Part shown: positions 1-64,000 of the stretch, piece after piece
How the letters are laid out: every line of letters begins with the position of its first letter
Position numbering within the stretch: the first letter of the stretch is position 1
Origin: an uncultured Alphaproteobacteria bacterium
GTDB lineage: Bacteria; Pseudomonadota; Alphaproteobacteria; Puniceispirillales; UBA1172
Length of the DNA: 64,000 nucleotides
Direction of reading: 5' to 3'
Assembly (NCBI GenBank): GCA_937952245.1
Contig: CALFYS010000117.1
Location: 25,544-89,543 of the forward strand
The notes under the pieces: model-generated
Databases searched by the model: none
Told to the model about the DNA's origin: nothing
Seen by the model: only the letters and a program-made list of their open reading frames with translations
Translations under genes and position numbers: made by a program

Positions 1-1
1 G

Positions 2-655
2 GTTCCCGGGCTTTATGCCGCCGGTGAAGATTGCGGCGGTGTCCATGGGGCTAATCGTTTGGGCGGCAATGGCGTGGCCAATTCCACCGTCTTTGGCGGC
101 ATTGCTGGTGATAGCATGGCCAGTTTTGTCAAAGGGGTTTCTTCGTGGCGGGATGCTGATGAAGCGGCGATCACCTCTGCTGTGATGGAAGCTGAACATC
201 CGTTCAGCAAGCCGCAAGCCTCAAGCCATGAATTGCGGGATGCTCTTTCCCATACCATGTGGGATGATGTCGGCATTATGCGCGATGAAAAAGGCCTTGA
301 TCGCGGCATTGAAAAACTGGCGGGCTATGCCAAGGATATTATGGATATTGGCGTTGCCGATGGCGCGCGGGAATTTAACCTGACTTGGCATGATTGGTTG
401 AATGTCAAATCGCTGGTGACAATTTCCGAAGTCATCGCCAAGGCGGCGCGGGCGCGTGAAGATTCGCGAGGCGCGCATTTCAGGGAAGATTTCCCCACCA
501 CGGGCGATCTTGAAACAACCGCCTATACCAGCATTGGCAAAAAAGGTGATGATTTAACCGTCAGCCTGAAGCCAGTTGATTTTTCAATCGTCAAACCGGG
601 GGAAAGCCTGATCGAAGGGCCGATTGGCGCGCCATCCACCCAAGTCGCCGAATAG
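2..655 (+). CDS. FAD-dependent oxidoreductase, fumarate reductase/succinate dehydrogenase flavoprotein-like, C-terminal part (5' end cut by window edge)
   Basis: The frame is open from the window edge. It contains [18 protein letters not shown] and [11 protein letters not shown] motifs typical of Frd/Sdh/NadB-type flavoproteins. Stop codon at 653-655. Confidence 0.75.
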
Positions 656-680
656 CCCCCATCTGAATAAAGGATCTGGT

Positions 681-1610
681 ATGACCATCACCATCGACAC
701 GGTAGAAGAAGCGGCCTACACCATCATGGAAAAAGCCGCGATTGATATTCCCGATGATTATCTTTCAGGCATCAAAGCCATGGTGGATCAGGAAGACGGC
801 GATTTATCATCTTTCGTCTTAAAGGCGATGTTGGATAATTACGAAGCGGCGAAAGAAGACCGCCGCCCCATGTGCGCGGATACAGGCTTGCCGCGCTATT
901 ATGTCAAAATGGGGGATCGCGCAAAACTAGACAGTTTTGTGGGGCTGGATAAAGGCTTGAGGATGGCAACCGAACGCGCCACCCGTGAAGTGCCATTGCG
1001 CCCCAATCGTGTGCATCCGTTATGGCGGACAGAACATAATAACAATCTCGGGATCAACGCCCCTGAAGTGGAATGGAGTTTTGAGCCTGATGCCGATTGG
1101 ATCGACATCACCACGGTTCATAAAGGCGGGTTGTTTGGGTCTGATTATCGGATGCTGTTCCCCGGCGATGGGATTGATGGCATCAAACGGTTTTTGCTCG
1201 ATACGTTGATCGCCTTTGGCAAACGTGGCCTTGCTTGTCAGCCGGCTATTGTGGGGGTTGGCATTGGCGGGTCAAAAGACACTTGTATGCAATTGGGCAA
1301 ACAAGCGGCGTGCCTCAGGGTGGTGGGGGATCGTAATCCTGATCCTAAAATCGCTGAATTGGAGGATGAACTGAAAGCCTTGGGCAATTCGATTGGCATG
1401 GGGGCGATGGGGTTTGTCGGCTCGTCCATGGTGGTCGATTGCAATATTGAGGTGGGCTATACCCATACAGGGGGGATGCCGGTATCTGTTCATACATTCT
1501 GTCTGTCGTCACGCCGTGCCACCGCGCGAATTCACGCCGATGGCAGCATTACTTACCGGACGGACCCACAATGGTTCACCCCATATATGCGCAGGGAGGG
1601 GATCGCATGA
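681..1610 (+). CDS. Fe-S type hydro-lyase alpha subunit (class I fumarate hydratase N-terminal domain / L(+)-tartrate dehydratase TtdA-like)
   Basis: ATG at 681 is preceded by AAAGGA. The protein has a CADTGLPRYY motif (CxDTG of Fe-S hydro-lyases). About 309 aa, and the stop overlaps the next gene's start (ATGA). Confidence 0.75.
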   Translation: MTITIDTVEEAAYTIMEKAAIDIPDDYLSGIKAMVDQEDGDLSSFVLKAMLDNYEAAKEDRRPMCADTGLPRYYVKMGDRAKLDSFVGLDKGLRMATERATREVPLRPNRVHPLWRTEHNNNLGINAPEVEWSFEPDADWIDITTVHKGGLFGSDYRMLFPGDGIDGIKRFLLDTLIAFGKRGLACQPAIVGVGIGGSKDTCMQLGKQAACLRVVGDRNPDPKIAELEDELKALGNSIGMGAMGFVGSSMVVDCNIEVGYTHTGGMPVSVHTFCLSSRRATARIHADGSITYRTDPQWFTPYMRREGIA

Positions 1611-2305
1611 CCACAGGTTCAAAAGATCAATCATCACCAAAAATGACCACCCATTACGTGGACTTGCCTGCCAGCGATGAAGCGATTGCGAAATTCAAGC
1701 CCGGCGATGTCGTCTATTTAAGCGGCGTTGTTTATACCGCCCGCGAAGGCATTTATCAGCGTGTTTTGGCCGAAGGGCAAACCTTGCCGATGAATAATTT
1801 AGAAGTTGTCAGCAATGCCAATTTCCATTGCTCACCCGCCGCCGCCCCTGATGGCAAGGGCAGTTACAATATCGGCGGGGTGACGGCAACGGCGTCCTTC
1901 CGGTTTTCAAAATGGATGGCCGATTGGCTGGATGCCACTGGAACAAAATTGGTCATTGGCAAAGGCGGGATGCCGCGTGAAGATTACACAAAAATCCTAG
2001 CCCCAAGGGGGGCGGTCTATCTGACCACGGTGGGTTATGGCACAGGCGCGCTTTTGGGGCGCGGGGTGAAATCAGTCAAAGACGTGATCTGGCTGGATGA
2101 TCTTGGGATTGCCCAGGCGATGTGGCTGTTTAATGTTGAAAATTTTGGCCCGTTTATTGTCGATAGTGATCTTGAGGGCAATTCGCTTTTTGCCGATCAC
2201 GGTGATCAGGTGAACGCCGGTATTGATAAGCTTTACGAAGGCTTGAAACCGCCTGCTTTGCACCGTTATGGTGAAACCGACAACCGCGAAGATGAAGTGA
2301 TGTAA
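1607..2305 (+). CDS. Fe-S type hydro-lyase beta subunit (fumarate hydratase class I C-terminal domain / TtdB-like)
   Basis: ATG at 1607 is preceded by GGGAGGGG. Contains GDVVYLSGVVYTARE..HCSPAA...IGKGGM, typical of the beta/C-terminal domain. Translationally coupled to the alpha subunit. Confidence 0.75.
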   Translation: MTTGSKDQSSPKMTTHYVDLPASDEAIAKFKPGDVVYLSGVVYTAREGIYQRVLAEGQTLPMNNLEVVSNANFHCSPAAAPDGKGSYNIGGVTATASFRFSKWMADWLDATGTKLVIGKGGMPREDYTKILAPRGAVYLTTVGYGTGALLGRGVKSVKDVIWLDDLGIAQAMWLFNVENFGPFIVDSDLEGNSLFADHGDQVNAGIDKLYEGLKPPALHRYGETDNREDEVM

Positions 2306-3192
2306 TGGCGGATATTAAGACGTTAAAAGTGTTTCGCACCGTTGCGGCTTGCGGCAGTTTCCACGCGGCGGCGGATGAATTGAACCTTTCGGTTTCAGCC
2401 ATCAGTATGCAAATGCGGGATTTGGAAAACTTTGCGGGATGTCTGTTGTTTGACCGCAGCCGCAAACCGCCGCCCTTGACCGAAGAAGGCCGGGTGTTTT
2501 TATCAAAAACTGATGATGTGCTGGCGGCATGGGGCAATCTTCAAGCGCAGGCGGCGCAATCCGCGGAAACAGGTCGATTGCGGATGGGGGCGGTGCATAC
2601 CTGCTTGAGCAGTTTTCTGCCCGCCGCGTTGAAGACCGTACGGCAACAATACCCGCAACTTGATGTCACCGTGCATCTTGGCACAAGCCATGAGCTTGAA
2701 GCGGATTTGCTGGCGGGGCGGATTGATTTTGCGCTTCTGACCATGCCTGAAAAACCAATATCTGACCTCAATTATCACCATGTGGTCACAGAGCCTTTGG
2801 TGGTGATTAAAAGCGATGATCTTGATGGCGATAGCGCGGCGGCGTGTTTGGCGGCTAACCCGATTGTGCGCTTTAACCCGCAAGCCCGTGTCGGTAAATT
2901 GGTCGATGAAATTCTTTCCCGCCATCAACGGAAATCAGGGGCAACCCGCGCCGCGATGATGGAAATTGACGCCCTTGAAAGCGTGCAGGCTTTGGTCAAA
3001 GAAGGGCTGGGGGTGGCGATTGTTCCGCTGTTGGTTGGCGTTGACCTGCCGGAAGGGATTGTGGCCATGCCTTTGGGCGATGAATACCAGCGTGAATTAA
3101 GCTTGGTTGCCCCTCGAACAGGGCCGCGAATTGCCATGGCGGATGATATTCTGAACCTCTTCCGCAATGCCGCAAGGTCTGTGGTGGCCTGA
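2305..3192 (+). CDS. LysR family transcriptional regulator
   Basis: N-terminal wHTH (LKVFRTVAACGSFHAAADELNLSVSAISMQMRDLE) followed by a LysR substrate-binding domain. The start overlaps the upstream stop (TAATG). Confidence 0.85.
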   Translation: MADIKTLKVFRTVAACGSFHAAADELNLSVSAISMQMRDLENFAGCLLFDRSRKPPPLTEEGRVFLSKTDDVLAAWGNLQAQAAQSAETGRLRMGAVHTCLSSFLPAALKTVRQQYPQLDVTVHLGTSHELEADLLAGRIDFALLTMPEKPISDLNYHHVVTEPLVVIKSDDLDGDSAAACLAANPIVRFNPQARVGKLVDEILSRHQRKSGATRAAMMEIDALESVQALVKEGLGVAIVPLLVGVDLPEGIVAMPLGDEYQRELSLVAPRTGPRIAMADDILNLFRNAARSVVA

Positions 3193-3285
3193 TTTTACCG
3201 TCACGCTCATCACTTTATGCTTTGTTGCGCGAACTTCTCACGATACCATCGGGTTATTGTTGACCGTTAAGATGAAAGTATCGCC

Positions 3286-4374
3286 ATGTCCACTTCTTAT
3301 CCATCGCTTGCCGCTAATCCTGGCCGAGGCCAGAACCGTTATCCTGATGTCATCAGCGCTGATGCCTCGCCTGTATTGGCGTTGCTGGCGGAATGCCCGC
3401 AATATAAACCGACGGCGTTGCATGATCATGCTGAATTGGCGGCTCGATTTGGGGTTGCGAAACTCTGGATTAAAGATGAAAGCACAAGGATGAACCTTGG
3501 CAGTTTTAAAGCCTTGGGCGCGGCTTATGTGGTGGCGAAAATGGCGATGGATGCCATGGCGAAAAACCCCAATGGCGGCGATTATTCGACAGCGCTGAAT
3601 GGCGTCAGCGTCTTGGCGGCGAGCGCGGGTAATCATGGCCTGTCATTGGCGGCAGGGGCGCGTATCTTTGGCGCGAAAGCCACGATTTATCTCAGCGCCT
3701 CCGTGCCTGAAAGTTTCGCCGAACGCTTGCGCGGCATTGGCGCGGATGTTGTCCGTCATGGGGAGGTTTATGAAGAAAGCATGGCCAAGGCTTTGGCGGA
3801 TTCAGAAGCGGGCAAAGGCATTTTAATTTCAGATACATCATGGCCAGAATATCGCGATATTCCTTATCAGATTATGGAAGGCTATTTGGTCATGGGCAAA
3901 GAAGCCACCGATGAATTGGACGCGGCAGGGGAGACGCCAACCCATATCTTTTTGCAAGCAGGGGTCGGCGGTTTGGCTTCCGCCATGGCGCGCTGGTGCC
4001 GCCGTCATTATGGCGATGCGCCGGTGATCATTAATGTTGAACCTGAAGACGCGCGCCCGCTTCAAGCCAGTTTAATGGCAGGGGAATTGGTTTCCGTCAC
4101 CGGCGGGGTTTCAGTGATGGGGCGGCTCGATTGTAAAGACGCGTCAGAATTGGCGTTTAAAGCGTTGTCGGATGATGCTGATTTTGCCCAAGCCATCAGC
4201 GAAAGAGATTCAGAAATCACCACCTTGGAACTGGCGGCGATTGGGCTCAAATCATCACCTTCAGGCATTGCGGGGATTTCCGCGCTGCAACATTTAAGCC
4301 CCGAAGACCGCGCCACCATCGGGCTTGATGAAAACAGCCGCGTGTTGACCTTTATGTCCGAAGGGGTGGCTTAA
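3286..4374 (+). CDS. PLP-dependent enzyme, diaminopropionate ammonia-lyase family (fold type II)
   Basis: YKPTAL...LWIKDESTRMNLGSFKALGAAY contains the PLP-lysine motif as seen in DAP ammonia-lyases, plus ASAGNHG. About 362 aa. Confidence 0.65.
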   Translation: MSTSYPSLAANPGRGQNRYPDVISADASPVLALLAECPQYKPTALHDHAELAARFGVAKLWIKDESTRMNLGSFKALGAAYVVAKMAMDAMAKNPNGGDYSTALNGVSVLAASAGNHGLSLAAGARIFGAKATIYLSASVPESFAERLRGIGADVVRHGEVYEESMAKALADSEAGKGILISDTSWPEYRDIPYQIMEGYLVMGKEATDELDAAGETPTHIFLQAGVGGLASAMARWCRRHYGDAPVIINVEPEDARPLQASLMAGELVSVTGGVSVMGRLDCKDASELAFKALSDDADFAQAISERDSEITTLELAAIGLKSSPSGIAGISALQHLSPEDRATIGLDENSRVLTFMSEGVA

Positions 4375-5000
4375 TGCCCGCCGCCGCCAGCGGTTTTCAT
4401 CTCTATGGAATATCCGGCGCGGGGTCTTTGATTGTTGAATTTTTACTGACCTTGGCGGGGCAACCCTATGACCGGTCGTTCCCCACAAAAGAAGAACGGC
4501 AATCGCCAGCGTTTAAAGCCATCTCACCTTCAGGGCAAATCCCTGTTTTGGTTACCCCAGAAGGGCATCATTTGGCGGAATCATTGGCCATCACCCAATA
4601 TCTTTTGGCGCGATTTCCGGAAGCGGGGATGATCGCCCCCATGAATGACCAAGCCCATGGCGCGTGTTTGCAATGGTTGAGTTATCTGGCCACCACGGTC
4701 TATCCCGCCTATCAGCGGTATTACCAGACCGCCAGTTTTGATGGCGATCAAGACGCGATACGGCAATCAGGCTTTCGTGATCGCTTGCGGTATTATGACG
4801 TGATGGAAACGGCGGGGGCTGGCTTTTTGGCAGGAGAGCATATATCCGCCGCTGATCTTTATCTTTATATGCTGCTTCGGTGGGATCAGGATTTGGAGGC
4901 GACCCTATCAACCCGCCCCCGTCTTGCGGGCATTTATGATGCGGTTGAAAACTTGCCCGCCGTGCAAACGGTCTTGGCGCAACAGCCCCCTAAAGATTAA
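4374..5000 (+). CDS. glutathione S-transferase family protein
   Basis: GQIPVLV...ESLAITQYL N-terminal thioredoxin-like GST motif and a helical C-terminal domain. The start overlaps the upstream stop. Confidence 0.7.
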   Translation: MPAAASGFHLYGISGAGSLIVEFLLTLAGQPYDRSFPTKEERQSPAFKAISPSGQIPVLVTPEGHHLAESLAITQYLLARFPEAGMIAPMNDQAHGACLQWLSYLATTVYPAYQRYYQTASFDGDQDAIRQSGFRDRLRYYDVMETAGAGFLAGEHISAADLYLYMLLRWDQDLEATLSTRPRLAGIYDAVENLPAVQTVLAQQPPKD

Positions 5001-5009
5001 ATCTAATCG

Positions 5010-6599
5010 TTAGAAACTAGGGGCAGGTAAGCCTTTGATCATGGCGTTGATGACGGTTGGCTTTCGGCTTCTAAGAGCTTTTGCCAACCCTTTTTCAAAT
5101 TGTTCAAGGCTTTCGGTGAAAATACCATTGGCGCCAAAGCCTTTGGCGATTTGATCATAGCGGGTGTTTTCATCCAATTGGCAGCCTTGGACACGGCCTT
5201 CGCCATAAAGCCGTTCTTGGATCACCACTTCCGCCCCCCATCTGAGGTCATTGGCAATGATCACCGTCAGTTTTAACCCTAAGCGGCGGGCGGTATCCAA
5301 TTCGCTGAGGTAAAATCCTGCTGTGCCATCGCCCATGATGGCGATGACATGGCGATCGGGATTGGCCAAGGCCACCCCGATGGCTTGCGGGAGTGAGCCG
5401 CCAATCGCCCCTGAAATGCCATTGGTTAAAGCATGGTCTAAAGGCAGAACAGATTGCGCCCATTGCCCCACTTCGCCGCCGTCAATCACAACAATAGGGT
5501 CAAGCGTGGCGGTTTGCTGGCCGATAGTGGTCATGACATCAAACGCGGTCACCTTACCATTGCTTTTCGGCGGTTTCGGGCGTTCTTTGATTTTTGATTG
5601 AACAAAACGGCACCATGATGGGTCGCCTTTAATGCCTTCGGCGTTGGTTAAAGCTTCGATGGCCGTTTCAGGGTCAGCAAGGCAGCCCCATTGCAAGCGG
5701 CCGCTTAATACCGCGCTGGCATGGGCGATGCTTTCCGATTGGCTGGCAATCAAAATAAAGGTTTCAGCAGGAACGTGATCAAGATCGCCAGAGGCCAAGG
5801 TGAAATCAACATCTTTATCAATCAGGATGATGCAATCGGCTTTTGCCAGCACATCTTTGATCTGCCCCATGCCCGGGTCATTAAGCCCCCGTGGGCTTTG
5901 CATGGTGATGACAGGGATCGACAAAGCGGCCATTAAGTTTTCGGTGGCTTGATCATGCCGGCTTTGGTGTTGCGACGGGCCGGTGATGATCAAAGGAAAT
6001 TCCGCTTGATCAATCAGCCTTAAAATCGAAGGCAGGTCAGCGTTGCTCAATGGGATGGTTTCAGGCTGAAATTGTTTTTCATCAAAAGGCGCAGGGTCAG
6101 CGGTTTCGCCTTCTAAGACATCTTGCGGCACAGAAAGATGGATGGGGCCAGGCCGCCCTGAACGCGCCAAAGCAATCGCGCCCGCCAGATCATCGGCCAA
6201 GCGATCAGCTTTTGTCACCCGCCATGATTCTTTGACCAGCCCTTGGGCGACCAGCTGTTGATCCAATTGCTGAAACGGCATCAGCTGATCTTTGCCAACA
6301 GGGCTATCGCCTGAGATTAACACCAAAGGGGTTTCGGTGGCTCTCAGGGCAAATAACGGCCCCAGCGCGTTGGTAAAGCCCGGTGCTGCTGTCACCAAAG
6401 CGATGCCTGTTTTGCCGGAAGACCGAGCATAACCATCGGCCATGTAAACCGCCCCGGCTTCATGCCTTGTGTGAACAAGATTGATGGGCTGGTCAATCGC
6501 CGCGTCATAAACCGACATGATCTGATTGCCAGAAAGACTGAAAATCGTATCGGTTCCACTGGCCAGAACGGTAGAGATTAACGCATCAGCAGCACGCAT
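5010..6599 (-). CDS. thiamine pyrophosphate-binding enzyme (acetolactate synthase large subunit-like)
   Basis: Shows three-domain TPP enzyme architecture. The N-terminus reads MRAADALISTVLASGTDTIFSLSGNQ. The TPP motif is GDGTAGF...IIANDLRWG. The maximal ORF extends to 6671, but ATG 6599 matches the family N-terminus. Confidence 0.8.
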   Translation of the reverse strand: MRAADALISTVLASGTDTIFSLSGNQIMSVYDAAIDQPINLVHTRHEAGAVYMADGYARSSGKTGIALVTAAPGFTNALGPLFALRATETPLVLISGDSPVGKDQLMPFQQLDQQLVAQGLVKESWRVTKADRLADDLAGAIALARSGRPGPIHLSVPQDVLEGETADPAPFDEKQFQPETIPLSNADLPSILRLIDQAEFPLIITGPSQHQSRHDQATENLMAALSIPVITMQSPRGLNDPGMGQIKDVLAKADCIILIDKDVDFTLASGDLDHVPAETFILIASQSESIAHASAVLSGRLQWGCLADPETAIEALTNAEGIKGDPSWCRFVQSKIKERPKPPKSNGKVTAFDVMTTIGQQTATLDPIVVIDGGEVGQWAQSVLPLDHALTNGISGAIGGSLPQAIGVALANPDRHVIAIMGDGTAGFYLSELDTARRLGLKLTVIIANDLRWGAEVVIQERLYGEGRVQGCQLDENTRYDQIAKGFGANGIFTESLEQFEKGLAKALRSRKPTVINAMIKGLPAPSF

Positions 6600-6854
6600 A
6601 ATAACCTTAATGGGTAATTGAAATAAACTTAACCTACTATAACCACTGCTCACGAAAAAATCATCTGACATTACGCCGCAAGTCTAATTATATAGAAACA
6701 GGGTTGTAAAGATTTAGGGGAGGTTGCAGGGCAAGAAAGGGGGATGATCCTTGCCCTGCTAACTGACGAAATAAATTGATTGCTTTCAGTTTCAACTCCC
6801 CCACAAAATAATTTATGATTTGTTAAGATTAATTGCATAAAGACAGGCCGCGCC

Positions 6855-7757
6855 ATGACAAAACATCACGATAATTCCCTTAAAATTGGCTGTATTGGCC
6901 TAGGTTTCATGGGACGGCCCATTGCTGGACATTTGCTTAAGGCAGGGTATGAGGTTCATTTATACGCCCGCCGCCCTGAAATTTTTGAAGGGGAATGTAA
7001 AGATTTGATTAATCAAGGCGCGAAAATTGCGTCAAGCCCCGCTGATTTGGCGGCTCAGGTTGATCTTCTTTTAACCAATGTCATGGCGGGGCAAGATGTT
7101 CGGCAAGTGGTGTTGGAACAGGATGATGCCATCATCAAAGGGGCACGGCCGGGGTTGATCATCGCTGATCATTCCACCATTGATCCCGCCACGGCGATTG
7201 ATCTTCATGACAAACTGCAATCAGCGGGTATTGATTTTGTTGACGCGCCGGTCTCTGGCGGCAGTATTGGCGCAGAAGCGGGGACATTGGCGATTATGAT
7301 GGGCGGGGCCGAAAAGGCGGTTGAAGCCTTAAAACCTGTTTTTGCCCACTATTCCAAGACATGCCTTCATATGGGCGGGGCTGGCACTGGACAAATCACG
7401 AAATTATGCAACCAGATCGCGCAAGTCATCACCATTCAAGGCGTGGCGGAGGCGATGCAATTCGCTGGCGCTTATGGCGCTGATCAAAAAGCGGTGATGG
7501 AGGTGATGGCCTCTGGTTTTGCTTCCAGCCGGATGTTGGAATTAATGGCGCCCAAAATGATTGAAGAAGATTTCACGCCGCTGATGAAATCTCAATTATT
7601 GAATAAAGATGCGGGAATTGCGCAACTTGCGGCTCAGGATAAAAACCTTGATATGCCCGCGCTTGATTTGGTGGCTGAACAATTGAATTTCCTTCAAGCC
7701 CAAGGTTGGCAGGAAAAAGATGTTTCTATTTTGATCAAGGCTTTAAAAAAATCATAA
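6855..7757 (+). CDS. NAD(P)-dependent oxidoreductase, 3-hydroxyisobutyrate / tartronate semialdehyde reductase family
   Basis: IGCIGLGFMGRPIAGHLLKAGY Rossmann motif, DAPVSGG and KLCNQ motifs of the HIBADH family. 300 aa. Confidence 0.8.
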   Translation: MTKHHDNSLKIGCIGLGFMGRPIAGHLLKAGYEVHLYARRPEIFEGECKDLINQGAKIASSPADLAAQVDLLLTNVMAGQDVRQVVLEQDDAIIKGARPGLIIADHSTIDPATAIDLHDKLQSAGIDFVDAPVSGGSIGAEAGTLAIMMGGAEKAVEALKPVFAHYSKTCLHMGGAGTGQITKLCNQIAQVITIQGVAEAMQFAGAYGADQKAVMEVMASGFASSRMLELMAPKMIEEDFTPLMKSQLLNKDAGIAQLAAQDKNLDMPALDLVAEQLNFLQAQGWQEKDVSILIKALKKS

Positions 7758-7903
7758 AAAGTAAAAACATTCTAATTTAGCCCTTGTCATGACAAATATA
7801 TAAACCATATCGACCTTAGAAACATATGTTTAGTAGCCCGAATATTGGCTATTCGACGAACAATATTAGATAACCGTTCTGCGGTTTTAATGAGGGCGAA
7901 TAA

Positions 7904-8113
7904 ATGTCTACTGGCAAAGTAAAATGGTTTAACGTAACCAAAGGTTTTGGTTTTATCGAACCTGATGAAGGCGGCGCTGACGCGTTCGTGCATATCACCG
8001 CTGTTCAAGAAGCAGGGATGAAAGAATTGGTGGAAGGCCAGCATATCGAATATGAATTGCTGCCAGCCAAAAACGGTAAAGACTGCGCCATGAATTTAAA
8101 GGCCGTTGATTAA
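7904..8113 (+). CDS. cspA: cold-shock protein (CspA family)
   Basis: GKVKWFNVTKGFGFIEPD (RNP1) and DAFVHITAV (RNP2). 69 aa with a roughly 145 nt upstream leader. Confidence 0.95.
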   Translation: MSTGKVKWFNVTKGFGFIEPDEGGADAFVHITAVQEAGMKELVEGQHIEYELLPAKNGKDCAMNLKAVD

Positions 8114-8135
8114 TACTGGTGTATTGCGCGGTATC

Positions 8136-9035
8136 CTATTTCTTAATCTCAAAGAGATAGATACCGCCAAAGACCAGTATTAACGCGATCAAGTGAAATA
8201 TCTGAAAACTTTCGCTTAAGATCAATACGGCTAAAATCGCGCCATATACCGGCACAAGATTGGTGTATAAACCCGCTGCCCCTGGCCCGATTAAATCCAC
8301 CCCTCTCATAAAAAATACCTGTGACAAGAACGATGGCATGATCGCGACATAGGCGATGATCAGCCAGCCGTTGATTCCGGGCGCGGTGATGCCGGTGACA
8401 TAGGCTTCGACGGCGAGCATAGGGATGGTGGCCAGCCATGCGAAAATCGCAAAGAACCCCATCATGACCATGCTGCTGACATCAGGGCGGCCACGCAACC
8501 CGAGCGTGTAGCCTGAATAAAACATACAGGCGATCAGCATCAGCACATCACCAAAATTAAAGGTCAACACAACCAATTGTTGCCATGACCCTTGGGATAT
8601 AACCACCACAACCCCAACAAGGGCGATGACCAGACCAATACATTGCCGCAAATTGATCCGTGTGCCGAAAACCAAAAATGATCCCATTAAGATCAAGGCG
8701 GGCATGGTGCTTTGAATAATCCCCAGATTCAACGCCGTGGTGAAATGGCCAGCGATATAAAACAAGCCATTAAAAACGCTCAACCCCAAGCCGCCCATGA
8801 CGGCCACCCATAATAATCTTTCGCGCATGATGGGCCATGCCGCCAGCATTTCACGCCCATAGATCGCCAAGATGATCATCACCACCAGCCCCCAGCGCAA
8901 AAAGATCAACATCATGGGGGAAACTTCGCCAACCGCAAGACGGCCAGCAATTGTATTGCCGCCCCAACCAAGGGTTGCTAGGCAAAGCATCAAAGGGGCG
9001 TTGGCATAAGCGCGTGAAAGAATGGAAGAAATCAT
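8136..9035 (-). CDS. DMT superfamily transporter (EamA family)
   Basis: About 10 hydrophobic segments, two EamA-like halves, 299 aa. Confidence 0.8.
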   Translation of the reverse strand: MISSILSRAYANAPLMLCLATLGWGGNTIAGRLAVGEVSPMMLIFLRWGLVVMIILAIYGREMLAAWPIMRERLLWVAVMGGLGLSVFNGLFYIAGHFTTALNLGIIQSTMPALILMGSFLVFGTRINLRQCIGLVIALVGVVVVISQGSWQQLVVLTFNFGDVLMLIACMFYSGYTLGLRGRPDVSSMVMMGFFAIFAWLATIPMLAVEAYVTGITAPGINGWLIIAYVAIMPSFLSQVFFMRGVDLIGPGAAGLYTNLVPVYGAILAVLILSESFQIFHLIALILVFGGIYLFEIKK

Positions 9036-9072
9036 GGTCTAGATATAAACGGATCAGGATAGACGGCAAGTT

Positions 9073-9549
9073 TTAATATAGCCCCATCTCCACCCCAACG
9101 GCGAGGGTTAAGGCCAATTCCGCGGTTTCATCAATGAATTGGTCTTGCCAGTCGCCTTTTAAGATTAACGGTTCCGCCACCAGCCGCCAGCGTAATCCGG
9201 TCATAATCGCGGTCAGCCCCAGTTTTGTTCCCGTGCCGTCAAGACCTGCGCGAATATATATAGCAACAGGCTTGGCGGCGGAGACCTCAAGCAAATGGTT
9301 ATAGCTGCGGTCAAAGAAATCTTTTGTTGCCCCTGCCATTGCGCCGATATTTTCAGTTGTGCCAATAATAATGCCATCGGCGGCAAGCGCGTCGTGATGG
9401 GTGCAATCAAATGGTGATTTGGTGATCAAATGAACATTGCCATCAGCTTCTATCGAATGACAGGCGGCATCCCGCAAGGTTGCGGTGTTTTCCGATGGGG
9501 CGTGGGCAATGAAAAGAATGGTTTTCTTTGACATAGGTAATTGTGGCAT
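9073..9549 (-). CDS. flavodoxin-like fold protein (putative NAD(P)H-dependent FMN oxidoreductase)
   Basis: KKTILFIAHAPSENT ... DGIIIGTTENIGAMAG pattern typical of a flavodoxin-like fold. The start may instead be the internal ATG at 9534. Confidence 0.5.
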   Translation of the reverse strand: MPQLPMSKKTILFIAHAPSENTATLRDAACHSIEADGNVHLITKSPFDCTHHDALAADGIIIGTTENIGAMAGATKDFFDRSYNHLLEVSAAKPVAIYIRAGLDGTGTKLGLTAIMTGLRWRLVAEPLILKGDWQDQFIDETAELALTLAVGVEMGLY

Positions 9550-9639
9550 TGAAAAAGACGAACAACCAGTATTTTTTATCCGTTGATTTGATAAGGTTCT
9601 GGCTGGATATTTGGGCGTTTACGCTATCTTGAGGGGATC

Positions 9640-10569
9640 ATGCCGAAAAAAATCGCGATAGAACAAGGCGGCTGGCCTCTCTTTAAAGCCAATTTAGTGG
9701 TGACGCTGGCCATGGTGCTGTTTTCCTTCAGCCTGCCTATTTTGGAAATCATGGCCGATGATTATTCCGTCACCGCTTTGGTGGTGATCCGCAATATTCT
9801 TTCGGGTGGATTTTTATTGGCGCTGGGGTTGTTGGTTGAACGCCACCACCGCTTGTCGCCTTCGGGTTGGCGTCATGCCATCACCGCTGGCGGGTTTTGG
9901 TATCTCGTCACCATGATTTGCCTAACATACGCGGTGGTGTTCACCGGCGCCTTTGCCACGGCGGTGATCTTATCCCTGATCCCTGTTGTTTCGGCGGTGA
10001 TTGACGTGATCACCGGACAAGACCGCATTGGCCCAAGGCTGGCCACGGCTTTGGTGGTTTCCATCAGCGGCGGTGTTTTGGCATCGGTGGGGTTTGATAC
10101 TTCCGCCAGCATGGCCATCGGCTTTGGTGAGCTCATGCTTTTCCTTGGGGTGACGTCATGGGTGATGATGTCCCGTTATGTTGATCAGAACATGGCGGAT
10201 GAACCGCCGATTACAGGCCTTGGGGTGATTATTCTTCTGCCTGGGTTGATGCTGACGGTGGTGATGATTGGCCTTGAGGTCACTGAGATTGAAACCTCTG
10301 GCTTGATGGCCAGCCTTTCAGCTGAAGACCTGATGTTGATGTTGTTTTTAGGGATCGTATCATCGGCGGGGTCAATGGTGTTCTGGTTTAAGGGCGTGTC
10401 CTTATTGGGCGTGACCATCGCCAGTTTGCAACAAAATCTGGTGCCTGTTCTTGTCTTGGTGCAAGTCACGATACTGGGTCAAGACTTGGATCCGGTTAAA
10501 ATCTTTGGCGGTGTTTTGGTGGTCATGGGGGCGTTGATTGCCCAGATTAGGAAAATAAAACCAAATTAA
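9640..10569 (+). CDS. DMT superfamily transporter (EamA family)
   Basis: About 10 TM segments, 309 aa. GAGGGG lies upstream of the ATG. Confidence 0.75.
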   Translation: MPKKIAIEQGGWPLFKANLVVTLAMVLFSFSLPILEIMADDYSVTALVVIRNILSGGFLLALGLLVERHHRLSPSGWRHAITAGGFWYLVTMICLTYAVVFTGAFATAVILSLIPVVSAVIDVITGQDRIGPRLATALVVSISGGVLASVGFDTSASMAIGFGELMLFLGVTSWVMMSRYVDQNMADEPPITGLGVIILLPGLMLTVVMIGLEVTEIETSGLMASLSAEDLMLMLFLGIVSSAGSMVFWFKGVSLLGVTIASLQQNLVPVLVLVQVTILGQDLDPVKIFGGVLVVMGALIAQIRKIKPN

Positions 10570-10618
10570 TTCAATTGGGTGGTTTGAAAATCCCATCATT
10601 TTGGTGCATAACATCACC

Positions 10619-12130
10619 ATGATGACTGATCCTAAAAACATAATTAAAGCCCTCCAAGAAAGCCGCGATCAACACAAGGTTGATGCGGCGATGCTGACAA
10701 CACGATTAATGACGCCGGAGACCGCTGGCCATATGGTCATGGGTCTTGATGATATGAGCGTTGATTTCAGCCGCCAGACCATCACCGATGATCAATGGCA
10801 AATGCTGGTGGATTGGGCGCAATATATTCTGCCGAAACGGGACGCGATGCTGGCGGGGGAAATCGTCAATATCAGCGAAAACAGACCGGCGCTTCATGCC
10901 CATCTGCGCAACCCTGATGAACAAATGGCACGCGATAATCTCGATGCCATGGCCGCCATGACTGAAAATATACTGGCGCTTGGGGTTGAAGATGTGGTTG
11001 CGATTGGGATCGGCGGGTCATATCTGGGGCCGAAAATGGCGGTTGATGCGTTGGCGCCGTTCCATCAAGGGCCTGATGTTCATTTTGTCAGCAATATCGA
11101 CCCGTCCCATCTTGATGATCTGCTGGCAGGTTTAAACCCTGTGACAACAGCGGTGATCGCCATATCAAAAACATTCACCACGACTGAAACCTTAATGAAT
11201 TTGACCGCGGCGGAAGCTTGGTTTGAACGCGGCGGCGTGGCCTCAAAAGGGCGGGTGATCGCTGTTACGTCACGCCCTGATGTTGCCGAAGAACGCGGGA
11301 TTGATGCCCATTTGGTCTTGCCCATGGATGAAGGTGTTGGCGGGCGGTTTTCTTTATGGTCAGCGGTGGGCTTGCCGATCATGGTGGCGGTTGGGGCTGA
11401 AATGTTCACCGCGATGATCGCCGGCGCAAGCCAGATGGATGACCATTTTGCCCATGCTGATATTGCTGAAAATATGCCGATTATGGCGGGGATGGTCAGG
11501 GTTTGGAACCGCGCCTTTTTAGGCCATAGCGGTTTGGCGGTGATCCCCTATGACCAGCGGTTGAATTTATTGCCATCATGGTTGCAGCAATTGGAAATGG
11601 AATCAAACGGCAAGGCTGTCACCGCAACGGGTGAGCCGCAAGAGCTGGCAACATCACCGATTGTTTTTGGTGAGGCGGGCAGCAATGTTCAACATTCCTT
11701 TTTCCAGATGATCCATCAATCGAATGATCTTATTCCTGTCGATTTTCTCGCGCCATTAGACCCGGTGTCATTAGTGGGGGATGCCACCCATGACACCATG
11801 ACGCGGCATCGGGATTTGATTGTGCAAATGTTGGCGCAGGCCGATTGTTTGGCGCAAGGGGATCAAGCCCGTGGTTTCACCGGTGGGCGGCCTTCTTCTG
11901 TTGTCACCTGGGGTGAGACGACGCCATATTCCTTGGGGCGGGTGCTGGCCTATTATGAGCATATCACCGCGGTCAGCGGCTGGTGCCTTGATCTCAATAG
12001 TTTTGATCAGCCCGGGGTTGAATTGGGCAAAATTCTTGCCCGTGATTATCAGGCCTATTTGGATGATGGCAGGGGGGCGGAAAACATCCCGCCCGCCAGC
12101 CGATTAATCCTTGATCGTTATCAGGATTAA
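10619..12130 (+). CDS. pgi: glucose-6-phosphate isomerase
   Basis: GIGGSYLGP, ISKTFTTTET, GGRFSLWSAVGL, MESNGK and FDQPGVELGK motifs. The first ATG of the ORF is at 10619 (the ORF opens at TTG 10601). Confidence 0.9.
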   Translation: MMTDPKNIIKALQESRDQHKVDAAMLTTRLMTPETAGHMVMGLDDMSVDFSRQTITDDQWQMLVDWAQYILPKRDAMLAGEIVNISENRPALHAHLRNPDEQMARDNLDAMAAMTENILALGVEDVVAIGIGGSYLGPKMAVDALAPFHQGPDVHFVSNIDPSHLDDLLAGLNPVTTAVIAISKTFTTTETLMNLTAAEAWFERGGVASKGRVIAVTSRPDVAEERGIDAHLVLPMDEGVGGRFSLWSAVGLPIMVAVGAEMFTAMIAGASQMDDHFAHADIAENMPIMAGMVRVWNRAFLGHSGLAVIPYDQRLNLLPSWLQQLEMESNGKAVTATGEPQELATSPIVFGEAGSNVQHSFFQMIHQSNDLIPVDFLAPLDPVSLVGDATHDTMTRHRDLIVQMLAQADCLAQGDQARGFTGGRPSSVVTWGETTPYSLGRVLAYYEHITAVSGWCLDLNSFDQPGVELGKILARDYQAYLDDGRGAENIPPASRLILDRYQD

Positions 12131-12247
12131 TAGCGCATAAGGGCAGTCTTTTCAGGGCGAATATTATTTGTCATTTGATGGCAAAAAACATTTCCCTTTT
12201 ATTAAAATTTAGTCATGATCTTTTGTAAATTTGCGGAGGATCATGCC

Positions 12248-13135
12248 ATGAATACTGAGATTTTCATCACCTGTGCGGTTACAGGTTCAGGGGACACAAC
12301 ATCGAAATCTGATCTTGTTCCCGTCACCCCGAAAGAAATTGCAGAAAGCGCCATCGAAGCGGCAAAAGCAGGGGCGGCGATTGCCCATTGCCATGTGCGT
12401 GATCCTGAAACCGGCGCGCCAGCACGTGACCTTGAGTTATATCGTGAAGTGGTTGATCGCATCCGGTCTTCTGATACCGATGTGGTGATTAACCTGACGG
12501 CAGGGATGGGCGGCGATATTATTATCGGTTCCGCCGAAGCCCCGCTGCCCTTGGATGGCTCAACCGATATGGTGGGGGCATCTGTTCGGACAGAACACGT
12601 TCGCGAATTATTGCCTGAAATCTGCACCCTTGATTGCGGAACGATGAACTTTTCCCATGGCGATTACATCATGGCCAACACGCCGTCTATGTTGCGCGCC
12701 ATGGCCAAGCAAATGCAGGACGCGGGCGTGCGCCCTGAAATTGAAGTCTTTGATACAGGGCATTTGGTCTTGGCCAAGGATTTGGTCAAAGAAGGCCTGA
12801 TTGATGATCCGGTTCTGGTGCAATTGTGCATGGGCATTCCTTACGGCGCGCCTGATGACATTAATTCCTTGATGGCCTTGGTTAATAATATGCCGGAAGG
12901 CTGGATTTATTCGGCGTTTTCCATTGGCCGTGGGCAGTTGCCCTACGCCGCGCTTGCCCCGATCACGGGCGGCAATGTGCGGGTTGGCTTGGAAGATAAT
13001 ATCTATCTTTCACGCGGCAATCTGGCGACCAACGCCCAATTGGTTGAACGTGCGGTGACCATCAATGAAGCCATGAATATTAAAATCATGACGCCTGAAG
13101 ATGTTCGCGCCAAATTGAAATTGAAAAAACGGTAA
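12248..13135 (+). CDS. beta-keto acid cleavage enzyme (BKACE/DUF849), putative dehydrocarnitine cleavage enzyme
   Basis: N-terminal IFITCAVTGSGDT and HCHVRDPETG motifs of the 3-keto-5-aminohexanoate cleavage family. GGAGGA lies 7 nt before ATG 12248. The gene is immediately followed by a carnitine dehydrogenase-like gene. Confidence 0.8.
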   Translation: MNTEIFITCAVTGSGDTTSKSDLVPVTPKEIAESAIEAAKAGAAIAHCHVRDPETGAPARDLELYREVVDRIRSSDTDVVINLTAGMGGDIIIGSAEAPLPLDGSTDMVGASVRTEHVRELLPEICTLDCGTMNFSHGDYIMANTPSMLRAMAKQMQDAGVRPEIEVFDTGHLVLAKDLVKEGLIDDPVLVQLCMGIPYGAPDDINSLMALVNNMPEGWIYSAFSIGRGQLPYAALAPITGGNVRVGLEDNIYLSRGNLATNAQLVERAVTINEAMNIKIMTPEDVRAKLKLKKR

Positions 13136-13140
13136 GCGAT

Positions 13141-14616
13141 ATGAGCATGATCAAAAAAGCCGCGGTTGTTGGTGGCGGCGTTATCGGCGGCGGTTGGGCG
13201 GCACGGTTGGTGCTGGCAGGTGTTGATGTTGCGGTGGCTGATCCTGATCCTGATGCCAAGCGCAAATTGGACGCGATCATGGCGAACGCGGAACGCGCCA
13301 TGGCGCGGCTTTGGCCGGGGCAAACCTTGGGCAACGCTGGCCGTTTGACCTATGAAAAATCAATTGGTGATGCGGTTGCGGGGGCTGATCTGGTGCAGGA
13401 ATCCGCGCCGGAACGTCTTGATCTGAAAAAACGAATTCATCAAGAAATTGGTGAAGCGGCCTCAGATGATGTGGTTATCGGCTCATCAACCTCGGGGTTA
13501 TTGCCAACTGAAATCCAAGCCGATATGCCAAGGGCTGATCGGATGATGGTGGCGCATCCTTATAACCCTGTTTATCTCTTGCCCGTGGTTGAGATTGTCG
13601 GCGGTGAACAAACATCAAGCGCCGCCATCACCAAAGCCATGGAGCTTTACGCCAGCATTGGGATGAAGCCTGTTCATCTGCAAAAGGAAATTGACGCTTT
13701 TGTGGGGGATCGTTTGCTGGAGGCCATGTGGCGCGAAAGCCTGTGGCTGATCAAAGATGGCATCGCCACGGCGGAAACGATTGATGATGTTGTGCGCTAT
13801 GGGCTTGGGTTGCGCTATGCCCAAATGGGGCAGTTCATGACCTATCGCTTGGGCGGTGGTGAAGCTGGTGTTCGTCATTTCTTGGAACAGTTTGGCCCTT
13901 CCCTGCAATGGCCTTGGACCAAATTAATGGATGTTCCTGAATGGAATGATGAGCTGATTGATATGATCGCCACCCAAAGTGATGATCAAGCCAAAGGCAA
14001 ATCAATCGCCGAATTGGAAGAAATTCGCGATAACAATTTGGTGGATATTCTGAAAGCCCTGAAAGCTAATGATTGGGGGGCTGGGGCGCTTATTCAAAAC
14101 CCCGCCGAAGAAAGCGTTAAATCCGGCAATAATGATTTGCCCGAAGGCAAGGTGCTGGAAACATGGTCCGGTGTTGTTGATCAGTCTTGGACAGATTACA
14201 ACGGCCATATGACGGAGTTCCGCTATCTGGAAGTGTTCAGCATGGCAACGGATCGCTTGTTGGTCTGGATTGGCGGCGGCCCTGCTTATGTCGAAACCGG
14301 CGCGTCATGGTACACGATTGAAACCCATATCAAGCATCTCGATGAAGTGGCGGCGGGAAAACCGATGCGGGTGGAAACCCAATTGGTTCAGCATGATGAT
14401 AAACGCATCCATCTGTTCCACCATCTTTATGGTGTGGAAAAGGGCAATCTGCTGGCCACGGGTGAGCATATGTTGATGCACGTGGATATGACGGAAGGGC
14501 GGTCCAGCGTCATGCCCGATGCCATGAAATCCATGTTGGATGTGATCGCGGATCGGCAATCGGATCTGCCCAAGCCTGACGCGGCGGGGGCGGCGATTGG
14601 CCTCAGAAAAAAGTAA
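13141..14616 (+). CDS. lcdH: L-carnitine dehydrogenase (3-hydroxyacyl-CoA dehydrogenase fold) fused to a C-terminal hotdog thioesterase domain (putative betainyl-CoA thioesterase)
   Basis: The NAD motif AAVVGGGVIGGGWAARL and an HCDH-like core span about 320 aa. An extra C-terminal segment of about 150 aa (WTDYNGHMTEFRYLEVF...) resembles 4HBT thioesterases. Operon context includes BKACE and CaiD. Confidence 0.7.
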   Translation: MSMIKKAAVVGGGVIGGGWAARLVLAGVDVAVADPDPDAKRKLDAIMANAERAMARLWPGQTLGNAGRLTYEKSIGDAVAGADLVQESAPERLDLKKRIHQEIGEAASDDVVIGSSTSGLLPTEIQADMPRADRMMVAHPYNPVYLLPVVEIVGGEQTSSAAITKAMELYASIGMKPVHLQKEIDAFVGDRLLEAMWRESLWLIKDGIATAETIDDVVRYGLGLRYAQMGQFMTYRLGGGEAGVRHFLEQFGPSLQWPWTKLMDVPEWNDELIDMIATQSDDQAKGKSIAELEEIRDNNLVDILKALKANDWGAGALIQNPAEESVKSGNNDLPEGKVLETWSGVVDQSWTDYNGHMTEFRYLEVFSMATDRLLVWIGGGPAYVETGASWYTIETHIKHLDEVAAGKPMRVETQLVQHDDKRIHLFHHLYGVEKGNLLATGEHMLMHVDMTEGRSSVMPDAMKSMLDVIADRQSDLPKPDAAGAAIGLRKK

Positions 14617-14652
14617 AATGTTAAGATTAAGGTTATCACTGGAGAGTGGATC

Positions 14653-15813
14653 ATGCAGTTTGGATTGACCGAAGAACAAGAAATGATCGTCGATACCGTT
14701 CGGTCTTTTGTGGAAAATGAAATTTATCCGCTTGAAGATCAAATTGAACGTCTTGGCGAAGTGCCGAAAGAGATCGCCGATGAGATTAAATCCAAGGTCT
14801 TGGGTATGGGGTTTTACGCGCCGAATTTCCCTGAAGAGGTTGGCGGCGGCGGTTTGAACCATTTGGAGTTCGCTTTGCTGGAACGTGAGTTGGGTCGAGG
14901 TTCAATGGCGTTGACTCATTTCTGGGGGCGGCCGCAAAATATCTTGATGGCTTGCGAAGGCGAACAGCGTGAAAAATATCTCTTGCCAGCGGTGCGAGGT
15001 GAGCGGATGGACGCGCTGGCCATGACCGAACCTGATGCGGGGTCAGATGTCCGCGGGATGAAAACAACCGCCCGCCGTGATGGTGACGATTGGATTTTAA
15101 ACGGCACCAAGCATTTTATTTCCGGCGCGGCTCATGCGGATTTTGTCATTGTCTTTGTCGCCACAGGGGAAGACATGACCGATAAAGGCCCGAAAAAGCG
15201 GATCACCTGTTTTCTGGTGGATCGTGGGCATCCCGGGTTTGAAATCAGCCATGGGTATCATTCGGTCTCGCATCGCGGCTATGACAATATGGTGCTGAGC
15301 TTTGATGATTGCCGCCTGCCCAATAGTCAGGTCTTGGGCGAAGTTGACGGCGGTTTTGATGTCATGAACACTTGGCTTTATGCAACACGGATTACGGTGG
15401 CCGCCATGTGTGTGGGGCGTGCCCGCCGTGTCTTGGATATTGCCACCCAATATTGTGTTGACCGCAAGCAATTCGGCCAGCAGATCGGGAAATTCCAAGG
15501 GGTGAGTTTTAAACTGGCCGATATGGTGACCGAAATTGACGCCGCCGATTGGCTGACCTTGGCATCGGCATGGCGGCTTGATGAAGGGCTTGAAGCCAAT
15601 CGCGAGATTGCATCGGCGAAACTTTATGCCTCTGAAATGCTGGCGCGGGTGACGGATGAAGCGATACAAATCCACGGCGGGATGGGGCTGATGGCTGATC
15701 TGCCGCTGGAACGGTTCTGGCGCGATGCGCGGGTTGAACGGATTTGGGATGGCACATCTGAAATTCAGCGTCATATCATTAGCCGTGATATGTTGCGCCG
15801 CCTCGGTGGTTAA
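14653..15813 (+). CDS. acyl-CoA dehydrogenase (candidate gamma-butyrobetainyl-CoA dehydrogenase, CaiA-like)
   Basis: Acyl-CoA dehydrogenase family with TEPDAGSD and QIHGGMG...ERFWRDARVERIWDGTSEIQ motifs. 386 aa. Confidence 0.8.
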   Translation: MQFGLTEEQEMIVDTVRSFVENEIYPLEDQIERLGEVPKEIADEIKSKVLGMGFYAPNFPEEVGGGGLNHLEFALLERELGRGSMALTHFWGRPQNILMACEGEQREKYLLPAVRGERMDALAMTEPDAGSDVRGMKTTARRDGDDWILNGTKHFISGAAHADFVIVFVATGEDMTDKGPKKRITCFLVDRGHPGFEISHGYHSVSHRGYDNMVLSFDDCRLPNSQVLGEVDGGFDVMNTWLYATRITVAAMCVGRARRVLDIATQYCVDRKQFGQQIGKFQGVSFKLADMVTEIDAADWLTLASAWRLDEGLEANREIASAKLYASEMLARVTDEAIQIHGGMGLMADLPLERFWRDARVERIWDGTSEIQRHIISRDMLRRLGG

Positions 15814-15830
15814 GCCTGAAAGGTCTGGCC

Positions 15831-17921
15831 ATGCCTAACCCTAATCTTGCCCCTAACCCGACTTCATTTAATCAGGAGTCATTGCAGCGGCTGTTGCGGC
15901 CACGGCATATTGTGGTGATGGGTGGGCGCTGGGCGGAAGCGGTGATTGTCTCCTGCCTTGATATGGGGTTTGAAGGCGAAATCTGGCCTGTTCACCCCAA
16001 TAAGGCAGAGATTAACGGCATTAAAGCTTATCCCTCTTTGGATGCGTTGCCGGAACCGCCTGACGCGGTCTTCTTAGGGATTAACCGCCATGCCTCCATC
16101 GAGATGATCAAAGAATTATCCGCCATGGGCGCGGGCGGGGTGGTGGCTTTTGCCTCAGGTTTTGCCGAAGTCGATGATGGCGCGGATTTGCAACAAGAAT
16201 TGGTTGCCGCCGCTGGCGCTATGCCTGTGTTAGGGCCAAATTGCTATGGCATGATCAACTATCTGGACGGGGCGTTGTTATGGCCTGACGTGCATGGCGG
16301 GGCGCGGGTGGAGAGCGGGGTGGCGATCATCACGCAGTCATCAAACCTGTCGATTAACCTGACGATGCAAACCGCTGGCCTGCCGATTGCTTATATGCTG
16401 ACCTTGGGCAATCAAGCGATGATCGGCATGGCGGCCTTGATTGATGCGGTGGCGGCGGATGATCGGGTGACGGCCATTGGCCTTCATATTGAAGGCATCC
16501 GTGATGCTGATGTTTTTGCCGAAGCCGTCAAGACGGCAAAGGCGCGGGGCAAACCCTTGGTGGCGATTAAAGCAGGCGCATCCGAAGGCGCGCAGGCCAT
16601 GACCTTTTCCCATACCGCGTCTTTGGCGGGGGCGCATCGCGTGTCGCTGGCCTTCCTCAAGCGGCTCGGCATTGGCGTGATTGAAAGCGTGGATGGGTTT
16701 CTGCAAACCCTGTCTTTGCTGCATCTTTTTGGCAAGATTGACGATTCCAGCATCCTGACCTTGTCCTGTTCAGGGGGGGAGGCCTCATTAATCGCTGATA
16801 CGGCCGACCGCCATGGGCTGATCATGCCGCCGTTGAGCGAGCAGGCCAGCGATGCGATCAGGGCAACGGTGAACCCGCTGGTGACGGTCAGCAATCCTTT
16901 TGATTATCACACTTTTGATTGGGGGGATCGCGCCCGTTTAACGGCGACTTTTACCGCCAGTATGCAGGCCGACCAAGGGGTCAGTATTTTGATTATTGAT
17001 TTCCCACGGCAAGAATTGGGACGGGCTGATGATTGGCAATTGGCCATTGACGCTTGGTCAGATGCCCAGCAAGCAACAGGCAAGATCGCCGTGGTTCTTG
17101 CCAGTATGCCTGAATTGCTGCCGCCTCATATTGCCCATGATCTGGTGGCGCGAGGCATCGCGCCCCTGCGCGGGTTTGATGCGGGACTGTCGGCGATCGC
17201 CGCCGCCCATCAAGCCAGCCAGCCGAGTGATTACCATCCGATTGGGTTGAACCCTATTGATGCTGATGCTGAAATGGAAAGCCTTGGCGAAAAACAAGCC
17301 AAAACAGTGCTGGCCGAATTTGGTGTCGCGGTGCCAGACGGTATTTTGGCCACAAGCCTTGATGATGCGCTTTCTTTCGGGGAAGATAAAAATCTGGTGA
17401 TGAAAATCACAACTGTCGCCCATAAAACCGAAGAAGATGGGGTCAGGCTCAACATCAAGGGCAAAGAGGCGATTGCAAAAGCTTGGGAAGATTTATCGCC
17501 ATCAGGGCCTGTCTTGATGGAAGACATGATTGATGATGGTGTTGCCGAAGTGATTATTGGTGTGGCGCGGGATCCGTTATTGGGGCTTCATCTGGTGATC
17601 GGGATGGGCGGGATCTTAGCAGAATTGACCCGCGATACAGCCTTGGTGATGATGCCCGCGAGCCGCGATGATCTGTCGGATGCGATTGACAGCACCATGG
17701 TGGCGGCCTTGCTGGCGGGCTATCGCGGCAAGCCAAAAGGGGATCGCAAGGCGTTGATTGATCTGATCATGGCGGTGCAGGATTTCGCCATACAGCATCA
17801 AACAAGGCTGGTGGAAATGGATATAAACCCGGTGATGATCAGGCCAGAAAACCGTGATGGTAACGCTAAGCCGCAAGGCGCGGTCGCGGTTGATGCTTTA
17901 ATCCGCTGGGCAAAGTCATGA
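15831..17921 (+). CDS. ADP-forming acyl-CoA synthetase family protein (CoA-binding, succinyl-CoA ligase-like and ATP-grasp domains)
   Basis: The N-terminal CoA-binding domain reads PRHIVVMGG...IWPVHPN...IKAYPSLDALPEPPDAVFL. There is also a C-terminal ATP-grasp region. 696 aa. Confidence 0.75.
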   Translation: MPNPNLAPNPTSFNQESLQRLLRPRHIVVMGGRWAEAVIVSCLDMGFEGEIWPVHPNKAEINGIKAYPSLDALPEPPDAVFLGINRHASIEMIKELSAMGAGGVVAFASGFAEVDDGADLQQELVAAAGAMPVLGPNCYGMINYLDGALLWPDVHGGARVESGVAIITQSSNLSINLTMQTAGLPIAYMLTLGNQAMIGMAALIDAVAADDRVTAIGLHIEGIRDADVFAEAVKTAKARGKPLVAIKAGASEGAQAMTFSHTASLAGAHRVSLAFLKRLGIGVIESVDGFLQTLSLLHLFGKIDDSSILTLSCSGGEASLIADTADRHGLIMPPLSEQASDAIRATVNPLVTVSNPFDYHTFDWGDRARLTATFTASMQADQGVSILIIDFPRQELGRADDWQLAIDAWSDAQQATGKIAVVLASMPELLPPHIAHDLVARGIAPLRGFDAGLSAIAAAHQASQPSDYHPIGLNPIDADAEMESLGEKQAKTVLAEFGVAVPDGILATSLDDALSFGEDKNLVMKITTVAHKTEEDGVRLNIKGKEAIAKAWEDLSPSGPVLMEDMIDDGVAEVIIGVARDPLLGLHLVIGMGGILAELTRDTALVMMPASRDDLSDAIDSTMVAALLAGYRGKPKGDRKALIDLIMAVQDFAIQHQTRLVEMDINPVMIRPENRDGNAKPQGAVAVDALIRWAKS

Positions 17922-17928
17922 AAAGGAG

Positions 17929-18717
17929 ATGAACATGACGGATGTGATCAAAACAAAACGTGATGGCGCGGTGTTTGAAGTTGAACTTGATCGCCCGAAA
18001 GCCAATGCGATTGATCTGGCGACAAGCCGCCAAATGGGAGAGGTCTTCAAAGAATTTCGTGATGACCCTGAATTGCGGGTGGCGATTGTTAGCACCGCGG
18101 GCGAAAAGTTTTTCTGCGCCGGATGGGATTTAAAAGCCGCCGCCGATGGCGATGCGGTCGATGGTGATTACGGTGTTGGCGGTTTTGGGGGGTTGCAAGA
18201 ATTGCGCGGGCTCAACAAGCCGGTGATCGCGGCGGTTAATGGCATGGCTGTTGGCGGCGGATTTGAATTGGCCTTATCCTGTGACATGATCTATTGCAGT
18301 GACCATTCCAGTTTTGCCTTGCCGGAGATTAAAGCCGGAACCTTGGCGGACGCGGCGACGGTGAAATTGCCAAAACGTATCCCGCATCATGTCGCCATGG
18401 AAATGCTATTCACTGGCCGTTGGATGGATGCCAAGGAAGCCCATCATCATGGGTTGGTCAATGCTGTCATGCCGCAAGAAGAATTGATGGATCATGTCCG
18501 TTCCATCGCGCGTGATTTGGCGGCAGGCCCGCCATTGGTTTTCGCGGCGATCAAAGAGGTTGTTCGTGACGCGGAAAATCAAACCTTTCAGGATATGATG
18601 AACCGCATCACCAAAAGAAAACTGGCAACGGTCGATATTCTTTATGACAGTGAGGATAACTTGGAAGGGGCGAAAGCCTTTGCGGAAAAGCGTGACCCTG
18701 TCTGGAAAGGAAAATAG
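17929..18717 (+). CDS. caiD: carnitinyl-CoA dehydratase (crotonase family)
   Basis: By my recollection of E. coli CaiD, similarity runs end to end. Matching segments are LDRPKANAID, GEVFKEFRDDPELRVAI, GEKFFCAGWDLKAAA, FALPE and AFAEKRDPVWKG. Confidence 0.85.
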   Translation: MNMTDVIKTKRDGAVFEVELDRPKANAIDLATSRQMGEVFKEFRDDPELRVAIVSTAGEKFFCAGWDLKAAADGDAVDGDYGVGGFGGLQELRGLNKPVIAAVNGMAVGGGFELALSCDMIYCSDHSSFALPEIKAGTLADAATVKLPKRIPHHVAMEMLFTGRWMDAKEAHHHGLVNAVMPQEELMDHVRSIARDLAAGPPLVFAAIKEVVRDAENQTFQDMMNRITKRKLATVDILYDSEDNLEGAKAFAEKRDPVWKGK

Positions 18718-18748
18718 CCCTATATCATGATGACCCTTTTCATAATGA

Positions 18749-19291
18749 ATGAGCGTTATCATGACCCCCAATGTTAAAACCTTGATGAAGGCATTGCCTT
18801 TAAAATCCACAATCACCGCTGGTTGTTTGGCCATCAGCCTAGTCGCCTTGCCTCTGTTGAGCCCAGTGGTGGGGAGCAATCCACACGCGATGGCGGCGGG
18901 TGATTATTCATCAACACCTGCTGAATCAGCATTGATGAAAGCGGCGAAAAAAGACATTAAAAATAACGATTATCAATCGGCATTTGATCGCCTGATGGCC
19001 GGGATTGGGGCTGAGGCGAATAACGCCGATTTCCATAATTTATTGGGGTTTTCCGCCCGCAAAACAGGCCGCTATGAACTTTCGGAAAAGCATTACACCA
19101 AAGCCCTGTCGCTCAACCCAAAACACAAGCAAGCCATGGAATATATGGGCGAGTTATACCTAACGCTTGGCCAGATTGATCAAGCGGAAGCCCTGCGCGA
19201 GCGGTTGGATAAAGTCTGTTGGTTGGGCTGTAGTGAGCTGGATGATCTGGATAAAGCCATCCAAGATTGGAAATCAAAAAACCAATCGTAA
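18749..19291 (+). CDS. secreted tetratricopeptide-repeat protein
   Basis: Signal-peptide-like N-terminus (AISLVALPLLSPVVG..AMA) and TPR-like helices (HNLLGFSARKTGRYELSEKHYTKALSLNPKHKQAMEYMGELYLTLGQIDQA). Confidence 0.6.
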   Translation: MSVIMTPNVKTLMKALPLKSTITAGCLAISLVALPLLSPVVGSNPHAMAAGDYSSTPAESALMKAAKKDIKNNDYQSAFDRLMAGIGAEANNADFHNLLGFSARKTGRYELSEKHYTKALSLNPKHKQAMEYMGELYLTLGQIDQAEALRERLDKVCWLGCSELDDLDKAIQDWKSKNQS

Positions 19292-19299
19292 CGGCGTGA

Positions 19300-20322
19300 T
19301 CAGGTTGAACCACGTTCATTAAGTTCAGCCAATTTTTGCTGGGCGGATGGCGAAAGGCCACCATTATTGGCTTGATCGTCACCGCCGGCATCATCACCGC
19401 CAAATGACCCCACTGGCATATCAAAATCATCGCCGCCAATGGGCGAGACATCGACTGTGACTTCATGTTTCGGTTTTGTATCTTCAGGAGTGTTTTCAGG
19501 GGCGGTGATGTCTTCAATGGGGATAAAATCATCCTCACCATCTTCAGCGAAATCATCTTCAAAACTGTCTTCAGCATCGTCTTCAATATGGTCAGAAGGG
19601 TCTGCGCCAAAACCGCCGAAATCAGTATGAATCCCTAAATCAGGATCATCATCCTCTGTGTCCTCAAAGAACAGCTCATCTTCGTTATTATTATCGTTGT
19701 CCGTCATGTCGTTTTCGGTCGCCACGGGCATGATGAAATCTTCATTAAAGTCAGATTGATCTGATGATGCTGTGCTCGTGCCAGTGCCAGCCCCAACATT
19801 TGTCATGGCGGCGGCGGTTGAGGCATCAAGGGTGAAGGATTGCACAGGCTGAGACGACACAATGGGCTTTGGCGCGTCATCAACAGGATCAGGGTGATCA
19901 AGGCTGGCGATTAAACTGCTGTCATCAACCACGGGCATAACACCAACCGCCAAATCATCATCAATGGATAAGGGCTTGCGCTTATCGGCAACAGGATAAA
20001 GCGGCAGGGGGCTGTCAGGGATTTTCGCCAAGTTTTTCATCACCGACTTTGGTGTGCCTTTTGCCTTTTTGGGGCGGCGGGCAGGTTTAGCCGCTTTAAC
20101 AGGCTTAGCCTTAGGTTCTTTGATTTTCTTCGGACGGCCTTTCTTTGGTTTGAGCCGAGAGATCAAAAGGATCATCACCAAAAAGATAAAGGCGCAAGTG
20201 ATCAAGAATAAAGGCTTGCCATATTGATTAACGGCAAGGCGAAGAACACCGTTGCTTTCCACAACGCTGGCCACTTGCGGCAAGGCATAGAACTGCTGAA
20301 TGAAAAGGTCGAGCTGTTCCAT
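19300..20322 (-). CDS. hypothetical membrane-anchored protein with a Lys/Pro-rich basic segment and a long Asp/Glu-rich low-complexity tail
   Basis: One TM segment (PLFLITCAFIFLVMILLISRL). It is followed by KPKKGRPKKIKEPKAKPVKAAKPARRPKKAKG and then a highly acidic region of more than 200 aa. The start overlaps the upstream stop (TAATG). Confidence 0.5.
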   Translation of the reverse strand: MEQLDLFIQQFYALPQVASVVESNGVLRLAVNQYGKPLFLITCAFIFLVMILLISRLKPKKGRPKKIKEPKAKPVKAAKPARRPKKAKGTPKSVMKNLAKIPDSPLPLYPVADKRKPLSIDDDLAVGVMPVVDDSSLIASLDHPDPVDDAPKPIVSSQPVQSFTLDASTAAAMTNVGAGTGTSTASSDQSDFNEDFIMPVATENDMTDNDNNNEDELFFEDTEDDDPDLGIHTDFGGFGADPSDHIEDDAEDSFEDDFAEDGEDDFIPIEDITAPENTPEDTKPKHEVTVDVSPIGGDDFDMPVGSFGGDDAGGDDQANNGGLSPSAQQKLAELNERGST

Positions 20323-20837
20323 TATCCCGCCTCATCCAGATTAAAGCGGTCAACAAATTCACTGACCAATTTATGTTGCCATTCATGGGCTTCTAATTCC
20401 CATGGCCGAATGGTGTAGGGGATTTGATCAATCAAACCAATTTTAACCCCAAGCCATTGGGCGGTGAATTTTTCAGGCTTGCCCGGGGCAGGGGCTTTGC
20501 CCAAGAGCATATACCGACCCGAAGCCACTTGTGCGATATGGATCCATTCATGGGCCAATTTCAGCATGGTTTCCAACACATCATTCTGGCGCTGGATGAC
20601 GCAATCAAAGTGATCAGGCGGGATGGGTTTGCCGCGCTTTTTCATCGCCAGCATATCGCGGCGTTGCAACCCCATTTGGGTGTTATCCGCGGAAACACCG
20701 CTTGAAACCAGCCGGATGGTGACCGTAACCTCTCCCCTTCGGTCAGGGGCGATTAAGCGATCATGGAAATAGCGGCACGCCGCTTCCGCCAGTTCGCCAA
20801 GCGCGGGTTCAATGTTATGTGTTTCAAAAGTCAGCAT
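20322..20837 (-). CDS. hypothetical protein with an HExxH motif (putative zinc metallopeptidase-like)
   Basis: LKLAHEWIHIAQ (HExxH followed by Q) and a downstream EAHEW. 171 aa, translationally coupled to the downstream acidic membrane protein. Confidence 0.45.
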   Translation of the reverse strand: MLTFETHNIEPALGELAEAACRYFHDRLIAPDRRGEVTVTIRLVSSGVSADNTQMGLQRRDMLAMKKRGKPIPPDHFDCVIQRQNDVLETMLKLAHEWIHIAQVASGRYMLLGKAPAPGKPEKFTAQWLGVKIGLIDQIPYTIRPWELEAHEWQHKLVSEFVDRFNLDEAG

Positions 20838-20911
20838 AAAGTCACAAGTGCTGGAAAATACTTCCCCTAATTTAGGGCAAGTTACCGTTATTCTTCAAGT
20901 TTTCTTTGGTT

Positions 20912-21340
20912 TTATTTTATCATTCTTTTGTTTGTGATGGCTTTGGCCACGGCCTGATAAACCAAAAGAACACAAGTATGACGAGATTTAAACGCTCGAA
21001 TAGGGTGAAACGCCTCTCCGCCGGATAGGGGTATATCCTGATTTTGGGTCAGGGCATCTTCAATCTTTTGGGGCAATTCAAGGGCGTGGTCTGTATCCAT
21101 TTCGATCAACGCCCCCAAAGCAAAGCCTGTTGAAGCTTCACAAATGGCGCAACCTTGGGTTTCAGCGGAAACATGGGTGATCTTGCCGTTGTTGATGTTA
21201 AGCGCAACATGGACTTCATCACCGCAGGTTGGGTTTTTCATAGCTGCGGTGGCATCGGGATGGGCAAGCGGCTGTGATTGCCGCGCGTCTCTGGCGTATC
21301 CAAGGATTTGATCCTGATAAAGCTGGGTGAGATCTGCCAT
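20912..21340 (-). CDS. Fe-S cluster assembly scaffold protein (SufU/IscU, NifU N-terminal family)
   Basis: NPTCGDEV, GCAICEAS and a C-terminal Cys (HTCVLL). 142 aa. Confidence 0.8.
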   Translation of the reverse strand: MADLTQLYQDQILGYARDARQSQPLAHPDATAAMKNPTCGDEVHVALNINNGKITHVSAETQGCAICEASTGFALGALIEMDTDHALELPQKIEDALTQNQDIPLSGGEAFHPIRAFKSRHTCVLLVYQAVAKAITNKRMIK

Positions 21341-21460
21341 GATTTGCCTGTCATGTCGGTGAAAACTTTATGTTTTATTATTAAACGTGTTATCATCAGT
21401 TATGAAACAGGTTTTTTGACGCAACACCAAGATATTAATATTAAGATAAAGGACTTCACC

Positions 21461-22882
21461 ATGGGGTTATCCCTTGCCGCAACACGAATTTTAGCAACTT
21501 TAGGCCCGGCCAGCAGTGATAAAGACTGCATCAGGGCGATGGTGGACGCTGGCGCAAATGCCTTTCGCATGAATTTTAGCCATGGCACCCAAGAAGACCA
21601 CGCCGCCCGCCACAAAGTCATTCGTGAAGTTGCCGAAGAAACAGGCCAACCCATCACCATCTTGGCTGATTTGCAGGGGCCCAAACTCCGCATTGGTGAG
21701 GTTGAAGACAATGTTGTGTTGAAGAAAGGCGATACGTTCACCTTTCAGCTCGAACCCGTGATGGGCAATGCCGAACGGGTATGCCTGCCTCATGTTGAAA
21801 TTTTTGATGCGATTTTGCCTGGCCATCGGATGATGGTAAACGATGGCAAATTGCAATTTATGGTCACCGGCGTTGATAAAGGGTTGATCATCACCCGCGT
21901 TGATGTTGGCGGGGCGTTGACCGACCGAAAAGGCGTTAATGTTCCTGATGTCGAATTAAACATCAGCCCCCTGACCGAAAAAGACAGGGCTGATCTGGAT
22001 TTCGCCTTGGATTTAGGGGTCGATTGGGTCGCCTTATCCTTTGTCCAGCGGGTCAGCGATTTGATCGAAGCCCGCAGTATTATCCGTGATCGCGCCGCGA
22101 TTATGTCCAAGATTGAAAAGCCAAAGGCGTTGGAAATCTTGGAAGATTTGATCGTCGCATCCGATGGCGTGATGATCGCAAGGGGCGATCTGGGGGTTGA
22201 ATTGCCGCCGGAACGTGTCCCCGGGGCGCAAAAAGACATCACCCGCATTTGCCGCCGTGTCGGCAAGCCTGTTGTGGTGGCAACCCAAATGCTGGAATCC
22301 ATGATTGATAACCCCATGCCAACCCGGGCGGAAGCGTCTGACGTCGCCACGGCGGTGATGGATGGCGTGGATTGCGTCATGCTTTCGGCGGAAACCGCAT
22401 CAGGGAATTATCCTGTTGAGACGGTTTCTATCATGCACCGGATTTTAGAAGAGACCGAAAAGCGTGACGGCTATTTTGAAAATCTGGCCTATACCGCCAT
22501 TGATGGACACACGACCTATCACGCGGTGGCGGAAAGCGCGACCCAATTGGCTCAGCATATTGATGCAAGAGCGGTGGTGGCGTTTTCAACCTCAGGGGCA
22601 ACCGCTGTGCGTTTGTCACGGGAACGCCCGCCGCTGCCAATTGTCATGATGACGCCTAATCAAACCGCAAGACATCGGATGAATATCCTGTGGGGGATCA
22701 ACAGTATTTTGACCGAAGAATACCCAAGCTTTGATCAAGCGTTGGATGGCATCAGTTCATTAATGCTGGAAAATGAGATGGGTCAGCCGGGCGATCAGGT
22801 GATTGTGGTGGCGGGCACACCCTTTGGCGTGGTGGGAACCACCAACACCATTCGGGTGCTTAATCTGCATAATGATCGATAA
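21461..22882 (+). CDS. pyk: pyruvate kinase
   Basis: ATLGPAS, FRMNFSHG, GPKLRIG, MIARGDLGVE, ATQMLESM and MLSAETASGNYP motifs. ATG 21461 matches the family N-terminus. The longer ORF from 21278 overlaps the divergent scaffold gene. Confidence 0.92.
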   Translation: MGLSLAATRILATLGPASSDKDCIRAMVDAGANAFRMNFSHGTQEDHAARHKVIREVAEETGQPITILADLQGPKLRIGEVEDNVVLKKGDTFTFQLEPVMGNAERVCLPHVEIFDAILPGHRMMVNDGKLQFMVTGVDKGLIITRVDVGGALTDRKGVNVPDVELNISPLTEKDRADLDFALDLGVDWVALSFVQRVSDLIEARSIIRDRAAIMSKIEKPKALEILEDLIVASDGVMIARGDLGVELPPERVPGAQKDITRICRRVGKPVVVATQMLESMIDNPMPTRAEASDVATAVMDGVDCVMLSAETASGNYPVETVSIMHRILEETEKRDGYFENLAYTAIDGHTTYHAVAESATQLAQHIDARAVVAFSTSGATAVRLSRERPPLPIVMMTPNQTARHRMNILWGINSILTEEYPSFDQALDGISSLMLENEMGQPGDQVIVVAGTPFGVVGTTNTIRVLNLHNDR

Positions 22883-23939
22883 ATTCTGCTAAAGCGGATG
22901 CCAGTTTTGCGCAATCCTGATCATCAAGATCACGGTGAATAACACAGCGCATCCGCCGCCCGGGGCTGATCCGGCAATCGCGTTCCGCCATAAAGGATTT
23001 CAGATGGCCCAACGCTTCATCGCTGATGGATTTGTCGTCATCGCCAAAATGGATGAACAGCATATTGGTTTCAACCTGATCCAGATCAATCCGTAAGCCT
23101 TTGATGGTGGCGAGCTGTTCTGCCAGCGTTTTGGCACGGTTATGGTCATCTTTCAGGCGGTCAATATTATGATCAAGAGCATAGATGCCAGCGGCGGCCA
23201 GCACCCCTGTTTGCCGCATCCCGCCGCCAAGCATTTTGCGCAACCGCCGGGCTTGATGGATAAACGCCTCATCCCCCACCAAGACAGACCCTGCTGGCGT
23301 GCCCAGACCTTTTGACAGGCAAAGCGAGACGCTGTCATAGCCTTTAACCAGTTCTTTTGCGGTTGTGCCAAGCGCCACCACCGCGTTCATCAATCTTGCG
23401 CCATCACAATGCGCTTTCAGGCCGTTGTCATGAGCGAGGCTTGCCATTTGATCCATATAGTCTTGCGATTGCACCATGCCGTTGACGGTGTTTTCAACAC
23501 ATAAAAGGCGGCTGATGGCGCTGTGGGAATCATCAGGCTTGATGGCGGCAATAACATCTTGAGGGTTGAGCGCGCCGCGGGCATCAACGGGAAGGGGGCA
23601 AGGAAAAACACTGCCTAAAACAGCGGTGCCGCCCGCTTCATAGGTATAGATATGATAATTCTTGCCAATGATATATTCATCGCCGCGCCCACAATGCGCC
23701 ATCACGCCAATCAGGTTGGATTGCGTGCCTGTTGGCATAAAAAGGCCGGCTTCTTTGCCCATCAGCTCAGCGGCTTTGGCTTCAAGGGCGTTGGTGGTGG
23801 GATCATCGCCATAAACATCATCCCCCAATTCCGCGTTTTGAATGGCGGCCATCATCCCTTGGTCAGGGCGGGTGACGGTATCACTGCGAAAATCAGCAAG
23901 ATTGGTTTTAGTATCCGATGCGGCGGCGGCGGCATACAT
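22860..23939 (-). CDS. ltaE: low-specificity L-threonine aldolase (PLP-dependent)
   Basis: FRSDTVTRP...GDDVYGDDPT...LE and SLCLSKGLGTPAGS (PLP lysine). 359 aa. Confidence 0.85.
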   Translation of the reverse strand: MYAAAAASDTKTNLADFRSDTVTRPDQGMMAAIQNAELGDDVYGDDPTTNALEAKAAELMGKEAGLFMPTGTQSNLIGVMAHCGRGDEYIIGKNYHIYTYEAGGTAVLGSVFPCPLPVDARGALNPQDVIAAIKPDDSHSAISRLLCVENTVNGMVQSQDYMDQMASLAHDNGLKAHCDGARLMNAVVALGTTAKELVKGYDSVSLCLSKGLGTPAGSVLVGDEAFIHQARRLRKMLGGGMRQTGVLAAAGIYALDHNIDRLKDDHNRAKTLAEQLATIKGLRIDLDQVETNMLFIHFGDDDKSISDEALGHLKSFMAERDCRISPGRRMRCVIHRDLDDQDCAKLASALAEFIDHYAD

Positions 23940-23956
23940 GGGCAGACCTCTTTTGG

Positions 23957-24595
23957 CTAAATGGCGATGGCGGCGACAATATGAACTCGAGGGTCAGGCC
24001 CGCCGTTAAGGGCGGTGTGATAACCTCTTGTATCGGTGAAATAAACCGATCCATCCGCGGGCAAATGGGTGCAGTGGTGATTAACGATAAATAATGACCC
24101 GGGGTTGGTTACAAGCGGGATATGCACCCGTGGTTCAGGGTCACGGTGCCATGAATTGCAAGAATAAATAGCTTTTGATAACACCCGCATCCGCCCCAAG
24201 GTGAAGCGAGATTTGAGAGCGTTGAACACATCTTCAAAGGCGGTGCCCGAAAACACAGGGTTTAATTCCGTATAGGCGTGCTCATCCACCAATTCTTCCA
24301 CCGCGACTTCTTCATAGCGGTCATCAAGGCGGGTGTAATAACGGCCGGATAAATCAGTTTCTGTCAATTCCGTTGCCCCGGGGCGGCGGTTAACTGGTAA
24401 GGCTTTAAAAACATCACCATGGTAATCGGTGGTTTTTAAAATCCCCTCCAAATCACGATTAAGGGCGGCCAGATCAACCTGCATATCAAGTTTACAAATG
24501 CCAGGACCGGGAACAAATTCAGCAACACTGGTGGTGTTCGGGAAATGCGCCAAATGATCATTGATCATTTTACGGTCTTTTTCGATGGTATCCAT
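23957..24595 (-). CDS. hypothetical protein, possibly cupin/aspartyl-asparaginyl beta-hydroxylase-like oxygenase
   Basis: WHRDPEPRVHIPLVTNPGSLF...YHTALNGG resembles the His-containing metal-binding core of Asp/Asn beta-hydroxylase-like proteins. This is a weak call made from motif memory only. Confidence 0.35.
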   Translation of the reverse strand: MDTIEKDRKMINDHLAHFPNTTSVAEFVPGPGICKLDMQVDLAALNRDLEGILKTTDYHGDVFKALPVNRRPGATELTETDLSGRYYTRLDDRYEEVAVEELVDEHAYTELNPVFSGTAFEDVFNALKSRFTLGRMRVLSKAIYSCNSWHRDPEPRVHIPLVTNPGSLFIVNHHCTHLPADGSVYFTDTRGYHTALNGGPDPRVHIVAAIAI

Positions 24596-24747
24596 GGCGG
24601 CCTCCTTGATCAGACAATTTTGATTTATCTGATTTTTCTTTAGGCTATGATTTCAACAGAAAAATTACATCGTAGGCAAGATAAATTATAGTGTCGCCAG
24701 CATCATTGTGGTGATAGGGTGAATGGTCTTCACCATAAGGATTTGGA

Positions 24748-25632
24748 ATGCCCTATAGCGGTTTTATTATTGGCGTGATCGCCAGCATGATTTGGGGCTT
24801 TACGCCAATCTTCTTTAAATTGATGGAAGATTTTTCACCGCAAGAAGTGGTGGCGCATCGCATTATCTGGACGGTGGCGGCGATGTTGGTCTTCGCCTAT
24901 TTCACTGCCCGCCTGCCAAGATTGGTCTATGCCTTGAAAACATGGCGGGAGATGCGGTCGATTATCTTCAGCGGCATTTTGATGGCGACCAATTGGCTGA
25001 CGTTTATTTACGCCGTGACCAATGACAAAATCGTTGATGCCAGCCTTGGATATTATATCTACCCGTTGATGGTGGTGGCGGTTGGTGTCTTCGGCCTTGG
25101 GGAGAAATTGCATCGTCTGGAATGGCTGGCGGTGGGGCTGGCGTTTTTAGGGGTTTTGCTGAAAACCTATGAAAATGGCGGCGCGCCTGTGATCGCACTC
25201 GTCGTCTCAACCAGTTTTGTGGCTTATACCTTGCTGAACAAAACCCGTGAAACAGGACCAGTTGTGGGGCTTTTGGCTGAGGCGATTGTGCTATCACCCA
25301 TAGCCTTGGTGTTTTTGGGCTTTTTGATGATGACCGGCGATGGCCAGTTCATCCAAGGTGGCGGGCTTAACACCGGATTGGCGATTGCAACAGGGGTGGT
25401 GACAGCGGTGCCATTGGCGATGTTTATCGCCTCCAGCCGCGCCATTGGGATCGCTGTTTCAGGCTTGTTGTTTTATCTGGCGCCGACATTTCATCTGATT
25501 TGCGGGGTGGTGATTTATCAAGAACCGTTCAGCCGCTTGGATGGATTTGCCTTTGGGTTGATCTGGCTGGCCTTGGCGGTGCTGGCCTATAAAAATTTCA
25601 GCCGCAAGGATGCGCTCCCCACGGCTGAATAA
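24748..25632 (+). CDS. rarD: EamA family transporter RarD
   Basis: 10-TM DMT protein of about 294 aa. Its N-terminus (G..IGV.AS.IWGFTPIFFKL) is typical of RarD. Confidence 0.75.
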   Translation: MPYSGFIIGVIASMIWGFTPIFFKLMEDFSPQEVVAHRIIWTVAAMLVFAYFTARLPRLVYALKTWREMRSIIFSGILMATNWLTFIYAVTNDKIVDASLGYYIYPLMVVAVGVFGLGEKLHRLEWLAVGLAFLGVLLKTYENGGAPVIALVVSTSFVAYTLLNKTRETGPVVGLLAEAIVLSPIALVFLGFLMMTGDGQFIQGGGLNTGLAIATGVVTAVPLAMFIASSRAIGIAVSGLLFYLAPTFHLICGVVIYQEPFSRLDGFAFGLIWLALAVLAYKNFSRKDALPTAE

Positions 25633-25660
25633 AATTGGTTAAGAGACGTTCTGTTTCGAT

Positions 25661-26170
25661 TTATTCTTCAACAGTCGCCTTGATGATTTGATCAGGTTCA
25701 GCAGGCGGTTCACCCACATTGATGGCTTCAACCGCGTCCATGCCGCTTTCAACCTGCCCCCAGACGGTGTATTGGCCGGTCAAATGGCTGCAACCATCAA
25801 AGCAGATAAAGAACTGGCTGTCGGCGCTGTCAGGGCTCATGGCGCGCGCCATGCCAACGGTACCATATTGATATTGGTAACTAGAAAATTCAGCCTTCAG
25901 GTTTTCACCTGACCCGCCCATGCCTGTGCCTGTGGGGTCGCCGGTCTGTGCCATAAACCCAGGGATAACACGGTGGAAAATAATGCCATCGTAAAAGCCT
26001 TCATTGGCCAAGGTTTTAATGCGGGCGACATGGTTAGGCGCCAATGTTTCAAGAAGCGCGATGCGAATTTCGCCCTTTGTGGTTTCCAGCACCAGCGTGC
26101 CAGCTGCATTTGCGGTTGCGGTCATGGTGAATATCAAAGCTCCAATTAAAGACAGAAATGAAAGGCGCAT
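25661..26170 (-). CDS. ppiA: periplasmic peptidyl-prolyl cis-trans isomerase (cyclophilin type)
   Basis: Signal peptide (MRLSFLSLIGALIFTMTATANA). Also FHRVIPGFMAQTGDP and GMARAMSPDSADSQFFI motifs. Confidence 0.9.
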   Translation of the reverse strand: MRLSFLSLIGALIFTMTATANAAGTLVLETTKGEIRIALLETLAPNHVARIKTLANEGFYDGIIFHRVIPGFMAQTGDPTGTGMGGSGENLKAEFSSYQYQYGTVGMARAMSPDSADSQFFICFDGCSHLTGQYTVWGQVESGMDAVEAINVGEPPAEPDQIIKATVEE

Positions 26171-26338
26171 GGGCCTTAACCCCCAATCTGGTGATCAATA
26201 AACTGTTGTTCTGCCTCTCAATTTAAGGCGGGTCAAGGTATCTTAAAGGGTGGCGGTAAGATTTACGATTTGATCCGTAATTATTTTTGATTTTTCTGAT
26301 GAAAAGGCTTGTCATTTTTTCATTTCGGTGAAAAAGTA

Positions 26339-26352
26339 ATGAAAATTTTCAT
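26339..26352. promoter_or_regulatory. perfect 14-bp palindrome ATGAAAATTTTCAT, candidate operator just upstream of the XRE-cupin regulator gene
   Basis: Read directly from the sequence. It lies 12 nt before ATG 26364 and is flanked by further TGAAAA/TTTTCA half-site-like copies at 26299-26335. Confidence 0.35.
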
Positions 26353-26363
26353 GGGGTGATCCT

Positions 26364-27002
26364 ATGTTGAAGACATCTGAAGACACTGTGTTTTCAAAAA
26401 AAATGAATCGAGACTTGCCGACCAATGTCGCGGGTCTTGAGGGGGAATTAACGTCTTCAGGCCTGATCGGCAATGACATCAGAGCATTGCGCCAAGGCCG
26501 TGGGTTGACCTTATCGGCTTTGGCCAAAAAACTTGACCGTTCTGTGGGCTGGTTAAGCCAAGTGGAACGCGGCACGTCTGAACCTAATTTGGCGGATATT
26601 CGCCTGATCGCCGGAATTTTTAACCTGCCTGTCAGTTTCTTTTTTTCACATACCCCGCCGAGCGATGAATCAAGCTATATCGTGCGCGCTGAATCGCGCC
26701 GCAAGATGCGGGATGATGACACTTTTCTTACCGAAGAATTGCTCTCGCCGGATTTGGGCGGCGCTTTTGAATTGGTGCGGTCTGTTTTCGCCGCGGGGTC
26801 TTCAAGCAATGGCACAGTTAACCGCCCCACCGAAGAAGCCGGATATATCATTAAAGGCGAATTGCGCCTGACCATTGACGGTCAAGTTTTTGACCTAGGG
26901 CCAGGCGATAGTTTTTCATTCTCCCATGAAACCATGTCATGGGAAAACAAAGGCACTATTGACGCGGAAGTGATCTGGGTGATCGCCCCGCCAATTTATT
27001 AA
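26364..27002 (+). CDS. XRE family transcriptional regulator with C-terminal cupin domain
   Basis: HTH_3 segment (IRALRQGRGLTLSALAKKLDRSVGWLSQVERG) and a cupin segment (GYIIKGELRLTIDGQVFDLGPGDSFSF). The start could instead be ATG 26403. Confidence 0.8.
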   Translation: MLKTSEDTVFSKKMNRDLPTNVAGLEGELTSSGLIGNDIRALRQGRGLTLSALAKKLDRSVGWLSQVERGTSEPNLADIRLIAGIFNLPVSFFFSHTPPSDESSYIVRAESRRKMRDDDTFLTEELLSPDLGGAFELVRSVFAAGSSSNGTVNRPTEEAGYIIKGELRLTIDGQVFDLGPGDSFSFSHETMSWENKGTIDAEVIWVIAPPIY

Positions 27003-27028
27003 TCACGTATGGGATAAGTGAGGATATT

Positions 27029-29515
27029 ATGACTGATCAAGCACAAGATACAAATAAAGCCACCGGTAAATTGCCATCAACCGCAAGGGTTGTCGTCATC
27101 GGCGGGGGTTCTGTTGGGACATCTGTTCTTTACCATTTGGCCAAGATGGGCTGGACAGATTGTGTGCTGCTGGAAAAGAACGAATTGACATCAGGTTCAA
27201 CTTGGCACGCGGCGGGGAATTGCCCCAATTACGCCGCCAATTGGACCATCATGCAGATGCAGTCTTATTCAAACCGCCTTTACCGCACCTTGGGCGAAGA
27301 GGTTGACTACCCGATGAATTATCACGTCACCGGCGCGATCCGATTGGCTCATTCAAAAGAACGGATGGAAGAGTTCCGCCATGTTGAAGCCATGGGTCGC
27401 CAGATGGGCATTGAATTTCAAGAAATGTCACCTGCTGAAATGCAAGAGGTGTATCCGTTCCTTGAAACCCATGATCTTGCGGGTGGCCAGTGGGATCCGC
27501 TGGATGGTGATATTGACCCCGCGCAGTTGTCACAGGCTTTTGCAAAAGGCGCTCGTGATCTTGGCGCGCAAGTCATCCGCTTTTGTCCAGTGACAGGTGT
27601 TGAACGGGTCAATGATGAATGGCTGATCAAAACCGATAACGGCGATATTCGTTGTGAATATGTGGTCAACGCCGCGGGGTATCGTGCTGATGAGATTGGC
27701 AAGATGTTTGGCCGCGACGTGCCTTGTGTATCCATGGCGCACCAGTATTTGATCACCGAAAGCATTGATGAGCTGACCAACCGCAAAGAAAAACTGCCGT
27801 TGTTGCGTGATCCGGACAGCTCTTATTACCTGCGTCAGGAAAAAGATGGCCTGTTGTTGGGGCCTTATGAATACAATTGTAAAGCCCATTGGGTAACAGA
27901 AGATGACCCGCGTCCGGCGGATTTCTCCTTCCAATTGTGGAACGATGATCTGGAACGTCTGGAATGGTATATCGAAGATGCTATTAACCGTGTTCCTATT
28001 CTGGGGTCAGGCGGCATCACCCGGGTGGTGAACGGGCCTATTCCTTACGCCCCTGATGGCTTGCCATTGATCGGGCCTATGCCGGGCGTGCCAAACGCTT
28101 TTGAAGCTTGTGTCTTTACCTTTGGTATTGTTCAGGCGGGCGGCGCTGGTAAATTGATGGCGGAAATGATCACCGAAGGTGAAACCGAAAGCGACAGCTG
28201 GGCTGTTGACCCGCGCCGTTTCACCGATCACGTTGACCGTGATTATTCCATCGCCAAGGCGATTGAAACCTATAGCCATGAATACGCCATGCATTTCCCG
28301 CATATCCAATGGCCAGCGGGTCGCGGGGCTAAAACATCTCCGCTTTATGACACATTGAAGTCAAAAGGCGCGGCCTTTGGCTCATACGGCGGCTGGGAAC
28401 GTGTTGAATATTTCTTGGCGGATGGCGAAGAAGAAAAGATGGTGGACAGCTATAACCACCAGCCTTCATTTGATGCCGTCGGCGCAGAATGTCGCCATGT
28501 TGCTGAACACGCTGGTCTGCTCGACCTGACAGGCTTCAGCCGCTATGAGATTAAAGGCGAAGGCGCTCGGGCTTGGCTGGATAGTCTGGTGACAGGCCGC
28601 TTGCCAAAAGAAGGCCGCATCGGTTTGATCTATTTCGCCACCGAAAAGGGCAAGACGCTGACGGAAATGACCGCCACCTGCTTCGGCGATAATCATTTCT
28701 GGCTGATCACCGGCGCGGGCGCGCTTTGGCATGACCGTGATTGGCTGCTGCATCAGATGCCGCAGGATGGTTCTGTTGAATTCAAAGACATCACCCGTGA
28801 TATGGGGTCGTTGTTGCTGACAGGGCCGAAATCACCGGCAATCTTTGAAAAACTGACCGGCGGCAGTGCCGCGCAAGCCGACTTCCCGTGGTTGAGCCAT
28901 CAGAACGTGTCCATCGGCGGGATTAACGCTGTTGCTATTCGCGTGTCTTTCGCTGGTGAAGCGGGATGGGAATTCCATGCTGATATGGGTCAATTGCATG
29001 ATGTTTGGGATGCCATTATGGCCGCGGGTGAAGACCATAACCTTGGGCTGTTTGGGATGCTGGCGCTTGATTCCATGCGTCTTGAAAAAGGCTATCGTTC
29101 ATGGAAATCTGACCTGACTTCAGATTACACGATGCTGGAAAGCGGGCTGGGCCGTTGGGTCAACCTCAATAAAGAAAACTTTGTTGGTAAAGCCGCGCTT
29201 CAGGCGGAAATGCAACGCGGCGCATCAAAAGCCTTTGTCACCATGACGGTTGAAGACCCCACCGATGGTGAGCCTTTTGGCGATGCGGTTTATCTGTCGC
29301 CTATTCAGTCTGACGGCAAAGACGTTGGGCTGGTGGTTTCCGCAGGCTATGGCCACCGTGTCGGCAAATCCATTGCTTATGGCGTCATTGAGCAAACCGC
29401 GATTGATGCTGGTCTTTCTAACCTTTCCATCAGTGTTCTAGGGCGCGATCGTAAAGCCGCGATTGTCGAAGGTGACGCGCTTTATGATGCTGGCCACGAA
29501 AAAGTGAGGGCATAA
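27029..29515 (+). CDS. GcvT-fused FAD-dependent oxidoreductase (dimethylglycine/sarcosine dehydrogenase family), paralog 1
   Basis: VVVIGGGSVGTSVLYHL dinucleotide motif. TSGSTWHAAG, the His used for covalent FAD in this family. C-terminal aminomethyltransferase (folate-binding) domain. 828 aa. Confidence 0.85.
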   Translation: MTDQAQDTNKATGKLPSTARVVVIGGGSVGTSVLYHLAKMGWTDCVLLEKNELTSGSTWHAAGNCPNYAANWTIMQMQSYSNRLYRTLGEEVDYPMNYHVTGAIRLAHSKERMEEFRHVEAMGRQMGIEFQEMSPAEMQEVYPFLETHDLAGGQWDPLDGDIDPAQLSQAFAKGARDLGAQVIRFCPVTGVERVNDEWLIKTDNGDIRCEYVVNAAGYRADEIGKMFGRDVPCVSMAHQYLITESIDELTNRKEKLPLLRDPDSSYYLRQEKDGLLLGPYEYNCKAHWVTEDDPRPADFSFQLWNDDLERLEWYIEDAINRVPILGSGGITRVVNGPIPYAPDGLPLIGPMPGVPNAFEACVFTFGIVQAGGAGKLMAEMITEGETESDSWAVDPRRFTDHVDRDYSIAKAIETYSHEYAMHFPHIQWPAGRGAKTSPLYDTLKSKGAAFGSYGGWERVEYFLADGEEEKMVDSYNHQPSFDAVGAECRHVAEHAGLLDLTGFSRYEIKGEGARAWLDSLVTGRLPKEGRIGLIYFATEKGKTLTEMTATCFGDNHFWLITGAGALWHDRDWLLHQMPQDGSVEFKDITRDMGSLLLTGPKSPAIFEKLTGGSAAQADFPWLSHQNVSIGGINAVAIRVSFAGEAGWEFHADMGQLHDVWDAIMAAGEDHNLGLFGMLALDSMRLEKGYRSWKSDLTSDYTMLESGLGRWVNLNKENFVGKAALQAEMQRGASKAFVTMTVEDPTDGEPFGDAVYLSPIQSDGKDVGLVVSAGYGHRVGKSIAYGVIEQTAIDAGLSNLSISVLGRDRKAAIVEGDALYDAGHEKVRA

Positions 29516-29517
29516 TC

Positions 29518-31992
29518 ATGGCAACACTTCCACAACACGCTAAAGCCGTCATTATTGGCGGTGGGGTGGTCGGCTGTTCCGTCGCCTATCACCTGACAAA
29601 ACTGGGCTGGACCGATGTTGTCTTGCTGGAACGCAAACAATTGACTTGCGGGACAACATGGCACGCCGCGGGGCTGATCGCGCAATTGCGCGCCACCCAA
29701 AACATGACGCGCTTGGCGAAATATTCGCAAGAATTGTATTTCAATCTTGAAGATGAAACAGGCGTGGCCACGGGCATTAAGCGCAACGGTTCCATCACCG
29801 TGGCCTTGACCGACGAACGGATGGAAGAGCTTCGCCGTTCAGCAGCGATGGCGCGGGCATTCGGGGTGGAAATTGATGAAATCCCCACCGATGAAATCGC
29901 CCGTCTTTACCCCGGGTTGAATGTTGAAGACGCGGTTGGCGGTGTTTGGTTGCCAAAAGATGGTCAGGGCGATCCGGTAAACATTACCCAAGCTTTGGCG
30001 AAAGGCGCGAAAATGCGCGGCGCGAATATCATCCAAGGCGTAAAGGTCACCGGCGTTACTGTTGAAGATGGAAAAGCCGTTGGCGTTGAAACAGAAGACG
30101 GCAATATCCGTGCTGATTTCGTTGTTAATTGCGGCGGGATGTGGGCGCGTGAAGTGGGCGCCATGGCCGGTGTTGCCGTGCCGCTTCATGCTTGTGAACA
30201 TTTCTACATTGTCACCGAAGGCATTGAAGGGTTGCAAAGCAATTTGCCGGTGTTGCGGGTGCCGGATGAATGTGCCTATTACAAAGAAGATGCGGGCAAA
30301 ATTATGCTGGGGGCGTTTGAGCCAAACTCAAAGCCTTGGGGGATGGATGGTATCCCTGAAGATTTTGAATTTGATAGCCTGCCCGAAGATTTTGACCATT
30401 TTGAACCCATCCTTGAAAAAGCGGTTGAACGTCTGCCGGTTCTGGGCACAGCGGGGATTCAAACCTTCTTTAATGGTCCGGAAAGCTTTACCCCCGATGA
30501 CCGCTATATCCTTGGCGAAGCCCCTGAAGTGAAGAATTTCTTTGTGGCGGCTGGCTTTAATTCGGTGGGGATTCAATCCGCGGGTGGCGCGGGCATGGTG
30601 CTGGCCGAATGGATGGATAAAGGCAACGCCCCCATGGATTTATGGGATGTCGATATTCGCCGGATGCAACCTTTCCAAGTCAATAAAAAATACCTGCATG
30701 ATCGGGTGAGTGAAACCCTTGGTCTGCTTTACGCGGATCACTTCCCTTACCGCCAGTTTGAAACAGGGCGGGATGTTCGCCGTTCACCGCTGCATCACCG
30801 TTTAGAAGATGCCGGGGCGTGTTTCGGAGAAGTGAACGGCTGGGAACGTGCCAATTGGTTCTTGCCTGCCGCTGAACGTGCCGCGGGCAAAACCGCTGAA
30901 TATGAATATTCATGGAAACGTCAAAACTGGTTTGAGCATAACGCCGCTGAACATAAAGCCATTCGTGAAACGGTGGGGATGTTCGATATGTCCAGTTTCG
31001 GCAAGATCATGGTCATGGGCAAAGATGCCGAAGCCGTGCTTCAGTTGGTGGCGGGCAATGATGTTGCCGTTGATAATGGCAAGATCGTCTATACCCAATT
31101 CTTGAATAGCGATGGCGGGATCGAAGCGGATGTGACCATCACCAGATTGTCTGCAGACCGCTTTATTATCGTGACCCCTGCCGCCACCATCCGCCGTGAT
31201 ATTAACTGGATTGAACGTCATATTCCTGATGGCGCGCATTGTTCGGTCATGGATGTGACGGCGATGGAAAGCGTCATGGTGGTGATGGGGCCGCAATCCC
31301 GTGACTTCCTGCAACCGTTGATCCCGCAAAGCCTCGCGAATGAAGATTTCCCCTTTGGCACAATGCAAGAGGTTGAAATCGGTTACGCCACGGCGCGCGC
31401 CCATCGCGTGACTTATGTCGGTGAATTGGGCTGGGAGCTCTATGTATCGGCGGATATGGCGGTGCATGTTTATGATGAATTGATGAAGCGTGGCCAAGAC
31501 CATGCCATCACCCATTGTGGCTTGCATACGCTTGATTCCTGCCGCATCGAAAAAGCCTTCCGCCATTTCGGGCATGATATTTCCAACGAAGATCATGTGC
31601 TGGAAGCAGGCTTGGGCTTTGCCGCGAAAATTGGCAAGCAATCGGGCCGGTTCGGTGATTTCATTGGCCGTGAAGCGGTGATGCGCAAGAAAGAAGACGG
31701 GCTGAACGCGCGTTTGATGCAGTTCAAATTAAAAGACCCGATGCCGCTTCTTTATCACAATGAAGCCATTCTCCGTGATGGTGAGATTGTGGGGTATTTA
31801 ACATCAGGAAATTACGGTCATCACCTTGGTGGTGCCGTTGGCCTTGGTTATGTCCCTTGCCGTGATAAAGGCGAAGATGCCAAATCGCAATTGGCGTCTG
31901 AATATATGATTGATGTGGCTGGACAAAAGGTCATGGCAGAAGTTAGCCTGAAGCCAATGTATGATCCAACCGCGGAACGCGTTAAAGCCTAG
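29518..31992 (+). CDS. GcvT-fused FAD-dependent oxidoreductase (dimethylglycine/sarcosine dehydrogenase family), paralog 2
   Basis: VIIGGGVVGCSVAYHL and TCGTTWHAAG motifs plus a C-terminal GcvT domain. 824 aa. Starts 3 nt after the stop of paralog 1. Confidence 0.85.
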   Translation: MATLPQHAKAVIIGGGVVGCSVAYHLTKLGWTDVVLLERKQLTCGTTWHAAGLIAQLRATQNMTRLAKYSQELYFNLEDETGVATGIKRNGSITVALTDERMEELRRSAAMARAFGVEIDEIPTDEIARLYPGLNVEDAVGGVWLPKDGQGDPVNITQALAKGAKMRGANIIQGVKVTGVTVEDGKAVGVETEDGNIRADFVVNCGGMWAREVGAMAGVAVPLHACEHFYIVTEGIEGLQSNLPVLRVPDECAYYKEDAGKIMLGAFEPNSKPWGMDGIPEDFEFDSLPEDFDHFEPILEKAVERLPVLGTAGIQTFFNGPESFTPDDRYILGEAPEVKNFFVAAGFNSVGIQSAGGAGMVLAEWMDKGNAPMDLWDVDIRRMQPFQVNKKYLHDRVSETLGLLYADHFPYRQFETGRDVRRSPLHHRLEDAGACFGEVNGWERANWFLPAAERAAGKTAEYEYSWKRQNWFEHNAAEHKAIRETVGMFDMSSFGKIMVMGKDAEAVLQLVAGNDVAVDNGKIVYTQFLNSDGGIEADVTITRLSADRFIIVTPAATIRRDINWIERHIPDGAHCSVMDVTAMESVMVVMGPQSRDFLQPLIPQSLANEDFPFGTMQEVEIGYATARAHRVTYVGELGWELYVSADMAVHVYDELMKRGQDHAITHCGLHTLDSCRIEKAFRHFGHDISNEDHVLEAGLGFAAKIGKQSGRFGDFIGREAVMRKKEDGLNARLMQFKLKDPMPLLYHNEAILRDGEIVGYLTSGNYGHHLGGAVGLGYVPCRDKGEDAKSQLASEYMIDVAGQKVMAEVSLKPMYDPTAERVKA

Positions 31993-32011
31993 TTTTTCAG
32001 GAGTATTCGTG

Positions 32012-33565
32012 ATGATCAATAAATCCCCTGTACCAAAATCACGCCGTGCTGGTGGCCGTCAGGCCAGAAAATCACTGAGAGCCGCCCCATTAGCCGAAGA
32101 ATTACGCCCCGTGCGGGCAGGGCTTTCAGGCGGTTCCTACAAGCCGCTTGATGACGCGGCCATGACCGCGGTGATTGATGCGGTTTACCAAATCCTTGAA
32201 GAAATTGGCCTGAGCCAAGCGCCGGAATCCGGTGTTGAATATATGTGTTCCGTGGGCGCGATTGCTGGCGATGATGGACGGGTGCGTTTCCCCCGTCATG
32301 TGATTGATGAAACGCTGGAAAAAGCCGCGCGGAATATCACGCTTCATGGCCAGTCGCCTGAATTTGATCTCGAATTATCAGGGTCAAAAGTGCATTACGG
32401 CACGGCGGGGGCGGCTGTCCATCTGGTTGATGTGGCGGGCAATGCCTATAAAGAAAGTGAGCTGAAAGATATTTACGATGCCGCGCGGATCGTTGAAAAA
32501 ATGGATAATATCCACTTCTTCCAGCGTCCTATGGTGGCGCGTGATGTTGAAGATGCTCGTGATCTGGACATTAACACGGTTTATGCCTCTGTTATCGGAA
32601 CACGGAAGCACGTTGGCACCAGTTTCACCGAAGCTGAATATGTGCCTGAAGCCATCGAAATGCTGCATAAGATTGCCGGTGGTGAAGACGCGTGGCGGGC
32701 ACGGCCATTTGTTTCAAATTCAAATTGCTTTGTGGTGCCGCCGCTTCGGTTTGCGACGGAATCCTGTTTGGTGATGGAAGAAGTCATCAAAGGCGGGATG
32801 CCGGTGTTACTGTTATCAGCGGGGCAGGCGGGGGCAACCGCGCCCGCATCCATCGCTGGCGCGGTGGCGCAAGCGGTTGCTGAAGTTTTGGCCGGGCTTG
32901 TTTATGTCAACGCGATGGTGCCCGGGCATCCTGCGATTTGCGGGACATGGCCATTTGTTTCAGATTTGCGGACTGGCGCGATGTCTGGCGGGTCAGGTGA
33001 ACAAGGGCTGTTGACCGCCGCTTGCGCGCAAGTGCTGAACCATTTCAATCTGCCGTCTGGTGCCGCTTCTGGCATGGCGGATGCGAAAATGCCTGATGCG
33101 CAATCCGGCTATGAAAAAGGCTCAACCGCTGTTATGGCGGGGCTGGCTGGTCTCAACATGGCGTATGAAACCGCTGGTATGCACGCTTCGCTTCTGGGTT
33201 TCTGCCTTGAAAGCTTGATCATTGATAATGATATGCTGGGGCAATGTATGCGCTGTGTTCGCGGGGTTGAGGTGAATGAGCAAACTTTATCCGTTGACGT
33301 GATGAAAGATGTTTGCATGGGCGGCCCGGGGCATTATCTGGGGCATGATGCGACGATTAATGTCATGCAGACCGAATATGTCTATCCTGAACTGGCGGAT
33401 CGGTCATCACCAAAGGAATGGGAAGAGCTGGGCAAGCCTGTGTTGAACGTGGAAGCGGCCAAACGCAAAGACGCGATCTTGTCTCAATTCATCCCTGATC
33501 ATATCGGCAAAGATGTTGATGAAGTCATTCGCCAGTCCCATAAAATCTTGCTGGCGCGGGCGTAA
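32012..33565 (+). CDS. trimethylamine methyltransferase (MttB) family protein, non-pyrrolysine type, paralog 1
   Basis: About 517 aa. The N-terminus (RRAGGRQARKSLRAAPLAEELRPVRAGLSGGSYKPLDD) is typical of alphaproteobacterial MttB-family proteins. The frame is uninterrupted with no in-frame TAG. CAGGAG lies 8 nt before ATG 32012. Confidence 0.8.
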   Translation: MINKSPVPKSRRAGGRQARKSLRAAPLAEELRPVRAGLSGGSYKPLDDAAMTAVIDAVYQILEEIGLSQAPESGVEYMCSVGAIAGDDGRVRFPRHVIDETLEKAARNITLHGQSPEFDLELSGSKVHYGTAGAAVHLVDVAGNAYKESELKDIYDAARIVEKMDNIHFFQRPMVARDVEDARDLDINTVYASVIGTRKHVGTSFTEAEYVPEAIEMLHKIAGGEDAWRARPFVSNSNCFVVPPLRFATESCLVMEEVIKGGMPVLLLSAGQAGATAPASIAGAVAQAVAEVLAGLVYVNAMVPGHPAICGTWPFVSDLRTGAMSGGSGEQGLLTAACAQVLNHFNLPSGAASGMADAKMPDAQSGYEKGSTAVMAGLAGLNMAYETAGMHASLLGFCLESLIIDNDMLGQCMRCVRGVEVNEQTLSVDVMKDVCMGGPGHYLGHDATINVMQTEYVYPELADRSSPKEWEELGKPVLNVEAAKRKDAILSQFIPDHIGKDVDEVIRQSHKILLARA

Positions 33566-33588
33566 GCTTGATTGCAGATGAAACAAAA

Positions 33589-33612
33589 GGGCGGCACGTG
33601 CCGCCCTTTTTT
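33589..33612. terminator. rho-independent terminator (bidirectional) between the MttB-family gene and ybaA-like gene
   Basis: GGGCGGCACGTGCCGCCC forms a perfect GC-rich hairpin. It is followed by TTTTTT and preceded by an A-rich run. Confidence 0.8.
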
Positions 33613-33639
33613 ATGCTGAATTTTAATGGCAAGAAAACA

Positions 33640-33987
33640 CTACTCATCCAGAAAAACGTCAAACCCACCCCAAATCATGCGCTTTCCATCAAAGGGCATA
33701 TGCTCATTTGTGATGCGCGGGTCGGTCATGATTTTCTGAACCCCAGCCATGCGGGCATCACGAGAAGGCCAGACAAGCCATGATAAAACCACGACTTCAT
33801 CCGCCTCTGCTTTGACCGCCATTGGAAAAGATGTCATTTCACCATCGGGGATGTCATCCCCCCATGTATCCACAACTCTGGTAACGCCGTGGTCTTTAAA
33901 CACTTCGACCATTTTTTTGGCGTGCGCCATATAGGCGTCTTTTTGATCGGCTTTAACGGCCGCCACAAACCCATCGATATAAGTCAT
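33640..33987 (-). CDS. ybaA: DUF1428 family protein (YbaA-like)
   Basis: From memory, similar along its length to E. coli YbaA. Matching segments are M.Y.DGFV.AV, FPMAVKAE..E.VV.SW..P and MPFDGKRMI.GGF. 115 aa. Confidence 0.85.
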   Translation of the reverse strand: MTYIDGFVAAVKADQKDAYMAHAKKMVEVFKDHGVTRVVDTWGDDIPDGEMTSFPMAVKAEADEVVVLSWLVWPSRDARMAGVQKIMTDPRITNEHMPFDGKRMIWGGFDVFLDE

Positions 33988-34023
33988 TGCTGACCTCCTC
34001 TGGTTGTTTGTGGCAAGTGTACC

Positions 34024-34935
34024 TTAATGGCGCTGTCCGTAATAGAGGGTGACGGTATGTTTCGCTTCGGCAAAGAACAACCAGCGGGAGACCATGACCC
34101 CAGCGATATGGATCAACGCCGCCAGCACCAAGGCCACAGGCGAAGACGCCGCCGCCAATAACGCCAAGCCAGGCAAGACAATCGCCAGACCAAGGCTGAT
34201 TTTACGAAGGGTATCGGCGTGTTTGCGGGCAACGACAAATCCCATTTCATGCTGCAACCAGTTTTCTTCTGAATGAGGCGGCATCAACATACGGACAGGG
34301 CCTAACGCGCCAAGGCCGGTGGCGCTTTCAGGGGTGGAACCACTGCCTTCTGCCCCCGCTTGCTTGGACCATAACACCGCAACAACCGCCGCTGAAAGAA
34401 GCGCCAATAACGCGGGCTGGGTCAAAACAGAAGCATCTCCATTGGCCATTGCATCCATGGTGACAGCGGCGATCAACCCGCCAGCCAAAGCATAGCCAAC
34501 AAACATGAATGGTGTCAGCGGGTGGAACCAGCGGGCAACCGTTTTTAATGACGCGTAGATCATGGCGGTGCACCAGATGGTTACCAGCGACAGGATCGCC
34601 ACCGCAACGCCTAACACAAAATTAGGCGCGCCGTTCATATAGCCATCCACGGCAAAACCAAAGAGCAAAATGGTGGTCAAGGCCGCCAATACGCCTTCAC
34701 GGGACAGCCAAGATGACCGCCATTGGGTCATCGCCCGCCATGCCCGTTCAGGGTGGCCAAGGTGCATGGTCGAAGAAACCACGCCAGCACCGATCAATGC
34801 CAAGGCAACGCCATTATACACCAGCCACCAAAAGGCGGTTGGCGCGGTGATCAACCCAAGGCCGATGATGGCGGCAAGGCCAAATCCAAGGCCGGAAAGG
34901 GTGGTGAAAACAATCAGGGAAAAGGCAGGACGCAT
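34024..34935 (-). CDS. soeC: membrane anchor subunit of a molybdoenzyme complex (DmsC/NrfD-like), candidate sulfite dehydrogenase SoeC
   Basis: About 8 TM helices, 303 aa. It is the last gene of a three-gene molybdoenzyme, FeS and anchor set adjacent to pta and the taurine genes. Confidence 0.6.
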   Translation of the reverse strand: MRPAFSLIVFTTLSGLGFGLAAIIGLGLITAPTAFWWLVYNGVALALIGAGVVSSTMHLGHPERAWRAMTQWRSSWLSREGVLAALTTILLFGFAVDGYMNGAPNFVLGVAVAILSLVTIWCTAMIYASLKTVARWFHPLTPFMFVGYALAGGLIAAVTMDAMANGDASVLTQPALLALLSAAVVAVLWSKQAGAEGSGSTPESATGLGALGPVRMLMPPHSEENWLQHEMGFVVARKHADTLRKISLGLAIVLPGLALLAAASSPVALVLAALIHIAGVMVSRWLFFAEAKHTVTLYYGQRH

Positions 34936-34944
34936 GACGATTTC

Positions 34945-35700
34945 CTATTGCAAGCGATCAAGAGTTTTATCAAGCCAAGACCAGAAGCCAGCGCCTTCAT
35001 TGGTCTGGGTATTGGCCAAAGCCACCAGATCAACAGGACCATCTTCTTCAATTTCAGCCTGACGTGGGCGAGGCGGCAGGTATTTGTTGACGGGCTTGGT
35101 GTCTTGTTCTGGCATCAGATCAAAACCGCCACGTTCCGCCACCAATTTGCTGACATCAGAATTGGGATCACCCAAATCACCGAAATGGCGAGCGCTGGTG
35201 GGGCAGGTGCGCACACAAGCGGGGATTTGGTCTTCTTCTTCCAAAGTTTCGTTGTAAATCCGGTCAACACAAAGGGTGCATTTCTTCATGACCCCTTCGG
35301 CAGGGTCCATCTCACGGGCGCCATAAGGGCAAGACCATGCGCAAAGACCACAGCCAATGCACCAATCTTCATTGACCAGCACAATACCATCTTCCGCCCG
35401 TTTATAGGACGCGCCAGTAGGACAAACAGGCACACAAGGCGCGTCTTCACAATGCAGGCATGATTTTGGGAAATGAACAACCCGCGCGTCTTTGCCCGTG
35501 CCCGCTTCAAACGTATGAACACGGTTCAGCCATGACCCCACAGGGTTATCGCCATAGGCGTTGACATCGGAAAGCGGCGCGCCGTAACCAGCGGTGTTCC
35601 ATTCCTTACAATTGACAACACAAGCTTGGCAACCGACACAAATATCAAGGTCAATGACAAGGCCAAGTTTAACATCTGATGGTGGTGGCATATCGGTCAT
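34945..35700 (-). CDS. soeB: 4Fe-4S ferredoxin-type subunit (DmsB-like), candidate SoeB
   Basis: Four Cys cluster motifs: CVGCQACVVNC, CLHCEDAPCVPVCP, CIGCGLCAWSCP and CTLCVDR. The start overlaps the catalytic subunit's stop (ATGA). Confidence 0.7.
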   Translation of the reverse strand: MTDMPPPSDVKLGLVIDLDICVGCQACVVNCKEWNTAGYGAPLSDVNAYGDNPVGSWLNRVHTFEAGTGKDARVVHFPKSCLHCEDAPCVPVCPTGASYKRAEDGIVLVNEDWCIGCGLCAWSCPYGAREMDPAEGVMKKCTLCVDRIYNETLEEEDQIPACVRTCPTSARHFGDLGDPNSDVSKLVAERGGFDLMPEQDTKPVNKYLPPRPRQAEIEEDGPVDLVALANTQTNEGAGFWSWLDKTLDRLQ

Positions 35701-38573
35701 CGTGTGCCTCCTTTTTTCTCATCTTCGATAATTCGCAAACCATACCGCAGGGTCTGATCAGGCTTGCTGAGCCCTGCTGGTGACTGTTGAGGGGCAAAGT
35801 CAGGGAAGACCACTTCAGGTTCATCCGCGCTGGCCTTTTCAATATTGACCTTCAAATCATACCACGCGGCTTGGCCGGTGATCGGATCAGAATTCGCCCA
35901 ACGCAGCCCATCTCCTTTTGGTGGGAGCAATTCATGGATCAAATGGTTGAGCAAAAATCCTTTGCGGGATTCCGGCGCGTCTTCATCCAATTGCCATGCC
36001 CCACGGCGTTTGCCGATGGCGTTCCATGTCCAAACCGTGTTGGGGTTAACGCCTTCCATAATGGCAACAGGGACGCGGATACGGCCATGGTGTGAGGTCA
36101 CCCAAGCCCAATCGCCATCACTTAAGCCATGCTTTTCCGCCAACATCCCTGAAATAAACAGAGGGTTATGACCATGAATCTGGCGCAGCCATGGGTTCTG
36201 TGATCCCCATGAATGATACATCGCCATTGGCCGCTGGGTCAGGGCATAGATCGGGAATTCATCATCATCGGTCTGTTTGTCTTCAAACGGCTGATACCAT
36301 GATGGCAGCGGGGTGAAACAGGTTTTGATCTGCTCCCGCATATGTTCAGGCGGTTGAACATCACCATGGCCTTCGGCGGCCAATTTAAACTTTTGCAAGA
36401 CTTCGCTGTAAATCTGGAAAGTGTAAGGCTCAGGCTTATCAAAGAAGCCCATTTCAACGGCGAAATTCTGATAAGCCATATTGGCGTGTTTGAAATAAAG
36501 CGCGTCTTCGGGCAGATGCTTCATCCAGAAACCGCCGTTTTCAATGTAACGGTCGATCTGATTGGCGTTTGGCTCACCTCGGCCTTCATCATCGCCATTG
36601 CCGCGGAAACCTGAAAGCGGGCCAATCCCGGGCTTGCGCTGGTGATTGGTGATGTAATCCGCGTAATCTTTATATTTTGCGGTGCCATCTTCATTGGTCA
36701 TCCCCGGCAAGCCAAGGCGCGCCCCCAAATCAAGCAAGACCGATTGGAAACCGCGAACATCACGGTCAGGTTCAACCACCGGCCAGCGAATGGCATCGGC
36801 AACCGCTTCGGCTTCACAGATCGGGCGATCCAAAAGCGAAATACAGTCATGGCGTTCCAGATAAGTCGTGTCGGGCAGAATCAAATCAGCGAAAGCCACC
36901 ATCTCAGATGAATAGGCATCGGAATAAATGATTTTCGGGATTTTATATTCGCCCGTCTCAGGGTCTTTGTCGGTGAGCATTTCCATGACACCGCGGGTAT
37001 TCATGGATGAATTCCACGCCATATTCGCCATATACATGAACAAGACATCCACCGGATACGGATCACCAGCATGGGCGTTGGAGATCACCATATGCATCAA
37101 GCCATGGGCGGACATCGGCGCGTCCCATGAATAGGCTTTATCAATCCGTGTTGGATTGCCATCGCCATCCACCAGCATATCTTCAGGCCCCATCAAATAT
37201 CCCAATGGCGCGCCAGGCAGAGGTGTGTTGGGCTTAATCTGGTCAGGCTTACCAGCAGGGCGGGGGTGAATAGAGGCCGGCTTCGGGTAAGGCGGCTTAA
37301 AGCGGAAACCGCCCGGGCATTCAACACTGCCCAACATCAATTGCAGGACGTGCAACGCACGGCAGGTCTGAAAGCCGTTTGAATGGGCTGAAATCCCGCG
37401 CATGGCGTGCATGGAAACAGGCCGACCAATCATTTTGTCGTGCTTGTCGCCTTTCCAATCGGTCCAAGGCTGATTGATGGTGATGGTTTTTTCAAACGCG
37501 GCTTCGGCCAATTCCGCCGCCAATTTACGGACACGGGCGGCTGAAACGCCAGTTTTGGCTTCGGTCGCCTCAGGGCTTAATTCAGGCGTCATCCATTCTT
37601 CTGCCATCAAGGTGAAGGCCGGAACAGCAACACCGCCGGACTTAACTTTGACTTCGCCTTTAAGCTCAGGGGTGATGCCGCCTTTATTGGCAGGGACGGT
37701 CTTGCCGGTCTTGCGATCAATCACAAGAGCGTTGCCATCATCATCACGAAGGAACAGGCCATCATCGGCTTGCCCCGGGTTGCGAATAACCAGCCAAGGG
37801 GCGTTGGTGTAGCGGATCAGATAATCGACATCAATCTTGCCTGATTCCATCAACACTTGGATCAAGGATAGGATCAACAGCCCATCACTGCCCGGGGTGA
37901 TGCCAATCCAGTCATCGGCCACCGCGGAATACCCTGTTTGCACAGGATTGACGGAAATCGTCCGAACGCCGCGGTCTTTTAATTTGCCAAGGCCAATTTT
38001 GATGGGGTTGCTGTCATGGTCTTCGGCAACGCCAAAGAGCAGGAACAATTCAGTTTTTTCCCAATCCGGTGAGCCAAACTCCCAAAACGCGCCGCCGATG
38101 GTGTAGATGCCGCCCGCCGCCATATTGACCGAACAAAACCCGCCATGGGCAGCGAAATTGGGCGTGCCAAATTGTTGCGCCCACCAACCGGTAAGAGCTT
38201 GGGATTGGTCACGGCCTGTAAAGAACGCCAGTTTTTTCGGGTCATTGGCACGAACAGGACCCAGCCAATCGGTTGCGGTGCTGAGGGCTTCTTCCCATGA
38301 GATTTCAACAAATTCACCTGAACCACGAGGGCCAACCCGCTTTAATGGCGCCCGCAAACGTGCTGGCGAAAGATGCTGCATAATCCCCGCAGACCCTTTG
38401 GCGCAAAGAACCCCTTGGTTAACCGGGTGATCACGGTTGCCCTCGATATAGCGGATGTCATCACCTTTCATATGGACATTGATGCCACAACGACAGGCGC
38501 ACATATAACACGTGGTCTTGGCAACGCGATCGGCGCTTGCCGGTGATGTATTGATCTTCGGCTGTTTAGACAT
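35697..38573 (-). CDS. soeA: molybdopterin (bis-MGD) oxidoreductase catalytic subunit without Tat signal, candidate cytoplasmic sulfite dehydrogenase SoeA
   Basis: N-terminal FeS motif CYMCACRCGINVH..C. About 958 aa from ATG 38573 (GGGGA upstream), with no twin-arginine motif. The longer ORF to 38744 would overlap pta. Confidence 0.65.
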   Translation of the reverse strand: MSKQPKINTSPASADRVAKTTCYMCACRCGINVHMKGDDIRYIEGNRDHPVNQGVLCAKGSAGIMQHLSPARLRAPLKRVGPRGSGEFVEISWEEALSTATDWLGPVRANDPKKLAFFTGRDQSQALTGWWAQQFGTPNFAAHGGFCSVNMAAGGIYTIGGAFWEFGSPDWEKTELFLLFGVAEDHDSNPIKIGLGKLKDRGVRTISVNPVQTGYSAVADDWIGITPGSDGLLILSLIQVLMESGKIDVDYLIRYTNAPWLVIRNPGQADDGLFLRDDDGNALVIDRKTGKTVPANKGGITPELKGEVKVKSGGVAVPAFTLMAEEWMTPELSPEATEAKTGVSAARVRKLAAELAEAAFEKTITINQPWTDWKGDKHDKMIGRPVSMHAMRGISAHSNGFQTCRALHVLQLMLGSVECPGGFRFKPPYPKPASIHPRPAGKPDQIKPNTPLPGAPLGYLMGPEDMLVDGDGNPTRIDKAYSWDAPMSAHGLMHMVISNAHAGDPYPVDVLFMYMANMAWNSSMNTRGVMEMLTDKDPETGEYKIPKIIYSDAYSSEMVAFADLILPDTTYLERHDCISLLDRPICEAEAVADAIRWPVVEPDRDVRGFQSVLLDLGARLGLPGMTNEDGTAKYKDYADYITNHQRKPGIGPLSGFRGNGDDEGRGEPNANQIDRYIENGGFWMKHLPEDALYFKHANMAYQNFAVEMGFFDKPEPYTFQIYSEVLQKFKLAAEGHGDVQPPEHMREQIKTCFTPLPSWYQPFEDKQTDDDEFPIYALTQRPMAMYHSWGSQNPWLRQIHGHNPLFISGMLAEKHGLSDGDWAWVTSHHGRIRVPVAIMEGVNPNTVWTWNAIGKRRGAWQLDEDAPESRKGFLLNHLIHELLPPKGDGLRWANSDPITGQAAWYDLKVNIEKASADEPEVVFPDFAPQQSPAGLSKPDQTLRYGLRIIEDEKKGGTR

Positions 38574-38598
38574 GATTAATCCCCGAGGACAGGTTGAA

Positions 38599-39528
38599 TT
38601 AACATAGCGCGGCGAGCGCGATTGAAGCCAGTCGTGATTCAGCACTATCAGCACGGCTGGTAAGAATAATTGGCACTTTACCGCCCACCACCACACCGGC
38701 GGCACAGGCGGCGTTATGCCAGACCATTGATTTAAAGAGCACATTGCCGGAGGTGATCTCAGGCATCACAAGGGCATCGGCATAACCGGCAACAGGGTTG
38801 TCTTTCATCCCTTTGATGCTGACGGCTTCTGGCGACATGGCCAGATCAAAGGACAACGGCCCGCTGACCAAAGCGCCGGTGATATTATCCTGCGCCCAAT
38901 CGTTTAAATCTTTCGCTTCCATGGATGATGGCACCGAGGCGATCGGTGTTTCGGTGGCGGAAATAATTGCGATTTTTGGGGTTTCGATCCCCAAAGCCTT
39001 AGCGGTGCTGGCAAGGCTGATCAACATTTGCTGGCGGGTTTTGACATCAGGGGTGACATTAACCGCACCATCGCTGATCAAAATTGGTGAGCCGCCATCA
39101 GGGTGGAACATGGCAAAGATATGCACCATGCGATCAGAACCTCTGATCCCCGCTTCACGGCTGACAATCCCGCCCATGAACACATCAGAATGAAGATGAC
39201 CTTTCATCAACGCGTCCGCCCCACCATTGCGCGTCAGGGCGGTGGCATGGTCAATCGCGCCTTTTTCACCCGAGCTGTCATGAATGGCGATGCCGGTTAA
39301 ATCCCAATCAATGGCGGCGGCTTCTTTTTTGATTAAATCCGCTTCACCAATCAGGATTGGGGTGGCGATGCCTTCTTCATAGGCTTGTTTGGCGGTTTGA
39401 ATAGGCAATGGGGCAGACGCGCGAACAACCGCAAGGCGCATGGGTTCAGGCCTTGCCGCGCGGGCACGATCAAGCAAATCGGTCGGGCAGACCGGTGAAT
39501 TTTTGGATAAAAATGCTGAACCAGACAT
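38599..39528 (-). CDS. pta: phosphate acetyltransferase (short form, phosphate acetyl/butyryl transferase family)
   Basis: 309 aa. The ...PILIGE...IHDS and GADALMKGHLHSD motifs are typical of the PTA_PTB family. Located between tauR and the soe-like genes. Confidence 0.7.
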   Translation of the reverse strand: MSGSAFLSKNSPVCPTDLLDRARAARPEPMRLAVVRASAPLPIQTAKQAYEEGIATPILIGEADLIKKEAAAIDWDLTGIAIHDSSGEKGAIDHATALTRNGGADALMKGHLHSDVFMGGIVSREAGIRGSDRMVHIFAMFHPDGGSPILISDGAVNVTPDVKTRQQMLISLASTAKALGIETPKIAIISATETPIASVPSSMEAKDLNDWAQDNITGALVSGPLSFDLAMSPEAVSIKGMKDNPVAGYADALVMPEITSGNVLFKSMVWHNAACAAGVVVGGKVPIILTSRADSAESRLASIALAALC

Positions 39529-39638
39529 GGTACTTCCACCCCAATGAGAATCTTATATTTGTGATGTCACACTCTAGCATTAATCAATATTAACGCCATA
39601 AGATCAACACCATAATGCCCCTATGTGGCAATTGTGCC

Positions 39639-39670
39639 ATAGAACCAGATCAAGACAAGGTTAGGTCCAG
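39639..39670 (-). promoter_or_regulatory. direct repeat pair CTGGACCTAA-N12-CTGGTTCTAT (22-bp register), candidate TauR (MocR) operator of the pta-soe promoter
   Basis: Read on the minus strand, 111-142 nt upstream of the pta start. The same motif and the same 22-bp spacing occur upstream of the aminotransferase gene at 41247-41278. Confidence 0.5.
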
Positions 39671-39684
39671 ATGAAAACGCGGGA

Positions 39685-41181
39685 TCAGGGTGATGGTTTT
39701 AACGCCGTGACGCAGCCCACCAGTTTTTCAAACCCATCATTGATTTTATCTTCATGGATCGAAGAATAGGCCATGCGGAAATAATTTTGCGGCGGGGTTT
39801 TGGCGTTAAAGAAATGATGGCCGGGTTCAACCAAGATGCTTTGTTCCGCGGCTTTTTCAGCAAGAATACGGGCGTCGAGCCATTCCGGACCTTTGATCCA
39901 GAAACTCGTGCCACCAAAATGCGCGCCTGTTTCTTCCAGAAGGCCTTCTTTTTCAAGATTGTCATGCAGAATTTTGCGGCGGTTGCTGAAATGCCTTCTG
40001 AGGCGTTTGATCTGGGCATCATAATGGCCAAGCGCCATGAAATAAGCGGCGGTGCGCTGGGTTTGACCAGGGGGATGCCGCAACATCAAATGCCGCAACG
40101 AGCGGGCTTCTTCGATCAATTGTTCCGAGGCGACCAAATACCCCAAGCGCAACCCCGGGAATAAGGATTTGGAAAAACTGCCGACATAAATCACATGGCC
40201 GCTATCATCCATGGATTTGAGGGCAGGCGAGGGGGCTTCGATGAAATTCATCTCAAATTCATAGTCATCTTCCACCACCAAGACATCATGTTCTTGGGCT
40301 AATGCCAGCAGGTTTTTCCGCCGTTCACGGCTGAGGGTTGCGGTGGTGGGGCATTGGTGGCTGGGGGTGACAATCACCATATCTGATGATGCGATCACTT
40401 GGTCATCAATAATGATGCCGTCATCATCAACGGGCAGGGTTTGGATATGATTGGTATGACGTTTCAGCAATTCCCTAAGGTCAGGATAGAACGGGTCTTC
40501 GATCACGACTTTTTTGTCTTGATTGACCAGCAATTGTATCAGCAAGAATAGGGCGTTTTGCGCCCCCATGGTGACAAGAATCTGTGATGGTTTTACTTGG
40601 ATGCCACGGCGGGGCAAACTGTGGGAGCAAATGTAATCAACCAAAAGCGGGTCATCATTATAGCCAAAATCCCCGGCGGTGATGCCAAAATCCCTGATGC
40701 CAAGAGCTTGGCGGGCGCAATCACGCCATTCGGAATGGGAAAACAAAGTGGAATCCGCTTGCCCATAATTAAAGGGAAAATCATATTCGCGCCAGTTCAG
40801 CGGCTTGCTGATGATATTGAGCGTCGATGGTTTTTGGACAAATTTATCAATCCATTTCACCTGATCATCGCTTGGCGGGGATACGCTTTCTGGAATCTGG
40901 CCAACAGGGGCTTCGGGGCTGACGATAAAGCCGGAACGGTCTTTTGGTTCGATATAGCCGCTGTCGGTTAACGCCTGATACGCCAGAATAACAGTGTTGC
41001 GTGAGACATCCAGTTGTTCACAAAGAACACGGGTGGATGGCAAGGCATCCCCGGGCATTAAACTCCGGTTCAGGATTGCCCTGACAAAAAATTCTCTGAT
41101 TTGGGTCTGTTTTGATGCCGATTGCGTGGTGTCAATCTGGAATAAAACAGGACTATAACCTTTGTTCATATTGGGGTTCAT
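39685..41181 (-). CDS. tauR: MocR-type GntR family transcriptional regulator with aminotransferase-like domain, candidate TauR
   Basis: N-terminal GntR wHTH (LPSTRVLCEQLDVSRNTVILAYQALTDSGYI) and a fold type I aminotransferase domain of about 380 aa (SFSKSLFPGLRLGY, carrying the PLP lysine). Divergent from the aminotransferase and tauABC genes. Confidence 0.7.
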   Translation of the reverse strand: MNPNMNKGYSPVLFQIDTTQSASKQTQIREFFVRAILNRSLMPGDALPSTRVLCEQLDVSRNTVILAYQALTDSGYIEPKDRSGFIVSPEAPVGQIPESVSPPSDDQVKWIDKFVQKPSTLNIISKPLNWREYDFPFNYGQADSTLFSHSEWRDCARQALGIRDFGITAGDFGYNDDPLLVDYICSHSLPRRGIQVKPSQILVTMGAQNALFLLIQLLVNQDKKVVIEDPFYPDLRELLKRHTNHIQTLPVDDDGIIIDDQVIASSDMVIVTPSHQCPTTATLSRERRKNLLALAQEHDVLVVEDDYEFEMNFIEAPSPALKSMDDSGHVIYVGSFSKSLFPGLRLGYLVASEQLIEEARSLRHLMLRHPPGQTQRTAAYFMALGHYDAQIKRLRRHFSNRRKILHDNLEKEGLLEETGAHFGGTSFWIKGPEWLDARILAEKAAEQSILVEPGHHFFNAKTPPQNYFRMAYSSIHEDKINDGFEKLVGCVTALKPSP

Positions 41182-41246
41182 ACCAGAGTCCCTATTGGAG
41201 TTCCTATTGGCCTATCATGGAGCCAGCATAATCGGAAAAAGATCAT

Positions 41247-41278
41247 CTGGCACTAAAAAATGAAATGACTGGACCTAT
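41247..41278 (+). promoter_or_regulatory. direct repeat pair CTGGCACTAA-N12-CTGGACCTAT (22-bp register), candidate TauR operator of the aminotransferase/tauABC promoter
   Basis: Read directly from the sequence, 122-153 nt upstream of ATG 41400. Matches the pair at 39639-39670 in motif, orientation relative to the gene, and spacing. Confidence 0.5.
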
Positions 41279-41399
41279 TTTTGTTCACATTTAATAGATA
41301 CGGTTTTTAATAGGGTTATATGCCCGACTGAATTTATGAACATCACAATTCAACTTGGTTCCATTTTAGGAGCCCCAAGCGAAACGGGGAGGTTTGATC

Positions 41400-42716
41400 A
41401 TGCCGTTTGAGACAAATTCACTTGAAGAGCATTGGATGCCATTTTCAGGCAACCGTGACTTTAAAGCCAACCCACGTTTGGTGGTTAAGTCAGAAGGTAT
41501 GTATTGCTGGGATTACAAAGGCGGCAAGCTGATCGACGGGTCATCAGGCCTGTTCTGTTGCCCTGCTGGCCATGGTCGTCGTGAAATCGCGGACGCGGTT
41601 CATGCCCAGATGATCGAAAACGATTACACCCCGCATTTCCAGTTGGGTCACCCCGGGTCATTTGAATTGGCCGAACGTGTTGCGCGTATCCTGCCTGAAC
41701 CGATGAACCATGTGTTCTTCACCAACTCAGGGTCAGAATCAGTTGATACCGCCATGAAGATTGCTTTGGCGTATCACCGCGCCCGTGGCGATGGCCAGCG
41801 GACACGTTTTGTCAGCCGTGAACGTGCTTACCATGGTGTGAATATGGGTGGTGTTTCTCTGGCGGGGATGGTGAAGAACCGCGAGACCTTTAACCTGACC
41901 TTGCCGAATATCTCACATATTCGTCATACCTATACCGATGATCATGCCTTCGTTAAAGGCCAGCCTGAAACAGGGGCTGATTTGGCGGATGATCTGCAGC
42001 GCATTTGTGAAAACTTTGGTGGCTCAACCGTTGCCGCTGTTTTCATTGAACCTGTTGCGGGGTCAACCGGAACATTGGTGCCGCCAAAAGGTTACCTTGA
42101 GCGCATCCGCAAGATTTGTGATGAACATGGCATCCTGATGATTTTCGATGAAGTGATCACCGGTTTTGGCCGCATGGGGACAGCCTTTGGCGCGCATAAA
42201 TTTGGTGTCACGCCGGATATTGCAACCATGGCGAAAGCTCTGACCAATGGCGCGATCCCAATGGGCGCGGTTGCGGTTAAAGATGAAATCTATGAAACCG
42301 TCACCAACGCATCGCCTGAAAACGCCATTGAGTTTTTCCATGGTTATACGTATTCCGCTCACCCAGCGGCTTGCGCGGCGGGTATCGCGACCCAGAAAAT
42401 CTATGAAGAAGAAGGTTTGTTTGACCGTGCCGCTGAAATGGAATCTTACTTCCTTGACGCGATTTGGTCATTGAAAGACCACCCAATGGTCAAAGACCTT
42501 CGCGGTATCGGCATGATGGCTGGCGTTGAAGTGCACCATGATGGTGTGCCGGGGCGTCGTGGCCAGCAAATGCAGAAAGATATGTTCTGGAACGGAATGC
42601 ATATCAAATTCACCGGTGATAACGCGATTGTTGCGCCTGCCTTTATTGCTGAACGTCAGCATATTGATGAGATTGTTGATAAGTTCCGCAAAACACTTGA
42701 CCAGCATATGGACTAA
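41400..42716 (+). CDS. class III aminotransferase (omega-amino acid:pyruvate type), candidate taurine:pyruvate aminotransferase
   Basis: HWMPFSGNRDFKANPRLVV...GLFCCPAGHGRREI resembles beta-alanine/omega-amino acid:pyruvate transaminases. GGGAGG lies 7 nt before the ATG. Context includes tauR and tauABC. Confidence 0.7.
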   Translation: MPFETNSLEEHWMPFSGNRDFKANPRLVVKSEGMYCWDYKGGKLIDGSSGLFCCPAGHGRREIADAVHAQMIENDYTPHFQLGHPGSFELAERVARILPEPMNHVFFTNSGSESVDTAMKIALAYHRARGDGQRTRFVSRERAYHGVNMGGVSLAGMVKNRETFNLTLPNISHIRHTYTDDHAFVKGQPETGADLADDLQRICENFGGSTVAAVFIEPVAGSTGTLVPPKGYLERIRKICDEHGILMIFDEVITGFGRMGTAFGAHKFGVTPDIATMAKALTNGAIPMGAVAVKDEIYETVTNASPENAIEFFHGYTYSAHPAACAAGIATQKIYEEEGLFDRAAEMESYFLDAIWSLKDHPMVKDLRGIGMMAGVEVHHDGVPGRRGQQMQKDMFWNGMHIKFTGDNAIVAPAFIAERQHIDEIVDKFRKTLDQHMD

Positions 42717-42766
42717 AACAGGCAGATTTAGGGGTGATTTAAAGCCTCTCTATCCACCAGATATTA

Positions 42767-42796
42767 AGGCCACCTTCGGGTGGCCTTTTTGTTTTT
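42767..42796 (+). terminator. rho-independent terminator or attenuator after the aminotransferase gene
   Basis: AGGCCACCTTCGGGTGGCCT hairpin followed by TTTTGTTTTT. Confidence 0.7.
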
Positions 42797-42968
42797 GATG
42801 CAAATCCATCATTCAAAAAACCCTGTGGTGAAATAAATTGCTAAATTGTTTAAAAACAATGGTTTAGCATTTAAAAAAACCTTTGCCCATTGGCTCAAAA
42901 AGTGCAAAGGTAATTATCAGAAGCAATTCATGCTTATAAAAAGAGGACCAAGTTTAGGGAGACTCCTT

Positions 42969-43949
42969 ATGAAAAAAACCGTAAAAACTGCTGTTGCTGG
43001 TGTTGTTGGCGCCGTAATGGCTGGTAGCGCGAGCATTGCCGCTGCTGCTGATTCCGTTAATGTTGCATTCTTCTTGGAATGGGCGACACCAAACCAGATT
43101 GCTAAAGTCGATAAAGCTTATGACGACGCCATGGGTGTTGATGTCAACTGGACAGACTTCTCAACTGGTGTTGCGATGACTGAAGCCATGTTGGCTGGCG
43201 ATATTGACATTGCGTATTCGCAAGGTCTGGCGCCATTCGTAACCGCTGTCCGTCAGGGCGCGCCATTGAAGATGGTTTCCATCGCCGTTGTCTATGAAGC
43301 CAATGACTGTTTCGTTGGAAACAGCTTGGGTATTTCATCATCAAACGCTTCAGAACTTGAAGGCAAGACCGTTGCTGTTCCTTTGAACACCATGGCTGAC
43401 TTCTCATTCCGCAAGCAGATGGCGGCATTGGGTGTTGATACATCAACAATGACAATCGTCGATCAGGCGCCTGCTGATGGTGCTGTATCATTGGCTGATG
43501 GTTCTGTTGCCATGGCTTGTATCTTTGGTGGTGCTTCCGCTAAAGCTGCTGGCGAAGTCGGCACACCAATCATGAGCTCACAGGAAAAAGTTGACGCTGG
43601 CATCGGTTCATTTGACGTTGTGTCTGTGACTGAAAAGTTCGCGACTGAAAACCCAGGTCTGCTGGAAACATTCCTTGAAGTCACCCATGAAGCTAACGCC
43701 AACTGGACAGGTTCTGATGCTCAGATCCGTAAGGTTGCTGCTGATGCCGGTATGGATTTCGAAACAACCAAAAACCAGATGTCTGGCTTTATCTTCCCAA
43801 CAGTGGAAGAGCAGAAGGCTCAGTACTTTGGCGATGGTGGTATTGCAAGCGCGGCTGCTGAATCACTCGGTGCTGTCTTCACCAAGACCAACATCTCAAA
43901 CTACAGCGGCTCATTGGCCAGAACCATTGACGGTTCATACCTGAACTAA
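42969..43949 (+). CDS. tauA: ABC transporter substrate-binding protein, NMT1/taurine (TauA) family
   Basis: Signal peptide (MKKTVKTAVAGVVGAVMAGSASIAAA) and an NitT/TauT family SBP fold. Followed by matching ATPase and permease genes. GGGAGA lies upstream of ATG 42969. Confidence 0.65.
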   Translation: MKKTVKTAVAGVVGAVMAGSASIAAAADSVNVAFFLEWATPNQIAKVDKAYDDAMGVDVNWTDFSTGVAMTEAMLAGDIDIAYSQGLAPFVTAVRQGAPLKMVSIAVVYEANDCFVGNSLGISSSNASELEGKTVAVPLNTMADFSFRKQMAALGVDTSTMTIVDQAPADGAVSLADGSVAMACIFGGASAKAAGEVGTPIMSSQEKVDAGIGSFDVVSVTEKFATENPGLLETFLEVTHEANANWTGSDAQIRKVAADAGMDFETTKNQMSGFIFPTVEEQKAQYFGDGGIASAAAESLGAVFTKTNISNYSGSLARTIDGSYLN

Positions 43950-43971
43950 GTTCAGGCAAAACAACACGATG

Positions 43972-43996
43972 GCAAGGCCCTTTTTGAGGGCCTTGC
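43972..43996 (+). other. intercistronic stem-loop after the binding-protein gene
   Basis: GCAAGGCCC-TTTTTGA-GGGCCTTGC forms a perfect 9-bp stem with a weak T tract. This is typical of mRNA-stabilising hairpins after ABC SBP genes. Confidence 0.5.
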
Positions 43997-44029
43997 TTCA
44001 TTTGGGGAAAAAGTTAAAGAAGAATTAAA

Positions 44030-44827
44030 ATGTCAGACCTAATCTGTAGTGATCTTTGTATGACCTTTACCAACCCTCAAACAGGGGGAAAGGTTGAAGC
44101 GCTCAAAGATATTAATTTTTCGCTTAAGCAAGGGGAATTATTGTCGGTGCTGGGGCCATCTGGTTGCGGCAAGACAACCTTGCTGAATATGGTCGCTGGG
44201 TTTATCAACCCAACGTCGGGGCAATTGGAGCTTGGCGGCAAGCGCATTGAAAGCCCGGGGGTTGAACGCGGCATGGTTTTCCAGCAGGGCGCTTTATTTG
44301 AATGGCTGCCCGTTGCGCGCAATGTTGATTTTGGCCTGCGCATGAAAAAAATGGACGCTGAAGAAAGCGAAGCCTTGGTTGAAAAATGGCTCAATATCGT
44401 GGGGCTTGCTGGCTTTGGTGATACGCCGACCTATCAATTGTCAGGGGGGATGCAGCAGCGTGTGGCGCTGGCCCGTTGTTTGGTCAATGACCCTGATCTG
44501 ATTTTGATGGATGAACCTTTGGGCGCGCTGGATGCGCTGACCCGTGAAAAGATGCAATCGTTGATCCTTGAATTATGGAAAGAAACAGGCAAGACCATCA
44601 TTATTATTACCCATTCTGTTGAAGAAGCCCTGTTGCTTGGGGAGCGCTTGTTTGTGATGGCGCCACGGCCAGGGCGGATTTACAAAGAATATAATTTGCC
44701 CTTCGCTGAACAGGGATTGACCAATTCCCTGCGCGACATCAAACAGCAGGCTGATTTCGGCAAAGTCCGTGAAGAAATCCTGACCATGATCTGGGATATG
44801 GAAGAGGAGATTATGGGCAATGTTTGA
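44030..44827 (+). CDS. tauB: ABC transporter ATP-binding protein (taurine/sulfonate/nitrate family)
   Basis: Walker A GPSGCGKTT, signature LSGGMQQRV and Walker B LILMDEP. 265 aa. Confidence 0.7.
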   Translation: MSDLICSDLCMTFTNPQTGGKVEALKDINFSLKQGELLSVLGPSGCGKTTLLNMVAGFINPTSGQLELGGKRIESPGVERGMVFQQGALFEWLPVARNVDFGLRMKKMDAEESEALVEKWLNIVGLAGFGDTPTYQLSGGMQQRVALARCLVNDPDLILMDEPLGALDALTREKMQSLILELWKETGKTIIIITHSVEEALLLGERLFVMAPRPGRIYKEYNLPFAEQGLTNSLRDIKQQADFGKVREEILTMIWDMEEEIMGNV

Positions 44828-46751
44828 GTGGTTATCGACACATCGCGCGGATATATCCGCGGTTATCATCCTGATGCTGGTGGCAGCATTAGCAACATCC
44901 ATTTACTTTGGCCTAAAAGACAGCCATGCCCGCCGAAACGATGAAGTTTTTGGTGATCCTGAACGCACCCGAGGCGGTTGGCATTGGGCGGTAACGGGTC
45001 TTTCGGCATTGATGCTGATTTGGTTTTTCTTCTCATGGGGGATGGCGCGAGCTTATTTCCCAAGCGCGGCCAATGAATTATGCCAAGTGGGTAAAATTTC
45101 AGAAGCCATGTCACCGATTACAGCACGTCTGCCGATTGGCTCACGCTATTACAAATCCACAACTTTGGTGGTGCGGAACTCAGCACAGATTGATGATCTG
45201 GATGTGGGCTTGCCAGAGCAGGTCTTTAATCAGACCGAACAGCGGAGCTTGCGGAATGTTATTTCACAAACCCGTTCGGTGATCGCGATCCTGTCTAACC
45301 CCGCGCAACAAGACCCTGAAACCGCTACCCAGCTGGCGATGGTGGCCGATGATCTTGACCGGTTGGCGGATCGCCTGAGGGCTGGTCATGATGGGCTTGA
45401 GCCAACCGCGGAAGCGTTGGAACAGCCGCGCTGGGGGGTTGAATCCACCGAAATTCCATTATTGCCAATCACGGCACGTGGCGTTTTGTTTGATGAAGTT
45501 TCAGCGGAAGTAAAAACCGTTGCGGAGCGGTTCTTGAAGCTCAGGAATTTCCCGCCGGAAGCGATGGGGCTGATCGAAAAGACCATGGCTGAAATCGCTG
45601 AATTGAAAGACGCGGCCAATAATGACACGTCTTGGAGCGAGAGCGAACAAGCAGAACGGGTTAAATATGTCAAAGCGGTTGAGCGTATTTTCCGCCGTCT
45701 TGATGATGGTGTGATCTTCCCTGCCGATGCTTTGCAAGGGGTTAATCAAGGGGTTGAAAATCTCTATGACGCGGTGGGGGATGCCAAAGGCAGCCTGAAC
45801 GTGGTCGATGCCTTGTTCTTCCCTGGTGAAGGCGTGGTCAAATCACGGACAATCTGTATCGAACAAGGGTCAGCCCGCTGGTTGCCAAAGCCAACTGATG
45901 TGGTGGCCAAATTCATGAAATTGGCCAATCCTGATGTTGAAAACGGTGGCGGGTATAAAGGCACAACCTTGCTTTGGGTGAAATGGTTGCCCATCGCCGA
46001 TGTGGTTGGGTTCTTGATCCCTGATATGCTGGTTGATGCACTGCCCGGCGGTTATGGCACCCACGACAGCGATGGCAGTTTCATGCCAACCTACAAAGAC
46101 CATTTGTTATCCTTCGCGCAAGGTGAGGTGTATTTGGGGTCAATCCCAATGCTGGATGGGCATATTTGGGATTCCCTGTTCCGCGTGATTGTCGCCATGG
46201 GCTTTGGTGTTCTTTTGGGCGTGCCATTGGGGATTTATATGGGCGTGTCGCGCTTCTTTAAATCGTTCTTTGACCCGTTGATTGAATTGTATCGTCCGGT
46301 GCCGCCATTGGCTTGGGCGCCATTGATCCTGACCATCTTTGGGATTCAGGATGATGGTAAAATCTTCCTGTTGTTCATGGTGGCCTTTGCCATCATGGTG
46401 ATCTCAGCACGGACAGGGGCTTCGGGCACGCAATTGTCCAAGATCAGGGCATCGCATTCCTTGGGGGCGACCAACCGTCAAATCCTGCGCCATGTGATTT
46501 TGCCAAACGCCTTGCCGGAAATCCTGACAGGGGTTCGGATTGCCATCGGCGTTTGCTGGGGCACATTGGTGGCCGCTGAAATGTTGGCGGGGACAACCGG
46601 TGTTGGCTTTATTGAAAACGTCGCCAGAACAGTTTCTGATTATGAATTGATCTGGGTGACGATTTTGATCATGGGGCTGTTGGGGCTGATGTTTGACCTG
46701 ATTATGCGGAAGGTCATTGATATTCTGATCCCATGGCGGGGCAAAGGTTAA
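44820..46751 (+). CDS. tauC: ABC transporter permease (TauC/SsuC-like) with an extra N-terminal region of about 400 aa
   Basis: The C-terminal 200-230 aa (about 46080-46751) are a canonical BPD_transp_1 permease (LYRPVPPLAWAPLIL...RASHSLGATNRQILRHVILPNALPEI). The N-terminal part has 2 predicted TM segments and a long soluble region with no family I recognise. Confidence 0.65.
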   Translation: MFEWLSTHRADISAVIILMLVAALATSIYFGLKDSHARRNDEVFGDPERTRGGWHWAVTGLSALMLIWFFFSWGMARAYFPSAANELCQVGKISEAMSPITARLPIGSRYYKSTTLVVRNSAQIDDLDVGLPEQVFNQTEQRSLRNVISQTRSVIAILSNPAQQDPETATQLAMVADDLDRLADRLRAGHDGLEPTAEALEQPRWGVESTEIPLLPITARGVLFDEVSAEVKTVAERFLKLRNFPPEAMGLIEKTMAEIAELKDAANNDTSWSESEQAERVKYVKAVERIFRRLDDGVIFPADALQGVNQGVENLYDAVGDAKGSLNVVDALFFPGEGVVKSRTICIEQGSARWLPKPTDVVAKFMKLANPDVENGGGYKGTTLLWVKWLPIADVVGFLIPDMLVDALPGGYGTHDSDGSFMPTYKDHLLSFAQGEVYLGSIPMLDGHIWDSLFRVIVAMGFGVLLGVPLGIYMGVSRFFKSFFDPLIELYRPVPPLAWAPLILTIFGIQDDGKIFLLFMVAFAIMVISARTGASGTQLSKIRASHSLGATNRQILRHVILPNALPEILTGVRIAIGVCWGTLVAAEMLAGTTGVGFIENVARTVSDYELIWVTILIMGLLGLMFDLIMRKVIDILIPWRGKG

Positions 46752-46781
46752 TCCCTGCCAATTCGCGGCCAAACCAATAAC

Positions 46782-46811
46782 AAAAAAGCCGAGGTTTCCT
46801 CGGCTTTTTTT
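46782..46811. terminator. bidirectional rho-independent terminator between tauC and the convergent SDR gene
   Basis: AAAAAAGCCGAGG-TTT-CCTCGGCTTTTTTT, a perfect stem flanked by an A-run and a T-run. Confidence 0.85.
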
Positions 46812-46840
46812 ATGACTGGTATCAAAAATTTGCGGCGCGA

Positions 46841-47605
46841 TTAAAGCGTGACCTGTTCGGTGTGGCCATCAACCGCCATGGCCATGCCGCTGACATTTTT
46901 GGCGGCGGGGGAGGCCAGAAACAGCGCCATATCGGTGATGTCCGATGCGGTGACAAATCGTTTTAAGGAAACGCAATCAGCGTATCCTTGTCTTAATTCA
47001 TCTTCGGGGATTCCCCTTGCGGCGGCTTCTTTGGCAATAACGCGATCCATGCGATCGCCTTCTACCGCGCCGGGGCAAATCGCATTGGCGCGTATTCCAT
47101 AAGGCCCTAATTCCATGGCCAGTGTTTTCATCAAGCCGATAATCCCCCATTTCGCCGCGGCGTAAGGGGAACGGAAGGGATAACCGAAAAGCCCCGCGGT
47201 GGATGATGTTAAGGTCATGACACCGGATTTATTGGCCTTCATCCATGGGGCGGCAAGACTTGTGGCCAGAAACGCGCCATCAAGATTAACCGCAAGGCAA
47301 CGTTGCCAATCTGATAAGGCGACATCTTCAATGGCGGCGGTGGGGCCGGCGATACCGGCATTGGCCATCACCACATCCAATTGCGGCCATGCTGATTGCA
47401 GGCTTTTGAACACCTCGCGCATCGCGGCTTCATTGGCGGCATCCGCTTCAAATGTCATCAGGTCAGGATAAAGACCACGGGCGTGATCAAGGGCGGCGGG
47501 GTCCGTATCTGTCACCGCAACCGTGGCGCCATTGGCCAAGAAGCCGCGCGCCATATCAAGGCCAAGACCTGATCCACCAGCGGTGATAAAAACATATGGG
47601 CTCAT
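46841..47605 (-). CDS. short-chain dehydrogenase/reductase (SDR) family oxidoreductase
   Basis: TAGGSGLGL cofactor motif and catalytic YAAAKWG (YxxxK). AAGGAGAA lies upstream of ATG 47605. The longer ORF to 47689 overlaps the upstream gene. Confidence 0.85.
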   Translation of the reverse strand: MSPYVFITAGGSGLGLDMARGFLANGATVAVTDTDPAALDHARGLYPDLMTFEADAANEAAMREVFKSLQSAWPQLDVVMANAGIAGPTAAIEDVALSDWQRCLAVNLDGAFLATSLAAPWMKANKSGVMTLTSSTAGLFGYPFRSPYAAAKWGIIGLMKTLAMELGPYGIRANAICPGAVEGDRMDRVIAKEAAARGIPEDELRQGYADCVSLKRFVTASDITDMALFLASPAAKNVSGMAMAVDGHTEQVTL

Positions 47606-47615
47606 GTTATTCTCC

Positions 47616-48608
47616 TTAACGGCAATCGAGCAGGACAGACCCGCTTTTTTGAGCATCTTCCACCATTTCATGGGCGGCGGCGATGTCATCTAGAGGAAAG
47701 ACTTTGGCAATGTTTTCCGTGATCGCGCCATCTTCCAACAATTGGGTCAGCACCGCCAAGTCAGCGCGGCGGGTGTCATCATCCAGCAAATACACCAGCA
47801 GCATATGAAGGGCGATGTTCTTAAACATGAAATCATAAAACGGCATTTCAGGGGTTTTCTGAATGGCCGAGCCATAAGCGGCGATTGACCCACCTTCGGT
47901 CATAACCTTGGCCAGGGTGTTGATATTCGCGCCAAATTCAGCTTCCACCGCGTGATCAATCCCGCCGCAAGTATCCATAATATCATCGGCAAGGCTTGTG
48001 CTTTTATAATCCAACACCAGATCAGCCCCTGCTTTTTTCGCGGTCTCTTGGCTTAACGGTGAAGAGGCGGTGGTGATGATGGTCTTGGCCCCCATGGCGC
48101 GGGCGACTTCAATGCAATATCGGCCAACGCCGCCACCGCCGCTGGAGATCAAAACACGTTTGCCTTCGATGGTTTTGGCACGTGTCATGGTATGAACCGC
48201 GGTCATGGCGGGAATCCCCAAACAAGCGCCATGCATCATGCTGGCGGCATCGGGCAGGGGGCAGACCTGACGGGCGGGAATGGTGATGTATTCGGCGGCG
48301 GTGCCATGGGCGCGTTTAAAACCAGCGTTAAAAACAAAAACGCGATCCCCCGGGGCAAAGCCCTCAACACCTTCGCCGCATTGCTCAATTTCTCCGGCGC
48401 CATCGGAATGGGGGATCACGCGGTCAAAAGGCATGGTCATTCCCCCAAGGCTAAGCCCTGCTCGCATTTTGACATCGCTGGGGTTAATGCCCGAATAGTG
48501 CAATTTGATCAGCACTTCCCCCGCGGCAGGTTGCGGGATGGGCTGGTCGGAAATTTCCAAAACATCTTGGGCGGTGCCTTTGGCGCGGTAAGATGCGGTT
48601 TTCATCAT
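47616..48608 (-). CDS. NADPH:quinone reductase-like medium-chain dehydrogenase/reductase
   Basis: GINPSDVKMRAG and SSGGGGVGRYCIEVARAMGA motifs. 330 aa. Confidence 0.8.
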   Translation of the reverse strand: MMKTASYRAKGTAQDVLEISDQPIPQPAAGEVLIKLHYSGINPSDVKMRAGLSLGGMTMPFDRVIPHSDGAGEIEQCGEGVEGFAPGDRVFVFNAGFKRAHGTAAEYITIPARQVCPLPDAASMMHGACLGIPAMTAVHTMTRAKTIEGKRVLISSGGGGVGRYCIEVARAMGAKTIITTASSPLSQETAKKAGADLVLDYKSTSLADDIMDTCGGIDHAVEAEFGANINTLAKVMTEGGSIAAYGSAIQKTPEMPFYDFMFKNIALHMLLVYLLDDDTRRADLAVLTQLLEDGAITENIAKVFPLDDIAAAHEMVEDAQKSGSVLLDCR

Positions 48609-48760
48609 CTTGTCTCCGGTTTTAGGGTTGCGTGATCGCGTCTCAAGACTTGCACATCACCGAATTATCAGCAAAGATTAATTTAATAGAATATTCAAAC
48701 AGTGATGTCTTCACGAAGAATTGTTCACAAACAAATGACATAAAAGGGAAGGGCATAAAG

Positions 48761-49741
48761 ATGGAAGAAGTTTTTTCACGGCGCAAAATTGTTAATGCGA
48801 CTGAACTTAAATATCTCAATGAACGGTCAGATGCTCGCGGCTGGGCGCAAATGCTAAGCCACCTTGGTCTGATCGCTGGCCTTGGCTATGCCCATTATTT
48901 GGTGATGGGGACATGGTGGGTATTGCTCACCGGATTTGGCCTTGGTGTGGCGTTGAATTTCCTTTATGCCGCCCAGCATGAATTATCCCATTGGACGGTT
49001 TTCAAAACCAAAGGATTGAATGAATTTTGGGGGCGGGTGATCGGTTTCTTCATGCTCTTCCCGCGTGATTTTGATCTGATCATGCATTATTCCCACCACC
49101 GCTTTACCCAAAACTGGGATAAGGATGGTGAGCTGGTGCGCGAACCTTACACATTGAAAACATTTTTATTGTGGATGATTGGCATCACCTATTGGCGGAA
49201 CCGCATTTGGGGGATTATCCGCCGCGCCAGAGGCGTGATTATTGAGCCGTATATCCATGCCAATGAAGAAGCCAAAGTGATCCGTGAATCACGTTTGCAT
49301 CTGTTGGGTTACGCGGCGATTGCAGGGGCTTCTGTTTATTTTCAGTCGTGGGCGGTGCTGTCGTTCTGGATTATCCCCTTGCTGGCAACAAAGCCTGTGC
49401 ATCAATTGCAGAACACGATTGAACATCTTGGCCTGTCCCATAATCATGACATTCTGAACAACACCCGTTCCACCCGCACGAATTTCTTCATGCGGTGGCT
49501 GTGTTGGCAGATGCCTTATCATACCGCCCATCACAGTTTCCCTTCCGTGCCGTTCTGGAAATTGCGGGAGCTCAACGACAAGATCGAAGGGGCTTGCGGT
49601 GAAGTGCATCGCATGGGTTGGATTGAATTCCAGATCGAAGCCATCAAACGCCTGATGGCGAAAGACGAAGATGGCTATCCGATGGATGAAGTCTGGATTG
49701 TGCCTGTCAAAGGTGGCCGCACGGTTCGGGTGGAAAGTTAA
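48761..49741 (+). CDS. membrane fatty acid desaturase family protein (di-iron oxygenase)
   Basis: Three His boxes (HELSHW, HYSHHRF, HTAHHSF) and hydrophobic N-terminal segments. ATG 48761 was chosen as the start. Confidence 0.75.
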   Translation: MEEVFSRRKIVNATELKYLNERSDARGWAQMLSHLGLIAGLGYAHYLVMGTWWVLLTGFGLGVALNFLYAAQHELSHWTVFKTKGLNEFWGRVIGFFMLFPRDFDLIMHYSHHRFTQNWDKDGELVREPYTLKTFLLWMIGITYWRNRIWGIIRRARGVIIEPYIHANEEAKVIRESRLHLLGYAAIAGASVYFQSWAVLSFWIIPLLATKPVHQLQNTIEHLGLSHNHDILNNTRSTRTNFFMRWLCWQMPYHTAHHSFPSVPFWKLRELNDKIEGACGEVHRMGWIEFQIEAIKRLMAKDEDGYPMDEVWIVPVKGGRTVRVES

Positions 49742-49743
49742 TC

Positions 49744-50583
49744 ATGGCACGGTCGCTCAAAGTTTACACCTCGCTTTGGGCGATGATGCCCCATGATCAA
49801 TCCGGCGTTGTTCTTTCTTATGAAGAGATTTGTGAGAAAGTCGCGGCGGCGGGTTATGATGGCATGGCGCTTGATCTGGGGGCAGGGGATATTGCCCAAG
49901 CCCGAGAAGTGCAGCCGATCATGGAGCGCTATGGCCTAACGCCGTTGATTGTCGCCTTTCCGAAAACTGTTGAAAGCATGCGCGAAGTCTTGGTGATGTC
50001 GAAAGATTTCGGCGCGCCATTTGTGGATGTTATCGGGCAAGTCATGCCGATTTCTGTTGATGGTATGATTCCTGTGATCAGACGCTGGATGGATATGGCC
50101 GAAGAGATTGGGATGCCGGTGCAATTTGAAACCCACCGCAATTGCATCACCAATGATTTATTCACCACTTTATCCCTGCTGGATGCGATTCCTGAAATGC
50201 GGCTTTGCGCGGACCTGTCGCATTATGTGGTGGACCGTGAGTTTAAATTGCCGCTTCAGCATCATGAACAGATGATGATTAGCCGTATTCTTGACCGCGC
50301 CGATAGTTTTCAAGGCCGGGTGGCCAGCCGCCAGCAGATTCAATTGCAATTGGATTTCCCTCAACATCAAAAATGGGTGGATTTATTCAAAGGCTGGTGG
50401 CGTGAAGGATTTGAACGTTGGCTTAGCCAAAATCAGGAGGGCGATTGCCTGTTCTTATGTGAGTTGGGCCCACCCGAATACGCCATGACGGATCACGCTG
50501 GTGTTGAAATGTCCAACCGTTGGGAAGAAGCCTTGGTGATCAAGTCTTGGGTCGAAGATATTTGGGCTGATTTGAACCCATAA
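49744..50583 (+). CDS. xylose isomerase-like TIM-barrel protein (sugar phosphate isomerase/epimerase family)
   Basis: About 279 aa with an alternating beta/alpha pattern and conserved E/H/D positions (FETHRN, DLSHY). Starts 3 nt after the desaturase stop. The call rests on general resemblance only. Confidence 0.45.
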   Translation: MARSLKVYTSLWAMMPHDQSGVVLSYEEICEKVAAAGYDGMALDLGAGDIAQAREVQPIMERYGLTPLIVAFPKTVESMREVLVMSKDFGAPFVDVIGQVMPISVDGMIPVIRRWMDMAEEIGMPVQFETHRNCITNDLFTTLSLLDAIPEMRLCADLSHYVVDREFKLPLQHHEQMMISRILDRADSFQGRVASRQQIQLQLDFPQHQKWVDLFKGWWREGFERWLSQNQEGDCLFLCELGPPEYAMTDHAGVEMSNRWEEALVIKSWVEDIWADLNP

Positions 50584-50685
50584 TCTTTGTTATTTATTAA
50601 TGATTTAATTAATATTTCATTACCCATTTGACATCCCCATTTGATCGGCTAAAGTTTTAAAAAATAAAAAAAACGGGGGGGTATC

Positions 50686-51684
50686 TTGCATACCGTTTTA
50701 ATGATTATCGCCAAGCGATTGCTGCTTGGATTGGTGACCATGTTTATGGTCTCCGTGTTGATCTTCTGCGCGGTGAATCTTCTGCCAGGTGATTTCGCTC
50801 AGGCTATTCTTGGACAAGGGGCCACGCCAGAGGCGGTTGAAGCGATCCGCCGTGACCTTGGACTTGATAAGCCGTTCATCCAACGCTACATGGGCTGGTT
50901 TGTTAACGCCATTCAAGGCGATTTCGGCACGAGTTTCGCGCAAGCCAATTTCAGTTCATACGGTGGGTCAACCGCCACTGAAAACTTTGGTTCTGTTGCC
51001 AGCCAATTGGCCCCTCGCTTTAAGAATACGATTTTCTTAGCGTCGGTGACGGCGGCGGTGGCTGTGCCTATCTCTCTGTTTATTGGGGTTTTGGCGGCGC
51101 TCTATCGCAATTCGATTTTTGATCGGGTGGCGAATATCACGACCTTGTCGTCGATTTCATCCCCTGAGTTTTTCTTGGCTTATATCTTGATTCTTGTCTT
51201 GGCGGTGTTGAACCCGATCCTGCCATCTTTGTCGAATATTTATGACGGGATGGAATTTGGGGAGCGGTTGCAGAAAACCATGCTGCCGGCGTTGACGCTG
51301 ACCTTGGTGGTGGCCGCGCATATGATGCGGATGACACGGGCGGCGATTATTAACCTCTTGGCTTCACCTTTTATTGAAATGGCACGGCTGAAAGGCTTAA
51401 GCCCGTTTCGGGTGATTCTCTTCCACGCTTTCCCCAACGCTCTGGCGCCGATTATTAACGTTGTCGCGTTGAACCTGGCGTTTTTGATCACCGGTGTTGT
51501 GGTGGTTGAAGTGGTGTTTGTGTACCCGGGCATTGGCCAGCTGTTTGTGGACAGCGTGAAGATCAGGGATATTCCGGTGGTGCAGGCCTGCTGTTTGGTT
51601 TTTGCCGCGGCGTATATTCTGTTGAACCTGACGGCGGATATTATGGCCATCATTTCAAACCCGCGTTTGCGGCATCCGAAATAG
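50686..51684 (+). CDS. ABC transporter permease (DppB/OppB type)
   Basis: The KRLLLGLVTMFMVSVLIF N-terminus and EAA-loop region (FIEMARLKGLSPFRVILFHAFPNALAPI) fit this family. The TTG start is preceded by a G7 Shine-Dalgarno-like run, with an alternative ATG at 50701. Confidence 0.85.
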   Translation: MHTVLMIIAKRLLLGLVTMFMVSVLIFCAVNLLPGDFAQAILGQGATPEAVEAIRRDLGLDKPFIQRYMGWFVNAIQGDFGTSFAQANFSSYGGSTATENFGSVASQLAPRFKNTIFLASVTAAVAVPISLFIGVLAALYRNSIFDRVANITTLSSISSPEFFLAYILILVLAVLNPILPSLSNIYDGMEFGERLQKTMLPALTLTLVVAAHMMRMTRAAIINLLASPFIEMARLKGLSPFRVILFHAFPNALAPIINVVALNLAFLITGVVVVEVVFVYPGIGQLFVDSVKIRDIPVVQACCLVFAAAYILLNLTADIMAIISNPRLRHPK

Positions 51685-51693
51685 GGGGCGGTC

Positions 51694-52929
51694 ATGGCAT
51701 TCACAACAATGATGATGATTTGGTTTGCTGGCGCGGTTGGTCTGACGATTGCCGCCAAAGCGCTCGCCCCTAAAGCCCCGACAGCGGAAATGCAAGAATG
51801 GTTGCGCGACGTCGGCTATGTCTCGTTCTTCGGTTATATCTTTATGATCACCATCGTGCTGTTGTCGGTGGATTATTATCTGGGCTATTGGTTTGGTGAA
51901 GAGATGCCCGCTTGGTTGCAGGCGATCTCGTTCTTTGGGCCACAGAAATTGCCGTTCTACGGATGGTTGATCAACGGCATTATTATGTTTGGTCTGGCGG
52001 GATGGGTCTTCCGTGTTCTCGGCCGGACAGTTGGCACAGAATGGTCAAAGAAAATGTTCCGCCAGATGCCGGTCACCGCGTCTTTCGGGATTTTAATAAT
52101 TATTCTTTATGCCATCATGTCGATCTTTGCTGATTTCATCGCGCCTTATGGACAGGCGGATGTGTTTGATAAAATTAACCTACTGCCGGGTGGTGATCCG
52201 GCTTTGGGCGGTGATCCCGCGCATTTGCTGGGCACGGATCAGATTGGCCGTGATTTGTTGAGCCGCTTGATTTACGGCGGGCAGAACACCGTTGGGATTG
52301 CCTTTGCCACCACCTGTTTGGCGTTCTTTATCGGCACGTCACTTGGGTTTTTGGCGGCGACTTTAGGCGGCTGGTTCGATCAGCTGTTGTCACGGATTGT
52401 CGATATGCTGATGGCGATCCCGCAGTTGATTTTCGCCCTGTTGCTGATGACCATCGCAACGGCTTGGGCAGGGTCTGAGCGCAGTTTGCTGACCATTTAT
52501 ATGGTGGTGATTATCGCGGTCTTGGATTCAACCCGTGTCTTCCGATTATCGCGAGCCGTGGGAATGAATATCGTGGTGATGGATTTCTTTGAAGCCGCAA
52601 AATTACGCGGTGAGAATCTGGTCTATCTGATCTTTAAAGAAATCTTACCAAATGCTTACGCCCCGCTTCTGGCGGAATTTGGATTGCGCTTCTGCTTTGT
52701 GTTCCTGACCATTGCATCCTTGTCTTTCTTGGGTGTCGGGATTCAGCCGCCATTGGCCGATTGGGGGACGATGGTGAAAGACCTGTCGCAGTTCATTAAC
52801 TTTGCGGCCTTTAGCCCTCTGACAGCGGCGTTACCATTGCTGGCGGCGGGGGCAATCGCGCTCCTGACCGTGGCGGTTAACTTTGTGGTGGACTGGATGT
52901 TGCACCGCTCATCAGGATTGAAGGAATAG
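51694..52929 (+). CDS. ABC transporter permease (DppC/OppC type) with a hydrophobic N-terminal extension of about 120 aa
   Basis: The canonical DppC core begins near FRQMPVTASFGILIIILYAIMSIFADFIAPY. An EAA-loop region (FFEAAKLRGENLVYLIFKEILPN) is present. 411 aa. Confidence 0.8.
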   Translation: MAFTTMMMIWFAGAVGLTIAAKALAPKAPTAEMQEWLRDVGYVSFFGYIFMITIVLLSVDYYLGYWFGEEMPAWLQAISFFGPQKLPFYGWLINGIIMFGLAGWVFRVLGRTVGTEWSKKMFRQMPVTASFGILIIILYAIMSIFADFIAPYGQADVFDKINLLPGGDPALGGDPAHLLGTDQIGRDLLSRLIYGGQNTVGIAFATTCLAFFIGTSLGFLAATLGGWFDQLLSRIVDMLMAIPQLIFALLLMTIATAWAGSERSLLTIYMVVIIAVLDSTRVFRLSRAVGMNIVVMDFFEAAKLRGENLVYLIFKEILPNAYAPLLAEFGLRFCFVFLTIASLSFLGVGIQPPLADWGTMVKDLSQFINFAAFSPLTAALPLLAAGAIALLTVAVNFVVDWMLHRSSGLKE

Positions 52930-52933
52930 GACA

Positions 52934-54595
52934 ATGTCAAAAAAAGAACCGCTTATCCGTATTCGCAATCTTGAGATCATCGGGATTACTGATGAAGTCA
53001 AAGTGCCGATCATCAATGGCGTTGATCTTGATCTCAATCGCGGTGAAGTTTTGGGCCTGATCGGTGAGTCCGGGGCTGGGAAATCCACCCTTGGTCTGGC
53101 CTCCATGGGCTATACCCGTGATGGGTGTCATATTACCGGTGGTGAGGTTGAATTTGATGGGATTGATTTGATCAATGCCAGCCCTGCTGTCAGAAGGCAG
53201 TTGTTGGGCAAGCGCATTGCCTATGTCGCGCAATCGGCGGCGGCATCATTTAACCCAGCCCATCGCATTATCCGGCAACATAGTGAAGCCCCCGGGGTGC
53301 ACGGCACTATGAGCCGTGGCGATTCCGAACAAGACGCGATTGATCTTTATGAAAAACTGCGTCTGCCGAACCCTGATGAAATTGGCTTCCGCTATCCGCA
53401 TCAAGTCTCTGGCGGGCAGTTGCAACGTGCCATGACGGCGATGGCCATGGCGTGCCGGCCGGATTTGATCATTTTTGATGAGCCGACCACGGCTTTGGAT
53501 GTGACCACACAAATTGAAGTGCTGGCCTCAATCCGCGAAATTGTTCAGCAGTTTAACACCGCCGCGATTTACATTACCCATGACCTTGCGGTGGTGGCGC
53601 AGATGGCGGACCGCATTAAAGTGTTGTTGCGCGGGGATGAAGTTGAAGAAGACACCACCGCCAAGATGCTGAAATCACCAAAGGAAGATTACACCAAATC
53701 CCTTTGGGCGGTGCGGAGTTTCAAGCGCGATCAAAAGCCAATGCCGAAAAAAGGTGATGTGCCTGTTGTCAGTCTGCAAAATGTCACCGCCGCTTATGGC
53801 AAAGTGCCTGTATTGAAAGACGTGTCTTTTGATATTCACCGTGAACGGACGGTTGCGGTTGTGGGTGAATCCGGTTCCGGTAAATCCACCGCCGCGCGTT
53901 GTATTACAGGCTTGTTACCGCCATTGTCTGGCCAAATCCTGAATAATGGGGAGCCTTTGCCCGCCCATTACCGAAGCCGCAATAAAGATCAATTGCGCCA
54001 AATTCAGATGATTTACCAAATGGCGGATACAGCCTTGAACCCACGGATGAAAGTGGGGGAGATTATCGGCCGGCCTGTTGAGTTTTATCTTGGCCTGACG
54101 GGCGATGATAAAAAGCGCAAAGTGAACCGCTTGTTTGAGCAGATTGAACTTGATCCAGCGGAATTTGCCAATCGTCTGCCGACTGAATTATCAGGCGGCC
54201 AGAAACAGCGGATCGGGATTGCCCGCGCGCTGGCGGCGGAACCTGAATTTATTATTTGCGATGAAGTCACCTCTGCCCTTGATCAGTTGGTGGCCGAAGG
54301 CATTCTGAAATTGCTGGCCAATCTCCAAGATGAGATGGGGCTGGCTTATATGTTCATTACCCATGATTTATCGACCGTGCGTGCCATTGCCGATGAAGTC
54401 GTGGTGATGAAAGACGGGGTGGTTATCGAACAAGGTCCGAAGGATAAAATGTTCACCCCACCACATCACGCTTACACCGATTTGTTGCTGAGTTCAGTGC
54501 CAGAAATGGATGAAAAATGGCTGGATCGGTTGTTGGCAGATCGTGGTGCTGAAAACCTTGGTGATGCGGCTGTCGGAAAGATGTCTGGCAATTGA
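52934..54595 (+). CDS. fused double ATP-binding protein of a Dpp/Opp-type ABC transporter
   Basis: Two Walker A motifs (GESGAGKST, GESGSGKST) and two signatures (VSGGQLQR, LSGGQKQR). 553 aa. Confidence 0.9.
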   Translation: MSKKEPLIRIRNLEIIGITDEVKVPIINGVDLDLNRGEVLGLIGESGAGKSTLGLASMGYTRDGCHITGGEVEFDGIDLINASPAVRRQLLGKRIAYVAQSAAASFNPAHRIIRQHSEAPGVHGTMSRGDSEQDAIDLYEKLRLPNPDEIGFRYPHQVSGGQLQRAMTAMAMACRPDLIIFDEPTTALDVTTQIEVLASIREIVQQFNTAAIYITHDLAVVAQMADRIKVLLRGDEVEEDTTAKMLKSPKEDYTKSLWAVRSFKRDQKPMPKKGDVPVVSLQNVTAAYGKVPVLKDVSFDIHRERTVAVVGESGSGKSTAARCITGLLPPLSGQILNNGEPLPAHYRSRNKDQLRQIQMIYQMADTALNPRMKVGEIIGRPVEFYLGLTGDDKKRKVNRLFEQIELDPAEFANRLPTELSGGQKQRIGIARALAAEPEFIICDEVTSALDQLVAEGILKLLANLQDEMGLAYMFITHDLSTVRAIADEVVVMKDGVVIEQGPKDKMFTPPHHAYTDLLLSSVPEMDEKWLDRLLADRGAENLGDAAVGKMSGN

Positions 54596-54685
54596 CGAAT
54601 GAAGGTTATCAAGACATAATATTTCGAGTTGGGTCATAACAATGAATAATAAGCCCTGTAATGCTTACATGATGGAGGAAAAAAC

Positions 54686-56233
54686 ATGAGCATTAATTTA
54701 AATAGACGTTCAGTATTGCAGACAGGTGCTGCGGCTGGTGTTCTTGCAGCAACCGGTATGCCTGCTGTTGCCGCGCCGAAACGTGGTGGTACGCTTCGAC
54801 TAGGTCTTAAAGGTGCGAATACATCTGACACTTGGGATGGTCGTACACACTCTGACAGTTTCATGATTAACATGGGGCATGGTTGTGTCTTTGAATGTTT
54901 GACCGAAGTTCAGTCAAACGGTGAATTGACAGGCGAATTGGCGGAAAGCTGGACGGCTTCTGCTGACGCGAAAGTCTGGACATTCAAACTGCGCAAAGGC
55001 GTTAAGTTCCACAATGGTAAAAGCTTTGGTGCTGATGATGTGATTGAATCACTCCAGATGCATACTGCTGAAGGCGCTAAGTCAGCGGCGAAGCCAATCG
55101 TTTCTGCCATCACTGATATGAAAAAGGTCAATAACCACGAAGTGCAACTGACCCTGAAGGCTGGTAACGCTGACTTCCCATATCTTCTGTCTGATTACCA
55201 TATCCAGATTTATCCTGCTGGCATGATCGATGAAGCGATCGCTAAAGGGATCGGTACTGGCCCTTATAAGGTTGTCAGCTTTGACCCAGGCGTACGTTGC
55301 GTTGTCACACGCGTTGATGATCACCATTTGGCTGATCGTGGCGGTTATTTTGACGGTATTGAAGCCATCGCGATTAACGATGATGCTGCCCGCACAAACG
55401 CCCTGATGACCGGTCAGGTTGATGCGATCAACAATATCGACAAAAAGACCATTCCGCTGGCGAAAGCCAACCCAATGGTCAGCATCGTTGAAGTGACTGG
55501 TAATATGCAATACACATTCCCAATGCTGACGAATGTTGAGCCATTTGGCGACGTTAATGTTCGTAAAGCGTTGAAATATGCTTGTGACCGTGACGAAATG
55601 GTGAAGAAGATTCTTCAAGGCCATGGTGCTGTTGGTAACGACAACCCCATTGGTCCTGCGAACCAGTATGTCAACACTGAAATGGAACAGCTGGCCTATG
55701 ATCCAGACAAGTCAAAGTTCTATTTGAAGAAGGCAGGTATGTCTTCATTGAACATTGATCTGTCTGCTTCTGACGGTGCTTTCAACGGTGCTGTTGATGC
55801 GGCGCAGTTGTACCAGAACTCAGCAAAAGCCGCTGGCATCAACATTAACGTTGTTCAGGAACCTGCCGATGGTTACTGGTCAAACGTTTGGTTGAAAAAG
55901 GGCTGGTGTGCATGTTACTGGTCAGGCCGTGCAACTGAAGATTGGATGTTCTCAACCGCTTATGAACGTGGTGTTCCATGGAACGACACCGGTTGGGATA
56001 ACGAACGCTTCCAGAATCTTCTTCTTGAAGCACGTGCTGAACTGGATTCAGGCAAGCGCCGTGAAATGTACGGTGAGATGCAGTCTCTTGTTTCACAAGA
56101 AGGTGCAACCATCATTCCAATGTTCGCCAATTACATTGACGCTCACTCAACAAAAGTAGCGCATAGTGGTGAAATTGGTAACCTTTGGATGCTTGATAAC
56201 TCACGTATCTGTAAGCGTTGGTGGATGGCCTAA
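54686..56233 (+). CDS. ABC transporter substrate-binding protein, family 5 (peptide/opine/nickel type)
   Basis: Tat-like signal (NRRSVLQTGAAAGVLAATGMPAVAAP) followed by GGTLRLGL, as in family 5 SBPs. 515 aa. Confidence 0.85.
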   Translation: MSINLNRRSVLQTGAAAGVLAATGMPAVAAPKRGGTLRLGLKGANTSDTWDGRTHSDSFMINMGHGCVFECLTEVQSNGELTGELAESWTASADAKVWTFKLRKGVKFHNGKSFGADDVIESLQMHTAEGAKSAAKPIVSAITDMKKVNNHEVQLTLKAGNADFPYLLSDYHIQIYPAGMIDEAIAKGIGTGPYKVVSFDPGVRCVVTRVDDHHLADRGGYFDGIEAIAINDDAARTNALMTGQVDAINNIDKKTIPLAKANPMVSIVEVTGNMQYTFPMLTNVEPFGDVNVRKALKYACDRDEMVKKILQGHGAVGNDNPIGPANQYVNTEMEQLAYDPDKSKFYLKKAGMSSLNIDLSASDGAFNGAVDAAQLYQNSAKAAGININVVQEPADGYWSNVWLKKGWCACYWSGRATEDWMFSTAYERGVPWNDTGWDNERFQNLLLEARAELDSGKRREMYGEMQSLVSQEGATIIPMFANYIDAHSTKVAHSGEIGNLWMLDNSRICKRWWMA

Positions 56234-56260
56234 TCCCTACGCTTTAAGGCAAGATATAGA

Positions 56261-56292
56261 GCATGGGCATCTTCGGATGCCCATGTTTTTTT
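56261..56292 (+). terminator. rho-independent terminator after the ABC operon
   Basis: CATGGGCATC-TTCG-GATGCCCATG is a perfect 10-bp stem with a TTCG loop, followed by TTTTTTT. Confidence 0.85.
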
Positions 56293-56324
56293 ATGCTCTC
56301 AATTAGGGGTTTTTGCTGAAAGGA

Positions 56325-57878
56325 TTAATCCAAGAAAATCTGATGATGGTCTCTGATCCATTGGTCAGCGGTGCTGGACAAGTAATCCGGATGATGATTG
56401 CCCAGAATATCGCGGGCTTTCTCCCTTGCCTGCGCCCAAGCATCTTTCGCCCCAAGCAGTGCCCAAGTATCAGGGTCATTGCGATCAGCAATCTCAGGGT
56501 AATAATAATCCCGCACCATGGCGTTGATGGTGTTATCGCCACCCAAGAAATGCCCTTCGCCGTAAACCGCCTCTTTGATGGCATCAATATTCAAGGTTTC
56601 ATCATTGATCTCAACGCCTTTGATGGCGCGGTGGACATGGCTTAACATTTCATTATCCAAGACGAAGGCTTCAAAAGACGCGCCCAAAAGGCTGGCCATC
56701 ATGCCGGAGGATTCATAGACCATATTCGCCCCCGCCAGACCAGCGGATAAGGCGGCGAGTGCCTTTTCCATCCCCATCTGGGCATCCACCGCTTTGGCAT
56801 CAGCCATAGAGGAAGCCACGCCGCCGGGCAAATCAAAGTAATTGGCAATCTGGCCAGAGGCGGCATTCATCACCGAGATTTCACCACCGCCGCCACAAAA
56901 TGCCCCCGTGCGGAGGTCAATCACCAAAGGCCAGTTGGAAAAAATCATGGGGTAGCCCGGGGCAATAACATTGACCAACATTAAACCCGCCAGCGTTTCG
57001 GCGGTGGTTTGCGCCAACATTCCCGCCAAAGGCGCGGGCGATGTCGCGCCGGATTGGGCAGCGATAATTGAGTTAATCGGAACGCCATGTTCAACACAAG
57101 CATAGGTGACATCCACCGCGTCTTCCCCATAGCGCATCGGCGAGATGACCGGGCTGATATGGGCTTTGCAGAACGGTCTTTTGCGATATTCACCCTCGCC
57201 GCCTAGGGCTTGGTCAAACATCGCGATAATCGGGGCGACATTTTCAGCCACCGTAAAGCTGGTGCCGACGTGCTTTGTGGTGCCGCGCAATAACGCGTAA
57301 GCGGTGTTAATATCAAGGTCACGAATATCAGGAACGTCAGTGGCGACACAACAACGGGTGAACCAGCTGACGTTTTCAAGCGTATCAATCAGGCGGGTGA
57401 AATCATAAAGATCACGCAAGGTCGAAGGCCGATAGATGCCGCTGTCAATATCAAGCGTCTGAACCGCCGCCCCGCCTGTGCCGAAAAAGACACGATCACC
57501 GCCGATTTCAAGATCATGTTTCGGGTCACGGCCATGCAACACAAATTGCCGTGCCGCGCCATCAATTACATCTTCGACCATGGCACGCGAATAACACAGC
57601 CGTCCTTTGTCATTGAGATAAGCGCCTTTTGATAGGGCTAAATCTTGAAAGCGTTTTGGGACATCCCCCATGCCCAATTCGGCCAGAAGCTGAAAGGCGG
57701 TATCGGTGATTTTTTTCAGCCCAGCATCATCAAGGGGTTTATACGCCCCGCCTCTTTGCCCCGGCGGACAAGGGTTGGGCATCTCCCCCGGGGTGGTGCG
57801 CAATTGCACTCGGGCTGAGCGCCCGCCGCTTCGGGTGTTTCGGGGTTTTGATGGGCGTTTTTCGGGTGAAATGCTCAT
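56325..57878 (-). CDS. trimethylamine methyltransferase (MttB) family protein, non-pyrrolysine type, paralog 2
   Basis: 517 aa and clearly paralogous to 32012-33565. Shared segments are GGAYKPLDD, DINTAYALLRGTTKHVGTSF, GATSPAPLAG and NEMLSHVHRAIKGVEINDETL. No in-frame TAG. Confidence 0.8.
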   Translation of the reverse strand: MSISPEKRPSKPRNTRSGGRSARVQLRTTPGEMPNPCPPGQRGGAYKPLDDAGLKKITDTAFQLLAELGMGDVPKRFQDLALSKGAYLNDKGRLCYSRAMVEDVIDGAARQFVLHGRDPKHDLEIGGDRVFFGTGGAAVQTLDIDSGIYRPSTLRDLYDFTRLIDTLENVSWFTRCCVATDVPDIRDLDINTAYALLRGTTKHVGTSFTVAENVAPIIAMFDQALGGEGEYRKRPFCKAHISPVISPMRYGEDAVDVTYACVEHGVPINSIIAAQSGATSPAPLAGMLAQTTAETLAGLMLVNVIAPGYPMIFSNWPLVIDLRTGAFCGGGGEISVMNAASGQIANYFDLPGGVASSMADAKAVDAQMGMEKALAALSAGLAGANMVYESSGMMASLLGASFEAFVLDNEMLSHVHRAIKGVEINDETLNIDAIKEAVYGEGHFLGGDNTINAMVRDYYYPEIADRNDPDTWALLGAKDAWAQAREKARDILGNHHPDYLSSTADQWIRDHHQIFLD

Positions 57879-57978
57879 GGATTAACCTATTCGTCACTGC
57901 CCAAAAACTATGGCTTAGCATGAAGACTTTCGCAAGGTGGTCTATGAAAAAGATGCACGCTTTTAGGCGGGTGCGAAT

Positions 57979-59499
57979 TTAAGGAATAAAGGACGGTCCA
58001 TTGGCGCCGAGACGGACACCTTTGCGGAGATGTTGAAACGGCGTATCGGCCAAACGGCAGGGGGTTAATCCATTGGCGGCGGCGTTGATCACAAAGGGGG
58101 CAATCGGATCAAAATCCGCCCTGTAATGCACGGTGCTTTTCACCACGATGATCCCCGCCTGTGATGGGTCTTGCCCAAGATGGGTGAAAATCGCTTGATC
58201 AAGGCATTGGCACCGTTGGCTTGATATTGCAATTTTAATGTCATGGCCATGGGGTTTGATCAGCGCCGATAGACCCGCGTCCGCATGAAACCCGCGATAC
58301 ATTTCGCCGCTGAAGGCAAATTGCCCATCGCTTAAAGCAAGGATTTCAAACCGGTGATGCAAAGGCGGATCCCCATCAAAGGCTTTTCCGCCCAGTGATG
58401 TTTCGATGATGCCGCCAACACCAGAGTGATGCGCCATCTCCGCAACCTCAGGGTCATTCATCATGCCGAGGATGACGTTTTCGGCACCTGAGGCCATCAG
58501 CGCGTGGAGAATCCCTGTTGTGTCCGATGAGCTGCCCGCGCCGGCGTTGTCTTCAACATCGGCAATGATCACCGGCGTGTTGGTGGCGGCATGGCTTGAG
58601 ATGGCGCGGGATACAGCCTCTTCAGGCGTGAATAAATGGGATTGAAAGCCGCGTTCCGCATCCAAGAGCGATTGGAACATCGCGTCCGCCATGCTTTCGG
58701 CTTGATCACGGCTTGCGGCTTGCGCCAAGACAGCAGGGCCAGCATCCGCAATATCAGCGGCGGGGAAGCCTGTTGCCAATTCACACCATGATGCGGGGGC
58801 GTCATCATGTGTTGCCAAATCCTGATAAAGACTGACCATAGGTTCTGCCCCTGAAAATTGATCGGGAAGCGCGATTAGATAGGGCGATTGCCGCCACGCC
58901 AAATATCGTTTTTGTCCGGCCAGCAATGGTTTTAACGCTTCAAAAGCACGTCCGCCTGTTTGCGCCATATCAAGATGGGGATAAGACCGGAAAATCGTGA
59001 TGCTGGAGGCGTGATCAACCATGGCTTGTGTCAGATTGGCGTGGGAATCAAGGCTGATGCTGATGGGAAGATCATTACCGATAATCTGGCGGATGCGGCG
59101 GAGCAATTCGCCTTCGCCATCATCAAAATCTTCGGTCACCATCGCGCCATGCAGATCAAGGTAAATGCCATCAAGTTGAGGGGTGTTGGTGATGCCATCC
59201 GTGATGATCCCTGCAATTTTTTCATAGGCATGGCGGGTGACATGGGCGCTGGGTTCAGCCGCGCACCAAATGATGGGGATCAATTCAACTGATGGGTCTT
59301 GGCTGGCGGCGGCAACAAATCCGGCCAAGGGAAGGGTTGTGCCTTTCGTACCTTTCAGAACGTCTTGGCCAAGCAATAACCCGGGCCATGAATCCGCCAT
59401 GACAAAGTCATCAAACTCTGCTTTTGTCGCGCCGAATGTATTGGTTTCATGCTGGAATCCAGCAATCAGAATTTTCTTTGGTGGCGATGCTGATTTCAT
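57979..59499 (-). CDS. M81 family metallopeptidase (MlrC-like, microcystinase C family)
   Basis: N-terminal KILIAGFQHETNTF and DGIYLDLHGAM are typical of MlrC/DUF1485. 506 aa. Confidence 0.75.
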   Translation of the reverse strand: MKSASPPKKILIAGFQHETNTFGATKAEFDDFVMADSWPGLLLGQDVLKGTKGTTLPLAGFVAAASQDPSVELIPIIWCAAEPSAHVTRHAYEKIAGIITDGITNTPQLDGIYLDLHGAMVTEDFDDGEGELLRRIRQIIGNDLPISISLDSHANLTQAMVDHASSITIFRSYPHLDMAQTGGRAFEALKPLLAGQKRYLAWRQSPYLIALPDQFSGAEPMVSLYQDLATHDDAPASWCELATGFPAADIADAGPAVLAQAASRDQAESMADAMFQSLLDAERGFQSHLFTPEEAVSRAISSHAATNTPVIIADVEDNAGAGSSSDTTGILHALMASGAENVILGMMNDPEVAEMAHHSGVGGIIETSLGGKAFDGDPPLHHRFEILALSDGQFAFSGEMYRGFHADAGLSALIKPHGHDIKIAISSQRCQCLDQAIFTHLGQDPSQAGIIVVKSTVHYRADFDPIAPFVINAAANGLTPCRLADTPFQHLRKGVRLGANGPSFIP

Positions 59500-59585
59500 G
59501 TTTGTGATCCGTGATAACCTATGATTAATATGAAGGACGAAGAATAAAGCATCAACACAACATCATATTTTTTTGGGGATGAAAA

Positions 59586-62009
59586 ATGCGGAAACAAGCA
59601 CGAGTTGTTGTAATCGGTGGCGGTATCGCGGGGTGTTCAACGCTCTACCATTTGACCCAAGAAGGGTGGACTGATGTGATGTTGGTGGAACGTGATGAGC
59701 TGACCTCAGGGTCAACCTGGCACGCCGCGGCGCAAGTCACCCAATTTGGCGGTAATCAGACCTTTGTGGCGTTGAAGCGTCATTCCATCAATCTTTATCG
59801 TGAACTGGCGGCTGATCCTGAATTTCCGATTAATTATCACATCACGGGCGGGATGCGGCTGGGCTATACCGACCGGCAGATGGATATTTATAAGCATTAT
59901 ATCGCCATGGCCAAAGGTGTTGGGGTGGATTTTGAGCTGATTGACGGTGAAGAAGCCGCCCGCCGCCATCCGTTGATGAAAGGCCAAGGGATTAAATGCG
60001 CTTGGTGGGATCCATTGGATGGCGATATTGACCCCAGCCAGTTGACCCAAGCGCTTGCCCGCCGCGCCCGTCAAGCGGGGGCGGAAGTCTCCCGTTTTAA
60101 CCCGGTGGAAGCCTTGACCCAGAAACCCAATGGCGAATGGATTGTCCATACTAAAAACGGCGACATCACCGCTGAAATTATCGTCAACGCCACGGGTTAT
60201 CGCGTCAATGAAGTGGGCAGTATGATGGGGGTGGAACATCCGGTCATTTCAATGGAGCATATGTATTTCCTGACCGATCCGATTAAAGAATTGGAAGAGA
60301 TGGATGAGCGGGTGCCGATTATCCGTGACCCCGGGGATGATTTCTATTCACGGCAGGAAAAGAAAGGCCTGTTGGTGGGGGTTTATGAACAAGGCTGTAA
60401 GACATTTGGCATGGATGGCATCGACCCTGATTTCACCATGGCGCTTTGCCCGAATGATCTGGATCGCTGTCTTGATAACATGGAGCGGATTTTTGAACGC
60501 CTGCCGGCCTTGACGGAAACAGGTATTCACACCGTGGTCAATGGCCCGATCACCTATTCCGCTGATGGCATGCCATTGGTGGGACCCATCCCCGGGCTGA
60601 CCAACGCTTACGCTTGCCTTGGTTTGCGGGCAGGGATTGGTGAAGGCGGCGGTCATGGTAAGATTTTGGCGGAAACAATTGTCCATGGCGAAAGCGAATG
60701 GGACGCGTGGTTCCTTGACCCGCGCCGCTTTACCCAACACGCCAACACGCGCTTTACCATGCTGAAGTCGATCGAAGATTATCAGATGGAATTCCATTAC
60801 CATGAACCCCATGAATACAGGCCAGCAGGGCGGTTGGCGCGCACCACGCCGCTGTATCCGGTGTTAAAAGACATGGGGGCGGAGTTCGGTGTTGTGAACG
60901 GATGGGAACGCGCCCTGTGCTTCCCGCCTGAAGGGTTCCATGATGAGCCGGGCTACCGATTTAACGCTGATCGTGAAGCGGTGATTAAAGCCGAAGTTGA
61001 GGCGGTTGCCCATGGCGTTGGCTTGATGGAAGTGTCGGGCTTCAGCCGTTTCAAATTAACCGGAGACGGTGTTGTTGATGCCGTGGATGGTTTGATCGCT
61101 GGGCGGATGCCGAAAAATGGCAAGGTGAGTTTGAGCTATCTGTTGACCGAAAAAGGCAATATCTTGAGCGAAGCCACGCTCGCGCGGCTCAATGATCAAG
61201 AGATTTGGTATGGCGCGGCGGCGGCGGCGGAATGGCATGACCGCGATTGGTTGCAACACCATTTGCCGCAAGAGATTACCATCGAAAATATGTCTCAATC
61301 GCATACGGTGTTGGTGATCGCCGGGCCGAAATCCCGTGCTGTCTTGGAACAGGCCGCTGGCCATGAAGATTGGTCCAATGAAGGCTTCCCGATTATGGGG
61401 GTCAAACCTGTGGTCATTGGCCATGCTGAAGCCATGGCCATGCGGATCAGTTATTCCGGAGAGATGGCGTGGGAATTGCATATCCCTAATGAACAATTAT
61501 ACCTGATGTGGACGACATTAATGACCGCGGGGCAGGATTTTGGCATCAAGCCTTTTGGTCTTTATGCCACGGAATCGATGCGGCTTGAAAAAGGCTATCG
61601 CCATTGGAAGGCTGATTTGATGGTGGAATTTAACCCTGCTGAATCCGCCCTTGATCGTTTCTATAAAAGGGATAAGGAAAACTACCTCGGCAAAGAAGGT
61701 TTTGAAAAGCAACTCCAGCAAGGTTTGCGGAAACGGTTTGTCACCATGGTGGTTGACGCGGATCATGCCCCCGCCCATGCCGGTGACCCTATCCATCACC
61801 AAGGGCGACAAATTGGCAGTGTGACATCCGGCGGCTATGGCCATAGGGTAGGGGCGAATATCGCTTACGGATTTATTGAGCCTGACATTGCTGATGACGC
61901 TGAATTATCCATCGGGATTTTGGCCGAAGATTGCCCTGCTAAGATCACGGTGGAAGCGCTTTATGATCCGCTGAATAAAAAGGTTAAAGGTGATCCTCAA
62001 TCTGCTTAA
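59586..62009 (+). CDS. GcvT-fused FAD-dependent oxidoreductase (dimethylglycine/sarcosine dehydrogenase family), paralog 3
   Basis: VVVIGGGIAGCSTLYHL and TSGSTWHAAA motifs plus a C-terminal aminomethyltransferase domain. 807 aa. By eye it is closest to paralog 1. Confidence 0.85.
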   Translation: MRKQARVVVIGGGIAGCSTLYHLTQEGWTDVMLVERDELTSGSTWHAAAQVTQFGGNQTFVALKRHSINLYRELAADPEFPINYHITGGMRLGYTDRQMDIYKHYIAMAKGVGVDFELIDGEEAARRHPLMKGQGIKCAWWDPLDGDIDPSQLTQALARRARQAGAEVSRFNPVEALTQKPNGEWIVHTKNGDITAEIIVNATGYRVNEVGSMMGVEHPVISMEHMYFLTDPIKELEEMDERVPIIRDPGDDFYSRQEKKGLLVGVYEQGCKTFGMDGIDPDFTMALCPNDLDRCLDNMERIFERLPALTETGIHTVVNGPITYSADGMPLVGPIPGLTNAYACLGLRAGIGEGGGHGKILAETIVHGESEWDAWFLDPRRFTQHANTRFTMLKSIEDYQMEFHYHEPHEYRPAGRLARTTPLYPVLKDMGAEFGVVNGWERALCFPPEGFHDEPGYRFNADREAVIKAEVEAVAHGVGLMEVSGFSRFKLTGDGVVDAVDGLIAGRMPKNGKVSLSYLLTEKGNILSEATLARLNDQEIWYGAAAAAEWHDRDWLQHHLPQEITIENMSQSHTVLVIAGPKSRAVLEQAAGHEDWSNEGFPIMGVKPVVIGHAEAMAMRISYSGEMAWELHIPNEQLYLMWTTLMTAGQDFGIKPFGLYATESMRLEKGYRHWKADLMVEFNPAESALDRFYKRDKENYLGKEGFEKQLQQGLRKRFVTMVVDADHAPAHAGDPIHHQGRQIGSVTSGGYGHRVGANIAYGFIEPDIADDAELSIGILAEDCPAKITVEALYDPLNKKVKGDPQSA

Positions 62010-62079
62010 ACGGCCTTAATTGGGATTGGCTCAATGATGGGCGGCTGTTCAGGGGAGATTGAGGTTTCAGAATCAGAAA

Positions 62080-62787
62080 ATGGATTTGATTGATTTTTTT
62101 AATCTCGCCATCAATGCCATCATCAGTGGTGAGCATGACCTTTTTGAAGTGGTCAACCTTTCCCTTTACGTCAGTTGTTCGGCGGTGGTGATCGCCAGCC
62201 TGATCGGCGTGCCTTTGGGGGGGTATCTGGCAACCTCACGGTTCAAGGGGCGGTCTGCTGTTATTATTCTGGTCAACGCGTTGATGGGCTTGCCGCCGGT
62301 GGTGGTGGGGCTGATGATTTATTTGCTGCTGTCGCGTTCGGGCCCATTTGGTGTTTTTGGCCTGCTTTATACCCCCACGGCCATGATCATTGCCCAAGCG
62401 GTGTTGATCACGCCGATTATCACCGCTTTAACGCGCCAGACGGTTGAACATCTTTCCCGTGATTATGATCAGCAATTGCAGCTCTTTGGCATTTCCCCCA
62501 TGAAGCGGATGATGACATTGATTGTTGATGGCAGGTTTGAATTGGTGACCGCGGTGCTGGCTGGTCTGGGGCGCGCTATGGCTGAAGTGGGGGCGGTGAT
62601 GATTGTCGGCGGCAATATCGACCATTTCACCCGGGTGATGACCACCACCATCACGCTGGAGACATCGCGGGGGAATTTGGCCTTGGCCTTGGCCTTGGGG
62701 ATGATTTTGATCGTCATGACCATCTTGATTAACGCCGCCATGGCAGGGCTGCGCTGGTGGGGAGAAAAGCGATATGGCCATGGTTGA
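62080..62787 (+). CDS. ABC transporter permease, tungstate/anion (TupB-like) family
   Basis: About 235 aa with 5-6 TM segments. The GLGRAMAEVGAVMIVGGNI motif resembles TupB-type permeases. Confidence 0.6.
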   Translation: MDLIDFFNLAINAIISGEHDLFEVVNLSLYVSCSAVVIASLIGVPLGGYLATSRFKGRSAVIILVNALMGLPPVVVGLMIYLLLSRSGPFGVFGLLYTPTAMIIAQAVLITPIITALTRQTVEHLSRDYDQQLQLFGISPMKRMMTLIVDGRFELVTAVLAGLGRAMAEVGAVMIVGGNIDHFTRVMTTTITLETSRGNLALALALGMILIVMTILINAAMAGLRWWGEKRYGHG

Positions 62788-63451
62788 TCAACGTTATATC
62801 ACCGCGTCCCTTGAAGACGCTTCAGTGTCCATCGCCGGAAAACAGGTGCTGAAAAACATCAGCATGACGGTTGATCAGGCTGAAATTGTTGTGGTGCTGG
62901 GTGAAAATGGCGCGGGGAAAAGCTCTCTGCTTTCGGCCATGGCGGGGTTATTGCCGCTTGATCAAGGCAAACGCCGCTTAACCGAAGCCGATGGCCAAGA
63001 TGCCGCCATCACCCGCGTGGGGTATGTCTTGCAAAAGCCTGTTTTGTTCCGCCGCAGTATCGCGGGCAATATCGACTATGCCATGGACGCGGCGGGGATT
63101 GACCAAAGGCTTTGGCCTGAATATCGCCGTGATGTGCTGAACCTGATGAACATCACCCAAGATGAACGCCGTTCGGCCTTTCATCTTTCCCAAGGCGAGC
63201 GGCAACGGCTGGCCGTGGCGCGGGTATTGGCCATGAAGCCCGGGATTTTAATGTTGGATGAAGCCAGCAATTCGCTTGATAAAACCACGGTGTCTTTATT
63301 GGAAAGCCATGTCAGGCATCTGGCCGACCAAGGCATGCCGGTGATTTGGGTCACCCATAGCCTTGAACAAGCCCGCCGCATCGCCGACCGGATTATTACA
63401 ATTCATGACGGTGAGATTACCAAAGATTGTAGGGTTGAGGCGTTTTTTTGA
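62774..63451 (+). CDS. ABC transporter ATP-binding protein (TupC-like)
   Basis: Walker A GENGAGKSS, signature LSQGERQRL and Walker B ILMLDEA. Overlaps the permease gene by 14 nt. Confidence 0.75.
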   Translation: MAMVDQRYITASLEDASVSIAGKQVLKNISMTVDQAEIVVVLGENGAGKSSLLSAMAGLLPLDQGKRRLTEADGQDAAITRVGYVLQKPVLFRRSIAGNIDYAMDAAGIDQRLWPEYRRDVLNLMNITQDERRSAFHLSQGERQRLAVARVLAMKPGILMLDEASNSLDKTTVSLLESHVRHLADQGMPVIWVTHSLEQARRIADRIITIHDGEITKDCRVEAFF

Positions 63452-63940
63452 TCAGGTGATGTGATCAATATCATCATCAGAAAGATTGCCCGGGACAATC
63501 GTGATCGGCACACGGCAGATCGACGCGCCTTTTGTCGTCATGTAATTGATCAAAGGCCCTGAATTTTCACCATCGGTGCTGGCGCCAAGAATCAACATGG
63601 TGATCTCACTGGCTTCGTTGATCAGATTGATCAATTCCACTTTTGGGTCGCCCTCCCGCAGATAGACCGCGGGGGTTTTGCCGGTGAGTTCATGGACATA
63701 TTCGCTGTTCACCCGCAATAAATCTTCGGCTTCGGTGCGGGCTTCTTCGCGCATCAATTCACCCACGCCGGCCCAATGCTGAAATTCTGCAGGGGGGATG
63801 CAATACATCAAAGCAATGTGACCATCAATGCTGGCGGCACGTTGGCAAGCGTAATAAAGCGCTTGATGCAGTTCTTCACTGTCATCAATAACGACAAGAA
63901 AAACACGAGGTGCTGATGCTTTTGTCTGCTTTTTAGCCAT
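63452..63940 (-). CDS. universal stress protein family protein
   Basis: 162 aa with a VFLVVIDDSEE N-terminal strand and an alpha/beta USP-like pattern. The C-terminal ILGAS...G....Y...GASICRVPITIV resembles the USP ATP-binding region. Confidence 0.6.
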   Translation of the reverse strand: MAKKQTKASAPRVFLVVIDDSEELHQALYYACQRAASIDGHIALMYCIPPAEFQHWAGVGELMREEARTEAEDLLRVNSEYVHELTGKTPAVYLREGDPKVELINLINEASEITMLILGASTDGENSGPLINYMTTKGASICRVPITIVPGNLSDDDIDHIT

Positions 63941-64000
63941 TGATGTATCCCCTTGGGTTTCTTTTGTGATTATTTTTATTTGCTATGGCAAGCCTAAGGC

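Follow-up and report, generated by a model that had tools for sequence, protein, structure and literature searches.

Which protein accepts the methyl group from an MttB-superfamily methyltransferase whose operon holds no gene for a corrinoid protein, and from which substrate is that methyl group taken? These questions are raised by a four-gene cassette within the 64,000-nucleotide stretch of alphaproteobacterial DNA analysed here (hereafter, the window). The cassette comprises a regulator gene, two genes for flavoenzymes of the dimethylglycine/sarcosine dehydrogenase (DMGDH/SARDH) family (DHA and DHB), and a methyltransferase gene (encoding MttB1; Table 1).

The four same-strand genes are separated by gaps of 26, 2, and 19 nt (taking the MttB1 start as 32012), matching the 2–26 nt given in a first-pass annotation made from the sequence, and Pfam domains bear out the identities proposed there (XRE-cupin protein, two GcvT-fused dehydrogenases, and an MttB homolog). 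The NCBIfam PuuR match of the regulator is weak. The longest MttB1 reading frame opens at 31961, although the ATG at 32012, which sits 8 nt past a GGAG ribosome-binding site at 32000, is the likely start. Downstream, the strong terminator that had been noted is real and bidirectional (11-bp GC-rich stem with 7 GC pairs followed by a T-run, A/T runs flanking both sides; minimum free energy −22.9 kcal/mol, z = −4.9), and beyond it lies a DUF1428 reading frame (33640–33987, 115 aa). An Rfam-type search of the region ahead of the cassette found neither a riboswitch nor any other RNA, and a sigma-70 consensus scan, which is uninformative for this lineage, found no promoter there. All four genes occur in the same order at 35 related loci, each with the XRE-cupin regulator in the equivalent position, and DHA-DHB-MttB at 10 more. 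Identity of the MttB protein within SAR116 ranges from 96% (WTHX01, the closest metagenome-assembled genome) down to 64%, and the cassette is also found, with differing flanks, in Hoeflea and Sinorhizobium meliloti (LysR-DHA-DHB-MttB at 2.557 Mb, MttB 61% identity). The four genes are hence one conserved operon of a SAR116-type marine bacterium.

Table 1. Features of the methyltransferase/dehydrogenase cassette and of the second module in the window.
Feature	Position	Strand	Basis
XRE-family HTH + cupin regulator, PuuR-like architecture (cassette gene 1)	26364..27002	+	Pfam HTH_3/HTH_31 + Cupin_2
DHA, DMGDH/SARDH-family FAD dehydrogenase with folate-binding GcvT domain, 828 aa	27029..29515	+	Pfam DAO, FAO_M, GCV_T, GCV_T_C
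DHB, second, divergent DMGDH/SARDH-family dehydrogenase, 824 aa	29518..31992	+	Pfam DAO, FAO_M, GCV_T, GCV_T_C
MttB1, MttB-superfamily methyltransferase (non-Pyl, MtgB2-type clade), 517 aa	32012..33565	+	PF06253
Met355 codon ATG, at the position of the UAG/pyrrolysine codon in M. barkeri mttB	33074..33076	+	phmmer vs 7XCL, MAFFT columns, sequence
Bidirectional intrinsic terminator, common to cassette (+) and DUF1428 gene (−)	33585..33610	.	Hairpin + flanking A/T runs
MttB2, second MttB paralog	56325-57878	minus	Pfam/NCBIfam scan of window
DHC, third DMGDH-type gene	59586-62009		Pfam/NCBIfam scan of window

MttB1 matches PF06253 (MTTB/COG5598) over its full length (E = 6.7e-104, profile positions 1–489 of 500) and is not a pyrrolysine-dependent MttB. 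Its frame contains no internal stop and no in-frame UAG, as first annotated, with Met355 aligned to pyrrolysine 334 of Methanosarcina barkeri MttB, and its score against the Pyl-MttB equivalog TIGR02369 (331.5 bits) lies under the cutoff of 525. Among PDB sequences, it is about equally similar to MtgB of the Desulfitobacterium hafniense MtgB/MtgC/MtgA system, which likewise has no pyrrolysine (2QNE, 9YCE; 180 bits, E = 1e-51, approximately 24% identity), and to MttB of the M. barkeri MttB/MttC system (7XCL, 7XCN; 176 bits, E = 1e-50), followed by 4YYC (132 bits). The AF2 model (pLDDT 64, residues 351–469 below 50, active-site half disordered) is readable at the fold level only, and at that level Foldseek returned 7XCM/7XCL as top matches, 2QNE/9YCE at ranks 3–4, and 4YYC (TM approximately 0.6, probability 1.0), all consistent with a shared TIM-barrel fold. 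Around the pyrrolysine position, the motifs of MttB1 are nearer to MttB than to MtgB (LPSGAASGMADAK versus LPSYVAGS(Pyl)SDAK), and an Rfam PYLIS_3 match starts exactly at the Met355 codon (33074). Unlike either system, MttB1 has no adjacent MttC- or MtgC-type partner gene, and in contrast to D. hafniense its host is aerobic.

In D. hafniense MtgB, mutagenesis and a bound structure identified Y97, R312, H348, and F356 as the residues that bind betaine (PMC13080624). Alignment places G, G350, E386, and L394 of MttB1 at these positions, and the Arg312 equivalent, conserved in all characterised members, is absent. By comparison, MtgB1-type proteins of Shimia, S. meliloti, and Paracoccus aminovorans, whose genes adjoin mtgC, keep Y, R, and H, reach 390 bits against D. 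hafniense MtgB (MttB1, 180 bits), and are 62–80% identical to each other, whereas MttB1 is 23–30% identical to them. Judged by identity and synteny, MttB1 is not a glycine-betaine-type MtgB1 but belongs to the "MtgB2" clade. It is 60% identical to a Shimia homolog (Shimia_A), whose Ruegeria sp. ortholog (80%) follows an OMP beta-barrel gene, just as SPO2134 (MtgB2) of Ruegeria pomeroyi follows SPO2133, and SAR116 MtgB2 matches stand at 59–63% identity in the part of the published Dataset S2 covered here. Orthology to SPO2134 is thus supported indirectly, through these three lines rather than a direct comparison with the SPO2134 sequence.

The two dehydrogenases share the full DAO-FAO_M-GCV_T-GCV_T_C architecture of the mammalian dimethylglycine and sarcosine dehydrogenases and Arthrobacter dimethylglycine oxidase, and align with solved members end to end. 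DHA, which falls in one subtype with DHC and R. pomeroyi DH2, scores 541 bits over its full length against human and rat DMGDH; DHB, 35% identical to DHA, scores 458 bits against DMGDH and 393 bits against the Arthrobacter oxidase. Such similarity does not pin their substrate to dimethylglycine or sarcosine, since members of other clusters reach comparable scores (all five bacterial DMGDH-type paralogs tested gave 417–541 bits). Likeness to the mammalian enzyme was likewise rejected as grounds for calling DHA a true dimethylglycine dehydrogenase, given the almost equal scores of unrelated paralogs.

When all ORFs of 150 aa or more in the window, together with the 115-aa DUF1428 frame, were scanned against Pfam or NCBIfam, no B12-binding, pterin-binding, RamA, BHMT, or Rieske domain emerged, and none of the tblastn queries (MtgC, DUF1638, MetF2, MtgD, RamA, and Bmt) had a match there at E ≤ 1e-3. 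The first-pass annotation had reported that the 64 kb encode no corrinoid protein, second methyltransferase, or activase, and no BHMT or GbcAB, and both statements stand. In 83 related loci (1.38 Mb), too, the sequence within 10 kb of the MttB gene encodes neither a corrinoid protein nor an MtgD/MtgA-type methyltransferase, RamA, or BHMT. Two matches to a DxHxxG...SxL...GG pattern across the window and these loci were judged to be chance, and tblastn later confirmed the absence. MtgC, MtgD, and RamA/DUF1638 were also absent from the approximately 6 kb past the right end of the window (TauE, DUF1285, and NUDIX genes there) that exact-protein matches brought in, while the left end gained no further sequence in this way. 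A search for P. aminovorans MtgC homologs was uninformative rather than negative, as the top 120 matches comprised only Rhizobiales and Paracoccus clusters (≥82% identity), with none on contigs of complete SAR116 genomes. In S. meliloti, the partner genes are present elsewhere in the same genome: bmt...mtgB1 and mtgC-DUF1638...metF-mtgD-ramA lie at 2.22–2.23 Mb on the same replicon, 331 kb from the cassette.

Such an arrangement has been described genetically. In aerobic marine Alphaproteobacteria, MttB-family demethylases use an unlinked corrinoid protein (MtgC) with MtgD and RamA/DUF1638, and these components are common to demethylation and a split methionine synthase (Mausz et al. 2025, PMC12478193; Hammer et al. 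2025, bioRxiv 10.64898/2025.12.19.695462). In R. pomeroyi, where mtgC and mtgD are unlinked to mtgB, mutants in either gene can neither make methionine nor grow on glycine betaine (PMC12478193), and Phaeobacter inhibens mutants agree. MtgB2 (SPO2134), MtgC, MtgD, RamA, and DUF1638 proteins increase in R. pomeroyi on glycine betaine, choline, and carnitine (PMC12478193). The initial view of the methyl acceptor as unknown is therefore out of date, and a cognate set co-regulated from elsewhere in the genome, as envisaged there, exists for the orthologs in the form of this co-induction with MtgB2. In the covered portion of Dataset S2, which belongs to these studies, MtgC is present in every isolate genome with an MtgB2 match, and the SAR116 isolates IMCC1322 and HIMB100 have matches to MtgC (79–82% identity), MtgD, MtgE, MtgB1, and MtgB2, with no MetH or MetE; Puniceispirillales are flagged as MtgBCD-plus-cobalamin producers. 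Like MttB1, the PF06253 methyltransferases of this MtgBCD(E) system are encoded apart from MtgC, MtgD, and RamA/DUF1638, with several paralogs per genome, and a further precedent for a partner in trans is Eubacterium limosum, where many substrate-specific MttB paralogs (MtpB, MtcB, MtyB, and MthB) share one corrinoid protein, although these anaerobic paralogs keep the Arg312 equivalent and have no DMGDH-type dehydrogenases coupled to them. Hence, the missing partner is most likely a common MtgC encoded elsewhere, and the in-trans layout already known from the 2025 studies of aerobic Alphaproteobacteria, SAR116 included, largely answers the partner puzzle. The present cassette differs from the published system in that the roseobacter MtgB2 is a lone gene, whereas here, in S. 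meliloti, and in Hoeflea it shares an operon with the genes for a regulator and two DMGDH-type enzymes.

Taken together, we consider it fairly probable that the cassette carries out stepwise N-demethylation of a trimethylammonium osmolyte with the aid of housekeeping MtgC and of MtgD and RamA/DUF1638 encoded elsewhere, glycine betaine being the leading substrate candidate. The MtgB2-type enzyme, for which we infer corrinoid dependence from superfamily membership, would move the first methyl group to Co(I) of MtgC, proposed to be the housekeeping corrinoid protein that the split methionine synthase uses as well. From MtgC, MtgD would transfer the methyl group on to tetrahydrofolate and RamA/DUF1638 would re-reduce oxidised cobalamin, with the genes for all these partners expected outside the cassette, elsewhere in the source genome. 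Going by their family, the two flavoenzymes, one of each subtype, would oxidatively strip the remaining two methyl groups, which would become 5,10-methylene-THF on the GcvT domains, leaving a primary amine; the XRE-cupin protein would act as local regulator. For glycine betaine, this route would run via dimethylglycine and sarcosine to glycine.

Genes of the L-carnitine/gamma-butyrobetaine-to-betaine type lie 8 kb upstream of the cassette. The earlier proposal of the MttB homolog as candidate for the first step of betaine demethylation remains plausible, but only plausible, because MttB1 falls in the MtgB2 clade and lacks the four betaine-binding residues; a separate MtgB1-type enzyme is also expected elsewhere in SAR116 genomes. 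In the published system, genetic evidence for betaine methyltransferase activity concerns MtgB1 alone (P. inhibens), while MtgB2 is known only from proteomic induction. As a separate observation, the P. inhibens mtgB1 gbcAB double mutant does not grow on betaine even though Phaeobacter genomes, in the covered part of Dataset S2, carry an MtgB2 homolog, which speaks against glycine betaine for MtgB2.

We tentatively entertain a wider reading, in which the MtgB2-type clade is a functionally distinct, uncharacterised branch of the superfamily that may demethylate something other than betaine (N-methylated taurines such as taurine betaine, a tertiary amine, or a quaternary amine that is non-acidic) and at the far end might bypass MtgC. 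This possibility arises because the predicted pocket is Pyl-MttB-like, with Met for pyrrolysine, Glu for the carboxylate-binding His, and no Arg312. Applied to the cassette itself, the same corrinoid-dependent chemistry on a different substrate (N-methylated taurines, dimethylglycine or another tertiary amine, or a non-acidic quaternary amine) appears unlikely, although several observations point that way. All four betaine-binding residues of MtgB, the carboxylate-binding Arg included, are replaced, the local motifs (LPSGAASGMADAK) are Pyl-MttB-like, and genomes with the MttB1 clade encode, in addition, a distinct MtgB1-type enzyme in which Y, R, and H are retained. In the taurine variant, taurine betaine would be converted to taurine and passed to adjacent Tpa, Pta, and sulfite-dehydrogenase genes: in about 15–20 SAR116 loci, as in the window, the cassette is bordered by SoeABC-like, Pta, MocR, Tpa, and sulfonate-type ABC genes; within the Hoeflea poritis cassette lie a gene for a MocR regulator and a genuine xsc (972 bits to TIGR03457); a megaplasmid paralog cluster of R. 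pomeroyi additionally encodes an Xsc-like TPP enzyme along with a class-III aminotransferase; and a putative detection of taurine betaine in ocean particles has been reported. Nonetheless, the linkage to taurine genes in SAR116 is probably mostly inherited gene order, because upstream housekeeping genes (pyruvate kinase and PPIase) are equally syntenic there. Moreover, neither the window nor any SAR116 locus examined contains xsc, S. meliloti, LSUCC0744, and many other loci have no taurine genes nearby, and the R. pomeroyi ortholog responds to betaine, choline, and carnitine. The taurine-betaine reading was downgraded on account of the equally syntenic housekeeping genes and missing xsc, which leaves the Hoeflea arrangement as its sole independent hint.

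It is very improbable that MttB1 works without a dedicated corrinoid protein, handing its methyl group directly to tetrahydrofolate (e.g., on the partner GcvT domains) or to free cobalamin: the lack of corrinoid, MtgD, and RamA genes within 10 kb at any of the 83 orthogroup loci (1.38 Mb), the constant pairing of the MttB1 clade with folate-binding dehydrogenases, and the few genomes in the covered part of Dataset S2 with an MtgB match and no MtgC (e.g., Citreicella SE45 and Oceanicola S124) would fit, but to our knowledge every characterised member of the superfamily methylates a corrinoid, and MttB1 is equidistant from MttB and MtgB in fold and sequence. Those genomes of the MttB1 clade that could be checked have MtgC, MtgD, and RamA in trans, MtgB2 is co-induced with all three in R. 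pomeroyi (PMC12478193), and the Eubacterium paralogs show that a single corrinoid protein can serve many.

The window also holds a second MttB/dehydrogenase module at 56–62 kb (MttB2 and DHC; Table 1), overlooked in the first-pass annotation. Clade-II MttB genes recur beside DMGDH-type genes and never beside corrinoid genes, as seen for MttB2/DHC and on plasmids of R. pomeroyi, Leisingera, and Roseovarius.

Few heterotrophic clades of the surface ocean rival SAR116 in abundance, and much of the exchange between algae and bacteria runs on methylated osmolytes. If the cassette works as proposed, one cobalamin-dependent step that borrows the corrinoid protein of methionine synthase, followed by two folate-coupled flavoenzyme steps, would amount to a complete N-demethylation and would tie osmolyte use to vitamin B12 supply. 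Ocean omics work takes matches to PF06253 or "mtgB" to mark glycine betaine catabolism, and our results call for caution, since these matches span at least two deep clades, with the betaine-binding residues in only one, and the MtgB2-type clade is widespread in SAR116, roseobacters, and rhizobia.

ORF calling and Pfam searches bore out the first-pass annotation's description of four closely spaced genes on one strand, encoding a regulator, two dimethylglycine/sarcosine dehydrogenase (DMGDH/SARDH)-type enzymes (DHA and DHB) and an MttB homolog (MttB1), with intergenic gaps of 26, 2 and 19 nt when the MttB1 start is taken at 32012. The longest MttB1 ORF opens at 31961, within the preceding gene, although the start is likely the ATG at 32012, with GGAG ahead of it at 32000, which gives a predicted protein of 517 aa. 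The strong terminator proposed after MttB1 was also recovered, as a perfect 11-bp GC-rich hairpin with an A-run and a T-run on its flanks (-22.9 kcal/mol, z = -4.9), which can stop transcription of the cassette as well as of the convergent DUF1428 gene.

Features of the window and of related loci (positions in related loci are those of each locus)
Feature	Position	Strand	Remark
TPP enzyme	5010-6671
L-carnitine/gamma-butyrobetaine-to-glycine-betaine-type gene set	12215-18717		Pfam level only
BKACE cleavage enzyme; 3-hydroxyacyl-CoA-type dehydrogenase-thioesterase fusion; acyl-CoA dehydrogenase	within 12215-18717		Pfam
ADP-forming CoA ligase; enoyl-CoA hydratase	within 12215-18717		Pfam
Cassette, four ORFs	26364-33565	+	ORF calling and Pfam
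Gene 1, XRE helix-turn-helix and cupin regulator	first in cassette	+	Pfam
Genes 2 and 3 (DHA, DHB), 828 and 824 aa		+	DAO-FAO_M-GCV_T-GCV_T_C (Pfam)
Gene 4, MttB1	last in cassette	+	full-length PF06253 (MTTB), E = 7e-104
PYLIS_3 match in MttB1 gene	33074-33173	+	53 bits
Hairpin	33585-33610
Taurine/sulfoacetaldehyde-type island (putative)	33640-47000
DUF1428 gene	start of island		converges on cassette
SoeCBA-like membrane/FeS/molybdopterin oxidoreductase	34024-38744	-
Pta	38599-39528	-
MocR-type regulator	39685-41181	-
Omega-aminotransferase, AptA type	41394-42716
NMT1/SsuA-type (sulfonate-type) ABC transporter	42846-46751
Second MttB/dehydrogenase module	50686-63451
Opp/Dpp-type ABC transporter	50686-56233		upstream in second module; more ABC genes downstream
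MttB2	56325-57878	-	45% identical to MttB1; Met at pyrrolysine position too
PYLIS_3 match in MttB2 gene	56708-56807	-	40 bits
MlrC/M81 peptidase-like gene	57979-59499	-
Third DMGDH-type gene (DHC)	59586-62009		divergent
S. meliloti locus L009, DHB region	17472-20001		no annotated CDS; stops in all frames
Hoeflea poritis locus L082	6779-17732		split cassette
R. pomeroyi megaplasmid locus L084	9019-19315
Roseovarius indicus plasmid locus L095	8956-13956

The best protein matches were 96-75% identical and came from Candidatus Puniceispirillales (the SAR116 clade), and an identical MttB1 protein was present on several metagenome contigs. A scan of a genome collection with one genome per species yielded 74 related loci. 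Among all the related loci compared, 35 kept the order regulator-DHA-DHB-MttB and 10 others DHA-DHB-MttB, and most of the remainder were interrupted by contig ends. The isolate LSUCC0744 carried an intact cassette (75% identity) in wholly different surroundings, and Sinorhizobium meliloti had LysR-DHA-DHB-MttB (57, 64 and 61% identity); the cassette was also present in Hoeflea poritis. The cassette is real and conserved, and its comparative genomics indicates a functional unit, with chance adjacency dismissed. In S. meliloti locus L009, DHB is apparently disrupted, with tblastn matches reaching its first half only.

Pairwise comparison separated the MttB homologs into two deep clades, and members of clade II share only 23-30% identity with those of clade I. 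The three clade I proteins (62-80% identical among themselves) are those encoded next to the corrinoid protein gene mtgC in S. meliloti and Paracoccus aminovorans and a Shimia protein encoded beside guaA; Ruegeria pomeroyi SPO2108 (MtgB1) likewise adjoins guaA (SPO2109). The Shimia clade I protein, the member searched, reached 390 bits against Desulfitobacterium hafniense MtgB and 720 bits against PDB 4YYC (S. meliloti). Clade II, whose members are 40-68% identical to one another, comprises MttB1, its paralog MttB2, the S. meliloti cassette protein, a second Shimia homolog (Shimia_A) and copies carried on R. pomeroyi and Leisingera plasmids. Roseobacter orthologs were ~80% identical to Shimia_A, and an outer-membrane beta-barrel gene precedes the Ruegeria ortholog, as SPO2133 precedes SPO2134 (MtgB2). 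Given clade II membership and this SPO2133/SPO2134-like neighbourhood, MttB1 is the SAR116 counterpart of MtgB2, not MtgB1, and, as judged by sequence, a new SAR116 member of the already named MtgB2 clade.

In D. hafniense MtgB, mutagenesis and a betaine-bound structure identify Y97, R312, H348 and F356 as the residues that bind glycine betaine, and R312 is shared by every characterised member (Picking et al. 2026, PMC13080624). By alignment, clade I retains Y, R and H at the betaine-binding positions, and in every clade II protein the Y97, R312, H348 and F356 positions are occupied by G, G/S, E/Q and L, respectively; G350, E386 and L394 are invariant in the MtgB2 orthogroup. The sequence on either side of the pyrrolysine position in this clade is similar to that of pyrrolysine MttB (LPSGAASGMADAK versus LPSYVAGS-Pyl-SDAK). 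Met355 stands at the pyrrolysine position in MttB1, the frame contains no stop codons, TAG included, as the first-pass annotation had noted, and the protein fell below the TIGR02369 cutoff. Rfam matches to PYLIS_3, the mttB pyrrolysine insertion element, were above the gathering score inside both mttB-like genes, the first beginning exactly at the Met355 ATG that replaces UAG and the second at approximately the equivalent MttB2 codon; since UAG is absent, they seem to reflect homology of the coding sequence and not a functional element. An AF2 model of MttB1 had strong structural matches only to MttB, MtgB and 4YYC, and its pLDDT of 64 makes it too poor for pocket analysis.

Glycine betaine is a candidate substrate on several grounds. 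Levels of the R. pomeroyi MtgB2 ortholog go up with betaine, choline and carnitine (PMC12478193), the cassette has two DMGDH-type enzymes, one per subtype, and genes of the type converting carnitine or gamma-butyrobetaine to betaine lie at 12.2-18.7 kb; with glycine as the predicted end product, no additional dedicated gene would be required. In the proposed scheme, the methyltransferase would take off the first methyl and each flavoenzyme one further methyl. A clade II gene accompanies two DMGDH-type genes in four cases (the window cassette, S. meliloti, Hoeflea and the R. pomeroyi plasmid) and one in three (MttB2 and the Leisingera and Roseovarius plasmids), numbers that would fit one methyl per enzyme, as expected; the single dehydrogenase of the MttB2 module may mean that two methyl groups can be removed from its substrate. 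DHA scored 541 bits against mammalian DMGDH, a similarity that is not diagnostic because other clusters have paralogs scoring 417-501 bits. Against glycine betaine stand the MttB1 replacements at the MtgB betaine-binding positions, the existence of a separate MtgB1, and the lack of betaine growth in a Phaeobacter inhibens double mutant of mtgB1 and gbcAB (Hammer et al., bioRxiv 10.64898/2025.12.19.695462), a defect seen even though Phaeobacter carries an MtgB2 homolog according to the consulted part of Dataset S2 (PMC12478193). A new substrate specificity for clade II is possible, if somewhat improbable.

The window's second, separate module is most closely related to a pair of genes on a Leisingera plasmid (MttB 63%, dehydrogenase 55%) beside a betaine-type ABC transporter. 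Loci L084 and L095 are additional clade II modules. Locus L084 encodes, in this order, LysR, MttB, a class-III aminotransferase, two DMGDH-type proteins and a TPP enzyme resembling Xsc (394 bits, under the cutoff). Locus L095 encodes, in this order, LysR, MttB and one DMGDH-type protein, and the integrase genes on its flanks suggest that the module is mobile.

N-methylated taurines are rival candidate substrates of the cassette, ranked behind the main reading, since the region downstream of the cassette (34-47 kb) looks like a taurine/sulfoacetaldehyde-type island by gene content and this linkage is common to ~15-20 SAR116 loci. However, the same loci equally keep pyruvate kinase and PPIase genes upstream, and the linkage therefore mostly reflects inherited synteny, and xsc is absent from the window and from every SAR116 locus. 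In Hoeflea, the cassette contains both a bona fide xsc (sulfoacetaldehyde acetyltransferase; TIGR03457, 972 bits) and a MocR gene, the one independent pointer to a connection with sulfonate metabolism. The order there is XRE-cupin, DHA and MttB, then xsc and MocR on the opposite strand, then DHB divergent from MocR. A TauE sulfite exporter gene lies just past the window's right end, and the window's TPP enzyme, considered as Xsc, is not Xsc.

Pfam/NCBIfam scans of all window ORFs of at least 150 aa (and one of 115 aa) detected no B12-binding, pterin-binding, RamA, BHMT or Rieske domains; tblastn with bona fide MtgC, DUF1638, MetF2, MtgD, RamA and Bmt gave no matches at E <= 1e-3 across the window together with 1.38 Mb from related loci, and nothing relevant was found in the ~6 kb past the window's right end. 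The reported local absence of a corrinoid protein, second methyltransferase and activase therefore holds, and extends to the whole orthogroup. The methyl acceptor is probably less of a puzzle than it had seemed: in the published MtgBCD system and in S. meliloti the partner genes are encoded apart. In R. pomeroyi, the corrinoid protein MtgC (SPO2160) and the pterin methyltransferase MtgD (SPO1863) are required both to make methionine and to demethylate glycine betaine and are encoded far from the PF06253 genes for MtgB1 (SPO2108) and MtgB2 (SPO2134); RamA (SPO2041) and DUF1638 (SPO2162) are co-induced, and the PF06253 paralogs, as many as seven in a genome, probably have MtgC in common (Mausz et al. 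2025, PMC12478193). P. inhibens mutants confirm the MtgBCD model, and Puniceispirillales are among the cobalamin producers with MtgBCD (Hammer et al., bioRxiv 10.64898/2025.12.19.695462). On a P. aminovorans plasmid the complete set is colocalised (MttB, MtgC-DUF1638-MetF-MtgD-RamA), and its MtgC, used as a probe, located on a 3.7-Mb S. meliloti replicon the set bmt ... ferredoxin-MttB, MtgC-DUF1638 ... MetF-MtgD-RamA at 2.22-2.23 Mb. The orthologous DHA-DHB-MttB cassette lies at 2.557 Mb, with no corrinoid genes near it and 331 kb from the MtgC locus, so a cassette-carrying genome encodes the full corrinoid set in trans. This Ak57 replicon (CP090106.1; L009/L092) is titled pSymB, yet at 3.7 Mb and with metH, bmt and fhuF it is evidently the chromosome.

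Within the rows of Dataset S2 consulted (PMC12478193), the SAR116 isolates IMCC1322 and HIMB100 lack MetH and MetE and have matches to MtgE (52-53%), MtgC (79-82%), MtgB1 (57-60%), MtgB2 (59-62%) and MtgD (54-66%). Each isolate genome in these rows with an MtgB2 match also has MtgC, and MtgB2 without MtgC occurs there solely in incomplete single-cell or metagenome assemblies. Taken together, an absent corrinoid neighbour appears to be the normal arrangement of the system described in 2025. Listed in the same rows with an MtgB1-like match and no MtgC are Citreicella sp. SE45 and Oceanicola sp. S124, each of which has MetH and GbcAB. If such MtgC-less genomes are real, some PF06253 proteins may use another corrinoid domain or none.

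Follow-up and report, generated by a model that had tools for sequence, protein, structure and literature searches.

Cobalamin-dependent demethylation of betaines by the MtgBCD system, with co-located downstream demethylases, is known from marine members of the Alpha-, Gamma-, and Deltaproteobacteria, SAR116 among them (PMC12478193). The system has been described in the aerobic bacteria Ruegeria pomeroyi and Phaeobacter inhibens; SPO2108/SPO2134 of the former and MtgB1 of the latter are the MtgBs implicated genetically or proteomically, and the orphan pfam06253 paralogs of marine bacteria are expected to use other methylated compounds as substrates (PMC12478193; bioRxiv 10.64898/2025.12.19.695462). 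The R. pomeroyi mtgC and mtgD genes are unlinked (PMC12478193). The MttB-superfamily quaternary-amine methyltransferases of anaerobes include MtgB, MtcB, MtpB, MtyB, and MthB (PMC13080624, PMC8604678, PMC12155760). Among M81 enzymes, only MlrC has been characterized, and the microcystin mlr cluster comprises the peptidases MlrA, MlrB, and MlrC and the transporter MlrD (PMC9982164).

Here, we analyzed a 64,000-nucleotide stretch (the window) from an uncultured alphaproteobacterium, focusing on a locus built around the following features.

56325-57878, minus strand: MttB2, 517 aa; PF06253 (MTTB), E 3e-104, profile positions 1-490 of 500
57979-59499, minus strand: M81 (MlrC-like) hydrolase, 506 aa; PF07364 (M81), E 3e-83, and PF07171 (MlrC_C), E 2e-47
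59586-62009, plus strand: DMGDH3, 807 aa; DAO, FAO_M, GCV_T, and GCV_T_C domains
59500-59585, no strand: 86-nt region separating the divergent M81 and DMGDH3 genes; presumed promoter region
56258-56289, no strand: hairpin with a 14-bp stem and T-runs, where the binding-protein and MttB2 genes converge

We tentatively read this locus as a composite block with which an abundant marine SAR116-like alphaproteobacterium would catabolize an N-methylated amine, which may be amide- or peptide-linked on arrival. All three genes are intact, and their domain matches are long and full-length, so these are not chance open reading frames. The coordinates and family assignments of the first-pass annotation, including the 86-nt gap between the divergent M81 and DMGDH3 genes, held to the base. 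M81 and MttB2 share a strand, with M81 upstream and a 100-nt gap between them. No terminator-like site was found in this interval, and a strong one follows MttB2; the hairpin at 56258-56289 is likely a bidirectional terminator. We looked for a consensus promoter or a conserved operator in the 86-nt region and identified neither. Between the window and the related L081, dN/dS was 0.21 for M81, 0.07 for MttB2, and 0.02 for DMGDH3, which places all three genes under purifying selection.

MttB2 is a non-pyrrolysine member of the MttB superfamily, since its reading frame has no in-frame stop, and it is predicted to be a quaternary-amine:corrinoid methyltransferase. The uninterrupted frame, together with a TIGR02369 score of 340 bits against a cutoff of 525, rules out a pyrrolysine trimethylamine MttB; an Rfam PYLIS_3 match inside the gene reflects coding-sequence homology, with no UAG. 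MttB2 matched the MtgB structures 9yce and 2qne at E 4e-54 and the pyrrolysine MttB 7xcl at E 5e-54. Being equally far from both, it is not specifically an MtgB. In a phmmer alignment to 9yce, the glycine-betaine-contacting residues Y97, R312, H348, and F356 are replaced by G136, G353, E389, and L397, and we rejected a Desulfitobacterium-type MtgB. From these replacements, the substrate of MttB2 would not be glycine betaine held in the manner of the Desulfitobacterium enzyme. The second paralog in the window, MttB1 (45% identity to MttB2), has all four of these substitutions as well, and they therefore do not discriminate between the two. No Rhodobacterales protein was present among the best 120 MttB2 matches, all with at least 67% identity. 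Among window open reading frames of at least 150 aa, we found no corrinoid (B12-binding) or pterin-binding domain, and so neither a cognate corrinoid protein (MtgC) nor a methyl-corrinoid:THF methyltransferase (MtgD). As mtgC and mtgD are also unlinked in R. pomeroyi, the copies of this host may lie elsewhere in its genome.

DMGDH3 belongs to the DMGDH/SARDH family and is predicted to be an N-methyl amine dehydrogenase that depends on FAD and tetrahydrofolate. It matches rat and human DMGDH at E 1e-146 and has the covalent-FAD histidine motif STWHAA at residues 43 to 48, in which the histidine is presumably the FAD-carrying residue. The first-pass annotation had noted that MttB occurs with a GcvT-fused dehydrogenase twice in the window, and both instances were found, the other being a first cluster at 27 to 33.6 kb.

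27029-29515, plus strand: DMGDH1, first cluster
29518-31992, plus strand: DMGDH2, first cluster
31961-33565, plus strand: MttB1, first cluster

DMGDH1 (43% identical to DMGDH3) matches mammalian DMGDH better than DMGDH3 does (541 versus 490 bits). This first cluster (27029-33565) is probably a route from glycine betaine to glycine. It is the better candidate for glycine betaine, which is probably not the substrate of the MttB2 locus.

The M81 protein is predicted to be an MlrC-like zinc hydrolase and, lacking an N-terminal extension, to be cytoplasmic. Its E18, D151, H153, H175, H117, and D317 correspond to the zinc ligands and essential residues E39, D167, H169, H191, H133, and D332 of MlrC. 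In our alignment of 37 sequences (A1), E18, D151, H153, H175, and D317 were present in all and H117 in at least 90%. The AF2 model (pLDDT 91.6) superimposed on 3IUU and MlrC (7YLQ) with TM scores of 0.80 to 0.84. We rejected the microcystinase MlrC itself, with 131 bits against the NF041767 cutoff of 999 and MlrC E70 replaced by K52, and no homolog of mlrA, mlrB, or mlrD was found in the window. The probable role of M81 is that of an accessory amide hydrolase.

The genes flanking this core include a complete Dpp-type importer.

48761-49741, plus strand: FA_desaturase-family membrane di-iron oxygenase-like gene (FAdes); PF00487, E 4e-35; homologs of 326 aa
49744-50583, plus strand: divergent xylose-isomerase-like TIM-barrel protein (TIM); PF01261, 28 bits, under the cutoff
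50686-51684 and 51694-52929, plus strand: two Dpp/Opp-type ABC permeases; PF00528, PF19300, OppC_N
52934-54595, plus strand: fused double ATPase of the Dpp-type importer; two ABC_tran stretches and oligo_HPY
54686-56233, plus strand: periplasmic family-5 (cluster C) solute-binding protein; PF00496, E 3e-73; weak TAT signal
62059-62787, plus strand: TupB-like permease; NF038017, 248 bits; under the cutoff of the TupB model
62774-63451, plus strand: ABC ATPase following the TupB-like permease; ABC_tran

FAdes was listed from a GTG at 48632, but ATG 48761 is the likelier start. It opens the plus-strand unit that runs on into the Dpp genes, and it adjoins M81 in every arrangement whose contig extends far enough. 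For TIM, a PDB sequence search gave no match, and its AF2 model (pLDDT 85.7) gave only remote ketose-3-epimerase/UlaE-like fold matches (TM of about 0.6). The importer is encoded as a full five-component set, and its unit converges on MttB2. Its binding protein is far under every NCBIfam equivalog cutoff (DppA, 85 bits against 1005; NikA, 138 against 600), with an unnamed family-5 protein, 8efz, as top PDB match (E 1e-32). The TupB-like permease and ATPase (62059-63451) come after DMGDH3 with no binding-protein gene and were found only in long-form loci.

This arrangement of adjacent importer, M81, MttB, and DMGDH-like genes hints at the use of an N-methylated, amide-linked compound. In the pathway we propose, the family-5 binding protein and Dpp-type ABC system would import the compound, and cytoplasmic M81 would cut an amide bond; this cut would either follow demethylation or precede it, in which case it would free a betaine-type or N-methyl amino acid. 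MttB2 would hand one methyl of the quaternary amine to a corrinoid protein and then to tetrahydrofolate through MtgC/MtgD-type partners encoded outside the window, and DMGDH3 would oxidatively take the next methyl onto tetrahydrofolate.

The reading that competes best with a shared pathway is that two or three unrelated modules occupy one variable chromosomal spot with no common substrate. M81 and Dpp (perhaps with TIM, FAdes, ADH, and SDR) would then serve generic peptide or amide use, and MttB2 with DMGDH3 would act on a free small betaine entering by another transporter. We regard this as a serious possibility, though short of probable, and the related genomes speak to both sides of it. M81 adjoins MttB2 in five related metagenomic lineages and in two gene orders. 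The block of DMGDH, then M81 and MttB, then the binding protein and Dpp genes is kept at M81 identities of 97% (L081), 69% (L082), and 58 to 61% (L088/89 and L173), and the M81s of these lineages are monophyletic in a neighbor-joining tree. The window has M81 followed by MttB; L088/89 and L173 have MttB followed by M81 across only 4 nt. The adjacency thus outlived a rearrangement, and this persistence argues against unrelated modules, as does the tight 4-nt junction in L088 and L173. Furthermore, M81 shares its strand with MttB2 and is transcribed toward the Dpp unit, which places it outside the Dpp operon.

On the other side, each module was found alone. One relative (L174, on a 124-kb contig) has the locus with MttB at 77%, DMGDH at 78%, Dpp at 81 to 88%, and TIM and FAdes at 82 to 83% identity, but no M81 within 21 kb; its Dpp permeases are 84 to 88% identical to those of the window, compared to 87 to 93% in L082. 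A sister clade (the LSUCC0684 genome and four metagenomic contigs) has M81 at 59 to 60% identity at the same chromosomal site in a short form, without MttB, DMGDH, Dpp, or TupBC. In Anderseniella, L092, and L175, orthologs of MttB2 (72 to 73%) and DMGDH3 (58 to 59%) diverge from each other and are accompanied by a LysR gene. In alphaproteobacterial orders other than that of the window, the pair stands alone, with neither M81 nor Dpp. In L105, a nonorthologous M81 comes after the orthologous Dpp ATPase, and no MttB separates this M81 from TIM-FAdes. We saw five gene-content states at the same syntenic site, which makes the site between Usp and TIM-FAdes a variable spot where co-location could be partly historical. 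M81 also evolves 3 to 10 times faster than its neighbor genes, yet under purifying selection. Because one relative has the locus without M81, the sister clade has M81 alone, and the gene evolves fast, M81 is dispensable and mobile. It is possible, and we favor it with reservation, that MttB2 and DMGDH3 are an old, self-sufficient core and that M81 is an accessory, fast-evolving, and not indispensable module widening the substrate range.

We also compared M81 loci at large, using 78 distant loci (<54% identity, flanks of 4 kb or more on each side) with partners counted within 5 kb. Dpp genes were present in 47 of the 78. M81-Dpp linkage is therefore the norm for the M81 family, which fits unrelated modules. 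None of the 78 had both MttB and DMGDH; MttB alone was counted once and DMGDH not at all. Against this background, two distant metagenome-assembled genomes have M81 directly upstream of MttB and DMGDH genes in operon-like tandem, which is hard to reconcile with unrelated modules. The order in L001 is M81 (55%), DMGDH-like, and MTTB, with Dpp genes and an S15 peptidase ahead; in L002, it is M81 (54%), MttB, and DMGDH. Their MttBs are 24 to 43% identical to the window paralogs and their DMGDHs 38 to 40% identical to DMGDH1, so these partners are not orthologs of the window genes. Their M81s sit in a separate clade from the window-lineage M81s in the neighbor-joining tree. The trio recurs independently in L001 and L002. 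Partial combinations were found in L024 (DMGDH and M81 with two choline-dehydrogenase-like genes) and L015 (M81 with MttB and a DDAH-like gene).

A less likely alternative, which we consider improbable, inverts the order of the pathway. A dipeptide-like compound methylated at its N terminus would enter through Dpp, MttB2 and DMGDH3 would demethylate it intact, and M81 would hydrolyze it last, replaceable by general peptidases. The presence of Dpp, MttB, and DMGDH without M81 in L174 fits a replaceable final step, as does the relaxed constraint on M81. The loss of the carboxylate-binding Arg and His of MtgB from MttB2 (R312 to Gly and H348 to Glu) is compatible with a substrate other than a simple carboxylate betaine, but MttB1 shares these substitutions and the paralogs are not distinguished. 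In addition, the MttB2/DMGDH3 orthologs (72%/58%) exist without any Dpp system, and DMGDH3 is close to true DMGDH, whose known family members act on free N-methyl amino acids. Finally, M81 might trim a corrinoid amide (remodeling or salvage for B12-dependent MttB) or the folylpolyglutamate used by DMGDH, but this is highly improbable: that MttB needs corrinoid, DMGDH needs tetrahydrofolate, and M81 recurs beside both families is circumstantial, the short-form clade retains M81 with neither gene nearby, most M81 genes are in Dpp operons, no cobalamin riboswitch or cobalamin gene was found in the window, and the literature searched holds no precedent for such an activity.

Returning to the import-hydrolyze-demethylate route, as the first-pass annotation had proposed it, we find it plausible from the adjacency kept through the order swap, the L001/L002 trio, and the M81-Dpp norm; L174 without M81 and the sister clade with M81 only count against it. 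More broadly, and this we think rather doubtful, a subset of M81 hydrolases may be dedicated to N-methylated peptides or amides (betaine-capped or with N-methyl residues) in seawater and soil, forming a new import-hydrolyze-demethylate pathway with orphan MttB and DMGDH-like enzymes. If true, the orphan M81 family would gain a function, as would one uncharacterized MttB paralog of abundant SAR116-type bacteria.

We then set the locus against the known systems. The M81 of the window resembles MlrC in its two-domain fold, identical zinc ligands, and gene position beside a peptide-type transporter, and the natural substrate of MlrC contains an N-methylated residue, N-methyldehydroalanine. It differs in its low identity (about 24%), in not keeping E70 (K52), and in being cytoplasmic with no leader sequence. 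Like the M81s in Dpp/Opp-type operons of Bradyrhizobium, Ruegeria, Achromobacter, and other Proteobacteria, it has a five-component family-5 importer close by; unlike those, the window, L001, and L002 have an extra tie to MttB and DMGDH genes (0 of 78 elsewhere). MttB2 has its fold and family in common with the MtgB, MtcB, MtpB, MtyB, and MthB of anaerobes but differs in its aerobic host and in the four replaced betaine-contacting residues of MtgB. As in marine MtgBCD systems, a nonpyrrolysine pfam06253 methyltransferase adjoins FAD/tetrahydrofolate-dependent DMGDH-type demethylases, with several pfam06253 paralogs per genome, in marine Alphaproteobacteria including SAR116. Unlike those systems, the window has no mtgC or mtgD beside MttB2, and it has an M81 gene co-directional with the methyltransferase and an adjacent Dpp-type importer. 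The functional MttB-DMGDH link claimed in the first-pass annotation is supported by MtgBCD (PMC12478193) and by the stand-alone orthologous pair, but this pairing is already known. In the published full-text literature searched, we found no link of M81/MlrC with betaine or methylamine demethylation, in agreement with the earlier remark that no such pathway is described. Taken together, the M81 hydrolase is the new element, and we class the locus as a lineage-restricted form of a demethylation system already known.

The three genes under study lie where the first-pass annotation had placed them, with coordinates and domain matches in agreement, in a window of ~0.52 GC content. The features of their locus (cluster 2) and the related cluster 1 are as follows.

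27029-33565: cluster 1, DMGDH1-DMGDH2-MttB1
48761-50583, plus strand: FA_desaturase-like gene (FAdes) and xylose-isomerase-like TIM barrel gene (TIM), divergent from Zn-ADH and SDR genes at 46841-48608
50686-52929, plus strand: permeases of a Dpp-type importer
52934-54595, plus strand: fused ATPase of the importer
54686-56233, plus strand: family-5 solute-binding protein (SBP) of the importer
56258-56289: hairpin with a 14-bp stem, between the Dpp unit and MttB2
56325-57878, minus strand: MttB2, 517 aa, whole MTTB profile matched (E 3e-104), no in-frame stop
57979-59499, minus strand: M81 hydrolase gene, 506 aa, M81 and MlrC_C domains
59586-62009, plus strand: DMGDH3, 807 aa, DAO/FAO_M/GCV_T/GCV_T_C domains
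62059-63451, plus strand: TupB-like permease and ABC ATPase (TupC), no binding-protein gene

M81 and MttB2 share a strand and are separated by 100 nt, and M81 and DMGDH3 diverge across 86 nt. The Dpp-type importer is complete and runs on the plus strand, convergent with MttB2. MttB2 is 45% identical to MttB1; DMGDH3 is 43% identical to DMGDH1, and DMGDH2 is 32 to 35% identical to either of them. Using PDB similarity, we could not assign a ligand to the binding protein, as its best match was an unnamed family-5 protein and the others were a mixture of dipeptide, opine, nickel, and haem binders. The TupB-like permease and ATPase genes start 49 nt past DMGDH3 and were confined to loci in which DMGDH3 and MttB2 were present as well (L081, L082, L088, L173, and L174, all related contigs); TupB is an oxyanion type of permease, here travelling with a demethylase.

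FAdes (membrane di-iron) and the very divergent TIM, facing the Zn-ADH and SDR genes, form a constant backbone beside M81 in all arrangements seen. The FAdes ORF was listed as 48632-49741 from a GTG at 48632; an in-frame ATG with AAGGGA upstream lies at 48761, and all FAdes homologues are 326 aa. Translation probably begins at 48761, in which case the divergent spacer to the Zn-ADH gene measures 152 nt. We dropped a function for TIM since a PDB sequence search matched nothing and a fold search turned up only distant similarity to ketose-3-epimerase-like folds (TM ~0.6).

The M81 family has a single characterized member, MlrC, whose zinc ligands and essential residues were the source of our mapped positions (PMC9982164). 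These align to E18, D151, H153, H175, H117, and D317 of the window's M81, five of them invariant and H117 nearly so among 37 homologues. MlrC E70 aligned to K52, inside a gapped loop. The AF2 model (pLDDT 91.6) had 3IUU and MlrC as its sole structural neighbours (TM 0.80 to 0.84, 24% identity). Because the catalytic motif begins at about residue 14, the protein is predicted to be leaderless and cytoplasmic. We rejected it as an MlrC equivalog, since it scored 131 bits where the cut-off is 999.

MttB2 was equidistant from MtgB (9yce and 2qne, E 4e-54) and Pyl-MttB (7xcl, E 5e-54). In Desulfitobacterium MtgB, glycine betaine is contacted by Y97, R312, H348, and F356 (PMC13080624), which align to G136, G353, E389, and L397 of MttB2, and MttB1 has the same pattern. 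Neither paralogue would then bind betaine in the Desulfitobacterium manner, and the pattern does not discriminate between them. With the motif absent from both and MttB2 equidistant from the two references, no characterized specificity could be assigned to it. DMGDH3 has the STWHAA histidine motif and matches mammalian DMGDH at E 1e-146. Since DMGDH1 scores higher still, we consider the glycine betaine route more likely to belong to cluster 1, with cluster 2 as a putative parallel route.

Related contigs of the lineage carry the block in the order Usp; TupC-TupB-DMGDH; M81 and MttB; SBP-Dpp-TIM-FAdes; ADH-SDR. The M81 genes in these contigs, with identities to the window's own protein, are given below (L088 and L089 were treated together).

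M81 in related loci of the lineage
L081: 97%, M81 then MttB
L082: 69%, M81 then MttB
L088/L089: 58%, MttB then M81, 4-nt gap
L173: 61%, MttB then M81, 4-nt gap

In an NJ tree that did not include L173, the M81s of the window, L081, L082, and L088 formed one clade. As this clade spans two gene orders, the adjacency of M81 and MttB was kept through a rearrangement. M81 was the only gene that changed position within the locus (compared with L081, L082, and L088). It evolved much faster than any neighbour and had diverged most within the block, at 69% versus 84 to 93% in L082 and 58% versus 75 to 88% in L088. Its dN/dS relative to L081 was 0.21, compared to 0.07 for MttB2, 0.02 for DMGDH3, and 0.03 for TupB (unsaturated, dS ~0.08). 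These values indicate a functional M81 whose constraint is markedly weaker than that of its neighbours.

The 124-kb contig L174 has the entire locus (MttB 77%, DMGDH 78%, Dpp 81 to 88%, TIM and FAdes 82 to 83%), with no M81 within 21 kb. A sister M81 clade (59 to 60%) is made up of the LSUCC0684 genome plus four metagenomic contigs. Its M81 occupies the same chromosomal site and converges on TIM-FAdes, and there we found no MttB, DMGDH, Dpp, or TupBC genes (the short form). L105 carries an M81 from a further clade (47%), placed after an orthologous Dpp ATPase (70%) and pointing towards TIM-FAdes orthologues (76%). The stretch from Usp to TIM-FAdes thus has at least five gene-content states. 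The M81-MttB-DMGDH link is lineage-restricted, and M81 is dispensable.

To place M81 more broadly, we used an M81 profile to sample GTDB genomes, JGI metagenomes, and encoding contigs, and mapped 169 M81 loci; this is a sample and not a census. Among them, only the lineage, L001, and L002 had M81 with both MttB and DMGDH nearby. L001 reads DppBCDF, S15 peptidase, M81 (55%), DMGDH-like, MTTB, TetR. L002 has an MTTB gene on the minus strand, then LysR, M81 (54%), MttB, and DMGDH on the plus strand, with a TMADH/DgcA-like flavoprotein adjoining. Their MttBs are 24 to 43% identical to the window's paralogues and their DMGDHs 38 to 40% identical to DMGDH1, so these partners are non-orthologous, and their M81s form a clade separate from that of the window's lineage. 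The DMGDH-like gene 3' of M81 in L001 (11143-13681, a long-read MAG) is split into two overlapping ORFs, probably an assembly frameshift and not a pseudogene. Among 78 sampled distant loci (M81 below 54% identity, at least 4 kb on both sides, partners counted within 5 kb), none had both partners, one had MttB, none had DMGDH, and 47 had Dpp-type genes. L024 has DMGDH beside M81 and two GMC oxidoreductases. In an alphaproteobacterial MAG (L015, 3076-12554), M81 (46%) clusters with an MttB paralogue and with genes for a 2OG-Fe(II) oxygenase, MFS transporter, amidohydrolase, and DDAH/amidinotransferase-like and threonine-aldolase-like proteins, and this cluster may serve methylated-arginine-type catabolism. 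The trio of M81, MttB, and DMGDH was found in two orders in the lineage and again in L001 and L002; M81 is missing from L174 and occurs without MttB, DMGDH, or Dpp in the sister clade.

We also inspected the window for regulatory elements. The palindrome CTTGCGCAAG is conserved in the FAdes-ADH spacer of relatives and has a near-copy in the M81-MttB2 spacer; we dropped it as a shared operator since the pattern is at chance level in the window (4 found, 4.6 expected). A promoter and terminator scan gave counts not above those of shuffles, and the hairpin at 56258-56289 was the sole convincing site. The Rfam search returned no cobalamin or other riboswitch in the window. PYLIS_3, the pyrrolysine insertion sequence of mttB, scored above gathering inside both MttB paralogues (33074-33173, plus strand, 53 bits; 56708-56807, minus strand, 40 bits). 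An in-frame UAG is absent from both genes, so we rejected these matches as Pyl elements and ascribe them to coding-sequence homology to the model.

From the families, motifs, arrangement, and conservation observed, we infer a metabolite flow, a substrate type, and an order of hydrolysis and demethylation, and we favor the whole only tentatively. The Dpp-type system would import an N-methylated compound, possibly amide- or peptide-linked, and cytoplasmic M81 would split the amide bond. MttB2 would pass a quaternary-amine methyl first to a corrinoid protein and from there to THF, its partners being encoded elsewhere, as in R. pomeroyi, where MtgC/MtgD-type partners lie away from the MtgB gene (PMC12478193); no B12-binding or pterin-binding domain was found in window ORFs of at least 150 aa. 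DMGDH3 would remove the next methyl onto THF, and M81 would be an accessory substrate-range module rather than a core step. For this imported, hydrolysed, and demethylated conjugate, as the first-pass annotation had proposed it, the recurrence of the trio in the lineage, L001, and L002 is favorable, but M81 is absent from L174. It is quite possible that these are unrelated modules in one variable spot, an interval whose gene content varies and in which M81 and MttB have nonetheless stayed adjacent. The same pathway with hydrolysis last, which has the same genes and would differ in the order of steps, we consider unlikely, and a cofactor-trimming role for M81 very improbable.

For the M81 and TIM proteins, the nearest named relatives among the matches listed came from "Alphaproteobacteria bacterium LSUCC0684" and from Candidatus Puniceispirillales (SAR116) MAGs. 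TARA and ENA ocean assemblies hold many near-identical proteins (93 to 100%), and the source would be an abundant, pelagic, SAR116-like alphaproteobacterium. The window is rich in genes for N- and S-osmolyte catabolism. Upstream of cluster 1, 12215-18717 encodes BKACE, a 3-hydroxyacyl-CoA dehydrogenase/thioesterase fusion, acyl-CoA dehydrogenase, ADP-forming CoA ligase, and enoyl-CoA hydratase, a set that resembles the carnitine-to-glycine-betaine type. At 34024-46751, a DMSO-reductase-family Mo enzyme with FeS and DmsC-like subunits (SoeABC-like), Pta, a MocR-type regulator, a class III aminotransferase, and an NMT1-type ABC importer look like taurine/sulfoacetaldehyde/sulfite metabolism; LSUCC0684 and related contigs share this stretch in synteny.

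The locus connects one orphan MttB paralogue with a defined importer, a hydrolase, and an enzyme for the second demethylation step, giving a concrete handle on that paralogue and on the nearly uncharacterized M81 family in an abundant ocean lineage. A few proteins stand out for expression, and the substrate can be sought by comparing long-form loci (M81 with MttB, DMGDH, and Dpp) with L174, which has no M81, and with LSUCC0684, a cultured strain of the short form. Should the link hold, methylated dissolved organic nitrogen would have one more B12-dependent sink; otherwise, the locus simply repeats a known demethylation module next to a peptide importer.

That module has published counterparts. 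Aerobic marine bacteria demethylate glycine betaine via the pfam06253 protein MtgB, corrinoid MtgC, and methyl-THF methyltransferase MtgD (Mausz et al. 2025, PMC12478193), and in Alpha-, Gamma-, and Deltaproteobacteria, including SAR116, genes for later demethylations often adjoin those of this system (PMC12478193). Marine bacteria have up to seven pfam06253 paralogues of unassigned substrate per genome (PMC12478193), and deletions in P. inhibens identified only mtgB1, among four paralogues, as the betaine enzyme (2025 preprint, bioRxiv 10.64898/2025.12.19.695462). Both sources assign the glycine betaine enzyme alone and explicitly leave the other marine MttB-family paralogues open (PMC12478193; bioRxiv 10.64898/2025.12.19.695462). 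MttB2 orthologues are strongly conserved, at 68 to 73% identity across Anderseniella, Coralliovum, Pelagibius, Denitrobaculum, and Rhizobiaceae. In Anderseniella (L090), the 4.2-Mb genome L092, and L175, the orthologue is divergent from a DMGDH3 orthologue (58 to 59%) and accompanied by a LysR gene, with no M81 or Dpp genes beside the pair. Since it stands there without them, MttB2-DMGDH3 is an old, self-sufficient two-gene module. In Coralliovum pocilloporae (L091, 11548-14766), the orthologue (71%) lacks DMGDH and adjoins a 1072-aa Fer4/Fer2 protein, which might be a corrinoid reductive activase. The MttB-DMGDH link, earlier argued to be functional, is thus real, as the MtgBCD systems and these divergent pairs indicate, but not a novelty. 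The statement that no such pathway was described held for M81, as the searchable literature gave nothing relevant on M81 and betaine or methylamine metabolism. Taken together, what is new, and not described in that literature, is that one M81 subgroup is repeatedly linked with MttB and DMGDH genes, with a Dpp importer adjoining, set upon an MttB-DMGDH association that was already known.
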